Notes: a model not told the origin generated them from the letters alone. Positions 1 to 64,000 are shown, counted from the first letter of the stretch. The stretch is 64,000 nucleotides of DNA from a candidate division WOR-3 bacterium (GCA_039801905.1 JBDRVQ010000002.1:3147-67146); one strand, 5' to 3'. Numbers and translations: made by a program.

Positions 1-1120
1 TACTAATTATCTCCTTAGATGTTGTCCCCCGGACAATAGAATCATCAACAACCAGAATCTTTTTGCCAACGATTTCGCTCTTTATTGGATTTAATTTTTG
101 CCGGACCGATGCCCTTCTTAAATCCTGGGTCGGCATAATAAAAGTCCTTTGGATGTAGCGATTTTTAATTAAACCTTCTCTTAATTTCACCCCCAAAACT
201 TCCGCCACGGTTGTCGCGGCTGCCCGGGCGGTATCAGGAACCGGAATGACCACATCCGGTTTTATCCCTTCCTTTAGGCACTCTTTCCCTAAGTATTCAC
301 CCAACCGCAGACGCGCCTCGTAAACCGAAATTCCATCCAGAACCGAATCCGGACGGGCAAAATAGACATATTCAAAAATGCAAGGAGAAAGACTCCCTTT
401 TACTACCTCCTCTTGGAATATCTGGCGGTTGGTATCAATAAATATCACCTCACCCGGTTTCACATCTCTTTCCAATTTATAACCCAAGAGGTCAAGGCAA
501 ACGCTCTCCGAAGCAAAGATATAGGAATCTCCTTTCCTACCCAAGATTAGGGGTTTTATCCCCTTTGGATCCCGAAAAGCAAAAAGTCCTCTGCCAGCAA
601 TCAATCCGACACAGGAATAACTACCTTCCACTTTTCGGAAGACCTCCCTCACTCCCCGGGCAATTAAAGAAAAGATATTTTTCTGATTCTTCTTTTGTTG
701 CCGGAGAAGGGCATCGGCAAAGATATTTAAGATTACCTCAACATCCGAATAGGAATTTAAAGACCAGAGCCTCTTTTCGGTTAATTCCTGCCGGAGGCGA
801 AAGTAATTGGTAACATTCCCATTGTGCGCCATTGCGATACCATAGGGGTTGGTCACGAAAAAGGGTTGGGTATCCTCACTTCCCCCACCCCCAATCGTTG
901 GGTACCGAACATGCCCAATTCCGATATTCCCCTGCAATCGCCTCAGGTTTTTTTCCTTAAAAACATCTAAAACTAAACCAACCCCCTTTTTGAGGTGGAA
1001 CATTCCATTATGGGTAATAATACCTGCCCCATCCTGCCCCCGATGTTGGAGGGATAAAAGACCTTCGTAAATCTCTTGAACCACATTCCCTTTTCCTAAA
1101 ATTCCTACGACGCCGCACAT
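1..1120 (-). CDS. purF: Amidophosphoribosyltransferase, N-terminal ~373 aa; the C-terminus runs off the window start
   Basis: The reverse complement of 1081-1120 reads ATG TGC GGC.. = MCGVVGILGKGNVVQEIYEGLLSLQHRGQDGAGIITHNGMFHLKKG (Ntn Cys2, QHRGQD motif). The reverse complement of 1-54 reads LVVDDSIVRGTTSKEIIS (PRTase motif). The gene was not in the ORF track because it is open at the window edge. It lies 12 nt downstream of the GlmL-like gene. Confidence 0.85.
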   Translation of the reverse strand, partial: MCGVVGILGKGNVVQEIYEGLLSLQHRGQDGAGIITHNGMFHLKKGVGLVLDVFKEKNLRRLQGNIGIGHVRYPTIGGGGSEDTQPFFVTNPYGIAMAHNGNVTNYFRLRQELTEKRLWSLNSYSDVEVILNIFADALLRQQKKNQKNIFSLIARGVREVFRKVEGSYSCVGLIAGRGLFAFRDPKGIKPLILGRKGDSYIFASESVCLDLLGYKLERDVKPGEVIFIDTNRQIFQEEVVKGSLSPCIFEYVYFARPDSVLDGISVYEARLRLGEYLGKECLKEGIKPDVVIPVPDTARAAATTVAEVLGVKLREGLIKNRYIQRTFIMPTQDLRRASVRQKLNPIKSEIVGKKILVVDDSIVRGTTSKEIIS

Positions 1121-1132
1121 AATAACTTTTGC

Positions 1133-2962
1133 TTAAATTTTGGGATAGAGATTAAGGGCGAGCGCCCATTTTTTCAGTGCCTCAATCCGTTTATTTTTAT
1201 CGGAGGGCAAATTAAAGGGTCTTCTCCCCCGGCAGTCAACAATTATCCCACAGACGCCCCCTTCCATCTCCGTCTCTATCTTCTTCCCCTTTCCCGGACC
1301 CAAATCAAACCCTTTCTCCGGAATAATCTCCATTTTTACTCTTTCATTCAAACCGAGCGGAATTAAGATTATCTCACCAAAATTTACTATCCGGGTCTCA
1401 ATCCTCCCTTCGGGTTGGAAAATTTTTAGGGTGAGGCATTTCTGCCCTTCTTTTCCTTCGCCGAGGGGAGCGATACAGGTGCCTAATTTAATTAGGCAAT
1501 CCCTTTCAAAGACATCCCGGGCTGCTTTCTCGTGTACTGTGGAAAGGACACCCAGATGGGGCATCATAAAGATGCTATCCACTGCCAATTTCGTGATTCC
1601 CTCTGGTAGGAAGGCGTCAATCATCATTAAAGCCGATTGGATCCGCCTCGGGGCATGAGAGAGAATTCCACCGGAACCGACAATTAAATTTAAGGAGAGT
1701 AAATTGACTAAGGTTTCACCCGTGAGGGTCTGGGCAAAGGCATCGGAGATTGTTCTTGCCTGCTGAACCCCTTTCAAACCTACCGCCATTGTTTTATGCT
1801 GTTCTAAGGCAAGACGCAAAGCCTCACGCGCTAATGCCTGCTCAATCATTAAATCTTCTAAGGATTGGGGGATGGTCGTTGGTCTAATCATCTTATTCCG
1901 GATCCGATTCCTTAAATCCTTCTCGCTAATCTCAAAAGGCACCCAACGCATAATATTTTCCACACCTGCTTCCACTAAAACATTAGAGATACTATAAGAC
2001 ATTCCCAAATTGGCACTCACCGTTCGGTTGAAAACCAATGGTTCCCCTTCTGCCTGATGGTCACGAAACACGGAAAAGACATCGGTCGTTGCCCCACCAA
2101 TATCCACACCCAAAATTTCAATATTTTCACTCCGGCCAATCTTCTCAATCAAAAGACCAACCGCCCCCGGCGTAGGCATAATTGGCGCATCGGTCCAGGA
2201 TTGGAGTTTTTTATAACCCGGGGCATGAGCCATCACATGTTCCATATACAAATCGTGGATGCGGTTTCGGGCGGGCTGGAGGTTCTCCCTTTCTAAAACC
2301 GGTCTTATATTCTCCACAACCACCAGAGCGGTCTTATCCTTTAAGATCTTAATAATATGCTCCCGGGCATTGACATTTCCGGCATAAATCACGGGCAACT
2401 CATAACCGGTTCCGAAACGGGGACGAGGATCAGATGCCCGGATCAATTCCGCCAGTTCCACAACATGGGAGATGGTGCCGCCATCAACACCGCCGGAAAG
2501 GAGAATCATATCCGGTCTCAGATGCCTTATTCTTTCAATCTTCTCGTGGGGTAGCCGCCCATCATTAGAGGCGATCACATCCATCACAATCGCTCCGGCA
2601 CCTAATGCCGCCCTTTGGGCACTTTCCGCGGTCATGGTTAAGACCACTCCTGCCACCATCATCTGTAAACCGCCACCCGCCGAAGAGGTTGAGACATAGA
2701 TATCAATTCCTTCCTTCTCATTCTTATAAGGCTTAATCAAATTCTCACCGTCTAAAATCTTGACGCCGCTCAATTCCTCCACTTCCCGCGTGGCATTGAG
2801 CACGCCCTTGGTCACATCTTCAAAAGGCGCCTCAACGGTTGTCGGCGCTTCTCCCCGTACAACCAGCCGATACTCTTCGCCCCGCTTCTCAATTAAAATG
2901 GCTTTGGTGGTTGTTGAGCCACAATCCGTGGCTAAAATCCTTTTCAGATCTTCTTTAACCAT
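1133..2962 (-). CDS. GlmL/MutL-family (glutamate-mutase-L-like) actin-fold ATPase, 609 aa
   Basis: N-terminus ILATDCGSTTTKAILIE resembles the GlmL 'IDFGSTFTK' phosphate-1 loop. Further glycine-rich loops follow (DIGGATTDVFSV, SGGVDGGT). The start overlaps the stop of the upstream 91-aa ORF. I could not run a family search. Confidence 0.5.
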   Translation of the reverse strand: MVKEDLKRILATDCGSTTTKAILIEKRGEEYRLVVRGEAPTTVEAPFEDVTKGVLNATREVEELSGVKILDGENLIKPYKNEKEGIDIYVSTSSAGGGLQMMVAGVVLTMTAESAQRAALGAGAIVMDVIASNDGRLPHEKIERIRHLRPDMILLSGGVDGGTISHVVELAELIRASDPRPRFGTGYELPVIYAGNVNAREHIIKILKDKTALVVVENIRPVLERENLQPARNRIHDLYMEHVMAHAPGYKKLQSWTDAPIMPTPGAVGLLIEKIGRSENIEILGVDIGGATTDVFSVFRDHQAEGEPLVFNRTVSANLGMSYSISNVLVEAGVENIMRWVPFEISEKDLRNRIRNKMIRPTTIPQSLEDLMIEQALAREALRLALEQHKTMAVGLKGVQQARTISDAFAQTLTGETLVNLLSLNLIVGSGGILSHAPRRIQSALMMIDAFLPEGITKLAVDSIFMMPHLGVLSTVHEKAARDVFERDCLIKLGTCIAPLGEGKEGQKCLTLKIFQPEGRIETRIVNFGEIILIPLGLNERVKMEIIPEKGFDLGPGKGKKIETEMEGGVCGIIVDCRGRRPFNLPSDKNKRIEALKKWALALNLYPKI

Positions 2963-3230
2963 TTTTCCCTACCTTCTCCCTTTGATTTTCCTCTTCTTCA
3001 ATACTCTGAATTAACTTCTCTAAGTTATTTCTATCCTCTAATATCTTAACGAACTCTTCATAAGAATTCAAGGGTAGAAGGGAAGTGACTATCGGTTGAA
3101 AAAAGACTAAAACCTGGGAGCCGATAAACGATAAGGGTTTTGCCGATTCTAAAAGGACAATGGCGATAGGTGTCAGACGCAATTCCACAACCCTTTTCGC
3201 TACCTTAGTGATTAATTCCTCAGTAGTCAT
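2955..3230 (-). CDS. Hypothetical 91-aa protein, translationally coupled between gcvPB and the GlmL-like gene
   Basis: ORF with ATG at 3230 directly abutting the gcvPB stop (3227). Its stop overlaps the start of the GlmL-like gene. No recognisable motif. Confidence 0.4.
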   Translation of the reverse strand: MTTEELITKVAKRVVELRLTPIAIVLLESAKPLSFIGSQVLVFFQPIVTSLLPLNSYEEFVKILEDRNNLEKLIQSIEEEENQREKVGKNG

Positions 3231-4663
3231 TTTTGGTAGCGCAATATCAAATCCCTTGCCGCTTTTGCCTCGTCCAATCTCTTCACCGGTGTCTGATGGG
3301 GTGCCTTCTGCAAAATCTCAGGGTTGGTCTTTGCTTCCTCGGCAATCTGAATCATCCTCTTGATAAATTCATCCAAGACTTCCTTAGATTCGGTTTCTGT
3401 CGGTTCAATCATCAGAGCCTCGTGGACAATCAAAGGAAAATACATTGTTGGGGCATGTAAGCCAAAATCTAATAGGCGTTTTGCCACATCCAATGCCCTT
3501 ACTCCGTATTTCTTTAAGTTTTCTGCAGAAAAGACACATTCGTGCATCGTTGGTGTTTTATAGGGTAAATGATAATAGCCTTCCAAAGACTTCCGGATAT
3601 AGTTGGCATTCAAGACCGCAGATTCCGCACAATCCCTTAAACCATCAGGACCGAGCATCCGGATATAAGTGAAGGCTTTAACGAGAACCAAGAAATTACC
3701 ATAAAATGCTTGGATTTTCCCAATACTCTTTCCCTTTTCCCAATCAAATCTAAACTTCTCCCCTTCTCTTATCAATCTGGGGATTGGTAGATACGGTTCC
3801 AAAAACTTTTTGGCGCAGACTGGACCAGCTCCTGGACCACCACCGCCGTGAGGGGTGGAAAAGGTCTTATGGAGGTTGAGATGGACCAGGTCAAATCCGG
3901 CATCACCCGGTCGGTGATAACCCAAATAGGCGTTAAGATTGGCTCCGTCTAAATATAAAAGGGTGCCGTAGGAATGGCAAATCTCGGCAATCTCTAATAT
4001 CCTCTCCTCAAAGATTCCTAAGGTATTGGGATTGGTCACCATCAAACAGGCGCAATCTTCACCAATCCTCTCTCTCAGTTTCGTTAAGGAAATCTGCCCG
4101 GTTTCATCAGAAGGAATAACTTCTACCCGATGGCCCGACATCGTGACACTTGCCGGATTGGTCCCGTGGGCGGAGTCCGGAATTAAAATCCGTTCCCTTT
4201 TCTCCCCTCTATCCTTAAAGTATTTCCGGACAATTAAAAGGGAAGTGAACTCACCATGGGCACCCGCCGCCGGTTGCAGGGTAATCGCATCCATTCCCAC
4301 AATGGTCAGAAGGAGTTTGCCCAATTCGCTCATTAAAAATAGATTTCCCTGAACCGTCTCTTCCTCTTGCCAGGGGTGGGTATTGGTAAAAGATGGAAAA
4401 GAGGCGATGGTCTCGTTCACCTTGGGATTATACTTCATCGTACAGGAACCGAGGGGATAAAATCCCTTATCCACATGGTGATTAAGGGTGGAAAGGTTGA
4501 CAAAATGCCTCACCACTTCTACTTCGCTCACCTCGGGGAGGGGTAAATTTTCTCTCAGATATTCTTTTGGTATAAAATCTGTCAGTTCCTTTTCTGGCAA
4601 ATCCAGGGGTGGGAGATAATAGCCCCTCTTCCCCGGCGTAGAATGTTCAAAGATTGTCTTCAT
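3227..4663 (-). CDS. gcvPB: Glycine dehydrogenase (decarboxylating) subunit 2
   Basis: 478 aa; typical GcvPB N-terminus ([18 protein letters not shown]). Glycine-rich GGGGPG loop and sequence are characteristic of GcvPB; the PLP lysine was not individually identified. The ATGA start overlaps the upstream ORF. Confidence 0.9.
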
Positions 4664-4857
4664 AGTCTCTTATAGGCTTTAAGGAAATTACTAATTGAAC
4701 GGTCGTAAGTTTTTTCTAAGTCCGGAGGGAAGAAGCAACCGGGGAGTTCTCCATTTTTCCGATGGTATAAAATACATTCGCAGCATCTACCCTTTTTAGA
4801 GCAAGGCTCATAAGTGCAGGTGCAATTTTTTAAGTTTTTATTGAGATTACATTCCAT
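4660..4857 (-). CDS. Cysteine-rich 65-aa protein (9 Cys; CxCx4Cx5CCxC..C pattern), possible zf-like 'cysteine-rich small domain'
   Basis: [43 protein letters not shown]. Overlaps the gcvPA stop by 11 nt and the gcvPB start by 4 nt. Its position inside a coupled operon argues it is real. Confidence 0.5.
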
Positions 4858-6205
4858 AACGAGCTCCTATTTCCTTTAAAGCGGAAACGAAGAAATCCAA
4901 CTCCTCTTTTGTCCTTTTTTCCGTAACCGCAACCAACAGAAGGTCTTCCCAATCCTCATTAAATCTTCCCAGATGGACACCTCCGAAAATCTTTTTCTCC
5001 CTTAAATCTTTAAGAATTTTGGGCCAGATTCCTTTTTTCCCTTTCAGGACAAATTCTTTGAAAAAGGGAAGGGGAAATGCCCGGCGGAAATTGGTCTCTT
5101 CTTCAATCCTTTCTAAGAGATAATGGGCTTTATGGAGACATTGACTCGCCACCTCTCTTAAACCCCTTTTCCCCAAAAGGGAGAGATAGATGGTCGCGGC
5201 TAAGGCGCAGAGCGCAGAATTGGTGCAGATATTGGAAGTTGCCCTTTCTCTCTTTATGTGTTGTTCTCTCGTCTGTAAGGTTAAGACATAACCCGGGTTG
5301 CCATCTCGGTCAATTGTCTTCCCAACCAACCTGCCAGGCATAAAACGAATGAACTCCTTCTTCGTGGTAAAAAGGCCGAGGTAAGGACCACCAAAAGAGG
5401 GAGGGATTCCTAAGGATTGCCCTTCCCCAACCGCAATGTCTGCTCCGTAATCACCCGGTGGTAAAATGATACCTAAAGAGATTGGGTCGCAAGAAAGAAG
5501 GAAGAGACAATCGTTTTTATGAATAATTGTTGCCATTTCTTTTACCGGTTCTAAAATGCCGAAGAAATTGGGATTTTGGACGACCACCGCCGAGAAGGAA
5601 GGGTCAACTATTTTCTCCAAAATATCTAACTCAATCCGGCCCTTGGGAGTTGGTAAATAAACTGGTTCAATTTCGGTTCCTTCTAAGTAGGTCTCAATCA
5701 CCATTTTATAAAGGGGATTGAGGGAATCAGCCAAAAGAATCTTCTTTTTCTTCTTAATCGCCACCGCCATCAGACAACCTTCGGCTAAGGCACTCGCCCC
5801 ATCGTACATTGAGGCATTGGCAATCTCCATATTGAAAAGTTCACAAATTAAAGATTGGAACTCAAAGATAGTTTGTAAAGTCCCCTGAGAGACTTCCGCC
5901 TGGTATGGGGTGTAGGCGGTATAATACTCGCTCCGCTGTAAGATATGGGGGATGACTGCGGGGATGATGTGGTCATAGACCCCACCGCCTAAAAAGTTAA
6001 TGAACTCATCAGTTGTCTCATTCTTCTCGCCAATCGCTTTTACCAATTTTCTCACCTCAAACTCGGAAAGAGACGGAGGGAGAGGGAGGTCCCCTTTCAA
6101 TAAAATTTTCTCTGGGATTTGGGAAAAGAGTTCAGAAAGAGAGGAGACGCCAATCCGGGCAAGCATCTCTCTCTTCTCCTCTTCGGTATGGGGGGTATAT
6201 TTCAT
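4847..6205 (-). CDS. gcvPA: Glycine dehydrogenase (decarboxylating) subunit 1
   Basis: 452 aa with GcvPA-type sequence ([16 protein letters not shown]..). 4-nt overlap with gcvH. Confidence 0.9.
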
Positions 6206-6600
6206 ACTTCTCCAATGTGCTTCTTATAATCTTCGGCTTTGAGAAGATTTTTCAATTCTTCTTTATTCTTAATTCTAATTTTAATAATCCAACCTCTACC
6301 ATAAGGCTCCTGATTAATAATTCCGGGGTCATTTTTTATTAAATCATTCACTTGGATTATTTCTCCGGAAACGGGTAGATACAAATCAGAAACCGTCTTC
6401 ACCGCTTCAATTGTCCCAAACCTCTCCCCTTGGTTTAACTCTTTTCCCATCTCCGTAATGTCCACATAAACGATATCGGAAAGTTCTTTCTGGGCAAAGT
6501 CAGTAATCCCGCAAAGGGCGGTGTTATCCTCTATTTTCACCCATTCGTGGGTTTTGGTATAAAATAAATCATCAGGGACCAAACTCATAATTCCTCCCAA
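6202..6600 (-). CDS. gcvH: Glycine cleavage system H protein (lipoyl carrier)
   Basis: 132 aa; TKTHEWVKIEDN..EAVKTVSDL carries the lipoyl-lysine motif. Confidence 0.9.
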   Translation of the reverse strand: MGGIMSLVPDDLFYTKTHEWVKIEDNTALCGITDFAQKELSDIVYVDITEMGKELNQGERFGTIEAVKTVSDLYLPVSGEIIQVNDLIKNDPGIINQEPYGRGWIIKIRIKNKEELKNLLKAEDYKKHIGEV

Positions 6601-7698
6601 TTATCCTCTTTTTAGGCTACCCATTTTATAAAAAGGTGTCTTAACAACTACCCCTTTTAATTCCTCTCCCCGAGGGGAAAGGAAGAAGAGGGGGGTACCA
6701 ATTTCCGAGTACTCTATTGCCACATAGCCCAAACCAATCGGTTTCTTCAAAGATGGGGAAAAACTGCCACTGGTAACAAAACCAATCTCCTCTCTCTTTT
6801 CGTTCAGAATCTTAAAATGCTCTCGGGCAACCCTCTCTCCTGCCACTTCAAAGCCGACTAACTTTCTCTTCAAGCCTCCTTTCTTTATTCCTTCTAAGGC
6901 AGGCTTACCGATAAAATCTCCCTTATTCAATTTGACAACAAATCCGAGACCCGCAGAAAGAGGATCGGTCTCCGCGGTGATATCATTGCCGTAGAGGCAA
7001 TATCTCATCTCCAACCTTAAAGTATTTCGGGCGCCTAAACCACAAGGGACTAAATTAAATTCTTTGCCCGCATTAAAGAGTGCCGGCCAAATCTTTGGTG
7101 CCTCGTCCTTGGAAAAATATAACTCAAAACCATCTTCCCCGGTATAACCGGTGCGTGAGACCAAACATTCTACCTCTGCGACCTTTACCCTCTTTGCCCA
7201 ATAGAATTTTATTTCCGAGAGTGAAGAGTTGGTTATTTTACCTAAAATCTCTTCTGCCTTTGGGCCTTGGAGGGCAAGTTGGGCAATCTCAAAAGTTCGG
7301 TCAATAATTTCTACTTCCCCAGAGAGATTCTTTTTTAACCAATTTATATCCTTTTCCCGATTTGAGGCATTAACTACTAATAAGAAATGGTCTTCTAAAT
7401 TATAAACCACTAAGTCATCAACAATCCCGCCGCTCTCATAACAGAAGACCGAATATTGCGCCTGGTAGGGCTTTAACTCCTTTACCGCATTGGTCGTGAC
7501 AAAGTCAACAAAATTTATAGCATCCTTTCCCCTAATCTCTACCCTTCCCATATGGGAGACATCAAAGAGACCACAAGAGTTCCTTACCGCCAGATGTTCG
7601 GGAATTATCCCTTGATAATATAAAGGCATCTCAAACCCAAAAAAATCAATCATCTTCCCCTGCCATTGGCAGTGGAAATCATAAAAAGGAGTTCTCAT
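6601..7698 (-). CDS. gcvT: Aminomethyltransferase (glycine cleavage T protein)
   Basis: 365 aa; GcvT-like throughout (MRTPFYDFH..GARNTLRLEM). Confidence 0.9.
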   Translation of the reverse strand: MRTPFYDFHCQWQGKMIDFFGFEMPLYYQGIIPEHLAVRNSCGLFDVSHMGRVEIRGKDAINFVDFVTTNAVKELKPYQAQYSVFCYESGGIVDDLVVYNLEDHFLLVVNASNREKDINWLKKNLSGEVEIIDRTFEIAQLALQGPKAEEILGKITNSSLSEIKFYWAKRVKVAEVECLVSRTGYTGEDGFELYFSKDEAPKIWPALFNAGKEFNLVPCGLGARNTLRLEMRYCLYGNDITAETDPLSAGLGFVVKLNKGDFIGKPALEGIKKGGLKRKLVGFEVAGERVAREHFKILNEKREEIGFVTSGSFSPSLKKPIGLGYVAIEYSEIGTPLFFLSPRGEELKGVVVKTPFYKMGSLKRG

Positions 7699-7710
7699 CT
7701 TTAATTTTTA

Positions 7711-7738
7711 ATAATAATAAAATATTAGAGATAGTCAA
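7711..7738 (-). promoter_or_regulatory. Candidate proximal sigma70-type promoter for the gcv operon (TTGACT-16-TATTAT, 12 nt before the ATG)
   Basis: Minus-strand read: ccTTGACTatctctaatattttatTATTATtaaaaattaaagATG. The DNA is AT-rich, so a chance match is possible. Confidence 0.35.
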
Positions 7739-7959
7739 GGATTTTTATTGGCAATAGGAGAGAAATGGGTTTTAACCCCTTCCTCAATTATTCGCTTAAA
7801 GGGATATTGAGTTCAGATATACTTCTTTTTCTATAAGAGGCGAGTAAGATTCTCATTTATCTTTGGTGGATGGGTTTTATATTCCCTTTCGGTCCTTGGC
7901 AAGCTGGGGAGAGGTATTTCCGGAGGCAATTTCCCACATAATTTGAATATATCTCCAGT

Positions 7960-8234
7960 ATCCAGATTAGGCTCCCATTTTTACTTAGGATTAAAGCCTT
8001 AGTTAAACACAGGATTAAACTCTTTATTATCCCTTCTATTAAACTCTGAATTAGACTTCCAATTATGCCCTCTTTTAGAGTATCTATTAAATCCTCAATT
8101 AAACCCTTTATTAAATCTCCGATTAAGTCTAAAATTATACCTTTTCTTAGACCTTATATTATGCCTTTCATTAAATCCCTGATACCATCCCCTGTATGCT
8201 ACACCCCTTTTTATAAAAATAAACCCCTCCTGTT
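7960..8234 (-). repeat. Composite intergenic element, copy 1: ~50-bp conserved core (8181-8234) plus ~220-bp array of ~12-bp-phased YTAAT(T) repeats (7963-8180)
   Basis: Core GATACCATCCCCTGTATGCTACACCCCTTTTTATAAAAATAAACCCCTCCTGTT on plus is the reverse complement of the core seen at 24419-24471 and 56503-56553, and is identical in orientation to 41098-41152. The array has TAAT/ATTAA motifs every 11-13 bp. Confidence 0.85.
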
Positions 8235-8359
8235 TGATAAAGTTCCTATTATTTAATGACATTTTAAGTTAACTATTAATTACCCGATAATACCTCCTTA
8301 ATCTCTCTTCTGATATAAGGGTTGGGATTAGAACCCAATAACTTACCTTAATAACTTCT

Positions 8360-8470
8360 TTTAACTTCTTCATAGCCCTCTATAATAAATACGGAAATAC
8401 CCCCCAATTTCTGACACTAAATTTCCCCCCTTTTTTATAAGTCTTTGATTTATAATAACTTATTTACTTT
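8360..8470. repeat. Second conserved intergenic module shared with 41215-41330
   Basis: CATAGCCCTCTATAATAAATACGGAAATACCCCCCAATTTCTGACAC is shared between the two loci. Flanking TACCCGATAA and CTTTGATTT..AACTTATTT also match. Confidence 0.7.
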
Positions 8471-8611
8471 AATGGAACTTAAAAAAATAATGTACTGCTT
8501 AGAGAGATTGTGAGAAATGTCCGGATTAATCGGCCTCATACATTTTTGAGTATTCTTAGAGATAAACCCCTAAAGTGGTAATAATCACTGTTTAACGCTT
8601 GCAGGAACATT

Positions 8612-8639
8612 TTGACAAAAAGTTAATGGTTTATATAAT
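8612..8639 (+). promoter_or_regulatory. Candidate promoter TTGACA-16-TATAAT upstream of the GH18 gene
   Basis: tTTGACAaaaagttaatggtttaTATAATt, 31 nt before the ATG at 8670. Confidence 0.45.
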
Positions 8640-8669
8640 TTATATAATACGGAATGAGAATTAGAGAAT

Positions 8670-10553
8670 TTGACGGCAAAAATAGGGTATGATAGCCAAA
8701 TCTTCTATTTTTTTCCTCCTTTCTTTTCTTTTCTTTTTGGTCAAACGCTTCCCAAAACCCAACACTGGTGGGAAGCAGAGAGGCACCGAAAGGAAGTAGA
8801 AGAAAGACAACCTTCGTCTATAATCAAACCGAGTCCATTGCGACTAAGGAAATTACCATCAATCACGCGGGAAATTTATGGCTATAACCCATACTGGGTT
8901 GATGAACGCTGGTTTCACTACGATTTATTAACTCGCATCGGTCTATTTGATGTGACTCTGGAACCAGATGGTTCAATCACCAATGCCCATAACTTTCCCG
9001 GTCGTTGGGCAAGAGTGATTGACCGGGCGCACCGCAATGGTGTGAAGTGCGAAATGGTGGCAACCTGTTTTGGCTGGTGGAATATTCACCAAGCAATCCG
9101 GGCTCCAGCCGCCATTCCTAATTTAGTAGCGTTGGCGGAATCGTCCGGAGTAGACGGAATTAATATTGATTTTGAAGATATTTTAAGTTCGGACCGCGAT
9201 ACAGTAGTCCTTTTTATGCAAAGGCTATCCGCCGCGTGCTGGGCTTCTGGCCTGGAATTGACGATGGCAACGATGCCCTTAGATTTCGCCAACGCCTATG
9301 ATTTCCGGGCGCTTGCCGAAACCACCGATGGTCTTTTTATTATGGGCTACAACTTCCACTGGCAAAGTTGTCCAGAGGCAGGACCAGTTGCCCCGCTCTT
9401 TGGCTGGGAATATTACGGAAATTTGCAAATGACCCTAAATGAATACCTGAACGAAATTGGCAACGGAAGAAAACTTTATTTAGGGGTGCCTTACTATGGT
9501 TTTCAGTGGCCAACCTTAGCGGAGACCACCCATTCTCGAACTTCTGGTCCGGGTGAGGTAATTTACTACGCAGAGGCGTCAAACCGGGCAAGAGAATATG
9601 GTTACCTCTGGGATGAGGAATCCCAGACACCTTGGTACCGATTTCACAGCGGGGTCTGGAATCAGGGTTGGTTTGACGATGATTCCAGTCTCTTTCTTAA
9701 ATACCAAGAAGTCCACGAACACGATCTCTTAGGCGCCGGTATTTGGGCGCTCGGCTATGATGGTCCTCGTCGAGAACTTTGGGCAACGCTGCGCGAGAGC
9801 TTTAACCGACCGCAGGAAGATTTCACTAACGGTGATTGTGAAATTTGGCAACTTGATACATCGGCAGTACCCAGCGATACCAGTCCGAATCCTTTAGGCT
9901 GGTATGAGGGGCGTAAAGCCCAATACCGACGCGAGACAGAAATCGTGCGAACCGGGAGCGCAAGCATTCGTCACATCCCGGATTCTCTCGGTTATCCTTG
10001 GCCGGTCACTTCCAGACTATTTCAGGATGTATTGGTGACACCCGGTCTTTTCTATGAGTTCTCCGGCTGGTCTTATAAGAATGACCACCGGGGTAACCGG
10101 ACTTATCTTCTTCTCCAGTGGTTTGACTCCACCCATAGGGTAATTGGCAGTGTCTCTTCCCAAGTGCTCAGTACCGACAGCGCTTCTTGGCGCTTTTTGA
10201 CCACCGGCCGGGTTATTGCTCCTTCCCATTCCCAATTCGCCCGCCTCTCCCCTTTAATTGAAGGCTGGGGCGGTGCGGACTTTTGGGACGACTTAGACTT
10301 CAGTCCGGGTAATAAGATTGAAGAAACAACCAGTCTTGATACCTGGGTTTTAAATCTCCCCACAGTTGTTCACCACAATTTAAGAATGCCCCTAATTAAA
10401 AGTAATTACCGAGTAGAACTTTTAAGCGCCACCGGTCAAAAGGTGATGGATTTGTCACCTGGTGGCAACAATATTTCCTTCCTACCAGCAGGCATCTATT
10501 TTATAAAAATCAATCCCGGAAACATCGCCAAAAAAATAATTTTAGCAGAATAG
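8670..10553 (+). CDS. Glycoside hydrolase family 18 (chitinase-like) protein with C-terminal T9SS sorting domain
   Basis: VDGINIDFEDI matches the GH18 DxxDxDxE catalytic motif. C-terminus ..NISFLPAGIYFIKINPGNIAKKIILAE is a Por/T9SS-CTD-like tail. The start and frame near 8670-8800 are uncertain (see findings). Confidence 0.65.
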   Translation: MTAKIGYDSQIFYFFPPFFSFLFGQTLPKTQHWWEAERHRKEVEERQPSSIIKPSPLRLRKLPSITREIYGYNPYWVDERWFHYDLLTRIGLFDVTLEPDGSITNAHNFPGRWARVIDRAHRNGVKCEMVATCFGWWNIHQAIRAPAAIPNLVALAESSGVDGINIDFEDILSSDRDTVVLFMQRLSAACWASGLELTMATMPLDFANAYDFRALAETTDGLFIMGYNFHWQSCPEAGPVAPLFGWEYYGNLQMTLNEYLNEIGNGRKLYLGVPYYGFQWPTLAETTHSRTSGPGEVIYYAEASNRAREYGYLWDEESQTPWYRFHSGVWNQGWFDDDSSLFLKYQEVHEHDLLGAGIWALGYDGPRRELWATLRESFNRPQEDFTNGDCEIWQLDTSAVPSDTSPNPLGWYEGRKAQYRRETEIVRTGSASIRHIPDSLGYPWPVTSRLFQDVLVTPGLFYEFSGWSYKNDHRGNRTYLLLQWFDSTHRVIGSVSSQVLSTDSASWRFLTTGRVIAPSHSQFARLSPLIEGWGGADFWDDLDFSPGNKIEETTSLDTWVLNLPTVVHHNLRMPLIKSNYRVELLSATGQKVMDLSPGGNNISFLPAGIYFIKINPGNIAKKIILAE

Positions 10554-10612
10554 TTTGATAAATGCCTTCTCGCTTTATTGACTTTTATTAATACCTTAAT
10601 ATATTATTAAGT

Positions 10613-11770
10613 ATGGGCTCATATTATTCTTCCCCACGCCATTACCTCTTTGCCCCGATCCTTGGAGTTTTTATTCTCCTCTTCTCCCTCCTCGGCTTCG
10701 GACGAAGTGAAGGAGAGAGGGAGGCAATGTTTTATAAAAAGTTGGAAGGGAATAAAGTTGTCTGCGAACTCTGCCCCCGCTACTGCTTAATTGAACCGCA
10801 TAAAAGGGGGTTCTGCCGGAACCGGGAAAACAGGAACGGTAGACTCTATTCCATCGTCTATGCTTATCCCTGCTCTGTCAATCGGGAGCCAATTGAGAAG
10901 GCACCATTTTTTCACTTTCTCCCCGGAGAACTCCGTCTCACCCTGGCAACCGTCTCCTGCAATCAACGTTGTAAATACTGTCAGAATTGGGAGATCTCCC
11001 AACGTAGTTTAGAAGAAGTACCCAGTTTCTATCTCCCTCCCGAAGAGGTGGTGAAGACCGCCAAGAAGTGGGGGGTGAAGATAATCTGCTTCACTTATAC
11101 CGAACCAATCGTCTTTTATGAATATATGTATGATATCGCCAAGTTGGCAAGAAAGGAAGGGATAAAATCAGTTGTGGTCACCGGGGGCTATATTAACGAA
11201 ATCCCTCTGAGGGAATTGTGTAAGGTGGTTGATGGAATAAAGGTTGATCTGAAGGGTTTTAACGAAGATTTTTACGAAAAGACCTGCTCCTCAACCCTCC
11301 AACCAGTCCTGGATGCCTTAAAGATAATTAGAGAGGAAGGAGTCTGGTTGGAAATTGTCAATCTGGTGGTACCTTCTCTCAATGATGACTTAAAAGAGAT
11401 AAAGAAGATGTGCCAGTGGATAAAGGAAAACTTGGGAGAAGATGTTCCTTTACATTTTACCCGCTTCTTCCCCAATTATAAGTTACAGCAACTACCGCCG
11501 ACCCCAATCAAGACCTTAGAAGCCGCGCACCAGGTGGCCAGGGAATGTGGTTTGAAGTATGTCTATCTGGGAAACTGCCCGGGGCATAAGTTTGAGAATA
11601 CCTATTGTCCGAAGTGCGGTACTCTTTTGATCAAGAGGGTCGGTATCACAATGACCGAAAACCACCTGAAAGATGGGAAATGTCCAAAATGCGGGGAGAA
11701 GATTCCGGGGATTTTTACTTTGATCCAAAAGAATATGACCTCTGCGGCAAGAAGAAAAAATGAAGAGTAA
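10613..11770 (+). CDS. AmmeMemoRadiSam-system-type radical SAM enzyme (AmrS-like). An alternative start at 10727 (MFYKKLEG) would remove a hydrophobic N-terminal extension
   Basis: KVVCELCPRYCLIEPHKRGFCRNRENRNGRLY..EPIEKAPFFHFLPG..SCNQRCKYCQNWEIS. This is the N-terminal Cys cluster plus the CxxxCxxC radical-SAM motif typical of AmrS/PflA-like activases. Confidence 0.65.
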   Translation: MGSYYSSPRHYLFAPILGVFILLFSLLGFGRSEGEREAMFYKKLEGNKVVCELCPRYCLIEPHKRGFCRNRENRNGRLYSIVYAYPCSVNREPIEKAPFFHFLPGELRLTLATVSCNQRCKYCQNWEISQRSLEEVPSFYLPPEEVVKTAKKWGVKIICFTYTEPIVFYEYMYDIAKLARKEGIKSVVVTGGYINEIPLRELCKVVDGIKVDLKGFNEDFYEKTCSSTLQPVLDALKIIREEGVWLEIVNLVVPSLNDDLKEIKKMCQWIKENLGEDVPLHFTRFFPNYKLQQLPPTPIKTLEAAHQVARECGLKYVYLGNCPGHKFENTYCPKCGTLLIKRVGITMTENHLKDGKCPKCGEKIPGIFTLIQKNMTSAARRKNEE

Positions 11771-12803
11771 GGTTTATTTTCTGCCGTTAGATAGCGGTAA
11801 AGACCTGAACGCTAATCGGGCGAAATATGTCTCATTTCTCAATTTTGTCTTTAATGAGACAAATTTTTTCTCTTCTATTCCCTCCCACAAAAAAATTGGG
11901 ATAAAAGTTCATTTCGGAGAGGAGGGGAGAGAAAATTACCTAAATCCGGAATACGTTCGGGAAGTTGTTCTCCTTTGCGGCGGTTCCGGCCTCCAGCCCT
12001 ATCTCTTAGAGACCGCCACCCTCTATCGGGGAAAGCGGCAGGAAGAGAAGAGCCATTTTGAATTAGCGCAGCAACACGGTTTTACCCTGCAGAAGGTTTT
12101 AGCCCCTATCATCTTTGTTGACGGGAAGCGGGGGGAGTTTTATTCCGAAATCAACGGTAAAAAAATTGGCCGCCGCTTGAAGGGGTTTAAATTCTTAATT
12201 AACCTCGCCCACTTTAAGGGACATATGGTTACCGGTTTTGGGGGGGCATTAAAGAATATCGGAATGGGTTTGGCGGCAAAAGGTGGGAAATTAGATATGC
12301 ATTCGGTCTCTATCCCCTACATTGATGAAAGTAAATGTTCCTTTTGCGGCACCTGTGCGGAATATTGTCCCAACGAGGCAATCATCTTTCGCCAGGGTCG
12401 CTATCTCATAAATAACAAATGCGTGGGGTGTAGCGGCTGTCTCACCATTTGCCCCAATTATGCAATTCAGATTAAATGGGATTCCAGTTCTGAAGAGTTA
12501 CAAAAAAAAGTTGCCGAATATGCCCATTCCATCTTAAAAGACCGGTTCTGCCTCCACTTCAACTTTTTAATTGACATCACCCCTAATTGTGATTGCTTTC
12601 CGAAAACCGAAGAGCCCATTGTTAAAGACATTGGGATTCTCGCTTCCTTTGACCCAGTCGCCTTAGATCAGGCGGGCTACGATATGGTTAAGGATAACAT
12701 TAAAGCCATCTATCCCCAAATTAATCCGGAGATTGTCTTAAAGGTGGGAGAGGAGTTAGGGATTGGTTCTCGGGAATACGAACTCTGCCCTTATGAAATT
12801 TAA
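11760..12803 (+). CDS. DUF362-family protein with 2x[4Fe-4S] ferredoxin domain
   Basis: CSFCGTCAEYCP and CVGCSGCLTICP cluster motifs. N-terminal region typical of DUF362. Overlaps the amrS stop. Confidence 0.5.
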   Translation: MKSKVYFLPLDSGKDLNANRAKYVSFLNFVFNETNFFSSIPSHKKIGIKVHFGEEGRENYLNPEYVREVVLLCGGSGLQPYLLETATLYRGKRQEEKSHFELAQQHGFTLQKVLAPIIFVDGKRGEFYSEINGKKIGRRLKGFKFLINLAHFKGHMVTGFGGALKNIGMGLAAKGGKLDMHSVSIPYIDESKCSFCGTCAEYCPNEAIIFRQGRYLINNKCVGCSGCLTICPNYAIQIKWDSSSEELQKKVAEYAHSILKDRFCLHFNFLIDITPNCDCFPKTEEPIVKDIGILASFDPVALDQAGYDMVKDNIKAIYPQINPEIVLKVGEELGIGSREYELCPYEI

Positions 12804-13536
12804 TATCTCCTTACCTATTTTTTCTGGCCCGATTGAACTCTTGCTTTATCTCATAAGAAAGGAGGAGGTCTCCATCTTTGAGATTCCCATCGCCACCGTC
12901 ACCAACCAATTTTTAGAGTTTATCCGGGGACTTTCGGAATTAAAAGACCAACCCTTCTATTCGGATCTCTCCGATTTCCTCTTAATGGCGACGGTTTTAA
13001 TCCGGATTAAATTGCGCAAACTTATCCCTACCTCTGAGGAAAAAAGCGAGGAGGTGACCGTTTCCATTTTTGAAATCTACGAAGAGTTTGAGAGGTATAA
13101 GAAATTGGCTTCCCTCTTATCTTCCTTAGAAGAAGAACGTTCCGCTCTCTTTACCCGTCCCAAAACAATTCCGACCGAAGAAGAGGAGTTGGATATCGTT
13201 GATTTGATGAAGATCTTCTACCATTTACAGAAGAAGGGGAAAGAGAAACTATTTATTGAAAAACCACCTTTCCGCTTGGAAGAGCGAATCGCCTTAGTTC
13301 GGGAGAAGATTGAAAAGATGCAAGCGGTGGGCAATGGAAAAGGAGAGAAGGAATTTCTCACCTTTTTTGGTCTTCTAAAAGAGGCGAAGGATATTAAAGA
13401 CATTGTCATCATCTTTTTTGCCCTGTTAGAATTGGCATTTTTGGGGGAAGTGAAATTAATCCAGGAAAAAGATTTTGGTGATATCCTGGTCATCCCCCTT
13501 AAGAAAAAAGGTAAGGAAGGAAGAAATGAGAATTGA
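12793..13536 (+). CDS. scpA: Segregation and condensation protein A (kleisin); the track's upstream start at 12763 is less likely
   Basis: FSGPIELLLYLIRKEEVSIFEIPIATVTNQFLEFI matches the ScpA N-terminal signature. Confidence 0.7.
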   Translation: MKFNISLPIFSGPIELLLYLIRKEEVSIFEIPIATVTNQFLEFIRGLSELKDQPFYSDLSDFLLMATVLIRIKLRKLIPTSEEKSEEVTVSIFEIYEEFERYKKLASLLSSLEEERSALFTRPKTIPTEEEELDIVDLMKIFYHLQKKGKEKLFIEKPPFRLEERIALVREKIEKMQAVGNGKGEKEFLTFFGLLKEAKDIKDIVIIFFALLELAFLGEVKLIQEKDFGDILVIPLKKKGKEGRNEN

Positions 13537-13870
13537 AAGGACCGGTTTTGGCTGGATAATCGTTGACGGTGTCAAATACACCTCGGACATTATCATCACC
13601 ACCAACGGTGAGATAAGAAATCGCTATGAAGATTTTTCTGGCTCCAGCCATTCCCTCTCCGAAAAAGAATTAGAAAAATTGCTGATCGGCAACCCAGAGG
13701 TGGTAATTATCGGGACGGGACAAAATGGTTGTCTCTCCCTATCTCCTGAGATAAAAGACTATTTAAAAAAGAAAGATGTGGAATTTATCTCCCTTCTCAC
13801 TCCAGAGGCGATAAGAGCCTTTAATCAAGAAAAGCGGAAAAAGTCCGCCCTCTTCCATCTCACCTGCTAA
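13526..13870 (+). CDS. Mth938-like (DUF498) domain protein
   Basis: MRIERTGFGWIIVDGVKYTSDIIITTNGEI..PEVVIIGTGQNG..ALFHLTC matches the Mth938 family pattern end to end. The start overlaps the scpA stop. The track's longer start at 13475 was rejected. Confidence 0.6.
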   Translation: MRIERTGFGWIIVDGVKYTSDIIITTNGEIRNRYEDFSGSSHSLSEKELEKLLIGNPEVVIIGTGQNGCLSLSPEIKDYLKKKDVEFISLLTPEAIRAFNQEKRKKSALFHLTC

Positions 13871-13874
13871 AATT

Positions 13875-14648
13875 ATGATTGAAATTGGTTGTTGCGGCTT
13901 TCCGGTAAGCCGAGCGCTATACTACAAGACTTTTAATTGTTGCGAAATCCAAGTTACTTTCTACACATTTCCCAATCTCTCCCTTTTGGAAAGATGGCGC
14001 CGGGAAGCCCCACCCGGTTTTTCCTTCATCTTAAAAGCATCCCAATTGCTCACCCATCCCCCTTCTTCTCCCACCTACAAACGCTTCCAACCCTCTTCTT
14101 TTCCCTTTCCCCTTAACGAAAAAAATTTAGGTTTCTTCCGTTTAACCAAAGAGACTAAAGCCGCCTGGGAGGAGACAAGAAAGAGGGCAGAAGTCCTAAA
14201 GGCAGAGATGATTATCTTTCAAACCCCACCCTCCTTCTCCGAAGAAGGAGAAAATGTCAAAAATATCTATTCCTTCTTCTCCAAAATTGACCGGGGAGAT
14301 TTAACCTTAGTCTGGGAAGCGAGAGGAAAGTGGCAGGATAAAACCTTAAAGAAAATCTCTCGGGAATTGAAATTGATTTTAGCCTTTGACCCAATGGTGA
14401 AACTGCCCATTTCTGGTCTCTTTCAAAAAAGAGGCAAAAACCCTTGTGCCTTTTATTTCCGTCTCCACGGCGGAAAAGGCTACCGTCATAAATTTTCTAA
14501 GGAAGAGTTAGAAAGAATTGCCCAGGAGGCAATTTCCCGAAAGAACGGTTATATTATGTTTAATAACATTACAATGTTTGAAGACGCAAAAAGAATGAAG
14601 AAGATAATGGAGGAACTCTCTAATGAATTACGAGAAAATAAAAGATGA
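13875..14648 (+). CDS. DUF72 (YecE-like) family protein
   Basis: [26 protein letters not shown] matches the DUF72 N-terminal pattern. Confidence 0.5.
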
Positions 14649-15534
14649 GATTTTACGATTAAAGAGAGAGAAGGGGGCGGTCATTTTAGTTCACAATTAC
14701 CAAAGACCCGAAATCTACGAAGTCGCTGACTTTATCGGTGATTCCCTTGACCTTTCTCTGCGGGCAAAGGAGACCGAAGCGAAAATTATCATCTTCTGCG
14801 GTGTCCACTTTATGGCGGAGACCGCTAAAATTCTAAATCCCCAAAAGATTGTTCTGATGCCCGATATTAATGCTGGTTGTCCGATGGCGGATATGGTGAG
14901 TAAGGAAGCACTTTTAAGAAAAAAGGAGGAGATTGGGGATTGTCTTATTGTCTCTTATATTAATACCACTGCGGAGGTGAAGGCGGAATCGGATATCATT
15001 TGCACCTCCGCCAACTGCGTGAAAGTCGTTCAATCCCTCCCGGTGGAAAAAAAGATTCTTTTTGTCCCAGATAAAAACTTAGCCCTTTATGTTGCCCAGG
15101 AGACCGGAAGGGAAAATATCATCCCCTGGGAAGGTTTCTGTTATGTTCATGCCCTTTGGTTTGAGCCCGAAGATGTAGACAATGCCCGAGTGAGATACCC
15201 AGAAGCAAAAATTCTTTGCCATCCGGAATGTCGACTTGAGGTCTTAAAAAAGGCGGATTATGTCGCCTCCACCAGCGGTATGGTTCGTCTCAGTAAGGAA
15301 TTGCCGGAAGTCGTCTTAGGAACCGAAGTCGGTTTAGTAAACCGAATAAAAAGGGAATACCCGGGGAAAAAGTGCTACCCCTTGAAGGAAAGTGCCATCT
15401 GTGCCAATATGAAAAAGACAACCTTGGAGAAGGTTCTTATTTCTCTAACCGAGATGAAATATCCGATTGAGGTGGCGGAAGAAGTTCGGTTCAGAGCGCA
15501 AAAAGCCTTAGAGCGGATGTTTGCTGTGCGATGA
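14623..15534 (+). CDS. nadA: Quinolinate synthase
   Basis: [41 protein letters not shown]. Confidence 0.9.
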
Positions 15535-17171
15535 AGATTGCTCTGGCTCAGATCAATCTCACCGTTGGTGATTTTATAAATAACCAGGAAAAGATTTTAG
15601 CCAGGATCAATTCGGCAAAGAAAGAGAGATGTGAGATTATCGTCTTTCCGGAATTAGCAACCACTGGTTACCCACCCCAAGACCTCCTTTTCCGAGAAGA
15701 CTTCATCACCGCCAATTGGCAACTCGCCCAAAGGATTATTAAAGAGAGTAAAGGGATCGGTATCGTTTTCGGGTGTGTGGAATGGGAGAAGAGAAAGTTC
15801 TCTCATCCGGATAGATCATTCTCTCCCTTCTTCCCAGGTGTCCTTTACAATTCTGCCCTCTTTGCCTACAATCAAAAGATTATCAGCCGGATAAGAAAAA
15901 TCAACCTTCCTTCTTACGACGTCTTTGATGAAAAGCGATATTTCCAACCCGGAAACAAGATAAGGGTATTAAAATTTATCGGGAGAAAAATTGGGATTAA
16001 TATCTGTGAAGATATCTGGGTGGAAAATGGGGTTTTAGAGAAGCAAAAATCTCTCGGTGCGGAGATAATAATTAACATCTCTGCTTCCCCATTTTATATT
16101 GGAAAATACGAAAGAAGAAAAGAGATGTTAAGGGAAAAGGCTAAGAAAAATCAGGTTTATCTTATCTATTGCAATTTGGTTGGTGGCCAGGATGATTTAA
16201 TATTTGATGGGGGCAGTTTTGTCTTTACTCCGGAAGGTAAATTGATTGCCTGCGGCAAGAGGTTTGAAGAAGATTTGGTCATTTTCTCTTTGGAGGAAAA
16301 GGAAAAAGAAGAAAAAGAGTGGCGCGTGGAGGAAGAGGTAGTGGCAGCTCTCGGACTGGGTCTAAAAGATTATTTACAAAAAAACGGTTTTAAGAAGGTC
16401 TGCTTGGGAATCTCCGGTGGTATTGACTCGGCGATTACTGCTGCCTTGGCGGTAAAGGCACTGGGGAGGGAAAGTGTCTTAGGGGTGATTATGCCCGGTC
16501 CTTATACACCAAAGTCCTCCCGTCGGGATGCCGAGTTGGTAGTAAAGAATCTCGGTATCTCTTATTGGGAAATAGATATTAGAGAGATCTATAACTCATA
16601 CTTAAAAACCCTAAAAAGATTCTTAAAGAAAGAAAGGGAAGTTGATACTACCTGGGAAAATATCCAAGCCCGGATCCGAGGAAATATCCTAATGGCAATT
16701 TCCAATAAATTCGGCCACTTAGTCCTCTCCACCGGCAATAAATCGGAAATGGCGGTTGGCTATACCACCCTTTACGGCGATATGGCGGGTGGCTTAGCCA
16801 TCATCGCTGATTTGCCGAAGTCACTAATTTACAAAGTGGCTCATTATCTCAATGAGACCTCAGAAAGAGAAGTAATCCCTAAGAGAATCGTCACCAAACC
16901 CCCTTCTGCGGAATTGAGACCGAATCAAAGGGATGAAGATGACCTTCTCCCCTATTCCCTCCTTGACGAAATCCTTCGTCTCTACATTGAAGAGAATTTC
17001 TCTCCCCCTCAGATTATAAAGAGAGGGTTTAAGAAAGAAGATGTGGAGAGAGTGGTGCGATTAGTGAACAAAAATGAGTACAAGAGAAGACAGGCACCTC
17101 TCCCCTTAAAAATTACTCACAAGGCATTCGGCTTTGGTCGCCGTATGCCTATCACCAATAAATTTATCTAA
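15531..17171 (+). CDS. nadE: Glutamine-dependent NAD+ synthetase (nitrilase domain + NAD synthase domain)
   Basis: N-terminal CN-hydrolase domain ([16 protein letters not shown]) and C-terminal [10 protein letters not shown]-loop. Overlaps the nadA stop. Confidence 0.9.
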
Positions 17172-17219
17172 AGATCTCCCTCCTTTTAGGGAGAAAGAGG
17201 TTGCGCAATGCCCGGATTT

Positions 17220-18326
17220 TTAACTCTTATAGCGCCGGGTTCCGTATTCAATCAGGTCGCGGAGTGCCTTCGGGTCCGAAGAGTTAGCGAGAGCGGTTTC
17301 ATAGTTAATCTTTCCCATCTTGTATAATTCCGCCAGATAGGCATCAAATGAGATACTACCTTCGGCACTGGAGGTCTGAATCGCCGATGGTAAATGTTCA
17401 ATCTTTTTCTCTCGGATGAGGTTTTTCACCGCGGGGGTTGCCATCATTATCTCAAAAGCGGCAATCCTACCTTTCCCTTCCGCCCGCAAAAGGAGTCTTT
17501 GGGAAAAGACCGCCAAAAGGGAGATAGAAAATTGGATTCTGATCTGGTCGCGAATTTCCGGGGGGAAGATATCAATAAATCTAGTGACGGTTTCCGGAGC
17601 ATTAGTAGTGTGAAGGGTGCCAATTACTAAATGTCCGGATTCCGCAGCCCAGACTGTTGCCTCCGCGGTTGCCAAATCCCGAATCTCGCCGACCAGAATC
17701 ACATTGGGATTAGAACGCAAGCCCTTCATTATCGCCTCGCGGAAGGAGGAGACATCCGTTCCTACTTCCCTCTGGGTAATGATTCCTGCCTTATGGTCGT
17801 GGATGAATTCAATCGGATCTTCAATCGTGAGCACATGTCTCGGTGAATTTAATATGTAGTCAATAAAGGTGGCTTGGGTTGTCGTCTTACCAGAACCAGT
17901 GGGACCAGTTACCAAAATCAGACCGTGGGGCCGATCTAAAAGAAATTTAATCTTCGGAATGAGATGGGGGAGAAAACCAATCTCCTCAAAAGTCATAATC
18001 TTTCTGGGAATGAGACGGAGAGCTAAACCGAAGTATCCCTTTTGTTTATAGATAGCAACCCGAAAACGAGCGATATTTTTATAATTGAAAGCAAAATCGC
18101 CACCGCCGCCATCCTCAATCTGCACCCTGAGATGTTTTGCCTGGCGCGAAACGATGTCCTTAAAACGGGAGGTAATTTCTGGGGTTAACGCAGCAGCGCC
18201 ATCAATTGGATAGAGTTTGCCATCAATTCTTAAAGTTGGTGGCCGCCCCACCGTTAAATGGATATCCGAGGCGTTGACCTCAATACACCGTGCTAAAAGG
18301 GAATCTAAATACTCTTCTTCATTCAT
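17220..18326 (-). CDS. pilT: Type IV pilus twitching-motility ATPase PilT
   Basis: GLILVTGPTGSGKTTT Walker A and PilT-type sequence throughout. Confidence 0.85.
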   Translation of the reverse strand: MNEEEYLDSLLARCIEVNASDIHLTVGRPPTLRIDGKLYPIDGAAALTPEITSRFKDIVSRQAKHLRVQIEDGGGGDFAFNYKNIARFRVAIYKQKGYFGLALRLIPRKIMTFEEIGFLPHLIPKIKFLLDRPHGLILVTGPTGSGKTTTQATFIDYILNSPRHVLTIEDPIEFIHDHKAGIITQREVGTDVSSFREAIMKGLRSNPNVILVGEIRDLATAEATVWAAESGHLVIGTLHTTNAPETVTRFIDIFPPEIRDQIRIQFSISLLAVFSQRLLLRAEGKGRIAAFEIMMATPAVKNLIREKKIEHLPSAIQTSSAEGSISFDAYLAELYKMGKINYETALANSSDPKALRDLIEYGTRRYKS

Positions 18327-18442
18327 AACACACCTATTACCTTATACTTAATAATTAAGTATACCCTACTTTTAATAAAAGTCAAGGAACTTTTCTCATA
18401 CTTAAACTTTCTCATCTCTTTAACATTAATAATAATTTTGAT

Positions 18443-18486
18443 AAAAGTCAATAGTCCATTGACTTTTTCCCGAAACTAAATAAAAT
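18443..18486 (+). promoter_or_regulatory. Perfect 10-bp inverted repeat (AAAAGTCAAT-n5-ATTGACTTTT) overlapping a TTGACT-16-TAAAAT promoter 5 nt before the metK ATG
   Basis: Read directly from the sequence. A third half-site AAAAGTCAAG lies at ~18377. Confidence 0.45.
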
Positions 18487-18491
18487 GGCTT

Positions 18492-22745
<4,254 letters not shown>

Positions 22746-22747
22746 AA

Positions 22748-24271
22748 TTATTTTAACTTCAACAACTTTTTTACCCGAGAGCCATTAAAAGATAGGAAAT
22801 AAATACCCGATGCCGTTCTTCTTCCGAAGGAATCTTTTCCGTCCCAGAAGAGCCGGTAGGTCCCGGCTTTCCCTCTTTTCCCAATTAACTCCCTGACCAG
22901 CCGGCCGTTTCCATCATAAATAGAAAACTTTACCTCCGATTCCCGGGAAAGAGAATAAAAGATAGAAATCGTCTGCGAAGTTGGATTAGGAAAGATAAGA
23001 AACCTTTCTCCGACGGTCGCAAGCGAATTCTTTTCTTTAATGGAAACAAAAGGCGTTGGTAAGTAATGGTAACCCAAATCAATCCTATCCGTATCATAAA
23101 CCGTATCACTTCTTGTTGTCCAACGGTGAATTAGAGAATCAAGATTCAAGGGAGAGGTCATCAAAAGAGTATCACCAGCATCAACACAAGGACTCTCTTC
23201 CGGTTGCCCAGCAGCAATCTGACTTAAATAATACTCACCAGAAGGTCCCGAAACAAATAAGGGGTCAAGAGAAAAAGCATGCGGTCCGGGTCGGCAGGCA
23301 TAATAATTATTCGGTAGATTTCCCCAAACATCGTTATAGTCAAAAATTAAAGTATCAAGAGTATCCGGTTGACAAGCAATCCCTCCCCCATAAGGAACAA
23401 TACCCGTAGCGATATTTCCCACAATGATATTATTCTTAATCACCGAACTCTTACTGCTTTTCACATAAATCGCTCCCCCATAAGGGATTGCTGTGGAACA
23501 CATATTGGCAAAAAAGGTATTATTAAAAACCAAAGCATTTGCCGAATCAATATACAAGGCACCACCATAAGCAAAACCACCAGTTGTCGCCCCAGCCCGA
23601 TTCCGCACAAAGAGATTGGAAAAGACAACCGGCATCCCCCCAATCAAACACAAAGCACCACCATACCAAAAACCACCACCCGCCGTATCAGCAATCACAT
23701 TCTCCAAAAAATAATTCTGATAAAAAACTCCCGAACCCGTACAATAGATACCACCGCCGTAACGCCAACCACCACCACCCGGACGCTCAATCTTATTCTG
23801 AGCGATTAAATTATAAGCAAAAGTTGGTGAGCCATCCGCATAAACCCCACCACCATAACCAAGAGCAGTAACAGTATTACCAACAATCCGATTCTCAAAA
23901 AATGTTGGACTTCCCCGACAGAAAATGCCCCCTCCGTAACCATAAAGACCACTCACCCGACCATTAGTAATAGTAAAACCGCGAATTACAGTAGCCGGCG
24001 TATAAACCATCGCATTCATCGTGATCACCCGAGCGGTATCGTTACCGTTAATAATCGTTACCTCCTGACCACCTTCACTCAAAAGCACAATCCTATCCCG
24101 GTTGGGCCAAAGGATATTCTCATAATAAATCCCCGGTGCCACCAAAACGGTATCACCACTCAAAGCCCCGTTCAATCCGGATTGAATCGTAAGCGAATCC
24201 CCCGGTACCCGAATCACGCGGGGATAGAGAAAAGAAAAGAAGAAAAAAAGAAAAAGAGATAACCTCTTCAT
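22748..24271 (-). CDS. Secreted right-handed beta-helix repeat protein with T9SS C-terminal sorting domain
   Basis: Signal peptide MKRLSLFLFFFFSFLYP, many YGGGI/YGGA turns, and a C-terminal ..GIYFLSFNGSRVKKLLKLK tail. Paralog of 32353-33903. Confidence 0.6.
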   Translation of the reverse strand: MKRLSLFLFFFFSFLYPRVIRVPGDSLTIQSGLNGALSGDTVLVAPGIYYENILWPNRDRIVLLSEGGQEVTIINGNDTARVITMNAMVYTPATVIRGFTITNGRVSGLYGYGGGIFCRGSPTFFENRIVGNTVTALGYGGGVYADGSPTFAYNLIAQNKIERPGGGGWRYGGGIYCTGSGVFYQNYFLENVIADTAGGGFWYGGALCLIGGMPVVFSNLFVRNRAGATTGGFAYGGALYIDSANALVFNNTFFANMCSTAIPYGGAIYVKSSKSSVIKNNIIVGNIATGIVPYGGGIACQPDTLDTLIFDYNDVWGNLPNNYYACRPGPHAFSLDPLFVSGPSGEYYLSQIAAGQPEESPCVDAGDTLLMTSPLNLDSLIHRWTTRSDTVYDTDRIDLGYHYLPTPFVSIKEKNSLATVGERFLIFPNPTSQTISIFYSLSRESEVKFSIYDGNGRLVRELIGKRGKAGTYRLFWDGKDSFGRRTASGIYFLSFNGSRVKKLLKLK

Positions 24272-24348
24272 TTTCCCTCCAACGCCTTTCTCTAAGACCC
24301 AAATTATACAAAGTTCACCAAAATAGTCAAATGGCGAGATAGATTATA

Positions 24349-24377
24349 GTTGACATTTCCCAAAAATCACCTATAAT
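24349..24377 (+). promoter_or_regulatory. Consensus sigma70 promoter TTGACA-17-TATAAT, 41 bp upstream of repeat-element core copy 2
   Basis: gTTGACAtttcccaaaaatcaccTATAATat. Both hexamers are perfect with a 17-bp spacer. Confidence 0.6.
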
Positions 24378-24418
24378 ATAATAAAAAAGAAGAGCAAAAG
24401 AATTTGATTAAATCCGAA

Positions 24419-24728
24419 AAGGGAGGGGTTTATTTTTATAAAAAGGGGTGTAGCATACAGGGGATGGTATCGGAGACCTAATTTTTAGCCTAATTGGGGC
24501 TCTAATAAATACCTTAAACCTTCGCTTAATCCACCTATTAAATAAAGGTTTAATCACCATATAAAATGGGGGTTTAATCCCTATAATAATGGAAGGCTTA
24601 ATCCGAAACCTAATTCCCTACCTAATCCCAGTGCTAACCAAGAATCTAATTGAGTAAATAATCTTCCGCCTAATTCTATCTCTTATTAATAGATTAATCC
24701 AGAGAGTAAAAGAAAGAGTAAGTTGACT
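24419..24728 (+). repeat. Composite intergenic element, copy 2: core 24419-24471, TAAT array ~24472-24700, ending at a TTGACT -35 box (24723-24728)
   Basis: Core AGGGAGGGGTTTATTTTTATAAAAAGGGGTGTAGCATACAGGGGATGGTATC. The array has YTAAT every 11-13 bp. Confidence 0.85.
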
Positions 24729-24756
24729 TCTCTCCTTTTTCTTTTACTCTTACTCT

Positions 24757-25392
24757 ATGAATCAATATAAAGAATTACTCAAAGAAATTGCCCCTTATAA
24801 TCTCCACCGAATGAAACTTAATCCGAAAAAAGCCTGCCTCTTAGTTATTGATATGCAGAATGATTTCTTAACCCCAGGTTCTGAGGTCTATATTCCAGAA
24901 GGAGAGGCAATTATCCCCAATATCAAAAAACTCCTTACTCTCTTCCGAAAGAAAAGATTACCCGTAATTTATACTGCCCACGTTCACAAAAACCCAAAAG
25001 TTGATGGTGGGATGACTGCGGAATGGTGGCCCGAATTAAAGGCGGGTCGGGTATTAAAAGCCGGGAGTAAAGGGGCGGAGATTCACCCAGCACTAAAACC
25101 AAAGGATGAGTTAGTTATTTATAAACATCGCTACTCCGCTTTTTATAATACTAATTTAGAAATCTGCCTTCGGGGTTTAAAAGTAACGGATTTGGTCATT
25201 ACCGGGGTGATGACGAATATCTGTTGTGAATCAACTGCTCGGGATGCCTTCTTTCGGGACTTTCGGGTATTCTTCTTAGCCGATGCCACCGCCAGCCCTT
25301 TTCCTGAACTCCATCTTGCTACCTTAAAGAATTTAGCCTATGCCTTCGCTTACATCACAACCACCGAAGAGATTATCCAAGTAATAAAATAA
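24757..25392 (+). CDS. Isochorismatase-family hydrolase (nicotinamidase-like)
   Basis: CLLVIDMQNDFLTPGS..LPVIYTAHVH..ITGVMTNICCESTARDA. Confidence 0.7.
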   Translation: MNQYKELLKEIAPYNLHRMKLNPKKACLLVIDMQNDFLTPGSEVYIPEGEAIIPNIKKLLTLFRKKRLPVIYTAHVHKNPKVDGGMTAEWWPELKAGRVLKAGSKGAEIHPALKPKDELVIYKHRYSAFYNTNLEICLRGLKVTDLVITGVMTNICCESTARDAFFRDFRVFFLADATASPFPELHLATLKNLAYAFAYITTTEEIIQVIK

Positions 25393-25427
25393 ATTTTAGT
25401 TGACCGCATCTCTTTTTTCCTGTATAA

Positions 25428-27152
25428 TTGAGTTTACTTAAAATGATTAAACTTCTTCTTGGTGATGAAGCCTGTGCCCGAGGCGCCTATGAGGCGGGTT
25501 GCCGGGTTGCTGCTGCCTATCCCGGAACACCTTCCACCGAAATCCTTGAGGCACTCGCAGAATATAAAGATGTTTATTGTGAATGGTCAACCAATGAGAA
25601 GGTTGCCTTAGAGGTTGCCTTTGGTGCCGCTAATGCTGGTGCGCGCTCTCTGGTGGCGATGAAGCATGTTGGCTTAAATGTTGCCGCTGACCCATTATTT
25701 TCTTCGGCTTATATTGGTGTGAAGGCGGGAATGGTAATTGTGACCTGTGATGACCCAGGCATGCATTCTTCCCAGAATGAACAGGATAACCGGTTTTATG
25801 GCTTAATGGCGAAAATTCCTGTGCTTTGCCCTTCGGATTCTCAGGAGGTGAAGGATTTTACAAAACTTGCCTTTGAAATCTCCGAGCAGTTTGAAATTCC
25901 CGTAATTTTAAGGATGACCACCCGGGTCGCCCATTCTAAATCACCGGTAAAACTGGAAGAAAGGGTTGAAGTTCCAATTAAGGGTTATAACTCTGAGGTC
26001 TGGCGGACCAATCTTTTGCCCCAATTTGCCCGCAGACGCCATATCACTCTGGAAGAAAAGTTAGAGAAATTGACGGAGTATGCGGAGAGTACCCCAATCA
26101 ATCGGTTTGAAGAGGGGAAAAGAAGTTTTGGGATTATTGCCGATGGGGTTGCGTATCTTTATGCCAAGGAGGTCTTTCCCAATGCCTCTTTCTTAAAGTT
26201 GGGGATGGTCTATCCCTTCCCGAGGAATTTGGTTAAAAATTTTGCCCAAAAGGTAAGAAAGGTTTATGTGGTAGAAGAGGTTGACCCGTTCTTAGAGATT
26301 TTGGCAAAAGCAAATGGAATTAAAGTTTTCGGCAAGGAGTTCTTGCCCCGCTGGGATGAGTTGAATCCCTTTATTGTCCGTAATGCCCTCTCTAAGAAGA
26401 AAAAGGAAGTAAAAAGGGAAGAGGTTATTCCGCGACCACCGGCTCTCTGCCCGGGTTGTCCCCACACCGGAATCTTTTATCTCTTACAGCGAAAGAATTT
26501 AATTTTAACGGGCGATATTGGTTGTTATACCCTTGGTGCCTTGGCACCCCATAAGGCGATGGATACTTGCATCTGTATGGGTGCCTCAATCACCTTTGCC
26601 CACGGCGCTGATAAAGCATTAGGGAAAAATGACTCCCGGCGGATTGTTGCTTTAATTGGTGATTCTACTTTTTTCCATATGGGTGTGCCCGGTTTGATTA
26701 ATGTCGGGTATAATAAGGGAAATGTCATTACGATTGTCTTTGATAATCGGACAACCGGGATGACCGGTCATCAGGACCATCCGGGAACCGGCAGAACCTT
26801 GATGGGTGAAGAGACGAAGATAATCAAAGTGGAAGATGTTGCCCGCGCCTGTGGGATTGAAAAAGTTTACACCTTAGACCCTTATCAAATTAGGGAGAAT
26901 CGGAAATTATTTCGGGAGATATTGGCTCAAGAAGGGCCGGCGGTGGTCGTCTCTTCTCGCCCCTGCGCCCTTTTGGTGCCGAGGAAGGAAGCAAAAAGGG
27001 TTATCGCTGATTTGTGTAGTGGTTGTAAGTTATGTTTACAGTTGGGTTGTCCCGCGATTATGTTTAAGGAAGAAAAAGCGGTAATTCAAGATGCCTTCTG
27101 TGTCGGTTGCGGAATGTGCCAGGAGTTATGCCAGAAAGGGGCAATTGTATGA
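25428..27152 (+). CDS. iorA: Indolepyruvate:ferredoxin oxidoreductase alpha subunit (TPP enzyme plus 2x[4Fe-4S]); alternative start at 25443
   Basis: LLGDEACARGAYEAGCRVAAAYPGTPSTEI.. and C-terminal CSGCKLCLQLGCPAI / CVGCGMCQELC. Confidence 0.85.
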   Translation: MSLLKMIKLLLGDEACARGAYEAGCRVAAAYPGTPSTEILEALAEYKDVYCEWSTNEKVALEVAFGAANAGARSLVAMKHVGLNVAADPLFSSAYIGVKAGMVIVTCDDPGMHSSQNEQDNRFYGLMAKIPVLCPSDSQEVKDFTKLAFEISEQFEIPVILRMTTRVAHSKSPVKLEERVEVPIKGYNSEVWRTNLLPQFARRRHITLEEKLEKLTEYAESTPINRFEEGKRSFGIIADGVAYLYAKEVFPNASFLKLGMVYPFPRNLVKNFAQKVRKVYVVEEVDPFLEILAKANGIKVFGKEFLPRWDELNPFIVRNALSKKKKEVKREEVIPRPPALCPGCPHTGIFYLLQRKNLILTGDIGCYTLGALAPHKAMDTCICMGASITFAHGADKALGKNDSRRIVALIGDSTFFHMGVPGLINVGYNKGNVITIVFDNRTTGMTGHQDHPGTGRTLMGEETKIIKVEDVARACGIEKVYTLDPYQIRENRKLFREILAQEGPAVVVSSRPCALLVPRKEAKRVIADLCSGCKLCLQLGCPAIMFKEEKAVIQDAFCVGCGMCQELCQKGAIV

Positions 27153-27916
27153 GGGTGGTAGATGTCAATTGGGAAAATGTTGATGATTTCATTATGGTCT
27201 GTATCCCGGAGGCAAAAAGGAATCACCCTGCATTTCAAGAAGGCTGGCGGATTAAGAAAGATTATCTAAGAAATCGTTTGGCAAAGAATCTTCCTTGCGG
27301 GAAGATTGCCTATTTGGGAGACGAACCGGTGGGGATGATTCAATTTCTTCCTCAGGAGGAGGCGATTGAAATTCAATGCATATTTGCTTCTAAATATCAA
27401 GGTCAGGGGATTGGCACAAGTCTATTGAAAAATCTAATTACTGACTTGCAAAAGCCTCTCCCCTATCTAAATCATAAGACCCCAAGGGGAATTTTTACCT
27501 ACGCCTTTGAAACCGGTGCCGGTTATCCCCAACACCTCTTTTACCAAAAAAATGGGTTTAAACCAGTCTCTCAGGAAAACCCTTATTTACTTTACTTCCC
27601 ATTAGAAAAAGATTGGGTTTATGAACCACCTTTGGAAAAAGAATACCGACCTCTGCCGGAAGATAAAAACCAGGCAATAATCTTCTATCAACCAAACTGT
27701 CCCTGGTCAATCTATTTTACGGAAATGACCGAAGAAAAAATAAAAGAGGTAGCAAAGGACATTCCGATAAGAAGGATAAATCGGGAAGAAGAGAAGGAGG
27801 AGGTAGCAAAAAGGGGAAATGTCCCCTACCTTCTGGTAAACGGCAAGCCGATAAGAACTTTTGTTTTAGACCAAGAGAATTTTCTTAAAGAGGTAAGGGA
27901 GGCTTGGCAGGGATGA
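27149..27916 (+). CDS. GNAT-family N-acetyltransferase domain fused to a thioredoxin/glutaredoxin-like C-terminal domain, inserted between iorA and iorB
   Basis: GNAT motif region EIQCIFASKYQGQGIGTSLLKNL. C-terminal IFYQPNCPWSIYFT..VPYLLVNGKPI resembles a Trx-fold. ATGA overlap with the iorA stop. The track start 27107 is upstream and in frame. Confidence 0.5.
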   Translation: MRVVDVNWENVDDFIMVCIPEAKRNHPAFQEGWRIKKDYLRNRLAKNLPCGKIAYLGDEPVGMIQFLPQEEAIEIQCIFASKYQGQGIGTSLLKNLITDLQKPLPYLNHKTPRGIFTYAFETGAGYPQHLFYQKNGFKPVSQENPYLLYFPLEKDWVYEPPLEKEYRPLPEDKNQAIIFYQPNCPWSIYFTEMTEEKIKEVAKDIPIRRINREEEKEEVAKRGNVPYLLVNGKPIRTFVLDQENFLKEVREAWQG

Positions 27917-28506
27917 AAAAAGATAGTAATACCAATATTATTATCTGTGGGACCGGAGGGCAAGGGATTTTATTACTCTCTGACCTTTTAGGTTCGGTCG
28001 CCTTAAAGGAAGGTTTGGATATAAAAAAGAGTGAAGTGCACGGGATGGCGCAAAGAGGTGGCAGTGTCATTACCCATTTGCGATTTGGCGAAAAGGTCTA
28101 TTCCCCATTAATTGAAGAAGGGACCGCCCATTTTCTCATTTCCTTAGAAAAGTTAGAGGCATTAAGATATCTCCATTTCCTTTCGCCCAAGGGAATTTTA
28201 ATCTCTGACACCTTAGAGATTGAACCTTTGCCCGCTTTAATCGGTGAAATGGAATACCCCAAAGATATTGAAACTCGGATAAAGGAGAGATTAAAGAAGG
28301 TTTATTTTATTCCTGCCTTTCAGGTGGCAAAGGAATTGGGTGAGCCGAGAGTGCAGAATATGGTGATGCTCGGTTTTTTGTCTAATTTCTTGCCCTTTAA
28401 GGAAGAAACCTATCAAATGGCAATTAAAGAGTTGGTAAAAGAAAAATTTTGGGAAATAAATTTTCAAGCCTTAGAAAAGGGTAAAAGCCTGGCAAAAAGG
28501 AGATAA
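27904..28506 (+). CDS. iorB: Indolepyruvate oxidoreductase beta subunit
   Basis: IIICGTGGQGILLLSDLLG..VHGMAQRGGSV. Confidence 0.85.
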   Translation: MAGMKKDSNTNIIICGTGGQGILLLSDLLGSVALKEGLDIKKSEVHGMAQRGGSVITHLRFGEKVYSPLIEEGTAHFLISLEKLEALRYLHFLSPKGILISDTLEIEPLPALIGEMEYPKDIETRIKERLKKVYFIPAFQVAKELGEPRVQNMVMLGFLSNFLPFKEETYQMAIKELVKEKFWEINFQALEKGKSLAKRR

Positions 28507-28508
28507 AG

Positions 28509-31235
28509 ATGAAACGCTATCTTCTCGGCGCGATTTTTCTCGCGTTTTTAATCTGCCCAATTTATGGGGCATTTCGTTCCCATTATTCTATGGGACAAAC
28601 TTATCCCTTTACGCCGCTTCCTGATGCTTCCGCCCACTTAATCTCTTTCTCCAATGGTTTTATGATTGATACCCGTTTTGGGGAACCGAATTTGCCAGAA
28701 AACCTAAAAATTCTGGAGCAAGAAGGTAAAATTTACCACATCATTCAGTTTAAGGAGCCGGTGCGAAAAGATTTCTTACGAGAACTGGAAAGATTTGGGA
28801 TTAAGACTCTTGGTTATCTTCCCTATTATGCGGTCTTAGCGAAGATTGATGGGAAAGAAAAGGAAATCATCGCTTCCCTTCCTTTCGTCAATTGGGTTGG
28901 AATTTTCCAGCCAGCATATAAGATTCAGGATGTGCTTCTCAGTGCCCAGGGAATAAAAGAGATCGCGATTCAGGTGACGCCTGGGGAAGAGATTTTTCCC
29001 ATCGTGAATTTGATAAAAGAGAGGGGTGGTCAGATTGATGAAATTATGGTTACAGAATTCGGTAAGACAATCAAGGCGACTGTTGATGCGGAGATGATTC
29101 CGGCCATTGCCCATTTACCCGAAGTTTTATGGCTCCAGGAATGGACTGAACCAACCGTTTGCAATGATAATTGTCAGTGGGTTGTCCAGACCGGTTGGCG
29201 GGCTACCGCTCCTCCCCAAAATGATACCATCGCCCGTCGAGTTTGGACCAGAGGCGTAAGGGGCGAGAGAGTAATCCTTTCTACTACTGATACCGGATTG
29301 AACATCACTGGACCCGGACATGATATGTTCCGAGACCCGAATCTACCAGTGACCCCACCCGGAGTTTGGCCCACCCACCGCAAGGTCGTTGCCTATAAGG
29401 TCTACGGCACAAATAATACAACCGAAGACCTTTATCACGGTAGCCATGTTAACGGCACAGTCGCAGGAGATGATTCCATAAATGGTGGCACAAGTTATTA
29501 CGATGGAATGGCGATAAAGGCGCGTCTTTATTTTGTTGATGTGGAAAGGTCTGGTAGTCTTAATGTGCCGAACGATTTAACCACAGTTTGGGACACAGTC
29601 TATGCCGGTCGGGGATTACCCGATTCCCTCCGGCCGATAACCCAACACTCTGGCAGTTGGGGTTGGTCTAACTCCTCTGGCACCTATCTATTGCAGGATG
29701 CTTCAACTGATGCCTTTTCCTGGCTCAATAAAGACTTTCTTAACATTATGGCTGCGGGTAACGAATCAAGTAGAAGAAGGATTAGGAATCCGGGGATTGC
29801 CAAAAATGTGATCACTGTTGGTGCCTTAAATAACGGCACAGGTTCTAACACCATCGCTAGTTTCTCTTCCCGGGGACCGACTCAGGACAACCGGATAAAA
29901 CCAACCGTCTGTGCCCCGGGAGTAAATCTCTGGTCAGCAAACCGTACTGGAACCAATTCCTATCAGCAGATGTCTGGAACAAGTATGGCAACACCCGCAG
30001 TTAATGGTGCGGTTGGTCTAATGCGTTCTTATTTAAGGCAGGGTTATTATCCATCGGGCGAAGCCAACCTCTCTGATGCCCTTGATTACATCAGTGCCGC
30101 CTTATTGAGAGCAATGGCAATTGTTTCCGCGGACCCGAATGTTGGTTCTTATGTTGTTCCGGATAGTAATATCGGCTGGGGAAGAATTGATGTTGACTCG
30201 GTCCTTTACTTCACTGGGGACTTAAGAAAACTATATCTCAAAGACGATACATTTGGTCTCATAACCGGACAATATAAAGAAGAATTTTTCTCCGTTGATA
30301 CTGCGATACCTTTAAGAATTGCTTTGGTCTGGACCGATACCGCAGCGGCTCCCAATGCCAATCCAACTTTGGTTAATGACCTAAACTTAGAAGTGACCGC
30401 TCCCAACGGCACCTATTACCGAGGAAATCAATACAGTGCTGGTCAATCTATCCCCAATCCGAGTAATTGGGATAACCGAAATGTGGAAGAGTGCGTTCGC
30501 GTTAACTCACCACTGACCGGTCTCTGGCGCATCCGGGTTTATGGTCAGCAGGTTAGAACCAGTCGTGCTCAACCCTTTGCCTTTGCCATCACCGGCGCGA
30601 TCACCCCTTACCAACCGGATGTTGGTGTTCTTTCAATTATTGCTCCAACCGGACAGATTGATTCCGGAACCGTTGTCATTCCCAAAGCCGAAGTGAAAAA
30701 CTTTGGTGAGCAAGCGGTAGATTTTAATGTGAAATTTACTATCGGTAATTTCTATGAGGAAGATACCTCAATCACCCTTAATGCCGGAATGATTGATACG
30801 GTGATTTTTCCACAATGGATTGCCGAGCCCCTTGGCGTCCATATCGTCAAATGTACCACCGAACTTATGGGTGATATTAACCCAGCCAATGACCTGATGG
30901 TTGATTCCGTAGAAGTAATACCCTATGTTGGCATCAAAGAGATGGGAAAAGTTAAGTCGCTAACGACCTTGAAAGGTATCACACCCAATCCCTTCTCTTC
31001 CCAGACCGCACTGGAATTTATCCTCGCCCCCGAAGAAGAAATTTCTTTGGCGATTTATAACTCCTCTGGCTCTTTAATCCGAAAAATTGCTGCAAAACCT
31101 AACTCAGGGGTCTATAAGATAATCTGGGATGGTACTGATAATGAAGGAAAGAAGGCTCCCGCGGGTATCTATTTCTTCTCTCTTAAAACCAGAGATCTCT
31201 CCTTAACCCGGAAGGTCTTAAAGATAAACAACTAA
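28509..31235 (+). CDS. Secreted subtilisin-family (S8) serine protease with CARDB-like domain and T9SS C-terminal sorting domain
   Basis: Catalytic triad contexts TTDTGLN (Asp), HGSHVNGTVAGD (His) and SGTSMATPAVNG (Ser). C-terminal ..ITPNPFSSQTALEF..GIYFFSLKT..KVLKINN tail. Confidence 0.85.
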   Translation: MKRYLLGAIFLAFLICPIYGAFRSHYSMGQTYPFTPLPDASAHLISFSNGFMIDTRFGEPNLPENLKILEQEGKIYHIIQFKEPVRKDFLRELERFGIKTLGYLPYYAVLAKIDGKEKEIIASLPFVNWVGIFQPAYKIQDVLLSAQGIKEIAIQVTPGEEIFPIVNLIKERGGQIDEIMVTEFGKTIKATVDAEMIPAIAHLPEVLWLQEWTEPTVCNDNCQWVVQTGWRATAPPQNDTIARRVWTRGVRGERVILSTTDTGLNITGPGHDMFRDPNLPVTPPGVWPTHRKVVAYKVYGTNNTTEDLYHGSHVNGTVAGDDSINGGTSYYDGMAIKARLYFVDVERSGSLNVPNDLTTVWDTVYAGRGLPDSLRPITQHSGSWGWSNSSGTYLLQDASTDAFSWLNKDFLNIMAAGNESSRRRIRNPGIAKNVITVGALNNGTGSNTIASFSSRGPTQDNRIKPTVCAPGVNLWSANRTGTNSYQQMSGTSMATPAVNGAVGLMRSYLRQGYYPSGEANLSDALDYISAALLRAMAIVSADPNVGSYVVPDSNIGWGRIDVDSVLYFTGDLRKLYLKDDTFGLITGQYKEEFFSVDTAIPLRIALVWTDTAAAPNANPTLVNDLNLEVTAPNGTYYRGNQYSAGQSIPNPSNWDNRNVEECVRVNSPLTGLWRIRVYGQQVRTSRAQPFAFAITGAITPYQPDVGVLSIIAPTGQIDSGTVVIPKAEVKNFGEQAVDFNVKFTIGNFYEEDTSITLNAGMIDTVIFPQWIAEPLGVHIVKCTTELMGDINPANDLMVDSVEVIPYVGIKEMGKVKSLTTLKGITPNPFSSQTALEFILAPEEEISLAIYNSSGSLIRKIAAKPNSGVYKIIWDGTDNEGKKAPAGIYFFSLKTRDLSLTRKVLKINN

Positions 31236-31243
31236 TAAGAAAA

Positions 31244-31276
31244 AGGGGTAGGAAGAATTATTTGCTTCCTACCCCT
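31244..31276. terminator. Bidirectional intrinsic terminator hairpin between the convergent protease and archease genes
   Basis: AGGGGTAGGAAG-aattatttg-CTTCCTACCCCT forms a 12-bp perfect stem. It is flanked by A-run and T-run sequence. Confidence 0.6.
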
Positions 31277-31284
31277 CTAAATTT

Positions 31285-31698
31285 TTAGACATCAAAAATG
31301 ACGGTTGCTTTATACTGGGAATCTTCTTTTTTAATCTGGAACATATGGTAGGTTGGGGTCTTTATCTCAATCTTCAAAGGATGCCTCTTCGGATCAAATT
31401 TCTCACCAGTAATTTTCGCTAAAAGGGAGTTTTTTTCCAGAGAAATCTTCTTAACCCTTTTGCCGACAAAGTATTCCGTAGCAAAAAGAAAGAGGAGTTC
31501 CCTTAACCAATCCATAAATAAATCTTCTAAGGATTCCGCAGTTATCTTTATCTCTCTCTCTTCTCGCTCTTCAATAATTTCAATATCAGTGATATTATCA
31601 AAAAGGGCATAAAGCCCATTGGCAAATAGTTCCTCCAAGTCTTTACCAAAGATTTCTACGCCTAAATCCGAAGTATGATTCAGATACCGGTATCTCAT
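31285..31698 (-). CDS. Archease
   Basis: MRYRYLNHTSDLGVEIFGKDLEELFANGLYALF.. matches the archease family N-terminus (HTADxGxxxxGxxLEELF). Confidence 0.7.
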   Translation of the reverse strand: MRYRYLNHTSDLGVEIFGKDLEELFANGLYALFDNITDIEIIEEREEREIKITAESLEDLFMDWLRELLFLFATEYFVGKRVKKISLEKNSLLAKITGEKFDPKRHPLKIEIKTPTYHMFQIKKEDSQYKATVIFDV

Positions 31699-32219
31699 AT
31701 CCCTTTTGCCAGAAGGGACTTGTATCTTTTGGCTAAAAGATAGTAACTCTCGGCTACCTTCTTAATCCAATTAACCTCTTCTGGTTTTACCTCTCTTTTC
31801 ACCCGCGCCGGAATTCCGGCAACTAAGGTTCCGGCAGGCACAACAGAATCCTCCAAAAGGACACTGCCCGCGCCAACGATTGAATTCTTCCCGACCTTTA
31901 CCCGATTTAATAAAATTGAACCCATTCCGATCATACACTCATCTTCAATTTGGCAGCCGTGCAGAATTGCCCGGTGCCCAACCGAAACTAAATCGCCAAT
32001 GATTACCGGCGGTTCGCCTTCATCAACATGGATCATAGTCAAATCTTGAATATTGGTCATTTTCCCGATAATAATCCGATTGACATCCGCCCGAATTGTG
32101 GTACCAAACCAAATGCTTGATTTCTCTCTTATCTCACAATCGCCAATGATTATGGCGTTGGGCGCAATAAAGACATCTTCTCCAATTTTTGCCTTCTTCT
32201 CATAAAATGGATAAAGCAT
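31695..32219 (-). CDS. Gamma-carbonic-anhydrase-family hexapeptide-repeat protein
   Basis: Left-handed beta-helix hexapeptide repeats, e.g. ..IAPNAIIIGDCEIREKSSIWFGTTIRAD.. (gamma-CA/YrdA-like). Confidence 0.8.
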   Translation of the reverse strand: MLYPFYEKKAKIGEDVFIAPNAIIIGDCEIREKSSIWFGTTIRADVNRIIIGKMTNIQDLTMIHVDEGEPPVIIGDLVSVGHRAILHGCQIEDECMIGMGSILLNRVKVGKNSIVGAGSVLLEDSVVPAGTLVAGIPARVKREVKPEEVNWIKKVAESYYLLAKRYKSLLAKGI

Positions 32220-32303
32220 AATAGAATGATATTCAACTTCTTCTCTCTGTCAATCTTTCATGAGTTTTTACCGGTCTTCTCAGATAGTCCCACTCTAAAA
32301 ATT

Positions 32304-32352
32304 ATTGATTTTTTATTATCTTCAGTTAAAATTTAAGATATAAGGAGGAAAT
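32304..32352 (+). promoter_or_regulatory. Candidate promoter (TTGATT-16-TAAAAT) and strong SD (AAGGAGG) upstream of 32353
   Basis: ..TTGATTttttattatcttcagtTAAAATttaagatatAAGGAGGaaatATG. Confidence 0.4.
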
Positions 32353-33903
32353 ATGAAGAGGCTAATCTTTTTATCTATTATCTTTGGTATCTCCTTTGCC
32401 CGGATAATTGTTGTTCCGGATTCCGCACCAACGATTCAGGGTGGCTTAAATCTTGCCTTATCTGGGGATACGGTCTTGGTCAAGCCCGGCCAATATCGGG
32501 AGAATATCACTTGGCCCAATCGGGATGGGATTAAACTCTATTCTCTATCCGGTCCGGATTCCACAATCATCAATGGTGGTGGCAACGGACGGGTAATCAA
32601 TATCCCTTCGGGAATTACCCGAGCAACGGAAATTCGTGGCTTCAAAATCATAGGGGGTAAAGCTAATTCCGGTGCCGGTATTTATGCCGGTGGTTCCCCA
32701 ACTATTATCAGAAATAAAATTTGTAATAATACCTGCGCTGGTGGCCGAGATTATGGCGGTGGTATTTTTTGCTATTACGGCACTTCACCCTTAATCATCG
32801 GTAACGAAATTACCGATAATACCTGCTCGGATACCGCAACCTGGAATTATGGGGGCGGCATTTATGTTGATATGAACTCCACCGCGGAGATTTGCTATAA
32901 CCTAATCGCCCGCAATACCTGCTCTCAGGGTTATTGGAACTACGGGGCAGGGATTTATGTTGACTTACGAGCCTCTCCCCTAATCTATCAGAATGTGATT
33001 AAAGAGAATATTAACACCCTTGGTGACCGAGGACACGGGGCTGGGATTTATGTTAGTTATCAGGCTAATGCTCTCATCTTCTCTAATCTTATTATTGATA
33101 ACCGAAACACCTCTGGGTCTTGGAATTACGGTGGTGGAATTAAAGTTGATGGTAGGGCGAAAATTATTAATAATACAATAGCGGGAAATATCTGTTCGGG
33201 TGGCTATTGGGCTTATGGCGCCGGTATTTATATTGAAAGCGACACTTCCATCATCAAAAATAATATCATCGTTCAGAATAGTTCTACTCTTGGTTCCGGT
33301 ATTTACAATAATGGCATAGTAATCAATCGCTATAATGACATCTGGAATAATATTGGTGGCAATTACTATGGCTGTTCTCCGGGACCGGGTGAAATTTCTT
33401 TAGACCCAATCTTTGTTAGTGGTCCCTATGGACCCTATTATCTCAGTCAGACTGCTGCTGGTCAACCGGTAAATAGCCCTTGTGTTGATGCTGGTGATAC
33501 CTTATTGGGTACAACCCCATTAAATTTTGATTCGCTACTTCGCTCTTGGACGACCCGCACTGATTCCGTTCCGGACCTTTCGGTTTTAGATATGGGTTAT
33601 CACTATCCCCGAACTCAACCTTATGTCGGAATTTCTTCCATCTCCTCTAAAACTCCCATCCCTTTCCAAGTCTTCCCCAATCCTTTTCGCCATTTTGTAA
33701 AATTCTCACCGCTAATGAAACCGGCTCCGGCTCAAATTGAAATAACTGATATCTCGGGGAAAATTGTCTATCAATCAGCCTCCTTTAACTATCTCTGGAA
33801 AGGCGTTAATAATTTAGGTCGGCCGCTACCGGCGGGCATCTACTTCTACCAAATTAGGTATAAGAATCGTAACCATTCGGGACGGCTGATAAAGATTGAT
33901 TGA
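32353..33903 (+). CDS. Secreted right-handed beta-helix repeat protein with T9SS C-terminal domain (paralog of 22748-24271)
   Basis: N-terminal and C-terminal blocks align with the 22748 protein (..LSGDTVLVKPGQYRENITWPNRD.. and ..SLDPIFVSGPYGPYYLSQTAAGQPVNSPCVDAGDTLL..). C-terminal tail ..AGIYFYQIRYKNRNHSGRLIKID. Confidence 0.6.
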   Translation: MKRLIFLSIIFGISFARIIVVPDSAPTIQGGLNLALSGDTVLVKPGQYRENITWPNRDGIKLYSLSGPDSTIINGGGNGRVINIPSGITRATEIRGFKIIGGKANSGAGIYAGGSPTIIRNKICNNTCAGGRDYGGGIFCYYGTSPLIIGNEITDNTCSDTATWNYGGGIYVDMNSTAEICYNLIARNTCSQGYWNYGAGIYVDLRASPLIYQNVIKENINTLGDRGHGAGIYVSYQANALIFSNLIIDNRNTSGSWNYGGGIKVDGRAKIINNTIAGNICSGGYWAYGAGIYIESDTSIIKNNIIVQNSSTLGSGIYNNGIVINRYNDIWNNIGGNYYGCSPGPGEISLDPIFVSGPYGPYYLSQTAAGQPVNSPCVDAGDTLLGTTPLNFDSLLRSWTTRTDSVPDLSVLDMGYHYPRTQPYVGISSISSKTPIPFQVFPNPFRHFVKFSPLMKPAPAQIEITDISGKIVYQSASFNYLWKGVNNLGRPLPAGIYFYQIRYKNRNHSGRLIKID

Positions 33904-33933
33904 CAAGGAATTTTTCCAGAATAAAATACAGGT

Positions 33934-34845
33934 ATGGAAAAGCAATTGTTAGAGATTGAAGGATTTAAGGTTGGGGAACCTCTATTCTTAAAGAACTTAA
34001 TTCTCTTCCCTCTCACTAATGGGAATAAAGACTTCGGAAGGGTAGAAATTCTTTCGGAGGCAAAAGAAAAGAAGCATATTGAAGTCCGGGAATTGGCTTC
34101 TCCCAAGATTGATACCGTAATTATTAAAAATAAATCTCCCCACCGGGTTTTCGCCTTAGACGGCGAAGGAATTATTGGTGCCCTTCAAGACCGGGTGATA
34201 AATACCTCCGCCTTAATTGCGGAAAAGAGCGAAATAGAAATTCCGGTCAGTTGTGTGGAAGAGGGGCGTTGGAGTGGCAGTCACGAGTTCCTGAGGGCGC
34301 GAACAATTTCTTATCCTTCTTTACGGGCAATTATCTGTTCTACGGTCTCTTCTTCTCTCCATAAGACAAAAAAATTTGCAACCGACCAAAACCAGATTTG
34401 GAGTAGTATCAAAAAGAAAATAGAGAGTTTTAAGATTACTTCCCGTACCTCTTCTCTTAGGGACATCTATTCTTCTTTCCGAAGACATTTAGAAAGTTAT
34501 CAAGAAGAAGTTGCATTTCTTAAAGACTTAAATGGCCTCTTGGTCTTTGCTGGCGGCAGACTTCTCTGTCTTGATCTATTTGCGAATAAGAAATTATTTA
34601 ACAAATTGAAAGACCAACTCATTACCAGTTACGCCCTTGATGCCTTAGAGATAAAAACCTCTGCTCCTCCCCGGGTCGGTGAGGCAAAAAGATTATTCCG
34701 AGAGATAAAAGAAGCAAAGGTTAAAACTTTCCCTTCTTTTTCTTTGGGAGATGAGATAAGATTTGAGACAAAAGACCTCATCGGCCGGGGCTTAGTATTC
34801 AATAACTCTCTTTTCCATCTCTCCGCTTTCCCAAAGATTAATTGA
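33934..34845 (+). CDS. Conserved hypothetical protein (303 aa)
   Basis: Long ORF with a strong SD context and no motif I can assign. A distinctive IPVSCVEEGRWSG segment is present. Confidence 0.45.
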   Translation: MEKQLLEIEGFKVGEPLFLKNLILFPLTNGNKDFGRVEILSEAKEKKHIEVRELASPKIDTVIIKNKSPHRVFALDGEGIIGALQDRVINTSALIAEKSEIEIPVSCVEEGRWSGSHEFLRARTISYPSLRAIICSTVSSSLHKTKKFATDQNQIWSSIKKKIESFKITSRTSSLRDIYSSFRRHLESYQEEVAFLKDLNGLLVFAGGRLLCLDLFANKKLFNKLKDQLITSYALDALEIKTSAPPRVGEAKRLFREIKEAKVKTFPSFSLGDEIRFETKDLIGRGLVFNNSLFHLSAFPKIN

Positions 34846-35060
34846 CGTCTTTCATCAAAATAAAACCTTACCATTATTGAGATGGAAATTTTATCGATAA
34901 TGGGAATATTTTTCGTATTTATTCTTCATACCTCTTATATACCTCACCGCCAATCCGTTCTTTCTTTACCAATTTCATTGTAGGAAAGGAAGTAATTATG
35001 CAAAGTAGAAATAGCCCTTAAAAAGCAATCTAATATTTCATATTATATTCCTCTCCGGTA

Positions 35061-35378
35061 TCATTCGGTCCAACCGGTATTGATCTCTATTTCCATTAGT
35101 GTATAACAAAAAGTCCCTCTTGAAGAAAGCCTGCCGTGATGCAACAAATCAATCTCCGTATAGCCAATCGGGCTTTCTTTTGCTTTGTAAAATAACTCTC
35201 CACCGGGATTTGCTTTTTGATCGGGATGTGGCTTATATCGCCATTTTAACCTTGTATACTTTTTGAGGATATTTATGATTATAAAGATTCCCTCCGGTAG
35301 TTTTAGTATGGGGGAGTCTATATCTTTTTCCGCCTGAGTCGGTAAGATTACTTTTGATGAAAACCGCTCTCTTGCCAA
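35061..35378 (-). CDS. Questionable small ORF (105 aa) in an AT-rich 577-bp intergenic region; possibly a gene remnant
   Basis: ORF only; no motif or RBS evidence. Confidence 0.2.
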   Translation of the reverse strand: MARERFSSKVILPTQAEKDIDSPILKLPEGIFIIINILKKYTRLKWRYKPHPDQKANPGGELFYKAKESPIGYTEIDLLHHGRLSSRGTFCYTLMEIEINTGWTE

Positions 35379-35422
35379 GAGAAAAAAAATTATTATAATA
35401 AAAAGTTAAAACGGGAGGAAAA

Positions 35423-36274
35423 ATGGATATTCAAAGAGTAGGTGTCATTGGCGCCGGTACGATGGGTGCCGGAATTGCTCAGGTATTTTCTTTTTACGGC
35501 TATAAGGTCATCCTCATTGACCTTGACCAAAAATTCCTGACCCGGGCTCTCAATACGATTGAGGGTGGATTAAAGCGAATGCTGGAGAAGGGAAAGATTT
35601 CGGAAGCCAAATTAAAGGAGACGATGGCAAATATCACCTCGACTACCGATGATACTCAACTAAAAGATTGTTCGATTGTCGTGGAAGCGGTAGTGGAAGA
35701 TGTGGGCGTGAAGAAGGAGGTTTTCAAAAGATTAGACTCCATCCTCCCTCCTTCCTCTCTCATCACCTCTAACACCTCCACAATTTCCATCACTACCTTG
35801 GCCGCTGCCACTTCCCGGCCGGAGAAGGTCTGCGGAATGCACTTTATGAACCCCGTGCCGGTAATGCAATTAGTAGAAGTGATTAAAGGTTTACAAACCG
35901 CGGAGGAGACAATCCAAATCGTGGTTAATTTGGCAAAGAAGTTGGAGAAGACCCCGGTCGTAGTTAACGACTCCCCCGGCTTCGTCTCCAACCGCATTCT
36001 CCTTCCGATGATCAACGAAGCCATCTATTGCCTCTATGAAGGAGTGGCAACCAAGGAAGCGATTGACACGGTGATGAAATTGGGAATGAATCACCCCATG
36101 GGACCGCTCCAACTGGCTGATTTAATTGGTCTTGACATCTGTCTGGCAATCCTTAATGTTCTATATCAAGACCTGGGAGACCCGAAATATCGTCCTTGTC
36201 CCCTCTTGAAGAAAATGGTTGCCGCTGGTTATTTGGGTCGGAAGACAAAAAAGGGATTTTATGAGTACGGGTAA
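35423..36274 (+). CDS. hbd: 3-hydroxybutyryl-CoA dehydrogenase
   Basis: [16 protein letters not shown] Rossmann motif and HAD C-terminal domain. Confidence 0.9.
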
Positions 36275-36518
36275 AAGGTTTGCGTATAAGATACAAGTCT
36301 TAGAAGTCCACCTCAATCCGATTCTCACTTTAGCCCGCTGGAAGATCACGGATGAGAGCGGTAATGTCTATAAAGAGTTCCAAGAGATTATTAACTATCT
36401 TAATCGTTTGGGAGAAGAGGGATGGGAGTTGGTTGATTGTATATCGGGTTCAGACCAGCAGGGAACAATCACCAAAGTTTTGATGTTCTTCAAAAAGGAG
36501 AAGCAAGATGGTTTTTAA
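36261..36518 (+). CDS. DUF4177-family small protein
   Basis: [39 protein letters not shown] resembles the DUF4177 pattern. Starts 14 nt before the hbd stop. Confidence 0.45.
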
Positions 36519-36981
36519 TCCCATAGATTTATCCCTTCTCTTTTTAGTTTCCACCGCCGCCGGTATCCAATTCCTGCGGGGAAAAAATAATTTCTCACTC
36601 CTCTTCTTTGAAACCTTGGCGGTAATTGGAGCGGGCAAAATTGCCTATGATGCCGCAAAGTTACACTATCCTTTTGGCCTCTTCTTTTTCCCGACTCTCG
36701 TCATCTTTCTCATTCTGGCACGCCTCCTTTGGGGATTCTTCCCTTTCTCCTTAGGCACATTTGAAGTAATCTTTAGCTTCTTCTTCGGCATCGTTTGGGG
36801 TTGGGCATTCGGTTTCGGCATCGTCCGCTCGCTCTTTCCCCTCATCCAAAAAAACCCGACCCTGCTCCAAATGCTCGTCAAATCCTGGATGGCTTCGCAG
36901 ATTGTCTCTCTTGGTTTTATCCGAGAATTTCTCGCTCTCCTTGTCCAAGCGAAATATCACAACCTGCCCGCTAAATACTAA
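36508..36981 (+). CDS. Hypothetical polytopic membrane protein
   Basis: Four to five hydrophobic helices. Overlaps the DUF4177 stop. Confidence 0.4.
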   Translation: MVFNPIDLSLLFLVSTAAGIQFLRGKNNFSLLFFETLAVIGAGKIAYDAAKLHYPFGLFFFPTLVIFLILARLLWGFFPFSLGTFEVIFSFFFGIVWGWAFGFGIVRSLFPLIQKNPTLLQMLVKSWMASQIVSLGFIREFLALLVQAKYHNLPAKY

Positions 36982-37030
36982 ATTGTAAAATGCGCTCTTG
37001 ACAGAAAACCATATCCCTTTATAATAAGGG

Positions 37031-37645
37031 ATGAAAAGATATTTCTTTTTCTTATTCCTTTTCCTTTTTTGCTGTGCCCCCCTGCAAGTAGTTACTCCTC
37101 CAACCTTTGTCATCCGGCCCTTGGAAAGGGAGTTGCCAGTGAGTATCGCCAAATTTTTGGGCGAATTCCAAATTACCTTCTATTGGATCGTGAAGGAAGA
37201 GGATTATTCCGGAAGAAGAAACACGCCCCTTTATCTGACAAACGGAAAACTTTTGGGCTATTTCCCTCGGGAGTTTGTGCGCGACTTCAAAATTGAATCC
37301 TGTGGCAAACTGAAAGATGGAAGATTAATCAGTTGGCTAAAAAAACAACAGCGGGTAAAGATTGTTGATAAGTTATTAGGACACGGCCATTTTCTCGTTC
37401 CTCTAAAATCTTTAGCCTCCGACCCTCAAATCCTCCCGCTCGGCTTGCAAGTATTTATCCCTGCTGTCTGCCGGATGAAAATTGGGGAGGAGTTCCATTC
37501 GGGTATTTTTTATACCCACGACATTGGGTCAAAAATTATTGGTAAAAAGATAGACATCTTTCTCGGTGAGAAAGAGAATATTAAATATTTTTCCGCCGCC
37601 AACATCAAAAGTGGGCAAAAGGTTGAACTTTACCTCTTGGAGTAA
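37031..37645 (+). CDS. Lipoprotein with 3D (MltA-like) domain
   Basis: Signal/lipobox-like N-terminus. The C-terminal HDIGSKIIGKKIDIFLG fits the 3D-domain DxGxxIxGxxIDxF pattern. Confidence 0.45.
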   Translation: MKRYFFFLFLFLFCCAPLQVVTPPTFVIRPLERELPVSIAKFLGEFQITFYWIVKEEDYSGRRNTPLYLTNGKLLGYFPREFVRDFKIESCGKLKDGRLISWLKKQQRVKIVDKLLGHGHFLVPLKSLASDPQILPLGLQVFIPAVCRMKIGEEFHSGIFYTHDIGSKIIGKKIDIFLGEKENIKYFSAANIKSGQKVELYLLE

Positions 37646-37660
37646 GAGGAAAATTTATCA

Positions 37661-38485
37661 TTATTTACAATAGGTAGCCAAAAGATCATTGGGCACTTTC
37701 ATCTCCTGAAATAATTGGCGCTCTTTTTTTTTGTCCGCAACCAGAAGAATCTCTTCTAACTCTTTCTGCCACCATTTTCGGCTTAAATCATCTAAGGTAA
37801 GAAATTTAACATTCGGTTGCGCTTTCAAAATAGAGATCAGAGTTTGAAAATCCTTCACCGAATAATCGGTAAAATATCTTGCCTCCGGAACAATCCGATG
37901 GAAGAGAAGGATGGCAAAGCGATGTCTCTTTACGTATCGCAAAATCTCCTCAATCTCGGTTCCTTTCCGGACCTCCCGTGCCGGAAGGCGGTAGGGAGAA
38001 AAGAAATTTACTTCCCCCCAACCAACCGAACGGCCTAAGAGGTATCCGCTATAAAGAAGAGAGCGCAAGACGTCCTGGTCATACCGACCATAAGGGTAAA
38101 TAAATATTTTTATCTCTTTTTGAAAAATTGATTCCAACTCCTTTTTAGAGTAAAAGACCTCTTCCCAAAGTGCCGCGGAGTCCAATTTTGTCAAATGGCG
38201 ATGAGTGCGGGAATGACTGGCAATCTCGCAACCCGAAGCGAGCATCTCTTTAATCTCCGGGATGGTTAAATAGGAGTAAGGAGAAAAATTGCGCCGGGAC
38301 CAAGAAAGGGTTTTGGTGATGAGCCCGATAGTGAAGGGAATTTTTTCTTGTTTCAAAATCGGGTAGGCGTATTTATAAACCGCATAATAACCGTCATCAA
38401 AATTTATCACCACATAATTGGTATCGGCAAAGAGAAAAAGAGAGAAGAGAAGAAAAGATGAAAATAAAAAGCGGAAAGAGGTCAA
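37661..38485 (-). CDS. Polysaccharide deacetylase (NodB-homology) family protein
   Basis: ..NFDDGYYAVYKYAYPILKQEKIPFT..EIASHSRTHRHL.. matches NodB motifs 1 and 2. Confidence 0.7.
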   Translation of the reverse strand: MTSFRFLFSSFLLFSLFLFADTNYVVINFDDGYYAVYKYAYPILKQEKIPFTIGLITKTLSWSRRNFSPYSYLTIPEIKEMLASGCEIASHSRTHRHLTKLDSAALWEEVFYSKKELESIFQKEIKIFIYPYGRYDQDVLRSLLYSGYLLGRSVGWGEVNFFSPYRLPAREVRKGTEIEEILRYVKRHRFAILLFHRIVPEARYFTDYSVKDFQTLISILKAQPNVKFLTLDDLSRKWWQKELEEILLVADKKKERQLFQEMKVPNDLLATYCK

Positions 38486-39300
38486 AAATCAAACCTCCCC
38501 TTTTTTAATTCCCAAAGGTAAGAACTAGGAATCCGAACTTTGCCAATTAATATCTCCCCTTTTCTACCACCGTGACAATCAGACCCACCCGTAACCAAAA
38601 GGTTCTCCTGCCTTGCTATTGCCAGAAGGGATTCTGTCTTAACGGAAGAGTGTTCGGGGTGCCAGACTTCAATCCCCATGACTCCGGATCTTATCGCCTC
38701 CGGAAGAATTTTCTCCCCGGGATAGGTTCCCGGATGTGCCAGAATCGGTATCCCTTTGTATTTCTTGATTAAAGCAACCCCTTCGTGCAAACTAACTTCC
38801 ATCTTGGGCACATAAGCCGGGCAGTGGTAGCCAATAAATTTCATAAAGGCTTCATTAAGATCACTCACGTAGCCATCCTCCATTAGAACCTGTGCGATAT
38901 GGGGTCTCCCAACGCTGCCCCCTCCGGCTACCGCCAAAACCCTTTCCATCTCTATCTTTATTCCTTGACTGGACAATTTCCCAATTATCTTCTTTGCTCT
39001 TTCCAACCGCTGCCTTTGTGCCCTCTCTAAAAAATCAAGGAGTTCCGAATTACGATAATCAATGAAATATCCGAGGATATGGATGTCAATATTATCAAAA
39101 AGACAACTTAACTCAAGGCAGGGCACTACTTCTATCCCCAAAACTTCTCCCGCCTTCTTTGCTGGTTCAATCCCGCCGACCGCATCGTGGTCGGCAATGG
39201 CGATGGCAGAAAGATTTAATTCCTTTGCCTTCTTCACCACCTCCTCGGGGGTTAAAAGACCATCGGAATAGGTGGTGTGGATGTGTAAATCACAACCCAT
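38482..39300 (-). CDS. PHP-family metal-dependent phosphoesterase
   Basis: MGCDLHIHTTYSDGLLTPEEVVKKAKELNLSAIAIADHD. A longer start at 39327 is possible. Confidence 0.75.
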   Translation of the reverse strand: MGCDLHIHTTYSDGLLTPEEVVKKAKELNLSAIAIADHDAVGGIEPAKKAGEVLGIEVVPCLELSCLFDNIDIHILGYFIDYRNSELLDFLERAQRQRLERAKKIIGKLSSQGIKIEMERVLAVAGGGSVGRPHIAQVLMEDGYVSDLNEAFMKFIGYHCPAYVPKMEVSLHEGVALIKKYKGIPILAHPGTYPGEKILPEAIRSGVMGIEVWHPEHSSVKTESLLAIARQENLLVTGGSDCHGGRKGEILIGKVRIPSSYLWELKKGRFDF

Positions 39301-39301
39301 T

Positions 39302-40810
39302 CTATCCCAAGAGCCGCTGCAAAACAATCTCTTCTGTCTTCTTTTGGAGAGCCTCCGCTTGGGAGAGAAGTCTCTTTGCCCCCCGCTCTTTCTCTTCCCG
39401 ATATTCTTTATCCTTTATACCTAAGAGGTTAATGAGAACATTAAGGTAGGCCCCTTTCGCCGCGGAGAGGAGAAAATTGGCGCCGCAGCCGGCATCGGTG
39501 ATAGAATTTTTATTACATTTTTCCGCATTTACCTTTGCCAACTCCAAACCGTTCACCGCCTTCTCCAAGACCTCATAGGGAACGACCACCGCTCCCTTTA
39601 AAGCCTCTTCTATTGCCCGCTCCCTCTCCTCTTTCTTTTCTTTAGGGATTTTATAAGCATCCATCACCCGATTGAATGCTTCACTATCAAGATCAATGAG
39701 GTGATAGAATCGGGAAGAGAGGACTTCCAATTGCGAACGGAGATCCTTCATATCCTCTTCCACATTTTCGTAGCCTTTTTTCCCAATTGTTAAACTGGCG
39801 GTCATTACCAAAAGGGATGTGCCGATACAACCCACCAACGCCGAAGCGGCACCACCTCCTGGGGTTGGCGTTGCCGAAGCGAGTTCTGCTAAAAAGGAAG
39901 CAAGGCTCTTCGTTTGGGGTAAGCGATTTTCTAAAATCTGGTCAAACTTAAAACTGTCAAGTTGTAAATAATAAACCGCCGAATCCAATAAGGCAGCAAT
40001 CGGACAGAGCCCAACAATCTCCGACTCTTTAATCGTTACCCCATACCTTTCCGCCTCCCTCTTTACCGTTTCAAATACCCGATAGAGAGGCGTTGCCTGG
40101 TAATTGGTCATATTGATGGAAACCTGGACGCAATTCTTCTCCTTAATCTCAAAACCGAGTGCTTTAACATAACGGAAGCCACCATCCTTAAAGCGAATCG
40201 CCTTAGCAATCTTTTTAGCAATTGTTAGGTCCGTAGTATTTAAGTTGATATTATAGGCAATCAAAGGGAAGCGTGCCCCAACGACTGTTGCTCCGGCGGT
40301 GGGATGAACTTCTGGTTTTCCAAAATCCGGTACCCGGGCCGGGTCTTTTTTTATCTCCTCCCGCAGGGTTTCAAACTCACCCTTTCGGATATTTGCCAAA
40401 TCAACCCTCTCCGGACGGGTAGCCGCCTGTTCGTAAAGATAGACCGGGATTTTTAACTCATCGGCAATCCTCTTACCCAATCTTCTTGCTAATTCCACAC
40501 ATTCTTCCATTGTCACCCCGGAGATTGGTACAAAGGGAATAACATCAGTTGCCCCAATCCGCGGATGTTCACCCTGATGCTTATTTAAGTCAATCAATTC
40601 CGAGGCGGTTTTGGTTAAACGGAATGCCGCTTCTAAACAAGCCTCCGGCTCGCCGATAAAAGTAATCACTGCTCGGTTATGGTCAGAATTCATCTCCGTA
40701 TCCAAAAGAAAAATATCCGGAACCGAAAGGACCGCGGAAACAATCTCATCAATAACTTCTTTTCTCCTTCCTTCACTAACATTCGGCACACATTCCACAA
40801 TTTTTCGCAT
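39302..40810 (-). CDS. Bifunctional glutamate formimidoyltransferase / formiminotetrahydrofolate cyclodeaminase; likely leaderless start at 40810
   Basis: MRKIVECVPNVSEGRR (FTCD N-terminal signature) and a C-terminal cyclodeaminase domain (GGGAASALVGCIG..). The track's longer start at 40825 would overlap the predicted -10 box. Confidence 0.8.
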   Translation of the reverse strand: MRKIVECVPNVSEGRRKEVIDEIVSAVLSVPDIFLLDTEMNSDHNRAVITFIGEPEACLEAAFRLTKTASELIDLNKHQGEHPRIGATDVIPFVPISGVTMEECVELARRLGKRIADELKIPVYLYEQAATRPERVDLANIRKGEFETLREEIKKDPARVPDFGKPEVHPTAGATVVGARFPLIAYNINLNTTDLTIAKKIAKAIRFKDGGFRYVKALGFEIKEKNCVQVSINMTNYQATPLYRVFETVKREAERYGVTIKESEIVGLCPIAALLDSAVYYLQLDSFKFDQILENRLPQTKSLASFLAELASATPTPGGGAASALVGCIGTSLLVMTASLTIGKKGYENVEEDMKDLRSQLEVLSSRFYHLIDLDSEAFNRVMDAYKIPKEKKEERERAIEEALKGAVVVPYEVLEKAVNGLELAKVNAEKCNKNSITDAGCGANFLLSAAKGAYLNVLINLLGIKDKEYREEKERGAKRLLSQAEALQKKTEEIVLQRLLG

Positions 40811-40813
40811 GGG

Positions 40814-40843
40814 TAAATATACCAAACTCTAATCCCCTGTCAA
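40814..40843 (-). promoter_or_regulatory. Candidate promoter TTGACA-18-TATTTA, 3 nt upstream of the FTCD ATG, directly abutting the end of repeat-array copy 3
   Basis: Minus read: ..gagaaaagTTGACAggggattagagtttggtaTATTTAcccATGcgaaaaattgtggaatgt. Confidence 0.4.
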
Positions 40844-40859
40844 CTTTTCTCTCGGGGAG

Positions 40860-41152
40860 AAAGCACTTCGCTTTGCTCCGAGATTTCACTCCCGATTAGA
40901 CTTTTAATTAGTCTTCCAATTAAACCTCTCATTAGGCTCCTCATTACATCCCGGCTTAGACTTCCCTTTATTTCCCCGATTACCCTTTGCTTTACTCCCA
41001 AGGTTAAACTTGGGATTAGGCAAAAGATTAGGCTATTTATTAGACTAATTATTATTCTATCAATTATTCTTCTAATTAGTCCTCAAATTAAACCCCCGAT
41101 ACCATCCCCTGTATGCTACACCCCTTTTTATAAAAATAAAACCCTCCTGTTT
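40860..41152 (-). repeat. Composite intergenic element, copy 3: core 41098-41152 plus ATTAG/ATTAA array 40860-41097
   Basis: The core is identical in orientation and sequence to copy 1. The array has repeats every ~12 bp. Confidence 0.85.
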
Positions 41153-41214
41153 TTTCCTCCTTTTTCTTTTTGGTTCATTGCCCTACCCGATAACCCTCCT
41201 ATTATAGTGCTAAC

Positions 41215-41330
41215 TTATTCATATTCATAGCCCTCTATAATAAATACGGAAATACCCCCCAATTTCTGACACCAAATCTTCCCCTTTTCTCTAACCCTTT
41301 GATTTTTAAGAACTTATTTTTGGGATTTCT
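41215..41330. repeat. Second conserved module, copy matching 8360-8470
   Basis: The 47-mer CATAGCCCTCTATAATAAATACGGAAATACCCCCCAATTTCTGACAC is shared between the two loci. Confidence 0.7.
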
Positions 41331-41348
41331 AAATAATAATGCTCATGT

Positions 41349-41795
41349 TTAGTAGGTTGCCTTGTAATCAATTTTGATATTAACCTCGGTCACCTTCCCT
41401 TTTTCCACCCGAACCGGAAAGATAAAACCATCCCCGTCAAAAAGATTGGCATAGAAAAGTCCCCTTTCCCGAACAAAGAGGGAGTATTCTCCAGGAGGAA
41501 GGGCTAAGAAGAAGTAGCCATTCTGATCGGTAATTACCGAATCAATAAGCGGAGAGTTGATTTTGGTATAAAAGGTACTCTTCCCTTCCTCTTTAAGGCA
41601 ATTTAAAAGATTGACCTTCTTAAACACAAGAACGGTCTTTGGTTCGTAATAGATTCTCCCTTGAGAAGGAGGCATAAAATCTCCCTCCCAAATCTCTACC
41701 CTCCCTTTTATCCCTTCCTTAATTTCTCTTTTCACCCCTTTTCCCGCACAGCCTCCGAGGAGTAGGAGAAAAATAAGAAATAGTAATCGCATCAA
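41349..41795 (-). CDS. Lipoprotein with carboxypeptidase-regulatory-like (CarboxypepD_reg) beta-sandwich domain
   Basis: LLLGGC lipobox; ..ITDQNGYFFLALPPGEYSLFV. Confidence 0.5.
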   Translation of the reverse strand: MMRLLFLIFLLLLGGCAGKGVKREIKEGIKGRVEIWEGDFMPPSQGRIYYEPKTVLVFKKVNLLNCLKEEGKSTFYTKINSPLIDSVITDQNGYFFLALPPGEYSLFVRERGLFYANLFDGDGFIFPVRVEKGKVTEVNIKIDYKATY

Positions 41796-41849
41796 TAAGG
41801 ATAAAGTAAAAAAAACCTTCCGTCAAGAGAAGGGGAATTTCTCTTCTCC

Positions 41850-41877
41850 TTGACAATCCTTTATCTTTAATTATGAT
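41850..41877 (+). promoter_or_regulatory. Candidate promoter TTGACA-16-TATGAT, 6 nt before the pepP ATG (leaderless-type)
   Basis: ccTTGACAatcctttatctttaatTATGATtagagaATG. Confidence 0.4.
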
Positions 41878-41883
41878 TAGAGA

Positions 41884-42936
41884 ATGGAAAGATTAGCCCG
41901 TTTGACGGAAATTCTGAAAAGGGAAGGGATTTCCTCTTTTCTTTTTACCGATTTGTTGAATATCCGGTATTTAACCGGTTTTACCGGCTCTTCGGCTTAT
42001 CTTTTATTGGCCGATGGCAAAAGTATCTTCTATACCGACTTTCGGTATCAGGAGCAGGTGAAAAGAGAGGTGAGGGCGGATAAAATTGAAATCGTTAAGA
42101 AAAACTTCTTCTCTTTTCCACCAAAAGAATTGAAGAAATTAAAAAAATTAGCCTTTGAGGAGCATTCTTTAACCTATAAATCATATTCCCTTTTAAGGGA
42201 GAAACTGCCAAAGGTTAAGTTAATTCCCTTTCGGGATGTGGTGGCGGACTTACGGATAAAAAAGGATGAGAAGGAGATTGATTTAATAAAAAAGGCAGCG
42301 GCAATAACCGATTCGGTCTTTTCCGCCATTCTCAATTTTATAAGACCCGAAATGACAGAAAGGGAAGTGGCGCGGAAAATTGATTATTTAATTAAGGAAA
42401 AGGGAGAAGTTGCTTTTCCCACAATCGTTGCCAGTGGGGAAAATTCCGCTCTCCCCCACGCCCAACCCACCGAGAAGAAGATAAGAGAAGGGGAACCGAT
42501 CATCCTTGATATCGGAGCAGCCTTTCAAGGTTATGCCTCGGATCTGACCCGGACCATCTTTCTGGGAAAAGTGCCCGAAAAGATGAGAGAGATTTACCAA
42601 ATTGTCAAGAGGGCTCAGGAAAATGCCCTCTCCCAAATGAAAGCAGGCAGGAAGACCAAGATGATTGATAGTTTAGCCCGAGATTATATAAAAGATAGGG
42701 GTTATGGTAACTACTTTGGCCATAGTTTAGGTCATGGTGTCGGTTTAGCAGTCCACGAAAAGCCCACTCTCTCTTACCTCTCTAATGAAAAATTGCTCGC
42801 TGGTTTTGTCGTGACCGTAGAACCCGGGATCTATCTCCCCGGTTTGGGTGGGGTGAGAATTGAAGATTTGGTTTTAATAAAAGATGAAGGGATTGAGATT
42901 TTATCAAAAAGTGAAAAGGAGTTACTGGTGCTATGA
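41884..42936 (+). CDS. pepP: Xaa-Pro aminopeptidase (M24 family)
   Basis: M24 metal-ligand contexts ..HGVGLAVHEKP.., VEPGIY, and an N-terminal creatinase-like domain. Confidence 0.8.
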   Translation: MERLARLTEILKREGISSFLFTDLLNIRYLTGFTGSSAYLLLADGKSIFYTDFRYQEQVKREVRADKIEIVKKNFFSFPPKELKKLKKLAFEEHSLTYKSYSLLREKLPKVKLIPFRDVVADLRIKKDEKEIDLIKKAAAITDSVFSAILNFIRPEMTEREVARKIDYLIKEKGEVAFPTIVASGENSALPHAQPTEKKIREGEPIILDIGAAFQGYASDLTRTIFLGKVPEKMREIYQIVKRAQENALSQMKAGRKTKMIDSLARDYIKDRGYGNYFGHSLGHGVGLAVHEKPTLSYLSNEKLLAGFVVTVEPGIYLPGLGGVRIEDLVLIKDEGIEILSKSEKELLVL

Positions 42937-43493
42937 TTACCCCAAATGACTTTCGCTTTGGTACAATCATTAAATTGGAAGGGGAGATTTACGAAGTGAT
43001 TGGCTTCCAGCATATCAAAATCGCCCAGAGGCGGGCTTTCGTCAAAACGAAATTAAAGAATCTGTTGACTGGTCGGGTGATAGAAAAGAACTTAGATTCT
43101 GAGGAACCGATTGTAGAACTGGAAGTGGAAAGAAGGAAAGGGCAGTTCCTCTACCGAGAGGAAGATGCCTATTATTTTATGGACTTAGAAACTTATGAAA
43201 CCCTTCCCCTAAGTAAAGAAAATTTGGGGGATAAGGTCTATTACCTGAAGGAGAACTTAGAGGTAAATCTTCTTTTCATTGAGGGAAAATTTATGGAGAT
43301 TGAATTACCTTTCTTTGTGGAATTGCGAGTGGTGGAGACCGAACCTGATTTCAAAGGCGATACCGCCTCCGGTGGAGGCAAGCCAGCAAAATTGGAGACC
43401 GGCTTGGTAATTGATGTTCCTTATTTTGTTGTGCCGGGTGACATCGTGAAAATTGACACCCGTTCCAATACCTATATTGAAAGAGTGCGTTGA
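42933..43493 (+). CDS. efp: Elongation factor P
   Basis: MITPNDFRFGTIIKLEGEIYEVIGFQHIKIAQRRAFVKTKLKNLLTGRV. Confidence 0.9.
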   Translation: MITPNDFRFGTIIKLEGEIYEVIGFQHIKIAQRRAFVKTKLKNLLTGRVIEKNLDSEEPIVELEVERRKGQFLYREEDAYYFMDLETYETLPLSKENLGDKVYYLKENLEVNLLFIEGKFMEIELPFFVELRVVETEPDFKGDTASGGGKPAKLETGLVIDVPYFVVPGDIVKIDTRSNTYIERVR

Positions 43494-44800
43494 TGTTTAA
43501 GAAAATTCTCATCGCCAACCGGGGAGAGATTGCGGTACGGATCATCCGAACCTGTCGGGAATTGGGGATTAAAACCTGCCTCGTCTATTCTGAGGCGGAT
43601 AAAGAAAGTCTACCGGTAAAATTGGCGGATGAGGCGATCTGCATTGGGAAATCACACCCGAAGGAGAGTTATCTTTTACTCTCCCGTATCCTCTCCGCGG
43701 TGGAAATCTCTGGGAGCGATGCCCTCCATCCCGGTTATGGTTTTTTAGCGGAAAATGCGGATTTGGTGGAAGCCTGTCAGGAAATGAAGATTACCTTTAT
43801 TGGTCCCCCTCCCCAATTCCTCCGCCTTTTTGCGGACAAACTCGCAGCGAAAAAGAAAATGGCGGAAATTGGCATCCCGGTTATTCCGGGAAGTGATGTC
43901 TTAAAGGATGAAGAGGAGGCAAAGGCAAAAGCAAAGGAGATTGGCTACCCCGTGATTCTGAAAGCCTGCGCTGGTGGCGGAGGCAAAGGGATGAAGATTG
44001 TCCGTGAGGAAAAGGAGATGGCTTCCTCCTTTCAAAGAGCAACCGCCGAGGCGAATAGTGCCTTTGAGGACCCCAGAATTTATTTAGAAAAATTATTCAC
44101 CCAATTCCGCCATATTGAAGTCCAAATCCTCGCCGATAATTACGGTAACTGCCTCTTCTTCCCAGAGAGGAACTGCACAATCCAAAAAAATTTCCAAAAG
44201 GTGATTGAGGAAACACCTTCTCCGGGAATAAAAAACGAAGATAGGGATTTACTCCAAAGATTAGTTAAATCCCTTGTCGTCAAGACCGGTTACCAAAATG
44301 TTGGGACAATGGAATTTCTGGAAGTGGACGGTAATTTTTATTTTATGGAAATCAATACCCGAATCCAGGTTGAGCATCCGATAAGTGAAGAGGCCTCCGG
44401 GGTTGATATCATAAAGAACCAAATTCTAATCTCTGCGGGCGAAAGGTTTGAGGAAAAAACCTATGAGCCTCTATTTTGGTCAATGGAAGCCCGGGTTACG
44501 GGGAAAAATCAAGGGAAGATAAATCTTCTCCTTTTGCCGGGTGGTCCTTTTGTCCGTATTGATACCCACATTTATCAAGGTTATAATTTTTCTACCATCT
44601 ACGACCAACTCCTTTTGAAACTGATCGTCCGGGGTAAAGACCGAGAAGAGACGAGGAGGAGAATGGTGCGTGCCCTATCGGAATTAAAAGTTGAAGGAAT
44701 TGAAACTAATCAGGAAGAGTTAGTTAAAATTTTAGAAAGCGAGAGATTCCGCCAGGGTGATTACAAGATTGACTACTATGATTCTCAATCTTTATTCTAG
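43490..44800 (+). CDS. accC: Biotin carboxylase (ATP-grasp)
   Basis: MFKKILIANRGEIAVRIIRTCRELGI..GGGGKGM..EMNTRIQVEHP. Confidence 0.85.
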   Translation: MMFKKILIANRGEIAVRIIRTCRELGIKTCLVYSEADKESLPVKLADEAICIGKSHPKESYLLLSRILSAVEISGSDALHPGYGFLAENADLVEACQEMKITFIGPPPQFLRLFADKLAAKKKMAEIGIPVIPGSDVLKDEEEAKAKAKEIGYPVILKACAGGGGKGMKIVREEKEMASSFQRATAEANSAFEDPRIYLEKLFTQFRHIEVQILADNYGNCLFFPERNCTIQKNFQKVIEETPSPGIKNEDRDLLQRLVKSLVVKTGYQNVGTMEFLEVDGNFYFMEINTRIQVEHPISEEASGVDIIKNQILISAGERFEEKTYEPLFWSMEARVTGKNQGKINLLLLPGGPFVRIDTHIYQGYNFSTIYDQLLLKLIVRGKDREETRRRMVRALSELKVEGIETNQEELVKILESERFRQGDYKIDYYDSQSLF

Positions 44801-45503
44801 TCCCCAGGAGATTGAAGATAAAGAAATTTTCCGCGACAAATCGGTTCTCTTTTTGGACGCTTTCCAATCCTCCCCCCTCTTTCTTTCTGCCCTTCTCTGC
44901 GCCGCCAAGGCGATTATCCCTACTCTTGATGTGGAAATGGCGATAAAGGTCTTCAAATCTTCTTATTCCAATAAAGACGGTCTCCTCATCGGAGAAAGAG
45001 ATTATGAGAAGATTGAAGGTTTCCATTACGGCACAAACTTCCTCGCGGTGGCAAAGGAGATTTGGGAAGGAAAGTCAATTATCTATTATGAACCTTATTC
45101 CTGTTCCTCCCTTCTCCTCACCGAAGCGGCAAAAAGGGTCTATATCGGATCATTTCTCAACCGGACTAAAGTCTGCGAAAAGTTAAAAGATTGGGAAGAG
45201 GTCCAGATTATTACGGTTGGGCTAAAGGGAAGAAGACCCGCCTTAGAGAATATTCTCTTAGCAGGAAGCATCATTGAAAAACTCTCTTATAAAGGTTTAG
45301 AGATGAATGACTCTGCCCAAATCGCCTTTGCCGCTTTTCGGAATCTCCGCCGGAGATTAAAATCAACCCTCTTCTCTACGGAGAGGGCAGTTGCTTTGAT
45401 CGCGCGGGACCGAAAGGAGGAGATAGAAAAAAGTATCCAGGTAGACGCTATTCCGCTCTTACCCGTATTTTCCGAAAACCGGATTGTCCTTTCTGAAGAG
45501 TAA
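44757..45503 (+). CDS. 2-phosphosulfolactate phosphatase (ComB) family protein
   Basis: ..VLFLDAFQSSPLFLSALLCAAKAIIP..LLIGERDYEKIEGFHYGTNFL resembles the ComB pattern. The start is either 44757 or 44778. Confidence 0.5.
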   Translation: MITRLTTMILNLYSSPQEIEDKEIFRDKSVLFLDAFQSSPLFLSALLCAAKAIIPTLDVEMAIKVFKSSYSNKDGLLIGERDYEKIEGFHYGTNFLAVAKEIWEGKSIIYYEPYSCSSLLLTEAAKRVYIGSFLNRTKVCEKLKDWEEVQIITVGLKGRRPALENILLAGSIIEKLSYKGLEMNDSAQIAFAAFRNLRRRLKSTLFSTERAVALIARDRKEEIEKSIQVDAIPLLPVFSENRIVLSEE

Positions 45504-45518
45504 GAAGAAAATTCTAAG

Positions 45519-47048
45519 GTGATCGAAAAATGGTTGAAGATTGGGATTTTAATCTCATCCTTAGTTTTGCCTCTAACCCTTGCCTTTTTCATCTACGACA
45601 CTTATCAAACAACCGCTTCCTGCCTTGATGCCTTATCCCATCTCTACATCGCCAAGAATGTAATTGACAATGGAGAAAATTCCGGAATTAAAAACTTAGG
45701 AACAGTTTGGTTACCCCTTTACCATATTTCCCTTATTCCCTTTATTTTCTCAAATCAACTCTATTTTACCGGATTTGCCGGGACCATCTTGGGCAGTATC
45801 CTTTTATTTTTTACCGTCTTCCTGATTTTAAGTTTTCTCCCTTTCCCCGAAAATATCTTTGCTTCCCTTCTCTTTATCCTCCACCCTTATCTTCTTATCG
45901 CCACCGTCACCCCTATGACCGAAATCCTTGCTATTTTTCTCCTTCTTTTTACTACCTATCACCTCCACCAATTTCTAAAAGATGGGAGAGGGATGGGAAG
46001 ATTAGGGATTGGTGTAGTCCTCGGTACCCTAACCCGTTACGAATTTTATCCCATTCCGTTTCTCATCCTTCCCTTTCTCATCCTTAGGAAAAAGGGAAAT
46101 TGGCGAAAAATAATACCGACTGTCCTCTTTCTCTTTTCCGGAATCTTTTTTTGGCTTATTTGGAATCAACTACTCTTCGCCGACCCTCTCTTCTTTTTTC
46201 GTCATCCTGTAACAAAAGATACTGCGGGAAAACTTATCTATGCCCAATCTTTAAGAAAAGTGGTGTATTTTAATTTAAGTATCCTAAAAGAATTATTCGG
46301 TATTCTACCCTTCTTTTCCCTCTTGGGCATCGCCTTTTTAAGCATTAAAAGAAAGTTTCACCTCCTCCTTCCTCTTTTGCTCCTCATTACTCCATTCTTT
46401 ACCCATCTCTTTCTTGCCTACCAAAATATCAGCCTCGGTTATGCCCGTTTCTTCCTTCTCTCCTTCGCGGGCATACTTTTATCCAGTTTTCTTTTCTGCC
46501 GAGAAATTACTAATCTCGCCCTCCTTAAAAAATTTAAGGTAATTCGCTTCCTGCCCTTAATCATCTTTATCCTTTACTTACCAACCTTAAAAGAAAATTA
46601 TTCCGTGTTAAAGGTTGGGAAAAATCATTACCAACATAAAATAAACCTTCCCGATTTGGATGTAAATTATCAAAAGGTGAATTATTACTTAAAAACCTTT
46701 CGTAACCTCTTTTCCAATATGGATTTAACATCCGCTCATCTTTTAATCCCCTTTAATCAAGAATTTCAGACTATTTCCTTTGCTCTCCGTTTAACTCCCG
46801 AGCAGTTATTTGACCCCTATGACGGAGAATTTATCTTAAAGGTTATGGAAAAACCTTGGGAATTTTGCGACAACCTCCTTCTAACCGATACCCTTACCCC
46901 CTTCTGCCCAATTTTCCAAAAATACTACCAAGGTAAATACTTTCTCTTCTTATTCTGGCAAGATGAGGAATACCAAAAAACCATTCTTAATCACTTTTCT
47001 TTGGTCAAAAAAGAAAATGGTTTAAGACTCTACCAAAAAGTCCGTTGA
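45519..47048 (+). CDS. PMT_2/ArnT-like polytopic membrane glycosyltransferase
   Basis: About 11 predicted TM helices. N-terminal loop motif LDALSHLYIAKNVIDNGE (D..Y..A.N). Confidence 0.5.
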   Translation: MIEKWLKIGILISSLVLPLTLAFFIYDTYQTTASCLDALSHLYIAKNVIDNGENSGIKNLGTVWLPLYHISLIPFIFSNQLYFTGFAGTILGSILLFFTVFLILSFLPFPENIFASLLFILHPYLLIATVTPMTEILAIFLLLFTTYHLHQFLKDGRGMGRLGIGVVLGTLTRYEFYPIPFLILPFLILRKKGNWRKIIPTVLFLFSGIFFWLIWNQLLFADPLFFFRHPVTKDTAGKLIYAQSLRKVVYFNLSILKELFGILPFFSLLGIAFLSIKRKFHLLLPLLLLITPFFTHLFLAYQNISLGYARFFLLSFAGILLSSFLFCREITNLALLKKFKVIRFLPLIIFILYLPTLKENYSVLKVGKNHYQHKINLPDLDVNYQKVNYYLKTFRNLFSNMDLTSAHLLIPFNQEFQTISFALRLTPEQLFDPYDGEFILKVMEKPWEFCDNLLLTDTLTPFCPIFQKYYQGKYFLFLFWQDEEYQKTILNHFSLVKKENGLRLYQKVR

Positions 47049-47070
47049 CTTTTTAGAAATTGGTCATAAG

Positions 47071-48432
47071 ATGAACCTTATGGGTAAGCGGAAAGAAATT
47101 TGGCGGCTCCGCTACCTTCTAATTTTAGCCTTTTCCCTCCGTTTCTTATTTTTTATCTTCAATCAGAACTACACCTACACCTACTACGTCGGGGAGGAGA
47201 TTCCCGAAGAGGCGGAATATTTTAAACAAATGATTCCTCCTTTTGATTCTCAAGAATTTTTAGTCTTGGCGAAAAACCTCGCCAACCAACACCGATTCAC
47301 CTGGGCGGAACTTCCCAATACCTTTCGCACTCCTCTCTATCCCACTTTTATCGCCCTCTTCGGTCGTTTTGCCTTTCATCCCCTTTTTGCCAATTTTCTA
47401 AAACCTTCTGGCGATACAGAAGCCACCCGCATCCCTCTTTTTCTCTTTTTCCAAATCCTTATCGGAACGATTTCCGTCCTTTTCCTCTTTTTCATCGGTA
47501 AAGACCTGTTTGGCGAAGAAGGGGGACTAATCTCTGCTTTTCTCTTAGCGATTGATATCCCAAACATCTTATTCAACAGTCTGGTAATGAGTGAGACCTT
47601 ACTCCTCTTCTTTCTCATTCTCGGCACATTTCTTCTCTTCCGAAATCAATTTTTCTTTTCCGGAATCGCCTTTTCTCTTGCCGCTCTGACCAAGCCCATT
47701 GCCTTATATATCTTTCTTCCGGTATTTTTCTTCCTTTTATTCTCAAAAAAGGTTAAATCGGCAATTAAGTTTCTCATCGCTTTTTCTCTTCTCACCTTCA
47801 TCTGGATGGCGAGAAATTATCGTTACTACAAAACATTCGCTTTCACCTCCATTGACGGCTACAATCTCCTTTATCATAACCTTCCCGCCCTGGAGATGAA
47901 GTTGATGGGTGTTAACTTCTACGATGCCAAGGAAGAGGTTTGGCGAAGGGTTAAAGAAGAGATGAAAGATACTAATCCATTTGTCCTTTCCCAAATCGCC
48001 GGTCGCTACGCTAAAAAGAGGATCCTCCTCCATCTTCCCCGCTACACGCTCATCCACCTCAAAGGGATGTTTTTGCCCTTATTAGGCATCAAGTCGGATG
48101 ATTTGGTCTTAAGGCTCATTCGGCATAAAGAAAAAAATGGCAAAGTCCGACAATCCCTTTCCGATACCACATTACCTCCCTTCTTAAAAGGCTTAATCTT
48201 CATTTTGGGGAGCTGGGAGATAGCAATTATTTTAATCGGACTTTTCTTATTTCTTCTCTCCCTCTTTCGCTTAGAAACCCGTTACTCTATTCTTCTTCTC
48301 TTTTTACTAATGCTTTATTTCCTCTTTATCTCTTCCCCCCTGCCGGATGGTCGGTTCCGTCTCCCCTCTCTTCCTTTCCTCTATTTAGGTGTCGCATCAT
48401 TCTTCCGGAAGAGAGAGTTTAATCCTATTTAA
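47071..48432 (+). CDS. PMT_2/ArnT-like polytopic membrane glycosyltransferase (second paralog)
   Basis: Multi-TM; EFLVLAKNLANQHRFTW loop motif. Confidence 0.45.
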   Translation: MNLMGKRKEIWRLRYLLILAFSLRFLFFIFNQNYTYTYYVGEEIPEEAEYFKQMIPPFDSQEFLVLAKNLANQHRFTWAELPNTFRTPLYPTFIALFGRFAFHPLFANFLKPSGDTEATRIPLFLFFQILIGTISVLFLFFIGKDLFGEEGGLISAFLLAIDIPNILFNSLVMSETLLLFFLILGTFLLFRNQFFFSGIAFSLAALTKPIALYIFLPVFFFLLFSKKVKSAIKFLIAFSLLTFIWMARNYRYYKTFAFTSIDGYNLLYHNLPALEMKLMGVNFYDAKEEVWRRVKEEMKDTNPFVLSQIAGRYAKKRILLHLPRYTLIHLKGMFLPLLGIKSDDLVLRLIRHKEKNGKVRQSLSDTTLPPFLKGLIFILGSWEIAIILIGLFLFLLSLFRLETRYSILLLFLLMLYFLFISSPLPDGRFRLPSLPFLYLGVASFFRKREFNPI

Positions 48433-49389
48433 TTTCTTTTGATGTTCCAAGAAGGTTTTAGAAAAGATATGCCGACCGTCACCCGCGGCGAAAAAAAAGA
48501 GATAATCAGTCTTTGCCGGACGAAGAACCGCCATTAAAGATTTCTTCCCCGGATTACAAATTGGTGTTGGTGGTAAACCGTAATGGAGATAGGTGTTATA
48601 GGGAGAATCAATTGTCAAGTCAATGCTATTTAACCTTTCTTTATGTAAAGAGAGGGCATATTCAACAGTGGGACAGGATTCTAACTTCATCCTTTTCTTT
48701 AACCGATTTAAAAAGACCCCAGCAATTATCGGCCTTTCGCTATCCAGAACCGCCTCCTTTTCCACAAGGGAAGCAAGGATGATTACCAGAGAATCACTAA
48801 AAGGAGAGGGAATGGACTCCCGGAGGCTTTTATACACCTTAAAAAAATGCCCCACCATCTTCTCCATTATTGAGTAGGGAGAAGAAGGGATATTAAATTC
48901 GTAGGTATTGGGGAAAAGAAAACCTTCGGCTTGGGGAAAAGGGATACCCAAAACTCTGAGAAAAGCCGAATCCGTTGCCGCTAAAAGGAAAGAATCTTTC
49001 TTCACCACCCCTTCTTTCTCTAAGACCTCACCAATCTTTTCTTTTGTCCAACCTTCAGGGATAGTAATCGTTACCCTTTCCTTTCCCCCCTTTTTTAAGA
49101 TTCGGTAGGCAAAAAATTCTGAAATCCCTTTTGGCAGAAGATATTTCCCACCCTTCATTTTCCTTTCTCCACCGAAGAGTTTTGTGGCGAAGAGAAAAAG
49201 AAATTTATTCTCAATTATCCCCTTCTCTTTTAAAATCTCGCCAATTTTTTTGGTTGGTGTCTCGTAGGGGATAATTAAAGGAGTCCATTCTGCGGGAGAG
49301 GGAATCCCGGTGAAAAAGATGTAATGGAGACTCAGAAAGAGAAAAGTGAGAAAAAGGAGAATGAGGAACGGTTTTTTTAGTTCCCTCAC
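48397..49389 (-). CDS. mltG: Endolytic murein transglycosylase MltG (YceG-like)
   Basis: N-terminal TM helix; ..LESCPTVEYAL..LTIDSPYNTYLHYGLPPTPICNPG. Confidence 0.8.
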   Translation of the reverse strand: MRELKKPFLILLFLTFLFLSLHYIFFTGIPSPAEWTPLIIPYETPTKKIGEILKEKGIIENKFLFLFATKLFGGERKMKGGKYLLPKGISEFFAYRILKKGGKERVTITIPEGWTKEKIGEVLEKEGVVKKDSFLLAATDSAFLRVLGIPFPQAEGFLFPNTYEFNIPSSPYSIMEKMVGHFFKVYKSLRESIPSPFSDSLVIILASLVEKEAVLDSERPIIAGVFLNRLKKRMKLESCPTVEYALSLHKERLNSIDLTIDSPYNTYLHYGLPPTPICNPGKKSLMAVLRPAKTDYLFFFAAGDGRHIFSKTFLEHQKKLNRIKLSLPEE

Positions 49390-51992
49390 CGGGTCAAATC
49401 AATACCGACTTCCCCTTTTTCTTCCTTAATTCGAGCTTGGGCGGCCGCTAAACGAGCAATCGGCACTAATGGGGTATCGCAACTGACATAAGTAAACCCG
49501 ATTTGGTGGCAAAATTCAATACTCCTTGGGTCGCCCCCGTGCTGACCGCAGATGCCAATCTTAAAATCTTTCCTCACCTCCCTCGCCTCCTTTACCGCCA
49601 TTTCTATCAATCTTCCCAAGCCATTTTTATCCAAGGTGATGAATGGGTCAGAAGAAAGAATCTTCTTTTCTAAATAGTAAGGAAGAAACCGGGGATAGTC
49701 ATCGCGGGAAAACCCAAATACCATCTGGGTCAAATCGTTTGTCCCGAAGGAGAAGAAATCAGCATACTGGGCGATTGTCTTAATGGTGAGACAAGCCCTT
49801 GGTGTTTCAACCATTGTCCCAACTTTATATTCCACCCGAACTTTAGTTTTCTTAAATACCTCCTCGGCCACCTTTTCAATAATTGCCCTCTGATTTTTCA
49901 ACTCTTCTTCGGTGATGGTTAGCGGTATCATAATTTCTGGCAAAACCGAAATTCCTTTCTTTTTTAATCGACAAGCGGCTAAAAATATCGCTCGGGCTTG
50001 CATCTCGGTTATCTCCGGATAGGCAATTCCCAACCGACAACCCCGAAAGCCCATCATCGGATTCTCTTCTTTTAGTTCCGCTATTTTTTTGAAAATAACA
50101 TCTGGCTTAATACCAATCTTCTTTGCCAATTTTTTAACCTCATTTAAGGAAGTGGGCAGAAATTCGTGGAGGGGTGGGTCAAGAGTTCTAATTGTTACCG
50201 GTAAACCGGCCATCGCCTTAAAAAGACCTTCAAAATCTTTCCTTTGGTAAGGAAGGAGTTTGGCAAGAAATTTCTTTCGTTCCCGAGTATCCTCACTTAA
50301 AATCATCATCTGGAAGTATCTAATCCGGTCCGGATGGAAAAACATATGTTCGGTTCGGGCTAAACCAATCCCTTCCGCACCCAAATCTCTTGCCCGGGCT
50401 GCCTCTTTTGGCTTATCCGCATTCGCCCAGACACCCAATTTTCGGAACTTGTCGCAAAGGGATAAAAAATCTTTCAACTCTTGGGTCATCTCCGGCTCTA
50501 CCAAAGGAACTTCCGCAAAAACAATTTCTCCCGTAGAACCATTTATTGAAATCACCTCCCCTTCCCTCCGCTTGCAGACTTTTTTTGGTTCCTTAGGATT
50601 TTGGACATAAATCATTCTCCTCTTCTCATCAATTCTAATCCCATTCGCCCCAACGATACAGGGCTTTCCCATCCCCCGGGCAACAACCGCGGCGTGCGAA
50701 GTCTTACCACCAGTAGTCGTTAAAAACCCATTTGCCTTCTCCATTCCTGCAATCTCATCCGCCTTGGTAAACTCCCGAACCAAAATAACCTTAACCCCTT
50801 CCTTTGCCTTTTTTATTGCCCCTTCCGAAGAAAGGACAATCTCGCCAACCGCACAACCCGGGGAAGCAGGAATCCCAGTAGTTACGGGTTGGTATTTAAA
50901 TTTTGGGTCAAAGACCGGATTAAGAAGCGAAATGATATCTTCCTCGGTCATCCGCATAATCGCTTCTTCTTCGGCTAAAAGGCCATCCTTTAACATATCC
51001 ACCACTACCTTCAATTTTGCCTGAGGACTTCTCTTTGCGGAACGGGTCTGGAGAAAATACAAAACCTCATTCTCAATCGTAAACTCAATATCCTGCATAT
51101 CCCGAAATTCCCGCTCAATTTTTCCTACTTCCCTTTTTAATTCCTCATAGACATTGGGCAAATAATCTCTCAGTTTATCAATTGGCTCTGGGGTTCTAAT
51201 CCCGGCAACCAAATCTTCCCCTTGCGCCCGCAAGAGAAACTCCCCATAAATCTTTTTCTCCCCAGTCGCTGGGTCCCGGCTGAAAACAACACCGGTTCCA
51301 GAACGGTCGTTTAAGTTACCAAAGACCATCGCCTGGATATTGACGGCAGTTCCCAGATTATCAGGAATCTTATAGATTCGCCTGTATTCTATGGCTCGGG
51401 GATTATTCCAAGACTTAAAAACCGCGACAATTGCCGAGAAGAGATTAGTGAAAGGGTCTTGGGGTAATTTCCCGCGTAAAATCTTCTTATACTGAGCAAT
51501 CGCCTCTTTTCCTTCCAAATTCAAACTTAAAAACTTCTCCCGCTTTATCCCTAAGACAACATCAGAAAATATCTCAAGGAAACGCTGATAGAGATGATAA
51601 GCAAATTCTTCTCCCGACCTTTGGGCTAAGACGGAGCAAATTTCATCGTTAATCCCCAAGTTAAGAATCGTATCCATCATTCCCGGCATAGAAAATTTTG
51701 AACCACTGCGCACCGAAAGGAGAAGTGGATTTTCCAAACTCCCAAATTTCTTATTCGTCTTCTTTTCTAAATACCCTATCCCCTCTTCTACCTCTTCTTC
51801 TAAGCCATCCGGAATTTTTCCCTTTTCCAAATAATAGACCGAAGCCTTGGGAGAGATAATAAAAAAGGGAGGAACGCGGAAACCAGCCTTTGCCAAAAGG
51901 TAAAGGCCAGCCCCTTTACCACCAAGGAGTTCTTTTATCTCTTCTCCTTTTAATTCTAAATTATCTTCTAAGAAATAGACCCATTTCCTCAT
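49386..51992 (-). CDS. ppdK: Pyruvate, phosphate dikinase
   Basis: 868 aa; TTGGKTSHAAVVARGMGKPCIVG phospho-His region and a PEP-utilising C-terminal domain. Confidence 0.9.
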   Translation of the reverse strand: MRKWVYFLEDNLELKGEEIKELLGGKGAGLYLLAKAGFRVPPFFIISPKASVYYLEKGKIPDGLEEEVEEGIGYLEKKTNKKFGSLENPLLLSVRSGSKFSMPGMMDTILNLGINDEICSVLAQRSGEEFAYHLYQRFLEIFSDVVLGIKREKFLSLNLEGKEAIAQYKKILRGKLPQDPFTNLFSAIVAVFKSWNNPRAIEYRRIYKIPDNLGTAVNIQAMVFGNLNDRSGTGVVFSRDPATGEKKIYGEFLLRAQGEDLVAGIRTPEPIDKLRDYLPNVYEELKREVGKIEREFRDMQDIEFTIENEVLYFLQTRSAKRSPQAKLKVVVDMLKDGLLAEEEAIMRMTEEDIISLLNPVFDPKFKYQPVTTGIPASPGCAVGEIVLSSEGAIKKAKEGVKVILVREFTKADEIAGMEKANGFLTTTGGKTSHAAVVARGMGKPCIVGANGIRIDEKRRMIYVQNPKEPKKVCKRREGEVISINGSTGEIVFAEVPLVEPEMTQELKDFLSLCDKFRKLGVWANADKPKEAARARDLGAEGIGLARTEHMFFHPDRIRYFQMMILSEDTRERKKFLAKLLPYQRKDFEGLFKAMAGLPVTIRTLDPPLHEFLPTSLNEVKKLAKKIGIKPDVIFKKIAELKEENPMMGFRGCRLGIAYPEITEMQARAIFLAACRLKKKGISVLPEIMIPLTITEEELKNQRAIIEKVAEEVFKKTKVRVEYKVGTMVETPRACLTIKTIAQYADFFSFGTNDLTQMVFGFSRDDYPRFLPYYLEKKILSSDPFITLDKNGLGRLIEMAVKEAREVRKDFKIGICGQHGGDPRSIEFCHQIGFTYVSCDTPLVPIARLAAAQARIKEEKGEVGIDLTR

Positions 51993-52004
51993 ATCTGCTC
52001 CTTC

Positions 52005-52238
52005 TTATCTTTTAATTCTAAAGATTATATTTAAAATTATTGTTAATAAGAGAGAAAGGATTAAAGAAGTCACCAAAGGAAAATAGAAGGTAAAATTTTT
52101 CTTCTTCCAAAGGATATCCCCGGGCAAACGAAAGAATCCAATTTTCGGAAGCAAAAATAGAGCCAAACCAAAAATGAGGAAAATTAAGCCGAAGAAGATT
52201 AAAAATTTCGCCACGGGCGTTAAAAAATCATTCCCCAT
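52005..52238 (-). CDS. DUF2905-family small membrane protein
   Basis: ..LPGDILWKKKNFTFYFPLVTSLILSLLLTIILNII matches the DUF2905 signature (LPGDI..NFTFYFP). Confidence 0.65.
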   Translation of the reverse strand: MGNDFLTPVAKFLIFFGLIFLIFGLALFLLPKIGFFRLPGDILWKKKNFTFYFPLVTSLILSLLLTIILNIIFRIKR

Positions 52239-52461
52239 CTTTTATCTTCTGAGCGAGAAAATCTTTTAGTATCTCTTCGGCTTCGGGAAAATCCTCTTCC
52301 GCCACTTGAATTTCCCCCCATTCCGGTCGCATCACCATCGCCAAACCATCATACCAAGGGATTTGGTAGGACTTAACAAAAACTTTAATTCCCTTACTTT
52401 CTAAAAGATGCTGTAAAAAGATGGCTTCATTTTCATCCTTTGGTTTGTATAAAACCTTCAT
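52228..52461 (-). CDS. DUF2007-like small protein
   Basis: MKVLYKPKDENEAIFLQHLLESKGIKVFVKSYQ..EIQVAEEDFPEAEEILKDF resembles the DUF2007 pattern. Confidence 0.5.
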   Translation of the reverse strand: MKVLYKPKDENEAIFLQHLLESKGIKVFVKSYQIPWYDGLAMVMRPEWGEIQVAEEDFPEAEEILKDFLAQKIKDGE

Positions 52462-53477
52462 CTATTCTGCTTTATTACCTCCTCGGCGATGAGAACCGCA
52501 TTGGTCGCGGCTCCCCGTCTCAGATTATCCGCCACCACCCAAAGATGGAGCCCTTTTGGGTTATCCTCATCAACCCTGATCCGACCGATATGAACCAAAT
52601 CCTTTCCCCGAACATCCGCGGGTGTGGGATAGCCATCCCGGTGGAGAAAGAGATATTCCTCTTTTTCTAAACAGGGATAAATATCTTCCATCTTCACCTC
52701 TTCTTGAAATTCACAATAAAGGGAGATTGAATGCCCAACCGTGATTGGCACCCGAACACAGGTGGCAGAAATTTTTAATTCGGGAAGTCCAAGAATCTTT
52801 CTCGTCTCCTCCCGAACCTTTCTCTCCTCCCGACTCATTCCCTTCTCATCAAAATTTCCAATCTGAGGGATGAGATTGTCCCCAATTACACAAGGGAAAG
52901 GCGAATCCTCTGCCTTTTCTATCTTCTGGCGCATCACTAAAAATTCGGTCTCATAAAAAAATTCCGCTAAGGCATCTCGTCCTGCCCCGGAGACTGACTG
53001 GTAAGAGGAAAGAATAACTCTTTCTAAATGGTAAATTTTAGTGAGGGGGAAAAGGGCTAAGACCAATTGGATAGTTGTGCAATTGGGATTGGCGATAAGA
53101 TTCTTATGCTCTTTAATCCTTTCTGAATTAATCTCGGGAACAATTAAAGGCACATCCGGTGCCAAACGGAACGCTGGGGAGTTATCAATAACGATTGCCT
53201 TCTCCTTTAACTTGGGAACCAATTCCAACGCCTTATCTTCCTCGCCGCAAAAAAAGACAAGACCGTTTTCTGCCAAATCTAATGCCTTATCCATCCCCTG
53301 AATCTCATATCCTTTATTTTGAAAAAAAATCCTCTCCCCTTCCCTTTTTTCACTGGCAAAGAAAAAGAACTCAGGATTTTTCCCAAAGGAAGGAAAATTC
53401 CTCTCCTCCATCACCTGTAAAAGAGTTTGACCGACAAGTCCAGTTGCTCCCAAGACCAAAATTTTCTCTGCCATCAA
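52458..53477 (-). CDS. asd: Aspartate-semialdehyde dehydrogenase
   Basis: ILVLGATGLVGQ.. Rossmann N-terminus and ..YQSVSGAGRDA.. around the active-site region. Confidence 0.9.
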   Translation of the reverse strand: MMAEKILVLGATGLVGQTLLQVMEERNFPSFGKNPEFFFFASEKREGERIFFQNKGYEIQGMDKALDLAENGLVFFCGEEDKALELVPKLKEKAIVIDNSPAFRLAPDVPLIVPEINSERIKEHKNLIANPNCTTIQLVLALFPLTKIYHLERVILSSYQSVSGAGRDALAEFFYETEFLVMRQKIEKAEDSPFPCVIGDNLIPQIGNFDEKGMSREERKVREETRKILGLPELKISATCVRVPITVGHSISLYCEFQEEVKMEDIYPCLEKEEYLFLHRDGYPTPADVRGKDLVHIGRIRVDEDNPKGLHLWVVADNLRRGAATNAVLIAEEVIKQNR

Positions 53478-53588
53478 AAGATTATAAGGGAAAATTAAAA
53501 TTTTTCAACTTAGTGATAAGATTTAACCAGAACTCACCGCGAATAGTTGCCTTGACAAACGAATATTTTTTTTCATATAATTTTAATT

Positions 53589-55928
53589 ATGGAAAATAGG
53601 GAGGTAGCAATGCTTAAATCTCTCTCTATATTTTTCTTATTTTTTCTTGCCTTCGGGGCAAAAGATATTAGTCTTCCGAGCGAACAACCAATAAATCTCC
53701 AAACGCCTGAGACCGACCAAATATCTATTCCCCTTCTCTTAAACTATCAAGGTAAAATTACCGATAATATAGGTAATCCCGTTCGGGACTCTTCCTATTC
53801 CGTAACCTTTCGCTTATTTAATGTCCCTTCGGGGGGAACTGCTTTCTGGAATGAAACCCAGACCATTCAGACCCGAGCCGGTCTCTTCCATACCCTTTTA
53901 GGTAGTGTCACGCCAATCCCTTCTTTACCCCTTGATGGCAACTTATATTTAGAGATGCAGGTCAATCCCAATCCGGCAATGACGCCAAGAGTTAGAATTG
54001 TGAGTTCCGCCTATTCTTATATCGCAAGAAAGTCGGATAGCACAAATTACTTAAATCAGATGGGTGCTTCTACGGGACAGGTCTTAAAATGGAACGGAAC
54101 AACCTGGGCGCCGGGAAACGATGAAGTTGGTGGTGATAATGCTTGGGTGAGAGGAACACCGGATTCGGTCCTTTACACAATAAGGCGATTGGGTATTGCC
54201 CGTGGCGGTTCTAATAATATGCTTTACGGTTCTTATCGGTATACCCATACTAACTTAGGGGTTAGTTGCACTACCGGAACATCAGGGCAGAATTATTATT
54301 ATTGCACGGTTGGCGGTGGGATAAGTAATAAGGCGAGCGGCAATTGGGCAACAGTTAGCGGTGGTGGTTATAATACAGCGAGTATGGCTCAATCAACGGT
54401 TGGGGGCGGTTATTTTAATACGGCAAGTGGTGATTATGCCGTGATTGGTGGTGGAGTGAGTAACCGAGCGAGTGGCTATTCTTCCAGCATTACAGGTGGT
54501 TATAATAATACCGCAACCGCCGACTACGCCACAGTGGCTGGTGGTTATTGCGACTCAGCAAAAGGTAAATATGCAGGTGCCCTTTCTGGCTATCACAATG
54601 TAGCAGGAAGTGCGCTTGGTGATAGTGGAGCGGTGGTCGCGGGTGGTTATAATAACAACGCGAGGAGCATCTATACATTTATTGGCGGCGGTAGAAATAA
54701 CGCCACACTCAATAGTGGAGCGACAGTGAGCGGGGGCATAGGTAATGTCGCAAGCGGTAATCTCGCTACAATTGGTGGTGGCCAAGAAAATTTCGCCAGT
54801 AACTATTACACAACGGTAAGCGGCGGCTTCGGTGATACCGCCACCGGGTATTTAGCAACAATTGCTGGCGGAAGAGGGAATATTGCGAGTGGCAATTACT
54901 CAACGGTTAGCGGTGGTGTTTGGAATCGGGCATTTGGTAATTACGCGACGGTTTCCGGTGGTGACCGGAATATAGCAAACGGTAACTACGTCACAATTGG
55001 CGGTGGCGGCGGAAATAGAGCCAGCGTCAATTATTCGACAGTGGGCGGCGGGTATGAGAACTTTGCCGATAGTTCCTATGCGACAATTGGGGGTGGAAAT
55101 CAAAATCTCGCGCCTCGGGTTTATGCCACAATTGGTGGCGGAAGTGAGAATTTTGCCAATGGTCCTTATGCGACGATTGGTGGCGGATGGAAAAATTGGG
55201 CAACTGGCGACCTTGCTACAATTGGCGGTGGCTACGGAAATATGGCGAGTATTGATTACGCAACAGTTGCTGGTGGATATTGTGATACTTCCGCCGGTCC
55301 ATCAAGTTTCACAACCAATTCCCACTCCGTAGTCTATTTTATTTATGGCAACTCCGCTGCCTTTAATGGCCAGGCCGCAACCGCCTCCAATCAACTTCGC
55401 TGCGGCACACTTTCCAAAGCCGGTGGAAGTTTTACCATTGACCATCCCCTTGATCCATATAATAAAATCCTGAACCACTACTTCATTGAAGGACCGGAGA
55501 TGCTCAATATCTATCGGGGCAGTGTTGTCCTTGATGCCTCAGGCAGAGCGGAGGTGAGACTGCCTGATTACTTCTCCGCCCTGAACCGAAATCCACACAT
55601 CCAGTTGACCGGTGTTGGCTCTTCTGATGTCTATGTTGCCGAAGATATTAAAGGCAACGTCTTTGTCATTGGCGGTAAGCCGAGAACAAAAGTCTACTGG
55701 CTTGTAACCGGTGAACGGCAGGATATCTCAGCCGAGGCAATAAGAAGGTTAATGCCCGTTGAACAACCAAAGATTGGTGAACTTAAAGGAAGGATGCTTG
55801 ATGACGACTTCCTTGTTGGCTGTATGGAGCAGTTGGAGCGAGAAGGAAAGGCAAGTGGCATTGATTTCCGAACCGCAGCAGGGAGAAACAGGTATCAAGA
55901 TACGAAAAGGAGGATGAAAGGTGAATAA
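53589..55928 (+). CDS. Secreted protein with ~20 tandem ~20-aa Gly-rich beta-roll repeats (YadA-head/tail-fibre-like, consensus N-Y-ATIGGG--N-A-G) and a C-terminal 'IDHPLDP' tail-fibre-like domain
   Basis: Signal peptide MLKSLSIFFLFFLAFG; repeat region aa ~230-560; C-terminus ..GGSFTIDHPLDPYNKILNHYFIEGPEMLNIYRG... I could not run a family search. Confidence 0.5.
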   Translation: MENREVAMLKSLSIFFLFFLAFGAKDISLPSEQPINLQTPETDQISIPLLLNYQGKITDNIGNPVRDSSYSVTFRLFNVPSGGTAFWNETQTIQTRAGLFHTLLGSVTPIPSLPLDGNLYLEMQVNPNPAMTPRVRIVSSAYSYIARKSDSTNYLNQMGASTGQVLKWNGTTWAPGNDEVGGDNAWVRGTPDSVLYTIRRLGIARGGSNNMLYGSYRYTHTNLGVSCTTGTSGQNYYYCTVGGGISNKASGNWATVSGGGYNTASMAQSTVGGGYFNTASGDYAVIGGGVSNRASGYSSSITGGYNNTATADYATVAGGYCDSAKGKYAGALSGYHNVAGSALGDSGAVVAGGYNNNARSIYTFIGGGRNNATLNSGATVSGGIGNVASGNLATIGGGQENFASNYYTTVSGGFGDTATGYLATIAGGRGNIASGNYSTVSGGVWNRAFGNYATVSGGDRNIANGNYVTIGGGGGNRASVNYSTVGGGYENFADSSYATIGGGNQNLAPRVYATIGGGSENFANGPYATIGGGWKNWATGDLATIGGGYGNMASIDYATVAGGYCDTSAGPSSFTTNSHSVVYFIYGNSAAFNGQAATASNQLRCGTLSKAGGSFTIDHPLDPYNKILNHYFIEGPEMLNIYRGSVVLDASGRAEVRLPDYFSALNRNPHIQLTGVGSSDVYVAEDIKGNVFVIGGKPRTKVYWLVTGERQDISAEAIRRLMPVEQPKIGELKGRMLDDDFLVGCMEQLEREGKASGIDFRTAAGRNRYQDTKRRMKGE

Positions 55929-56430
55929 GTTAGCCCTTATTTTAAGCCTTTTCTTTCTTCTCACCTATGCCCAATACGAATGCGATTGGAACTTGGTAAG
56001 TTCTGGTGGAACAAGTATGAGCGTCGGAAATCTCTCTGCCCAGGTCTCAGTTTCCCAAACCGCAGTTGGTATTATCCAGAATGCTATCCAGGTGGCCCAG
56101 ATTGGTTTCTGGGTGATTGATACCGCCCTTGTTGGAATTAAGGAAATCTCTTCTCAAAAACTTCCCTTAAAGACGGAACTCTTCCCGATAAGACCAAACC
56201 CATTCTCTAAAAATACCCTAATCTCTTATTCCCTATCAGAAGAAACGAATGTCTCAATTATTATTTACAATACCTGTGGAGAACTGATAAGAAATCTCTC
56301 CTTTCCCAGGGTGAAACCAGGAATATATTCCTTTACCTTCTCCGGAGAGAAACTGGGAAGGGGAGTCTACTTCTTAAACTTCTCAGCAGGAAGATATAAG
56401 GCAGTAAGGAAGATTATCCTTATGAGATAG
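55921..56430 (+). CDS. Small secreted protein with T9SS C-terminal sorting domain, translationally coupled to the repeat protein
   Basis: Signal peptide; C-terminal ..IRPNPFSKNTLISYSL..GVYFLNFSAGRYKAVRKIILMR. Overlaps the upstream stop by 8 nt. Confidence 0.55.
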   Translation: MNKLALILSLFFLLTYAQYECDWNLVSSGGTSMSVGNLSAQVSVSQTAVGIIQNAIQVAQIGFWVIDTALVGIKEISSQKLPLKTELFPIRPNPFSKNTLISYSLSEETNVSIIIYNTCGELIRNLSFPRVKPGIYSFTFSGEKLGRGVYFLNFSAGRYKAVRKIILMR

Positions 56431-56431
56431 G

Positions 56432-56460
56432 TTGACAAATTATAAGTATTAGTTTATAAT
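56432..56460 (+). promoter_or_regulatory. Consensus sigma70 promoter TTGACA-17-TATAAT, 42 bp upstream of repeat-element core copy 4
   Basis: gTTGACAaattataagtattagttTATAATt. Confidence 0.6.
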
Positions 56461-56502
56461 TAGAGTAAACTAAAAAGCGGATAAGGATTGGTTTCCAAAA
56501 GA

Positions 56503-56790
56503 AGGGAGAGTTTATTTTTATAAAAAGGGGTGTAGCATACAGGGGATGGCATCCGGGGTCTAAATAGGGGTTTAATAAGAAGGATAATAGAAAGTCTAAT
56601 TAAGGGGATAATAGAGACTCTAATAGAAGATATAATATAATGGTTAATAGAGGTGGTAATTGGGTGGTTAATTGGGAGTCTAACCTAAGGTCTAATGATA
56701 ACCCTAATTGGAACAATAACCGAAGGTCTAATTGCGAGACTAATTGAGAAAATAACTGAGGGCTTAATAAAGTTAATCTCCGGATTGACT
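56503..56790 (+). repeat. Composite intergenic element, copy 4: core 56503-56553, TAAT array ~56554-56784, ending at TTGACT (56785-56790) of a TTGACT-16-TAGAAT proximal promoter
   Basis: Core GAAGGGAGAGTTTATTTTTATAAAAAGGGGTGTAGCATACAGGGGATGGCATC. The array has GKYYTAAT units. Confidence 0.85.
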
Positions 56791-56838
56791 TTTTTTAATA
56801 GTTTGATAGAATAAAGGTTAAGAAAAAGAGGAGTTATT

Positions 56839-57030
56839 ATGCCAGTACCAAAGAGAAGACATTCAAAGACACGTGGGCGAAAACGCCGAACCCACTGGAA
56901 ATTAGACCCACCAAACTTAACCAGTTGCCCCCACTGCCATGAACCGAAACTTCCTCATCATATCTGCCCCCATTGTGGTTGGTATGCGGGAAGGGAGGTT
57001 ATGGTCGCAAAGAAAAAAGAAGAGAAGTGA
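56839..57030 (+). CDS. rpmF: 50S ribosomal protein L32
   Basis: [42 protein letters not shown]; SD AAGAGGAG 7 nt upstream. Confidence 0.9.
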
Positions 57031-57052
57031 AATCTAATAAATCGTTATCCCG

Positions 57053-58081
57053 ATGAATCAGGAAGGGGTTGATAAGAAAGTGAAGGTCGCCTTAGATGCG
57101 ATGGGGAGTGACCTTGCCCCAGAACCAGAATTGGCTGGAACACTTCTCGCCTTAGAGGAAGATAAGGATTTAGAAGTAATTTTGGTGGGAAGAGAAGAGA
57201 TCTTAAAAAGATTTCTCCAGAATTATCCAAAAATTAAAATCTATCCCGCGCAAGAAAGAATTATGATGGATGATTCCCCAACCGAGGTCCTCCGGAAAAA
57301 ACCGGATTCCTCTTTAGCCAAAGCAGTTTATCTCTTAAAAACAAAAGCGGTGGATGCCATAGTTAGTGCCGGAAATACTGGTGCTTTAATCGCCTATTCT
57401 TTAACCGTCCTCGGTCGGATCCCAGGAGTTCTAAGACCAGCAGTTGCCATATTAATCCCTCAGGTGAGTGGTTATTCCTTATTGACCGATGTTGGTGCCC
57501 ATCCTGATCCAAAACCAATTCATCTCTACCAATTCGCGAAAATGGCTTCCCTCGTCGCCGCTTATCTCTTCCATAAGCCCAATCCCCGGGTTGGTTTATT
57601 AAATGTCGGCCGGGAAGAGAATAAAGGAAGCGAGTTAATCCAAAATACCTACCAACTGTTAAAAGAATCGGAATTAAACTTCATTGGTAATATTGAAGGT
57701 TGTGATGTTTTTAAGGGACTGGCGGATGTCATCGTCTGCGACGGGTTTGTTGGCAATATCATCCTCAAATTTGGCGAAGGGCTTTTGGAGATTTTAACCA
57801 AGGGGATAAAAGATTATCTCTCTTCGGAGACAAAATACCGGATGCGCCGCTGGCTGGCAAAACCGGTCCTCCAAGAGTTTGTCTCCCGGCTTGATTATGA
57901 AGAACAAGGAGGCGGTTTATTATTGGGGGTTAACGGCGTGGTAGTCATCTCCCATGGTCGCTCCGGACCAAAGGCGATTAAAAACGCCCTCCATACCGCT
58001 TCCCTATTCTATCGCGAGAAGGTGATTGAAAATTTGAGAAACTCCTTCGCCCAAGAGAAATCTTTAACCACCGAAGAATGA
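57053..58081 (+). CDS. plsX: Phosphate acyltransferase PlsX
   Basis: KVALDAMGSDLAPE..VSAGNTGALIA..VGNIILKFGEG. Confidence 0.9.
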   Translation: MNQEGVDKKVKVALDAMGSDLAPEPELAGTLLALEEDKDLEVILVGREEILKRFLQNYPKIKIYPAQERIMMDDSPTEVLRKKPDSSLAKAVYLLKTKAVDAIVSAGNTGALIAYSLTVLGRIPGVLRPAVAILIPQVSGYSLLTDVGAHPDPKPIHLYQFAKMASLVAAYLFHKPNPRVGLLNVGREENKGSELIQNTYQLLKESELNFIGNIEGCDVFKGLADVIVCDGFVGNIILKFGEGLLEILTKGIKDYLSSETKYRMRRWLAKPVLQEFVSRLDYEEQGGGLLLGVNGVVVISHGRSGPKAIKNALHTASLFYREKVIENLRNSFAQEKSLTTEE

Positions 58082-59151
58082 GAAGACTAATCCTCTTTTC
58101 TACTCTTTTCTTCCTATTTTGTCAAAAATCACCCGTGGGCTTTGAGGAGATGGCAAGAGGAAACCTTTCCCACTTCCAAGAAACCCTTAACCCACGCGAT
58201 TCCTTATCTTTTGGTATCTTTTATCCTTGTGGCAATGCCTCCTTTCTCTTTCTGGGGAAAAATGCTAAATATGAGAGTCGGGTTCTCTTCTCTTTTCCCA
58301 TAAACGACTCCGCTCGGGAGAATATCACAAAAATTTCCCTTTGGCTTTATACCCAGGATACCACCCCCTACCAATTTCGGATTTATCCCTTAACTACCCA
58401 GTGGTCGGCGAATGCCACCTGGCGGATGGCGGCTCCGGATATTCAATGGATTCATCCGGGTGGTGATTTTCTCAACCTGCCAATCGCCGAAGGAAGAGTA
58501 GTAAAGGATTCATTTTCCTTAGAGGTCCCCTTAAACCTCTTAGATACCATCCTTTCCACCACTGGTTTCATCCTCATCCCGGAAGAGAACCGAGATTTCA
58601 ATTTTGCCTCATTTAAGAAAACTGCAAAGTTAATTTTTACCTACGGTGATAAAAACCGAACCTTCCTCTCTTCTTTTGCCACTTACATTACTAATTTCTT
58701 AGACACCATTCCTGATTCCTTTATCATTGGCTCCGGCTATGTCTTTCGCACCTACCTCTCTTACCCCTTCTCCTTAGGAAAAGAGAATAAAATTGCCGAA
58801 GGAGAAATCTCCCTTCTCTTAGACCCCGCCTCTTCTTATTTTATCCGCGACACCTTAGAGATTGCTATTTTCCAACTGAAAGAGAACTTTTGGTCCAGAA
58901 GGGAGAAGACGGAGTATTACGAAATCCCAATTGCCCGAAAGACAGTTATCCTGCCCAATGATACCCTCATCCGGATTCCGATAAAAACCCTTTTGGAAAA
59001 CTGGCAAAAGGAACCCGAGAAAAACTTTGGTCTCTATCTCAGCCTCTATCCCCAATACCAATTCCCCTCTTATCTGACAATAAAAAGGGATACCCTCTCT
59101 TTCCGAATTAACTTCACCTATATCCCACCGGTTAAGGACCGGTTCCCATGA
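58078..59151 (+). CDS. Hypothetical secreted protein/lipoprotein; possibly a DNRLRE-like carbohydrate-binding-type domain (uncertain)
   Basis: N-terminal signal with Cys (..LFFLFCQKS). The ..ISLWLYTQDTTPYQFRIYPLTTQWSANATW segment fits an 'L.L.V...Y.V..W.E..VTW' type motif. ATGA overlap with plsX. Confidence 0.35.
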   Translation: MRRLILFSTLFFLFCQKSPVGFEEMARGNLSHFQETLNPRDSLSFGIFYPCGNASFLFLGKNAKYESRVLFSFPINDSARENITKISLWLYTQDTTPYQFRIYPLTTQWSANATWRMAAPDIQWIHPGGDFLNLPIAEGRVVKDSFSLEVPLNLLDTILSTTGFILIPEENRDFNFASFKKTAKLIFTYGDKNRTFLSSFATYITNFLDTIPDSFIIGSGYVFRTYLSYPFSLGKENKIAEGEISLLLDPASSYFIRDTLEIAIFQLKENFWSRREKTEYYEIPIARKTVILPNDTLIRIPIKTLLENWQKEPEKNFGLYLSLYPQYQFPSYLTIKRDTLSFRINFTYIPPVKDRFP

Positions 59152-60260
59152 AGAGAAAATTGCTATTCACTATTCTCCTTTTTGGGAATTGGCTCTTTGG
59201 CCAATCCTTCTTTTCTTCTCGGGGTTTGGGAGAGGAAATCCTCTCTTATGATGCCTACCAATCTTCTATTGGTAAAAGTTATATCTTCTCTTATGAAAAT
59301 CCTTCCTTTCCCCTTAAATTTAATAGCACAGTTACCATCGGTAATATCACCCAGCAGGTCTTTTTTGCCCAAGAAAAAGAAGATAAAAGATTTCTTTATC
59401 ACTTCCAAATTGATTATGTCAAAATCTCCATCCCAACCTTTTACCAGACCAATCTTGGTTTGGGGCTGAGAAGACGCTTCTCTCAAGATTTTGACATCTA
59501 TTCTGAAACTGCTGGTGGTTACTATTGGCATATTATTGGTAAAGGAGGAATAAATTCAGTATCTCTCTCCTTAGGAAAGAGATACAAAGATTTTTTCTCT
59601 CTTGGCTTTTCCTATCAATATCTCTTTGGAGGTAGTGAAGAGGAATGGTCTTTTGAGACCAAAGAGATTTCTCTCACCCAAGAGACCATCTTTGGTCAAT
59701 ATCAAGGCTTCTCTTACCAATTCTCCCTTTTAGGTAGAATTGGTCCTCTCCAATTGGGTAGCGCACTGGAAATCTTTTCGCCAATTAAGTATCTTGGCTA
59801 TCTATCCGTTCCCTCAGAAACTACCGAAAAAAAGATTAGCCTGCCCCTAATTTTTAATTTCGGCAGCGCTTACAATTTTAGCGAATACCGTTCCCTCCTC
59901 TTCGGTCTCAACTTTAAGAACTGGAAAAAGATAAAATTAGATGGTGAAGTAGACCCTAATTTTACCAGTGGTTTTCTCTTCTCTTTGGGATTTAGCGATT
60001 ACTGGCAGGAGAAAATTCCTTTCCGCTTCGGATACAGCGAAAACTTCTGGTATCTTTTAACCAAAGCCGGAAAAAGGATTGGCGAAAGTTCCTTAAACTT
60101 TGGCACCTCAATCAAAATTCCCAAGTTTGGTTTCTTTGACCTCAATTTAGAAACCTTTTACCGCCGGGGTGATGCCTTAAAAGAATTTGGGATTAAAATC
60201 CTTTTCAGCCCCCGATACGACGAAACCTGGAAGAAACGAGAACGACGCTGGGGTTATTAA
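59148..60260 (+). CDS. Hypothetical secreted (possibly outer-membrane beta-barrel) protein
   Basis: Signal peptide MKRKLLFTILLFGNWLFGQ. Alternating amphipathic beta-strand-like segments. C-terminal aromatic residue (..RRWGY). ATGA overlap with the upstream gene. Confidence 0.35.
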   Translation: MKRKLLFTILLFGNWLFGQSFFSSRGLGEEILSYDAYQSSIGKSYIFSYENPSFPLKFNSTVTIGNITQQVFFAQEKEDKRFLYHFQIDYVKISIPTFYQTNLGLGLRRRFSQDFDIYSETAGGYYWHIIGKGGINSVSLSLGKRYKDFFSLGFSYQYLFGGSEEEWSFETKEISLTQETIFGQYQGFSYQFSLLGRIGPLQLGSALEIFSPIKYLGYLSVPSETTEKKISLPLIFNFGSAYNFSEYRSLLFGLNFKNWKKIKLDGEVDPNFTSGFLFSLGFSDYWQEKIPFRFGYSENFWYLLTKAGKRIGESSLNFGTSIKIPKFGFFDLNLETFYRRGDALKEFGIKILFSPRYDETWKKRERRWGY

Positions 60261-60794
60261 CTAATATAGCCATTTATTATATTCCGGCAAATGCTTCATA
60301 TCTTCATACAACCAGACCATTCGGTCGCAAAACCATAACTTGCTAAAAAAAGAAACAAAACCTCCAAAAATTGTTGGCCATAATATCAGTTGGTATAAAC
60401 CCCAAATAAAAAATATCATCCCCAATAGGGAAATTAAAGAGAGGATATTCGGTAAAATCTGGTGCTGATTTGGCACCGGTATTCTCTTCCGATTCATCCA
60501 AACCCTTTCGCCCAAGACCGCCTTTCCTGCCCAGTTATTAGTACTTTTTGGTTTTGGAAAAATTCTCGGATTGAGCCACAACCAGAAAAGGACCAAAGTG
60601 ATTGGAAGAACTGACCACCACCCGAGCCAGACCCGACTCCAAAATGCTATTCCTAAGAGTGGTATCCCAGAAAAACGAGAATAGACACTTAAAGGGTTAG
60701 TATGTCTAAACCAGACCTCCTCATCAAACTTAAAAACCTTGCTTATCCTATCCTCTATCGTCATCACATCCAATTTATAATCAGTTTTTCCCAA
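60261..60794 (-). CDS. Hypothetical Trp-rich polytopic membrane protein
   Basis: ORF with several hydrophobic segments (..GIPLLGIAFWSRVWLGWWSVLPITLVLFWLWL..). Convergent with the upstream gene, with no intergenic gap. Confidence 0.35.
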   Translation of the reverse strand: MGKTDYKLDVMTIEDRISKVFKFDEEVWFRHTNPLSVYSRFSGIPLLGIAFWSRVWLGWWSVLPITLVLFWLWLNPRIFPKPKSTNNWAGKAVLGERVWMNRKRIPVPNQHQILPNILSLISLLGMIFFIWGLYQLILWPTIFGGFVSFFSKLWFCDRMVWLYEDMKHLPEYNKWLY

Positions 60795-60999
60795 TTGTCA
60801 AACATAATTAGGAGAAAACTCGGAAAAAGTGTGAATTGTTTAATAAAGACTACCCAACCAATTGAAAAAGGGATATGTTTAGGAATGTCTGAACTTATTT
60901 CCGAAGGTCAATTCGCAGAGAAATCCCTTGTAGTTAAGTCGCCCGCCACCCGCGAAGTGGGGTGGCGAGGTCTCGCCTCGTAGAGGCGAATAAGACTTT

Positions 61000-61037
61000 T
61001 ATCTAAAATAAAAAAGGCGGGAGGATTTCCTCCCGCC
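61000..61037 (-). terminator. Rho-independent terminator for the 61057-64000 gene
   Basis: Minus-strand read: GGCGGGAGG-aaat-CCTCCCGCC followed by TTTTTTATTTT. Confidence 0.7.
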
Positions 61038-61056
61038 TCTCCTCTTACCCTTCGGG

Positions 61057-64000
61057 CTACTTCACAACGATTAACTTTCTATCTTCTTTGTATCCGCCTG
61101 AGGCGGATTCAAACCGTAAGAGATAGATTCCGGCCGGTAGTTTCTTTATCGTAAACTCACCCTTATCGCTCTTTGCAGAGTAAACCAAGTTGCCTAAGGT
61201 GTTATAGACTTTGAGAATCGCAACTTCTTTCTTCGGCAGGTTGTAGTAAACCTTGGTTAAGCCTTTGGTCGGATTGGAGTTAATCTGGATAAAAGTCTTA
61301 CGACTTAATTCCTGGGTCCCAATATTCGATGAAGGAAGGGCTAAAGTTAAATCTTCACCGGTATACTTCCAGATAGAAAGGGTATTATTTCCCTTTAAGG
61401 CATAGATTGTGCCATCGGTCCAAGTGCAGAGTCCACCACCACCCTTCACATATTTCTTATCTGGCATCTTGGGGATTGTCTCTAAGCCTGCCCATTTGGT
61501 CGTTGGGTCAAATGACCAGAACTCTTTGGTATTATTTCCCTTGAAGGCATAAATCTTACCGCTCTTTAAGGTCATTGCCGCACCTTCGCCAACTTTCTTC
61601 TTCTTATTCCACATTGGATGAGTGAAAGGCATTCCGGAATCCTTTTCCCAGGTATTAGCCGAGATGTCATACTTGTAGAACTCATTATACTTACCCCTTA
61701 AAGCATAGAGGGTATTATCATCATAGGCGATTAAACAAGAGCCATCGCTATAACCTTTACCGATATAAGTGCCTTCTGGTGCTTTTGGTAGAGTCTCAAT
61801 CCAAGTGTTATTGGTGCAGTCAAAGGCATAAAACTCATTGGTCTTTGAACCCTTTAAGAGATAGACAAAACCATTAACATAAGCCATTCCCGTGCCACCT
61901 TTCAGAGCCTTGCCACCACCCGCTGGAATTGGTGGTAATGATTCCCAAGCGTTAGTTTCGGTATCATAGCGCCAGAACTGTAGGGTATTTGTGCCAGAAG
62001 CAAAGTAGAGGTATTTTGTGCCGTCATAGACCATACCGGTTCCTTTCTTCACTCCTTTCTTACCCGCAATTGGCACCGAATCCAGTTGCGTTATGGCATT
62101 CTCTGGAATAAAGGAGTAGAAATCTTTCGTATTATTTCCCTTCACAATGTAGATCTTATTCCCACCGGAAACAATCAGACCACCGGATTTAATTCTTTTG
62201 TTTGACGGCGCAAGGGGTAAGTCAGAAACTTTTACCCAAGCAGTGGTGGGAATTTTCGGACGGACATTAACGATTTTCCTTTGACAATCATTCTCCGGTT
62301 GGACATCGCCATTAAGCATCGTTGAACATTGGGCAAGGAAATCACCAACCTTCTCCGGTAGCCAGAGGTCAAAATCAATGATTGTTTCCAAATCCGGAGA
62401 TAGCGAAGAAATCTCTCTCATACTGTAATAATCGCTAATTTGGAAAATGACGCCAAAAGAAGCAGGTTCGGAACCAAAGTTCTTTATCTTGGCTTTTGGC
62501 GTCATTGCCATTCCGGAATCCACAGTATCAGAAGGGGCAAGAATTTCTATCACCCCAACATCTAAAACCCGAACATATACCGAACCGATAATTTTATCAT
62601 TTTCCTGCCTCTGGTCACCAAAAAGTTGGGTCGTGCATTTGACCGAAATTTCGCCTGCTGGTTCGGCGGTCCAATCGGAGAAAGAGATAATTCTCTCTTC
62701 ATCGGGCAAAAGTTCCGAAACGACCATTTCTGCGGCATAATCGCCAATCAAAAGGAAGGTGTTAAAAGATACAGGAGTGTTGCCAAAATTTTTCACCTTG
62801 ATCTGCGGGGTAATGACCGAGCCGAGGTCAATGGTATCAATTGGGGCTAAAATCTCAATTGGGGAAACATCTAAAACTTGGACAAATACCGAATCAATTT
62901 TTTTATCGTTTCCGGGTTGATTGTCACCGGATAGTTCGGTTGTGCAGGTGACCGCAATCTTTCCCCGCGGACTCGCAAACCAGTTGGGAAAGGTTAAATA
63001 CCGATAGGTAAGAGGGGTGTGATTAATAACCGTCGCCGTGTAGTTATAATCTATGCCAATCTTCATCCGCACCGTATAAGTTTCTACGGTATTGCCATAA
63101 TTATAAACCGAACAAGCCGGTGTGATAACCGTTCCGGAGTCAATTATCCCAGTGGGCATTAAAATCTTTGTGCAGCCAACATCCTTTATCCCGATCCTTC
63201 TCACCTCAACTGACCCGGTCTGCCGGTCATTACTTAGCACCATATCATTAGAAAGTCGGGTGGAACAACTTACCAAATGGGTACCCAGTTGGTTGGCATT
63301 CCAAACCGGAAAGGTTAGATAAATCTTAGTTAATGGCTGATGATTAGAAACCGTAGCCGTTTGGTCATAAAATGTGCCAATCTTCATTCGCACCGTGTAA
63401 TTTTCTGTTGTGCCACCGAAATTATAAACAGTGCAAGCGGGGGTGATAATAATTCCTGAGTCCAAAACACCCGTTGGTGAAGAAATGGCAATTACCCCAA
63501 CATCGTGTAAAACAATGGGATTGGAGCCGATGGTGATAGAAAAGTTTACCGCCTGGGTCATCGTCTGGCCATCGTTTAAATAAGTTAGTTCTAACCTTAA
63601 AGGGATATTTCTCCCGGGCTCGGCTTGGGGTAAGCAATAGAAACGGAATTGATTGGTTCGGTTATCCGTAGAATCTCTCCTTCGGCATCTGGGGAAAGAC
63701 TTAATACTATCAAGAACGATAACCATTGGGTCAAGGGATTTCAATTTACCGCTAACGGCATAGGCAGAATCCAAGGGATGGATTGCCCGATTCCTTACTC
63801 GGAACCAGACTGAAGCGGTTTCTCCGGGGTCCAATTGTAAAGTTCGGTTGCCATTTAGGGAATCGTTAATAAAAACTTGCCTGGGCTCAAAGAAGACACC
63901 GGCAATGCGTGTTAGATATAAATTATTAGGACGATTCCGGCGACACTCATTATGAATATAAGCCGAATCATTCCAACCCTGCCAGAAATCCAAGGAACAC
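61057..64000 (-). CDS. Large secreted protein: tandem CARDB-like Ig domains plus Kelch-type beta-propeller repeats plus T9SS C-terminal sorting domain. The N-terminus probably runs off the window end
   Basis: About 100-aa repeats (..VLDVGVIEILAPSDTVDSG..PKAKIKNFGSEPASF..). Kelch-like repeats (..IYALKGNNT..FWSYD..TNAWE..). C-terminal ..KLPAGIYLLRFESASGGYKEDRKLIVVK tail. The track start at 63993 abuts the window end, so the true N-terminus may lie beyond it. Confidence 0.6.
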   Translation of the reverse strand, partial: CSLDFWQGWNDSAYIHNECRRNRPNNLYLTRIAGVFFEPRQVFINDSLNGNRTLQLDPGETASVWFRVRNRAIHPLDSAYAVSGKLKSLDPMVIVLDSIKSFPRCRRRDSTDNRTNQFRFYCLPQAEPGRNIPLRLELTYLNDGQTMTQAVNFSITIGSNPIVLHDVGVIAISSPTGVLDSGIIITPACTVYNFGGTTENYTVRMKIGTFYDQTATVSNHQPLTKIYLTFPVWNANQLGTHLVSCSTRLSNDMVLSNDRQTGSVEVRRIGIKDVGCTKILMPTGIIDSGTVITPACSVYNYGNTVETYTVRMKIGIDYNYTATVINHTPLTYRYLTFPNWFASPRGKIAVTCTTELSGDNQPGNDKKIDSVFVQVLDVSPIEILAPIDTIDLGSVITPQIKVKNFGNTPVSFNTFLLIGDYAAEMVVSELLPDEERIISFSDWTAEPAGEISVKCTTQLFGDQRQENDKIIGSVYVRVLDVGVIEILAPSDTVDSGMAMTPKAKIKNFGSEPASFGVIFQISDYYSMREISSLSPDLETIIDFDLWLPEKVGDFLAQCSTMLNGDVQPENDCQRKIVNVRPKIPTTAWVKVSDLPLAPSNKRIKSGGLIVSGGNKIYIVKGNNTKDFYSFIPENAITQLDSVPIAGKKGVKKGTGMVYDGTKYLYFASGTNTLQFWRYDTETNAWESLPPIPAGGGKALKGGTGMAYVNGFVYLLKGSKTNEFYAFDCTNNTWIETLPKAPEGTYIGKGYSDGSCLIAYDDNTLYALRGKYNEFYKYDISANTWEKDSGMPFTHPMWNKKKKVGEGAAMTLKSGKIYAFKGNNTKEFWSFDPTTKWAGLETIPKMPDKKYVKGGGGLCTWTDGTIYALKGNNTLSIWKYTGEDLTLALPSSNIGTQELSRKTFIQINSNPTKGLTKVYYNLPKKEVAILKVYNTLGNLVYSAKSDKGEFTIKKLPAGIYLLRFESASGGYKEDRKLIVVK

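What the first reader, a model, noticed from the sequence alone, without database searches (positions are those of the whole stretch)
53589..56430. Two-gene cassette: 779-aa beta-roll repeat protein with tail-fibre-like C-terminal 'IDHPLDP' domain plus an overlapping small T9SS-CTD protein
The large protein has a signal peptide but no T9SS tail. The small downstream protein (8-nt overlap) has one. The large protein pairs trimeric-adhesin/phage-tail-fibre-like Gly-rich repeats with a C-terminal domain also found in tail-fibre-annotated proteins. This could be a surface fibre with a T9SS-delivered anchor or partner, or a domesticated phage receptor-binding protein.
Basis: partly seen in the sequence, partly recalled or inferred. 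Interest (0 to 1): 0.55.

Follow-up and report, generated by a model that had tools for sequence, protein, structure and literature searches.

The report
Surface fibre gene with T9SS adaptor
A WOR-3 bacterium encodes a long adhesin-like surface fibre, related to the prey-grabbing fibres of Bdellovibrio, followed by a tiny secreted partner protein that accompanies such fibres in several phyla and may be the unknown piece that fixes them to the cell surface.

Summary
Both ORFs exist as described: large 53589..55928, small 55921..56430, with an 8-nt overlap. The large protein's true start is probably ATG 53610.

The large protein has four parts:
- a signal peptide;
- a conserved N-terminal domain, remotely homologous to the base domain of Bdellovibrio MAT fibres;
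- about 21 UspA1-type 15-aa beta-roll repeats;
- a C-terminal beta-sandwich cap ('IDHPLDP') that also occurs in a few phage tail fibres.

The small protein has a signal peptide, an uncharacterised 58-aa beta module and a type A T9SS sorting domain.

In 75 of 77 evaluable metagenomic loci, a small-protein homologue lies within 300 nt downstream of a fibre gene. The fibre's C-terminal cap varies between loci (IDHPLDP, Peptidase_S74, others). The N-domain was present in nearly every upstream fibre gene that was complete. In some other lineages the small protein keeps its beta module but carries a dockerin instead of the T9SS domain.

No phage genes lie nearby.

Best reading: a cellular MAT-like fibre with a dedicated surface-anchoring adaptor that acts on the fibre's base. 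The linkage is shown. The anchoring mechanism is inferred.

The parts
53552..53581 (+). Consensus sigma-70-type promoter-like site (TTGACA-18 nt-TATAAT, 12/12) for the two-gene operon
   Evidence: sequence read
53589..55928 (+). Fibre gene ('B'). The longest ORF is 779 aa. The probable true start is ATG 53610 (772 aa), behind RBS GGGAGG 53598-53603.
   Evidence: It is 100% identical to P0001 (WOR-3 MAG), and more than 3,800 homologues were found.
53610..53660 (+). Sec signal peptide (MLKSLSIFFLFFLAFGA|KD). There is no lipobox Cys.
   Evidence: Read from the translation. No signal-peptide predictor was run.
53715..54059 (+). Conserved N-terminal beta-rich 'base' domain (residues 43-157), a remote homologue of the Bdellovibrio MAT N-domain
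   Evidence: NCBIfam Bdello_MAT_N matched 18/18 family members, best E 1e-9. The window protein scored E 1.6e-5, 24.7 bits, below the 60-bit cut-off. A family HMM gives 180 bits. The profile finds 56,653 clusters in 1.84e9 representative proteins.
54315..55274 (+). About 21 x 15-aa left-handed beta-roll repeats (residues 243-562), UspA1/YadA-head type
   Evidence: PDB 3pr7 UspA1 E 4e-26. Periodicity at lags 15 and 30. No DNA-level tandem repeat.
55404..55799 (+). C-terminal cap domain (residues 606-737) with the IDHPLDP motif (residues 617-623, nt 55437-55457) and a beta-sandwich core (residues 639-710)
   Evidence: AF2 pLDDT above 90 in the core. Foldseek matches to the Pam1 tailspike C-terminus, R-pyocin fibre foot and phage tail fibres. 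tblastn matches in 11 phage records. PHROGs 28536 and 17490. The same domain occurs in many phyla.
55800..55925 (+). Helical, charged C-terminal extension (residues 738-779; DDDFLxGCMEQLEREGK..FRTxxGRxRYE). It was found in loci L001-L047, mostly WOR-3 plus one Zixibacteria and one Gemmatimonadota locus.
   Evidence: Alignment A1; AF2 helices; 'ext' tag present only in loci L001-L047
55908..55913 (+). AGGAGG ribosome-binding site for the small gene, inside the end of the fibre gene (translational coupling)
55921..56430 (+). Small partner gene ('s'), 169 aa, GTG start, 8-nt overlap with the fibre gene
55921..55971 (+). Signal peptide of the small protein (MNKLALILSLFFLLTYA|Q). Gln at the predicted mature N-terminus is conserved in the family.
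   Evidence: Read from alignments A2, A3 and A5
55972..56145 (+). 58-aa beta module (residues 18-75; QYxCDW..GGG..GQTAxG..IGFW..VGIxE). It is the defining, uncharacterised part of the partner.
   Evidence: Family HMM 75 bits. No Pfam, NCBIfam or PDB relative. AF2 predicts four short strands at pLDDT below 50.
56194..56427 (+). Type A T9SS C-terminal sorting domain (residues 92-169)
   Evidence: PF18962 32.3 bits (cut-off 27) and TIGR04183 32.7 bits (cut-off 23). AF2 pLDDT 78-93. Foldseek matches to the mirolase, NucA and RemA CTDs.

Best explanation
This is a self-contained two-gene operon of a candidate-division WOR-3 bacterium. It makes a cell-surface fibre and a dedicated adaptor for it.

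Gene 1 encodes a Sec-exported fibre of the MAT (mosaic adhesive trimer) kind. After the signal peptide comes a conserved N-terminal base domain. Then come a stalk or head of about 21 UspA1-type beta-roll turns, a phage-tail-fibre-like beta-sandwich cap, and a lineage-specific helical tail.

Gene 2 is translationally coupled to gene 1. It encodes a small protein with a signal peptide, a 58-aa beta module and a type A T9SS sorting domain.

Proposed mechanism:
1. The adaptor is exported through the T9SS.
2. Its sorting domain is removed and the new C-terminus is fixed to the cell surface, as happens to type A cargo in Porphyromonas.
3. Its beta module binds the fibre's conserved N-terminal domain.
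4. The fibre therefore stands on the surface with stalk and cap pointing outward, where the beta-roll and/or the cap mediate adhesion.

Shown here: the domain anatomy, the homologies, the tight and near-universal gene linkage, the swapping of caps on the fibre, and the swapping of anchoring modules on the adaptor.

Inferred: physical binding of the module to the N-domain, trimer formation, surface attachment, the adhesive function, and how the fibre itself crosses the outer membrane.

I put about 0.8 on 'MAT-like surface fibre plus a functionally dedicated partner'. I put about 0.4-0.45 on the specific anchoring-adaptor mechanism. The confidence given for this entry is for the full statement, mechanism included.
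For: Anatomy.
- UspA1 head match, E 4e-26, with 15-aa periodicity.
- 18/18 N-domains hit NCBIfam Bdello_MAT_N.
- The T9SS CTD is above the curated cut-offs.
- The cap has a beta-sandwich fold with phage tail-fibre relatives.

Operon.
- Consensus promoter, two ribosome-binding sites and an 8-nt overlap.

Linkage, forward direction.
- In GTDB genomes the gene order is one to four fibre genes followed by one small gene, with gaps of -4 to 30 nt.
- By my count, roughly 30 of about 43 arrays in loci L001-L047 whose 3' end is visible end with the small gene.
- The same arrangement occurs in Zixibacteria, Gemmatimonadota, Ignavibacteriales and KSB1 loci.

Linkage, reverse direction.
- 75 of 77 evaluable small genes in metagenome contigs have a fibre C-terminus within 300 nt upstream.
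- The other two have a fibre gene further upstream.

Which part the partner goes with.
- The upstream fibres carry at least five different C-terminal caps, including Peptidase_S74.
- Nearly every upstream fibre gene that was complete carries the N-domain.

Adaptor logic.
- The beta module is kept while the C-terminal half changes: T9SS CTD, Dockerin_1, or Kelch propeller plus CTD.
- All of these are secretion or surface-attachment modules.

Other points.
- No third conserved neighbour was found.
- Caulton et al. 2024 (PMC10769870) state that the MAT N-domain should bind a surface element that is still unidentified.
Against: - No physical interaction was tested.
- The mirror-tree signal between the module and the fibre N-domain (r 0.79) is no stronger than between the CTD and the N-domain (r 0.79). 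There is therefore no specific co-evolution signal.
- About 30% of arrays in loci L001-L047, and many N-domain fibres in other phyla (Eisenbacteria, several Bacteroidota loci), have no detectable small gene next to them.
- The fibre has no known route across the outer membrane.
- The match to Bdello_MAT_N is below NCBI's curated cut-off.
- The IDHPLDP cap is as conserved within the WOR-3-type family as the N-domain (69% against 63% mean column identity). This sits badly with a simple 'variable receptor-binding tip'.
- The fate of type A CTD cargo (anchored or released) is not known for WOR-3.
Confidence: 0.45

Rival explanations
1. Piggyback (hitch-hiker) secretion. The small protein binds the folded fibre in the periplasm, and its CTD takes the whole complex through the T9SS translocon. 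The CTD-less fibre would reach the surface only in this way. This is compatible with the adaptor also serving as the anchor afterwards.
For: - The fibre has a signal peptide but no CTD and no autotransporter barrel.
- The pair is translationally coupled.
- The T9SS moves folded and very large cargo (review PMC9251779).
- No other conserved export gene sits next to the cassette.
- The window encodes at least four further CTD proteins, so the organism uses the T9SS heavily.
Against: - Variants of the small protein in other lineages carry a dockerin and no CTD, yet their fibres have the same build.
- Bdellovibrio MAT fibres reach the surface (PMC10769870). As far as I know Bdellovibrio has no T9SS, since the system is known only from the FCB group. 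I did not check this here.
- No piggyback T9SS cargo turned up in the literature searches.
- Some fibre genes have no adjacent small gene.
Confidence: 0.2
2. Assembly chaperone. The small protein acts like a phage tail-fibre assembly protein (Tfa), helping the fibre trimerise, and is not part of the final surface structure.
For: The gene order, with a small gene directly after the fibre gene, is the classical arrangement for tail fibre and Tfa. The fibre cap is related to phage tail-fibre tips.
Against: - Tfa-type chaperones act on the C-terminal tip, whereas here the caps vary and the partner stays the same.
- S74-capped fibres already carry their own intramolecular chaperone and still have the partner.
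- The partner has its own signal peptide plus a surface-targeting domain.
- It has no similarity to any annotated PHROG.
Confidence: 0.1
3. Two co-transcribed but functionally independent surface proteins. The small one would be a minor T9SS cargo with its own role.
For: No interaction was demonstrated. There is no specific co-evolution signal. The beta module is not confidently folded by AF2.
Against: - 75/77 adjacency across divergent lineages, with gaps of -4 to 30 nt.
- The module was never found away from a fibre locus.
- One small gene closes each tandem fibre array.
Confidence: 0.1
4. Domesticated phage or tailocin receptor-binding protein, or a prophage remnant.
For: The cap domain is homologous to the C-termini of tail-fibre or minor-tail proteins in Arthrobacter phage Mufasa8 and in cyanophages P-SSM2, P-SSM5 and S-TIM (about 35-37% identity). 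It has fold matches to the R-pyocin fibre foot and the Pam1 tailspike, and it matches two PHROGs.
Against: - No phage structural genes were found among the ORFs scanned; the immediate flanks are asd, ppdK, yceG, rpmF and plsX.
- The N-domain is a cellular superfamily of about 56,000 clusters that starts right after a signal peptide.
- Only 11 of 50,697 phage records carry the cap.
- The IMG/VR scans found 0 copies of the small module and 1 distant cap.
Confidence: 0.04
5. A classical trimeric autotransporter adhesin (type Vc secretion).
For: Strong match of the repeats to the UspA1 head.
Against: There is no YadA-type C-terminal beta-barrel anchor. The C-terminus is a beta-sandwich plus helices. 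The conserved attachment-type domain is N-terminal.
Confidence: 0.02

Closest known systems
Bdellovibrio bacteriovorus MAT (mosaic adhesive trimer) chimeric fibres (Caulton et al. 2024, PMC10769870)
   Same: - A signal peptide is followed directly by a conserved beta-rich N-domain (NCBIfam Bdello_MAT_N hits 18/18).
- The stalk is long and fibre-like.
- The C-terminal caps are interchangeable, with both S74 and non-S74 types in the family.
- There is no obvious export signal beyond Sec.
   Different: - The match is below the curated subfamily cut-off.
- The stalk here is a UspA1-type beta-roll.
- The cap is the IDHPLDP beta-sandwich plus a helical tail.
- The host is a WOR-3 bacterium with no known predatory life-style.
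- A conserved small partner gene is present. None is mentioned in the parts of the paper I read, and Bdellovibrio loci could not be inspected here.
Trimeric autotransporter adhesin heads (Moraxella UspA1, Yersinia YadA)
   Same: 15-aa Gly/Asn-rich left-handed beta-roll repeats; E 4e-26 to PDB 3pr7.
   Different: No C-terminal translocator barrel and opposite polarity of the conserved end, so it is not a type Vc system.
Phage tail fibres, R-type pyocin fibres and their Tfa chaperones
   Same: Beta-sandwich C-terminal cap with true phage homologues. A small gene immediately follows the fibre gene.
   Different: The family is cellular and sits in a housekeeping context. The small protein is exported, carries a T9SS or dockerin module, and tracks the N-terminal domain rather than the tip.
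Type A T9SS cargo proteins (for example P. gingivalis RgpB, T. forsythia mirolase)
   Same: The small protein has a signal peptide and a C-terminal Ig-like sorting domain that scores above the TIGR04183 and PF18962 cut-offs.
   Different: The passenger is only about 75 residues, with no enzyme or adhesin domain. Its apparent role is to serve another protein.
Cohesin-dockerin surface anchoring (cellulosome-type)
   Same: In Zixibacteria- and Ignavibacteriales-type loci the partner keeps the beta module but ends in Dockerin_1 repeats. It is again a small adaptor that ties something to a surface scaffold.
   Different: The window's protein uses a T9SS CTD instead. No cohesin partner was looked for.

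Membership tests
MAT (mosaic adhesive trimer) fibre superfamily | Conserved beta-rich N-terminal domain of about 130 aa immediately after the signal peptide | tested here: met
   Bdello_MAT_N (NF053851) is the only consistent NCBIfam hit: 18/18 family N-domains, best E 1e-9, window domain E 1.6e-5. The domain starts at residue 43, directly after the signal peptide. This shows homology at superfamily level only.
MAT (mosaic adhesive trimer) fibre superfamily | Score above NCBI's curated cut-off for the Bdellovibrio MAT_N subfamily model (60 bits) | tested here: not met
   24.7 bits for the window protein's N-domain. It is therefore not a member of the Bdellovibrio subfamily proper.
MAT (mosaic adhesive trimer) fibre superfamily | Mosaic C-terminal caps on a constant base, including S74 and non-S74 types | tested here: met
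   Relatives with the same N-domain end in IDHPLDP+ext, IDHPLDP core only, Peptidase_S74 (33-37 bits, cut-off 22), 'RFSWRVLAKW' or 'FDWIA' types.
MAT (mosaic adhesive trimer) fibre superfamily | Trimeric fibre exposed on the cell surface | not testable with these tools
   Only monomer AF2 was available. Trimer formation is inferred from the trimeric UspA1 head and from phage-type caps.
Trimeric autotransporter adhesin (type Vc) | YadA/UspA1-type head repeats | tested here: met
   3pr7 E 4e-26 and 3ntn E 9e-4
Trimeric autotransporter adhesin (type Vc) | C-terminal YadA-like beta-barrel membrane anchor | tested here: not met
   No Pfam or NCBIfam hit in the C-terminal 208 aa. AF2 shows a beta-sandwich plus three helices.
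T9SS type A cargo (small protein) | N-terminal Sec signal peptide plus a C-terminal sorting domain above the curated thresholds | tested here: met
   PF18962 32.3 bits against 27; TIGR04183 32.7 bits against 23. The signal peptide was read from the sequence.
T9SS type A cargo (small protein) | Ig-like beta-sandwich fold of the CTD | tested here: met
   AF2 pLDDT 78-93 with six strands over residues 98-167. Foldseek matches to the mirolase CTD 8qb1, the NucA CTD 8glk_D and the RemA CTD 8gl6_D have TM (target) 0.60-0.65 but weak E-values of 7e-3 to 1e-2.
T9SS type A cargo (small protein) | T9SS machinery present; CTD cleaved and cargo attached to the surface | not tested
   No T9SS machinery gene was among the window ORFs scanned. 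Only indirect support exists: at least four other CTD-bearing proteins are in the window. Processing needs experiments.
Phage tail fibre / receptor-binding protein | Cap domain homologous to phage tail-fibre C-termini | tested here: met
   BFVD hits at 30-40% identity. tblastn hits in 11 phage records, annotated as minor tail, tail fibre or virion structural protein.
Phage tail fibre / receptor-binding protein | Encoded within a phage or tailocin structural gene cluster | tested here: not met
   Housekeeping neighbours and no phage genes among the ORFs scanned in 64 kb. The cassette is not in IMG/VR.
Phage tail-fibre assembly chaperone (Tfa) (small protein) | Cytoplasmic small protein with similarity to Tfa families that acts on the fibre tip | tested here: not met
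   It has a signal peptide and a T9SS CTD. There is no annotated PHROG hit. The partner is constant while the tips vary.

The most novel reading that the evidence does not exclude
The 58-aa beta module of the small protein is the long-missing cell-surface receptor for the conserved N-terminal base domain of MAT-type fibres, a superfamily of about 56,000 protein clusters. In T9SS-bearing lineages the CTD-tagged, roughly 6-kDa adaptor would also carry the CTD-less trimeric fibre through the T9SS. That would be the first case of hitch-hiker secretion by this system.
Probability: 0.15. Interest if true: 0.8.

Novelty: new variant of a known kind. Interest (0 to 1): 0.6.

Why it matters
Fibres with this N-terminal domain are very common: about 56,000 clusters at 50% identity. 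Only the Bdellovibrio MAT proteins have been studied, and their authors state that the surface element holding the N-domain is unknown.

A small gene that is almost never separated from such fibres gives a concrete, testable candidate for that element. It keeps one 58-aa module while swapping a T9SS sorting domain for a dockerin.

If it also turns out to take the fibre through the T9SS, it would add a new mode of cargo recognition to that system.

For WOR-3, an uncultured and little-understood lineage, it identifies a large expanded family of probable adhesins.

Tried and rejected
- Pfam, PHROGs and PDB sequence searches of the whole large protein, its N- and C-terminal parts and the small protein's N-half found no family for the cap, the base or the beta module. 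The only hit was the weak Bdello_MAT_N match.
It was repeated with the closer set A3.
- A word-indexed search with the module profile returned only 28 hits, mostly short fragments. It could not describe the module's architectures.
- Mirror-tree and partial Mantel test of the module against the fibre N-domain on 41 pairs: r 0.79, identical to the CTD control, so it is uninformative.
- A search for a third conserved neighbour, such as an outer-membrane barrel or export factor, found none.
- I considered a disulfide link between the conserved Cys of the module (YxCDW) and the Cys in the fibre's helical tail (GCMEQL). I dropped it because the module keeps its Cys next to fibres that have quite different caps.
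- AF2 of the small protein gave no confident fold for the module. No multimer prediction was possible.
- Literature searches for T9SS piggyback secretion, T9SS in WOR-3, and T9SS with S74 or tail fibres found nothing relevant.
- The tandem-repeat finder found no DNA-level repeats in the gene.
Full report
**Observation**

ORFs 53589..55928 (+, 779 aa) and 55921..56430 (+, 169 aa, GTG start) exist and overlap by 8 nt. The large gene stops at TAA 55926-55928. NCBI's annotation of the same MAG contig (GCA_039801945.1, candidate division WOR-3) calls the same two genes.

A 12/12 consensus promoter-like site (TTGACA-18-TATAAT) ends at 53581. A GGGAGG ribosome-binding site lies 6 nt before ATG 53610. 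The large protein therefore most likely starts at 53610 with MLKSLSIFFLFFLAFGA. The small gene's GTG is preceded by AGGAGG at 55908-55913, inside the end of the large gene. This is the usual picture of translational coupling. A second consensus promoter-like site directly after the small gene (56432..56460) suggests that rpmF-plsX downstream form a separate unit.

**Anatomy of the large protein**

- After the signal peptide, residues 43-157 form a domain conserved in every full-length relative (alignment A4; HMM 180 bits).
- The only curated model this domain matches is NCBIfam Bdello_MAT_N, the N-terminal domain of Bdellovibrio 'mosaic adhesive trimer' fibres. All 18 of 18 family members hit it, best E 1e-9. 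The window protein scores E 1.6e-5 and 24.7 bits, well under the 60-bit subfamily cut-off.
- A profile of the domain finds 56,653 clusters (50% identity) among 1.84 billion representative proteins. In those listed it almost always starts at residue 20-60, directly after a signal peptide.
- Residues 243-562 are about 21 repeats of 15 aa (GGxxNxAxGxYATIx), with autocorrelation peaks at lags 15 and 30. They match the crystal structure sequence of the UspA1 head at E 4e-26. That structure is the left-handed beta-roll of trimeric autotransporter adhesins. There is no DNA-level tandem repeat, so the array is old.
- The last 174 residues form the module with 'IDHPLDP' (residues 617-623). It is conserved in nearly all of the 120 best relatives (A1).
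- AF2 on A1 gives a confident beta-sandwich (protein residues 639-710, pLDDT above 90), a poorly defined N-terminal strand region that holds the motif, and three helices.
- Foldseek places the sandwich next to the C-terminal domains of the cyanophage Pam1 tailspike and the R1/R2 pyocin fibres, though weakly (E about 1e-3). In BFVD it matches phage tail-fibre and minor-tail proteins at 30-40% identity.
- tblastn finds the domain in 11 of 50,697 phage records: Arthrobacter phage Mufasa8 minor tail protein, and tail fibre, virion or hypothetical proteins of P-SSM2, P-SSM5 and S-TIM phages. It also matches two PHROGs of unknown function.
- The first 132 residues of the module occur at the C-terminus of proteins in WOR-3, Zixibacteria, Gemmatimonadota, Eisenbacteria, Acidobacteriota, Bacteroidota, Ignavibacteriales, KSB1 and even Actinomycetota. 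The helical tail (DDDFLxGCMEQLEREGK...FRT..GR.RYE) was found only in loci L001-L047, mostly WOR-3.
- There is no T9SS sorting domain and no autotransporter barrel.

**Anatomy of the small protein**

- It has a signal peptide, then a 58-aa module (residues 18-75; QYxCDW..GGG..GQTAxG..IGFW..VGIxE), a short linker and a type A T9SS sorting domain.
- The sorting domain scores above the Pfam and TIGRFAM cut-offs.
- AF2 models the sorting domain confidently. It resembles the solved CTDs of mirolase, NucA and RemA.
- The module is predicted as four short strands at pLDDT below 50. It has no relative in Pfam, NCBIfam or the PDB.

**Linkage, forward direction**

A scan of one genome per GTDB species with the cap alignment gave 78 loci. 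In loci L001-L047 the gene order is one to four tandem fibre genes followed by one small gene. The fibre-to-small gaps are -4 to 30 nt, whereas small-to-next-fibre gaps are 84-260 nt. By my count, roughly 30 of about 43 arrays whose 3' end is visible end with the small gene. The same arrangement appears in Zixibacteria, Gemmatimonadota, Ignavibacteriales and KSB1 loci.

**Linkage, reverse direction**

A scan of JGI metagenome contigs with the module alone gave 80 loci and 87 small genes. Of the 77 with at least 300 nt of upstream sequence, 75 have the C-terminus of a fibre gene within 300 nt upstream on the same strand. The other two, L102 and L156, have a fibre gene one or two genes further up. 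The small protein was thus never found unpaired.

**Which part of the fibre the partner goes with**

The fibres directly upstream of small genes end in at least five different caps:
- IDHPLDP with the helical tail;
- IDHPLDP core with another tail;
- Peptidase_S74, above the Pfam cut-off;
- an 'RFSWRVLAKWKGNE' type;
- an 'FDWIA' type.

Nearly every upstream fibre gene that was complete carries the N-terminal domain. The partner therefore belongs to the fibre family, and most simply to its base, not to the IDHPLDP cap.

**Modularity of the partner**

The beta module is kept while the rest changes:
- a T9SS CTD in WOR-3, Ignavibacteriales and KSB1;
- two Dockerin_1 repeats in L055, L057, L063 and L075;
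- a Kelch propeller plus CTD in L020 and L037.

All of these are export or surface-attachment modules. This is what one expects of an adaptor whose constant end holds the fibre and whose variable end holds the cell.

No third gene is conserved next to the cassette.

**Context**

The flanking genes are aspartate-semialdehyde dehydrogenase, pyruvate phosphate dikinase, YceG, L32 and PlsX. The rest of the window is metabolic or other T9SS cargo. No phage gene was seen among the ORFs scanned. IMG/VR holds no copy of the module and only one distant cap.

**Mechanism**

Best-supported reading: a cellular MAT-like trimeric surface fibre with a dedicated adaptor. The adaptor is delivered to the surface by the T9SS and holds the fibre by its N-terminal base. 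The beta-roll and cap then point outward for adhesion.

Shown: the anatomy, the homologies, the operon signals, the linkage, and the swapping of domains on both proteins.

Inferred: binding, trimerisation, CTD processing, surface attachment, adhesion, and the fibre's route across the outer membrane.

The piggyback variant, in which the adaptor's CTD takes the fibre through the T9SS, is attractive because the fibre has no export signal of its own. It is weakened by the dockerin variants and by MAT fibres in Bdellovibrio, which as far as I know lacks a T9SS. No precedent was found in the literature.

A Tfa-like chaperone role is unlikely because the partner is itself exported, is indifferent to the cap, and accompanies S74 fibres that already carry their own chaperone.

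The mirror-tree test was uninformative.

One nuance concerns the cap. The IDHPLDP cap is as conserved within the WOR-3-type family as the base (69% against 63% mean column identity). It may therefore act as a folding or trimerisation cap rather than a variable receptor-binding tip. The beta-roll could then be the adhesive part, as it is in UspA1.

**Comparison and novelty**

- It works like, and is distantly related to, the MAT fibres, but it fails the curated Bdellovibrio subfamily threshold.
- It shares the head repeat of trimeric autotransporters but lacks their defining anchor.
- It shares a cap with some phage tail fibres but is not phage-encoded.
- The conserved small partner with a swappable anchoring module is not described in any paper I could find.
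- I file it as a new variant of a known kind.

**Scores**

Interest is 0.6. The window's copy is one of thousands. The two-gene logic it exposes offers a direct handle on an explicitly open question.

Noticed in passing
window 53589..53610: The annotated start (ATG 53589) lies only 7 nt after the -10 box of a perfect promoter-like site. ATG 53610, behind a GGGAGG ribosome-binding site, is the more likely start. The deposited 779-aa protein is probably 7 residues too long.
   Followed up: partly
window 56432..56460: A second 12/12 consensus promoter-like site (TTGACA-17-TATAAT) starts 2 nt after the small gene's stop, in front of rpmF-plsX. No terminator-like site lies between the two units.
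   Followed up: no
window 22748..24271 (-), 28509..31235 (+), 32353..33903 (+), 61057..63993 (-): Four more proteins with T9SS sorting domains in the same 64 kb: two right-handed beta-helix proteins, an S8 subtilase, and a 978-aa Kelch/CARDB protein. The organism appears to rely heavily on the T9SS, although no machinery gene was among the ORFs I scanned.
   Followed up: partly
window 58078..59151 and 59148..60260 (+): Two 4-nt-overlapping ORFs (357 and 370 aa) downstream of plsX. Both have signal-peptide-like N-termini and no Pfam match. The second is rich in alternating aromatic and polar stretches, like an outer-membrane barrel.
   Followed up: no
small-protein family (alignments A2, A3, A5); window 55972: The predicted mature N-terminus of the small protein is Gln in nearly all members (..A|Q-x-Y-x-C-D-W). 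The 'Q-rule' (pyroglutamate N-termini) is reported as specific to Bacteroidetes and not to the whole FCB group (PMC5837995). This looks like a family-specific feature. The fibre itself does not follow it.
   Followed up: no
L061:2532-3044 and L073:4400-4975 (Bacteroidota MAGs): A divergent small gene (signal peptide, 'GGS..(F)xWS[VI]GEM..TQG[VL]LQP', then a CTD-like 'VFPNP' tail) lies between or just upstream of fibre genes that carry the same N-domain. The pairing may therefore extend to Bacteroidota, where genetics is possible. Homology to the WOR-3 module was not established.
   Followed up: partly
L020:6532-7989 and L037:6589-8097: Long variants of the partner (485-502 aa) in which a Kelch-type beta-propeller is inserted between the beta module and the CTD. 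The partner can apparently carry a functional domain of its own.
   Followed up: partly
L056, L068, L072, L078 (Actinomycetota, including Gordonia tangerina): The IDHPLDP cap core also ends proteins of monoderm Actinomycetota. These lack the MAT-like N-domain and have no small partner gene. The cap is thus a freely shuffled module well beyond diderm fibres.
   Followed up: no
window 54001..56000: GC content rises to 0.48 against 0.41-0.44 around it. The rise coincides with the Gly/Asn-rich repeat region (GGN codons), so composition alone is no sign of recent transfer.
   Followed up: no

Follow-up and report, generated by a model that had tools for sequence, protein, structure and literature searches.

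A multi-copy element with a conserved core and strictly phased 12-nt units, found upstream of rpmF-plsX and other operons, is a selected repeat family of some candidate division WOR-3 bacteria

The CsrB/RsmZ RNAs carry repeated GGA motifs, mostly in hairpin loops, which bind CsrA, and they have their own promoter and terminator. ToxI RNAs of type III toxin-antitoxin systems are arrays of nearly identical, pseudoknotted units of 34-45 nt, followed by a terminator and the toxin gene, and CRISPR loci alternate near-identical repeats of ~23-50 nt with unique spacers of like length and have cas genes. The pneumococcal BOX, Correia/NEMIS and REP/BIME elements are found in tens of copies per genome, are palindromic or have inverted-repeat ends, and are alike over whole copies. 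Among DNA-level systems, the partition or iteron arrays (parC/ParR, tubC/TubR, parH/ParG and stbDR/StbA) hold 4-12 boxes at ~7-11 bp and lie beside the genes of their cognate binding protein and NTPase at single plasmid or prophage loci. In these arrays binding is known to spread cooperatively from high-affinity sites, the boxes overlap promoters and box and protein co-evolve fast, and centromere-binding proteins recognise boxes of 4-5 bp at ~11-bp spacing that overlap promoters (PMC6009700, PMC3130281). TIGR arrays have ~36-nt units with two alternating repeats (edge and loop) of 8-12 nt bearing UG...CCA, 9-nt spacers and box C/D, and lie beside a Nop-domain Tas gene (PMC12045711); they are transcribed, in some cases with a terminator behind them.

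We analysed a stretch of 64 kb (the window), which PlsX and GcvT homologs assign to candidate division WOR-3. It contains four copies (c1-c4, about one per 16 kb) of an element that belongs to none of these systems by our comparison, its closest RNA model being CsrB/RsmZ and its closest DNA model parC/tubC/parH. The parts of the copy upstream of rpmF (c4), and the other copies in the window, are as follows.

56432-56437 and 56455-56460, plus strand: TTGACA and TATAAT of the putative promoter P1, spacer 17 nt, 12/12 consensus match
56461-56499, plus strand: A-rich variable leader from P1 to the core, its length but not its sequence kept relative to the sister-species copy L005
56500-56509, plus strand: Shine-Dalgarno-like purine box, AGGAGGGG in most copies, at the same position in all five lineages
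56510-56552, plus strand: core, with a U/A-rich tract, G tracts, TACAGGGG and two in-phase special units (CATAC, GCATC)
56553-56768, plus strand: array of 18 units of 12 nt (N8 + TAAT), then one 9-nt step, from unit lists and a position matrix
56769-56797, plus strand: terminator-like hairpin AAAGUUAAUC-UCCG-GAUUGACUUU and U run, fold z -2.4, overlapping the -35 of P2
56785-56812, plus strand: putative promoter P2, TTGACT-16-TAGAAT, the native rpmF promoter, 10/12 match, with TG before the -10
56839-57030, plus strand: rpmF (L32), Pfam Ribosomal_L32p
57053-58081: plsX, downstream of rpmF, Pfam FA_synthesis
7966-8234, minus strand: copy 1 (c1), purine box, core and 18 units, upstream of gcvT-H-P, without consensus P1
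8392-8440, minus strand: 5' block of c1, GTGTCAGAAATTGGGGGGTATTTCCG..., common to c1, c3 and the sister-species copy L141
24350-24722, plus strand: copy 2 (c2), P1 (spacer 16), leader, core and 21 units, pyrimidine-richer
40883-41151, minus strand: copy 3 (c3), purine box, core and 18 units, without consensus P1

The hexamers and positions of P1 (56432-56460) and P2 (56785-56812) had been given in the original prediction, together with a 26-nt leader bearing a strong Shine-Dalgarno sequence, and all of these hold on re-reading: 26 nt separate P2 from the ATG of rpmF (56839), with GAGGAG as the Shine-Dalgarno sequence. P1 lies ~40 nt from the purine box of c4 (box start at 56500), and a core stretch of 33 nt (56517-56549, TTTATAAAAAGGGGTGTAGCATACAGGGGATGG) is identical across all copies of the window type. 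The last two "units" of the array register sit within the core, in phase (CATAC...GTATC). c2 is found upstream of isochorismatase and 2-oxoacid:ferredoxin oxidoreductase genes, and c3 upstream of formiminotransferase-cyclodeaminase. Beyond plsX, two genes (58078-59151 and 59148-60260; 357 and 370 aa) keep their position in all relatives examined, and neither has a Pfam match at E<=0.01.

Chance falls far short of explaining the core or the phased TAAT pattern. When up to 3 mismatches were allowed, a 35-nt core probe matched two sites in the window, and 23 nt of the core, searched exactly, recovered all 4 copies, with 0 matches expected from shuffles in either case; similarly, five TAAT at 12-nt spacing gave 12 matches, all within the four arrays, versus 0 expected. 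The same locus is present in three NCBI MAGs and one Logan assembly, where the element is base-for-base identical. In total, 13 copies were read from five WOR-3 lineages in independent NCBI, Logan, ENA and JGI assemblies, having been found via protein neighbours, via ORFs that gene callers predicted inside arrays, and by one genome scan. Further copies come from sister and related genomes, some at contig ends. A MAG of the window species holds copies L016 and L017; a sister species with 93% PlsX identity to the window species holds L005, L141 and L143; the GCA_037446935.1 lineage has three copies in L009 and L142, with a diverged core; GCA_900174595.1 bears a more degenerate copy (L145) upstream of a V-ATPase operon; and the L010/L011 lineage has one copy, upstream of a cas6/type III-A locus. 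Rfam gave 0 matches over the window at gathering score and 0 matches over 56380-56860 at E<=10. Two scans of core patterns against JGI metagenomes also gave 0 matches, phage and plasmid collections held no match to the element, and in viral contigs the array-only pattern met simple repeats only and the generic core pattern chance matches only.

A 49-nt 5' block (GTGTCAGAAATTGGGGGGTATTTCCGTATTTATTATAGAGGGCTATGAA) is identical at 8392-8440 (minus strand) and 41247-41295 (minus strand) of the window and at 5653-5701 of L141, lying further upstream in c3. It marks a sub-family in which the 5' part is longer and a consensus P1 is missing. A 34-codon ORF (MKKLKEVIKVSYWVLIPTLISEERLRRYYRVINS) begins at the end of this block in c1 and L141 and has no Pfam match.

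With every copy anchored at TACAGGGG, all units fall in register. The consensus over 148 units of 8 independent copies is TGAAGGTCTAAT, in which T9, A10 and A11 are each 95-98% conserved and T12 (78%), G6 (70%) and T7 (59%) are less constrained. Complete copies have 17-21 units, and indels in the arrays are whole 12-nt units only, the phase being otherwise unbroken. Between related copies, positions 9-11 have 2 substitutions apiece and positions 1-8 have 8-12 apiece; TAA was substituted at 6 of 201 sites versus 78 of 536 at the other positions (P = 2e-6). Between c4 and its ortholog L005, the eight variable positions have diverged by 27.8% (40/144), whereas the 4-fold sites of five flanking genes in the same species pair have diverged by 11.7% (62/528; P = 1e-5), and P1 with the leader of c4 (56432-56509) by 10.5%, near the neutral rate. 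These results demonstrate that the anchors and their phase are under purifying selection and that the filler between them evolves faster than neutral, which might be due to conversion among units or among copies, to transcription-linked mutation or to diversifying selection. The element is a real, selected and previously undescribed repeat family of some WOR-3 bacteria.

Divergence is not uniform along a copy pair either. c2 and L017 differ by 0% downstream of the element, by 3% in the array and by 17%, with many gaps, in P1 and the leader, and this mosaic shows recombination at the core. It would agree with a selfish or neutral intergenic repeat, that is, a non-autonomous mobile or recombination-spread module carrying a promoter, in which core and phased motif would serve the module's own propagation as transposase or recombinase sites, not the host. 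The high density of the element (4 copies in 64 kb), its sub-families with common flanks (c1, L141 and L143), the presence of the c1-type copies L141 and L143 in genomic contexts unseen in the window, its absence at orthologous sites in relatives, and contigs that end in or just after arrays (L016, L143 and the third L009 copy) are in line with such a module as well. However, no inverted termini or flanking duplications were found by eye in the copy sequences and the four-copy alignment, no second conserved end was seen, and no transposase is associated with the element, the ORF of the L141 array having no Pfam match. Moreover, the copies are old, with variable positions near saturation, and yet their core is identical, even across sister species at 11.7% neutral divergence, which indicates continuing purifying selection on every copy. 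We consider a selfish or neutral repeat distinctly unlikely.

Two features are shared with known families, phased direct repeats and many intergenic copies, and none of the other defining features compared is clearly present in the element. BOX, Correia/NEMIS and REP/BIME elements resemble it in their intergenic copies, modular build, internal sub-unit, possible promoter and association with assembly breaks, but the WOR-3 element is asymmetric, and only its head and 3-4 nt per unit are conserved while the rest is near saturation. TIGR arrays (TIGR-Tas) likewise combine a short period with variable segments of 8-9 nt between short conserved ones; the WOR-3 element has a single 12-nt unit without box C/D and without alternation, unit similarity showing no lag-2 or lag-3 periodicity. 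A UG...CCA pattern is not visible in the unit lists, and Pfam found no Nop-domain gene in the 54 ORFs of the window or among the neighbours at other loci. In contrast to CRISPR, the period is 12 nt with 3-4 nt conserved per unit; no cas genes are present in the window, and only the L010 copy is near a type III-A locus. ToxI loci have a promoter and then a tandem RNA array with one protein subunit per unit, as the WOR-3 element may have, but no ToxI-type long identical units, pseudoknots, or terminator and toxin gene are seen in the element. Identity with TIGR, CRISPR or ToxI was rejected on these features.

Across three lineage types, TACAGGGG.TG is invariant and the special units of the core shift in step with the type, reading GATAC..GATAT, GCTAC..GCTAT or CATAC..GTATC. 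The L010 core is AGGAGGGGATTTTTCTTTTTGAAGGGGGGAGTGCTACAGGGGGTG, and the L010 array has 19-20 units with pyrimidine-rich filler and CTATT in the TAAT register (C, T, A and T at positions 9-12, then T at position 1 of the next unit). This co-variation of motif and core fits a reader molecule that co-evolves with its motif better than it fits a conserved protein. Array composition changes from purine-rich to pyrimidine-rich in c2 and L010, so that no single RNA property beyond the motif is conserved.

Several narrower ideas were weighed on such comparisons as well. An array of stop codons or mini-ORFs (ATG or GTG after CAGGGG, four codons, TAA every fourth codon) is ruled out by the L010 type, where CTATT takes the place of TAA in the register, and the pyrimidine-rich arrays of c2 and L010 led us to reject an R-loop-forming or purine-loading role. 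There is a resemblance between the window core AUACAGGGGAUGG and the CsrA SELEX consensus, but a CsrA site in the core was dropped, as the L009 and L010 cores read GGGGGUG without GGA. As to a possible G-quadruplex, three G tracts are conserved and the fourth is just GG in c2, L009 and L142. A sigma-54 promoter, -10-like pause elements, DnaA boxes, NusB/E boxA and Rho rut sites all misfit the conserved positions by eye.

Read in the frame NTA-ATN, the array gives (E/K)(G/S)(L/I/V)I, and it could represent a family of genes for small repetitive proteins with 4-residue repeats, in which many copies would be pseudogenes or use non-canonical starts. This frame is open in 3 of the 8 independent arrays, where gene callers predicted proteins (P0121-P0123), and broken TAAT units often still give hydrophobic pairs (CTG ATA, CTT ATT, GTC TTA). 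The 7 in-frame stops are also fewer than the 17.6 expected from within-unit shuffling (P = 0.002), which leaves some room for translation, although the purine-rich middle of the unit explains this deficit as well and the 7 stops agree with a position-specific expectation of ~10. On the other hand, stops interrupt 5 of the 8 arrays, with 1-2 in each of the four window copies, and TAA and TAG lie within the invariant core. There is no start codon at the array head in c2, c3 or c4, and the start in c1 runs into a stop after five codons. Across lineages, no start codon follows the purine box in a conserved frame, and the candidate starts near the second G tract are in frame C in L009 and L142, frame B in L010 and frame A in L145. 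The pN/pS ratio of the open frame (0.65) is no lower than in the other five frames (0.50-1.00), substitutions being flat over positions 1-8. NTA makes up 95% of the codons at its place in the array versus 22.5% of the Leu/Ile/Val codons in 23 window genes; in the same genes CTA is 5% of the Leu codons, whereas the wobble A of the array is 95% fixed. Furthermore, the same frame in L010 reads xx(P/S/A)I, and this change from Leu/Ile/Val to Pro/Ser/Ala speaks against a conserved protein; no Pfam matches were found. These results argue against coding by the array, and a leader peptide or repetitive protein, rejected on starts, stops, pN/pS and codon usage, is very unlikely.

Both P1 and P2 are putative sigma-70 promoters, judged by their hexamers and 16-18-nt spacers. 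The original prediction regarded the exact hexamers and spacing shared by two unrelated loci as unlikely to be due to chance. This argument needs correction: the hexamers are the sigma-70 consensus, matched at 10-12/12 by many gene promoters here (8612-8639, 24330-24303, 40843-40816 and 7738-7711), so that a perfect pair is not unusual and shared hexamers are weak evidence, and the spacer in c2 is 16 nt, not 17. Stronger evidence for a shared layout is the distance from the -10 to TACAGGGG, which is 76-78 nt in six of the seven P1-bearing copies, from two lineages (77 nt in c4). The P1 hexamers are also the same in the L005 ortholog though the spacer has changed, and spacers and leaders diverge among paralogs and orthologs alike; P1 is under selection and is part of the module. 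As predicted, c4 is thus a true member of the module, P1 included, but P2 is outside the layout, and P1 itself, present in 7 of the 13 copies read, is found in the window in c2 and c4 only. A recognisable consensus P1 is missing from c1 and c3, from the c1-type copies L141 and L143, and from L010 and L145.

In three relatives (L007, L009 and L010, with 79%, 76% and 75% PlsX identity), a P2-like promoter (TTGACA...TAGAAT/TAAGAT) lies directly upstream of rpmF with no element there. P2 is thus the native rpmF promoter, upstream of which the lineage of the window species and its sister gained the element, these being the only two species in which it precedes rpmF. Similarly, a relative with 86% GcvT identity has the gcvT promoter and no element. 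The distance from the array to P2 varies (0, 16 and 39 nt, up to ~225 nt) without fixed geometry, no co-oriented gene follows the L141 copy or the first L009 copy, and other copies lie ahead of unrelated operons, V-ATPase and cas6, or of unknown genes. The element is an addition specific to its lineage, and the ribosomal-protein/lipid operon did not have it as an ancestral control region. It had been proposed that the same control element governs this operon and the amino-acid catabolic operons; this is supported in part only, in that a neighbouring module, which may or may not act on them, is common to the four operons. Given a native P2, a variable distance, lineage-specific presence, varied contexts and a P1 in only two of the four window copies, no shared regulon operator is demonstrated. 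Co-regulation of these operons could arise only via read-through from P1, and in c4 a hairpin and U7 stand in the way between P1 and rpmF.

The core folds no better than shuffled sequences (z +1.2 and +1.7), nor does the whole predicted c4 transcript (z +0.95), so that a structured RNA is unlikely, and a riboswitch or other structured RNA was rejected on these core z-scores at or above 0 and the lack of an Rfam match. Hairpins are present at the array ends of c4 (10 bp with a U run, z -2.4) and c2 (17 bp, z -2.6), the former being missed by a strict terminator scan because it has just 2 G-C pairs. The conserved Shine-Dalgarno-like purine box hints at RNA, where alone it would have an obvious meaning, and together with selection on P1, the fixed distance from P1 to the core, the unfixed distance to P2 and the c4 and c2 hairpins it would favour transcription.

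Our preferred explanation, which we hold tentatively and as somewhat short of probable, is that the element yields a transcribed, unstructured, non-coding RNA that serves as a multivalent platform for a co-evolving binding protein. The lineage-specific, multi-copy module of ~400 bp would be transcribed from P1 into a separate RNA of ~335 nt or a long leader. This product would be an unstructured strand: a head made of the purine box and G tracts, then ~19 units of 12 nt in strict phase, with a single short motif in each (UAAU, or CUAUU in a different lineage). A sequence-specific protein would nucleate at the invariant head and bind cooperatively, one subunit per 12 nt, in principle like the protein-sequestering RNAs of the CsrB/RsmZ type. 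These RNAs share with the element, so read, a length of ~330-370 nt, an own promoter, ~18-22 short single-stranded motifs, the possibility of several paralogous copies per genome and the multivalent capture of an RNA-binding protein. In contrast to them, the motif of the WOR-3 element is UAAU or CUAUU instead of GGA, the 12-nt spacing is strict, there are no hairpin loops, an invariant G-tract head precedes an unstructured array, and the L009-type core has no GGA in the CsrA-like stretch; by eye, GGA is found in fewer than half of the units and is absent from the arrays of c2 and the L010 type. We infer that the RNA and not the DNA is active, that its partner is a protein, and that rpmF-plsX would be affected in any way. 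The RNA reading is weakened by the copies without a consensus P1 (c1, c3, L141, L143, L010 and L145) and by terminator-like hairpins being seen in c4, c2 and L010 only, not generally.

A protein binding double-stranded DNA would explain motif, phase and co-variation equally well. The element could be an iteron array at the DNA level, with the core as nucleation site for a DNA-binding protein that would then polymerise over the 12-bp direct repeats. Downstream of P1 it would work as operator or roadblock, or, near operon promoters, as a silencer or insulator of chromatin-like kind, by analogy with parC/ParR, tubC/TubR, parH/ParG and excisionase-type direct-repeat arrays. Degenerate boxes in strict phase, a nucleation-like head, a co-varying motif and a constrained number of units fit cooperative DNA binding, and the centromere-binding proteins are precedents (PMC6009700, PMC3130281). 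Half of the copies have no obvious P1, and three window arrays end 0-39 bp from the downstream -35, both of which agree with a role in DNA. Partition arrays are similar in their phased direct repeats of short degenerate boxes; the WOR-3 element differs from them in its ~19 boxes at 12 bp, its many chromosomal copies and its promoter at a fixed distance. Moreover, no gene for a cognate binding protein, NTPase or Rep protein, nor any par-like or recurrent DNA-binding gene, adjoins any copy, the 12-bp period is off the 10.5-bp helical repeat, and the geometry with respect to P2 varies. Unless P1 is the regulated promoter, a DNA-level array would not explain the Shine-Dalgarno-like box, why P1 is under selection or why it stays at a fixed distance from the core. 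We regard the DNA-level array as a somewhat unlikely alternative to the RNA platform.

A bolder version is that WOR-3 bacteria have an undescribed RNA-protein (or DNA-protein) system with the element as its nucleic-acid half, in which a filament- or ring-forming protein would dock on the G-tract head and read a 4-5-nt motif every 12 nt along ~19 units, the fast-evolving 8-nt segments being copy-specific information, guide-like or decoy-like, not neutral filler; we think this unlikely. Pfam searches of the 54 window ORFs and of the neighbours at other loci found no partner protein recurring beside the copies.

If a multivalent platform is the right reading, the element would point to a new nucleic-acid-binding protein and to a layer of regulation or structure in a hot-spring phylum without cultured members. 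It adjoins central operons, namely those for glycine cleavage, for the catabolism of histidine and of aromatic amino acids, for lipid synthesis and for V-ATPase. The signature of the element (units in strict phase, an anchor of 3-4 nt, faster-than-neutral filler and a motif switch between lineages) offers a clear handle for finding the partner through phyletic and co-variation analysis. For annotation, it should be noted that gene callers make spurious hypothetical proteins from the arrays and that assemblies can break there.

The CTATT-type copy of L010 (13690-13975) lies ~230 bp upstream of the promoter of cas6-HEPN-csm genes of type III-A (14242-20437), with no CRISPR array seen in between; as none of the other copies has cas genes nearby, the adjacency may be a coincidence. 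In a lineage with 71% GcvT identity, two contigs shown of the five that carry gcvT (L146 1-130 and L147 1-126) begin ~125 nt upstream of gcvT, before its promoter, which suggests an assembly-breaking repeat at gcvT there too. About 120 nt upstream of the L145 copy, a stretch at 9720-9670 (minus strand) resembles the T-arm and acceptor 3' end of a tRNA (GGGTTCAATTCCCCGCCCCA); ARAGORN found no tRNA at this position, so it may be a tRNA fragment. The ORF leaving the L141 array (6090-6260), in which Pfam found no match, ends in ...REKLAILVVIGVDSEGKKRLLAIHLIS and by eye looks like a transposase fragment. Upstream of the P1 of L016, a GC-rich segment with inverted repeats (1955-2025, CGTGTCCGCCTCATCCGCCGAAGGCGAGACCTCACCAATTCGTGGCGGGGTGGCGGG) may be a structured RNA or a terminator.
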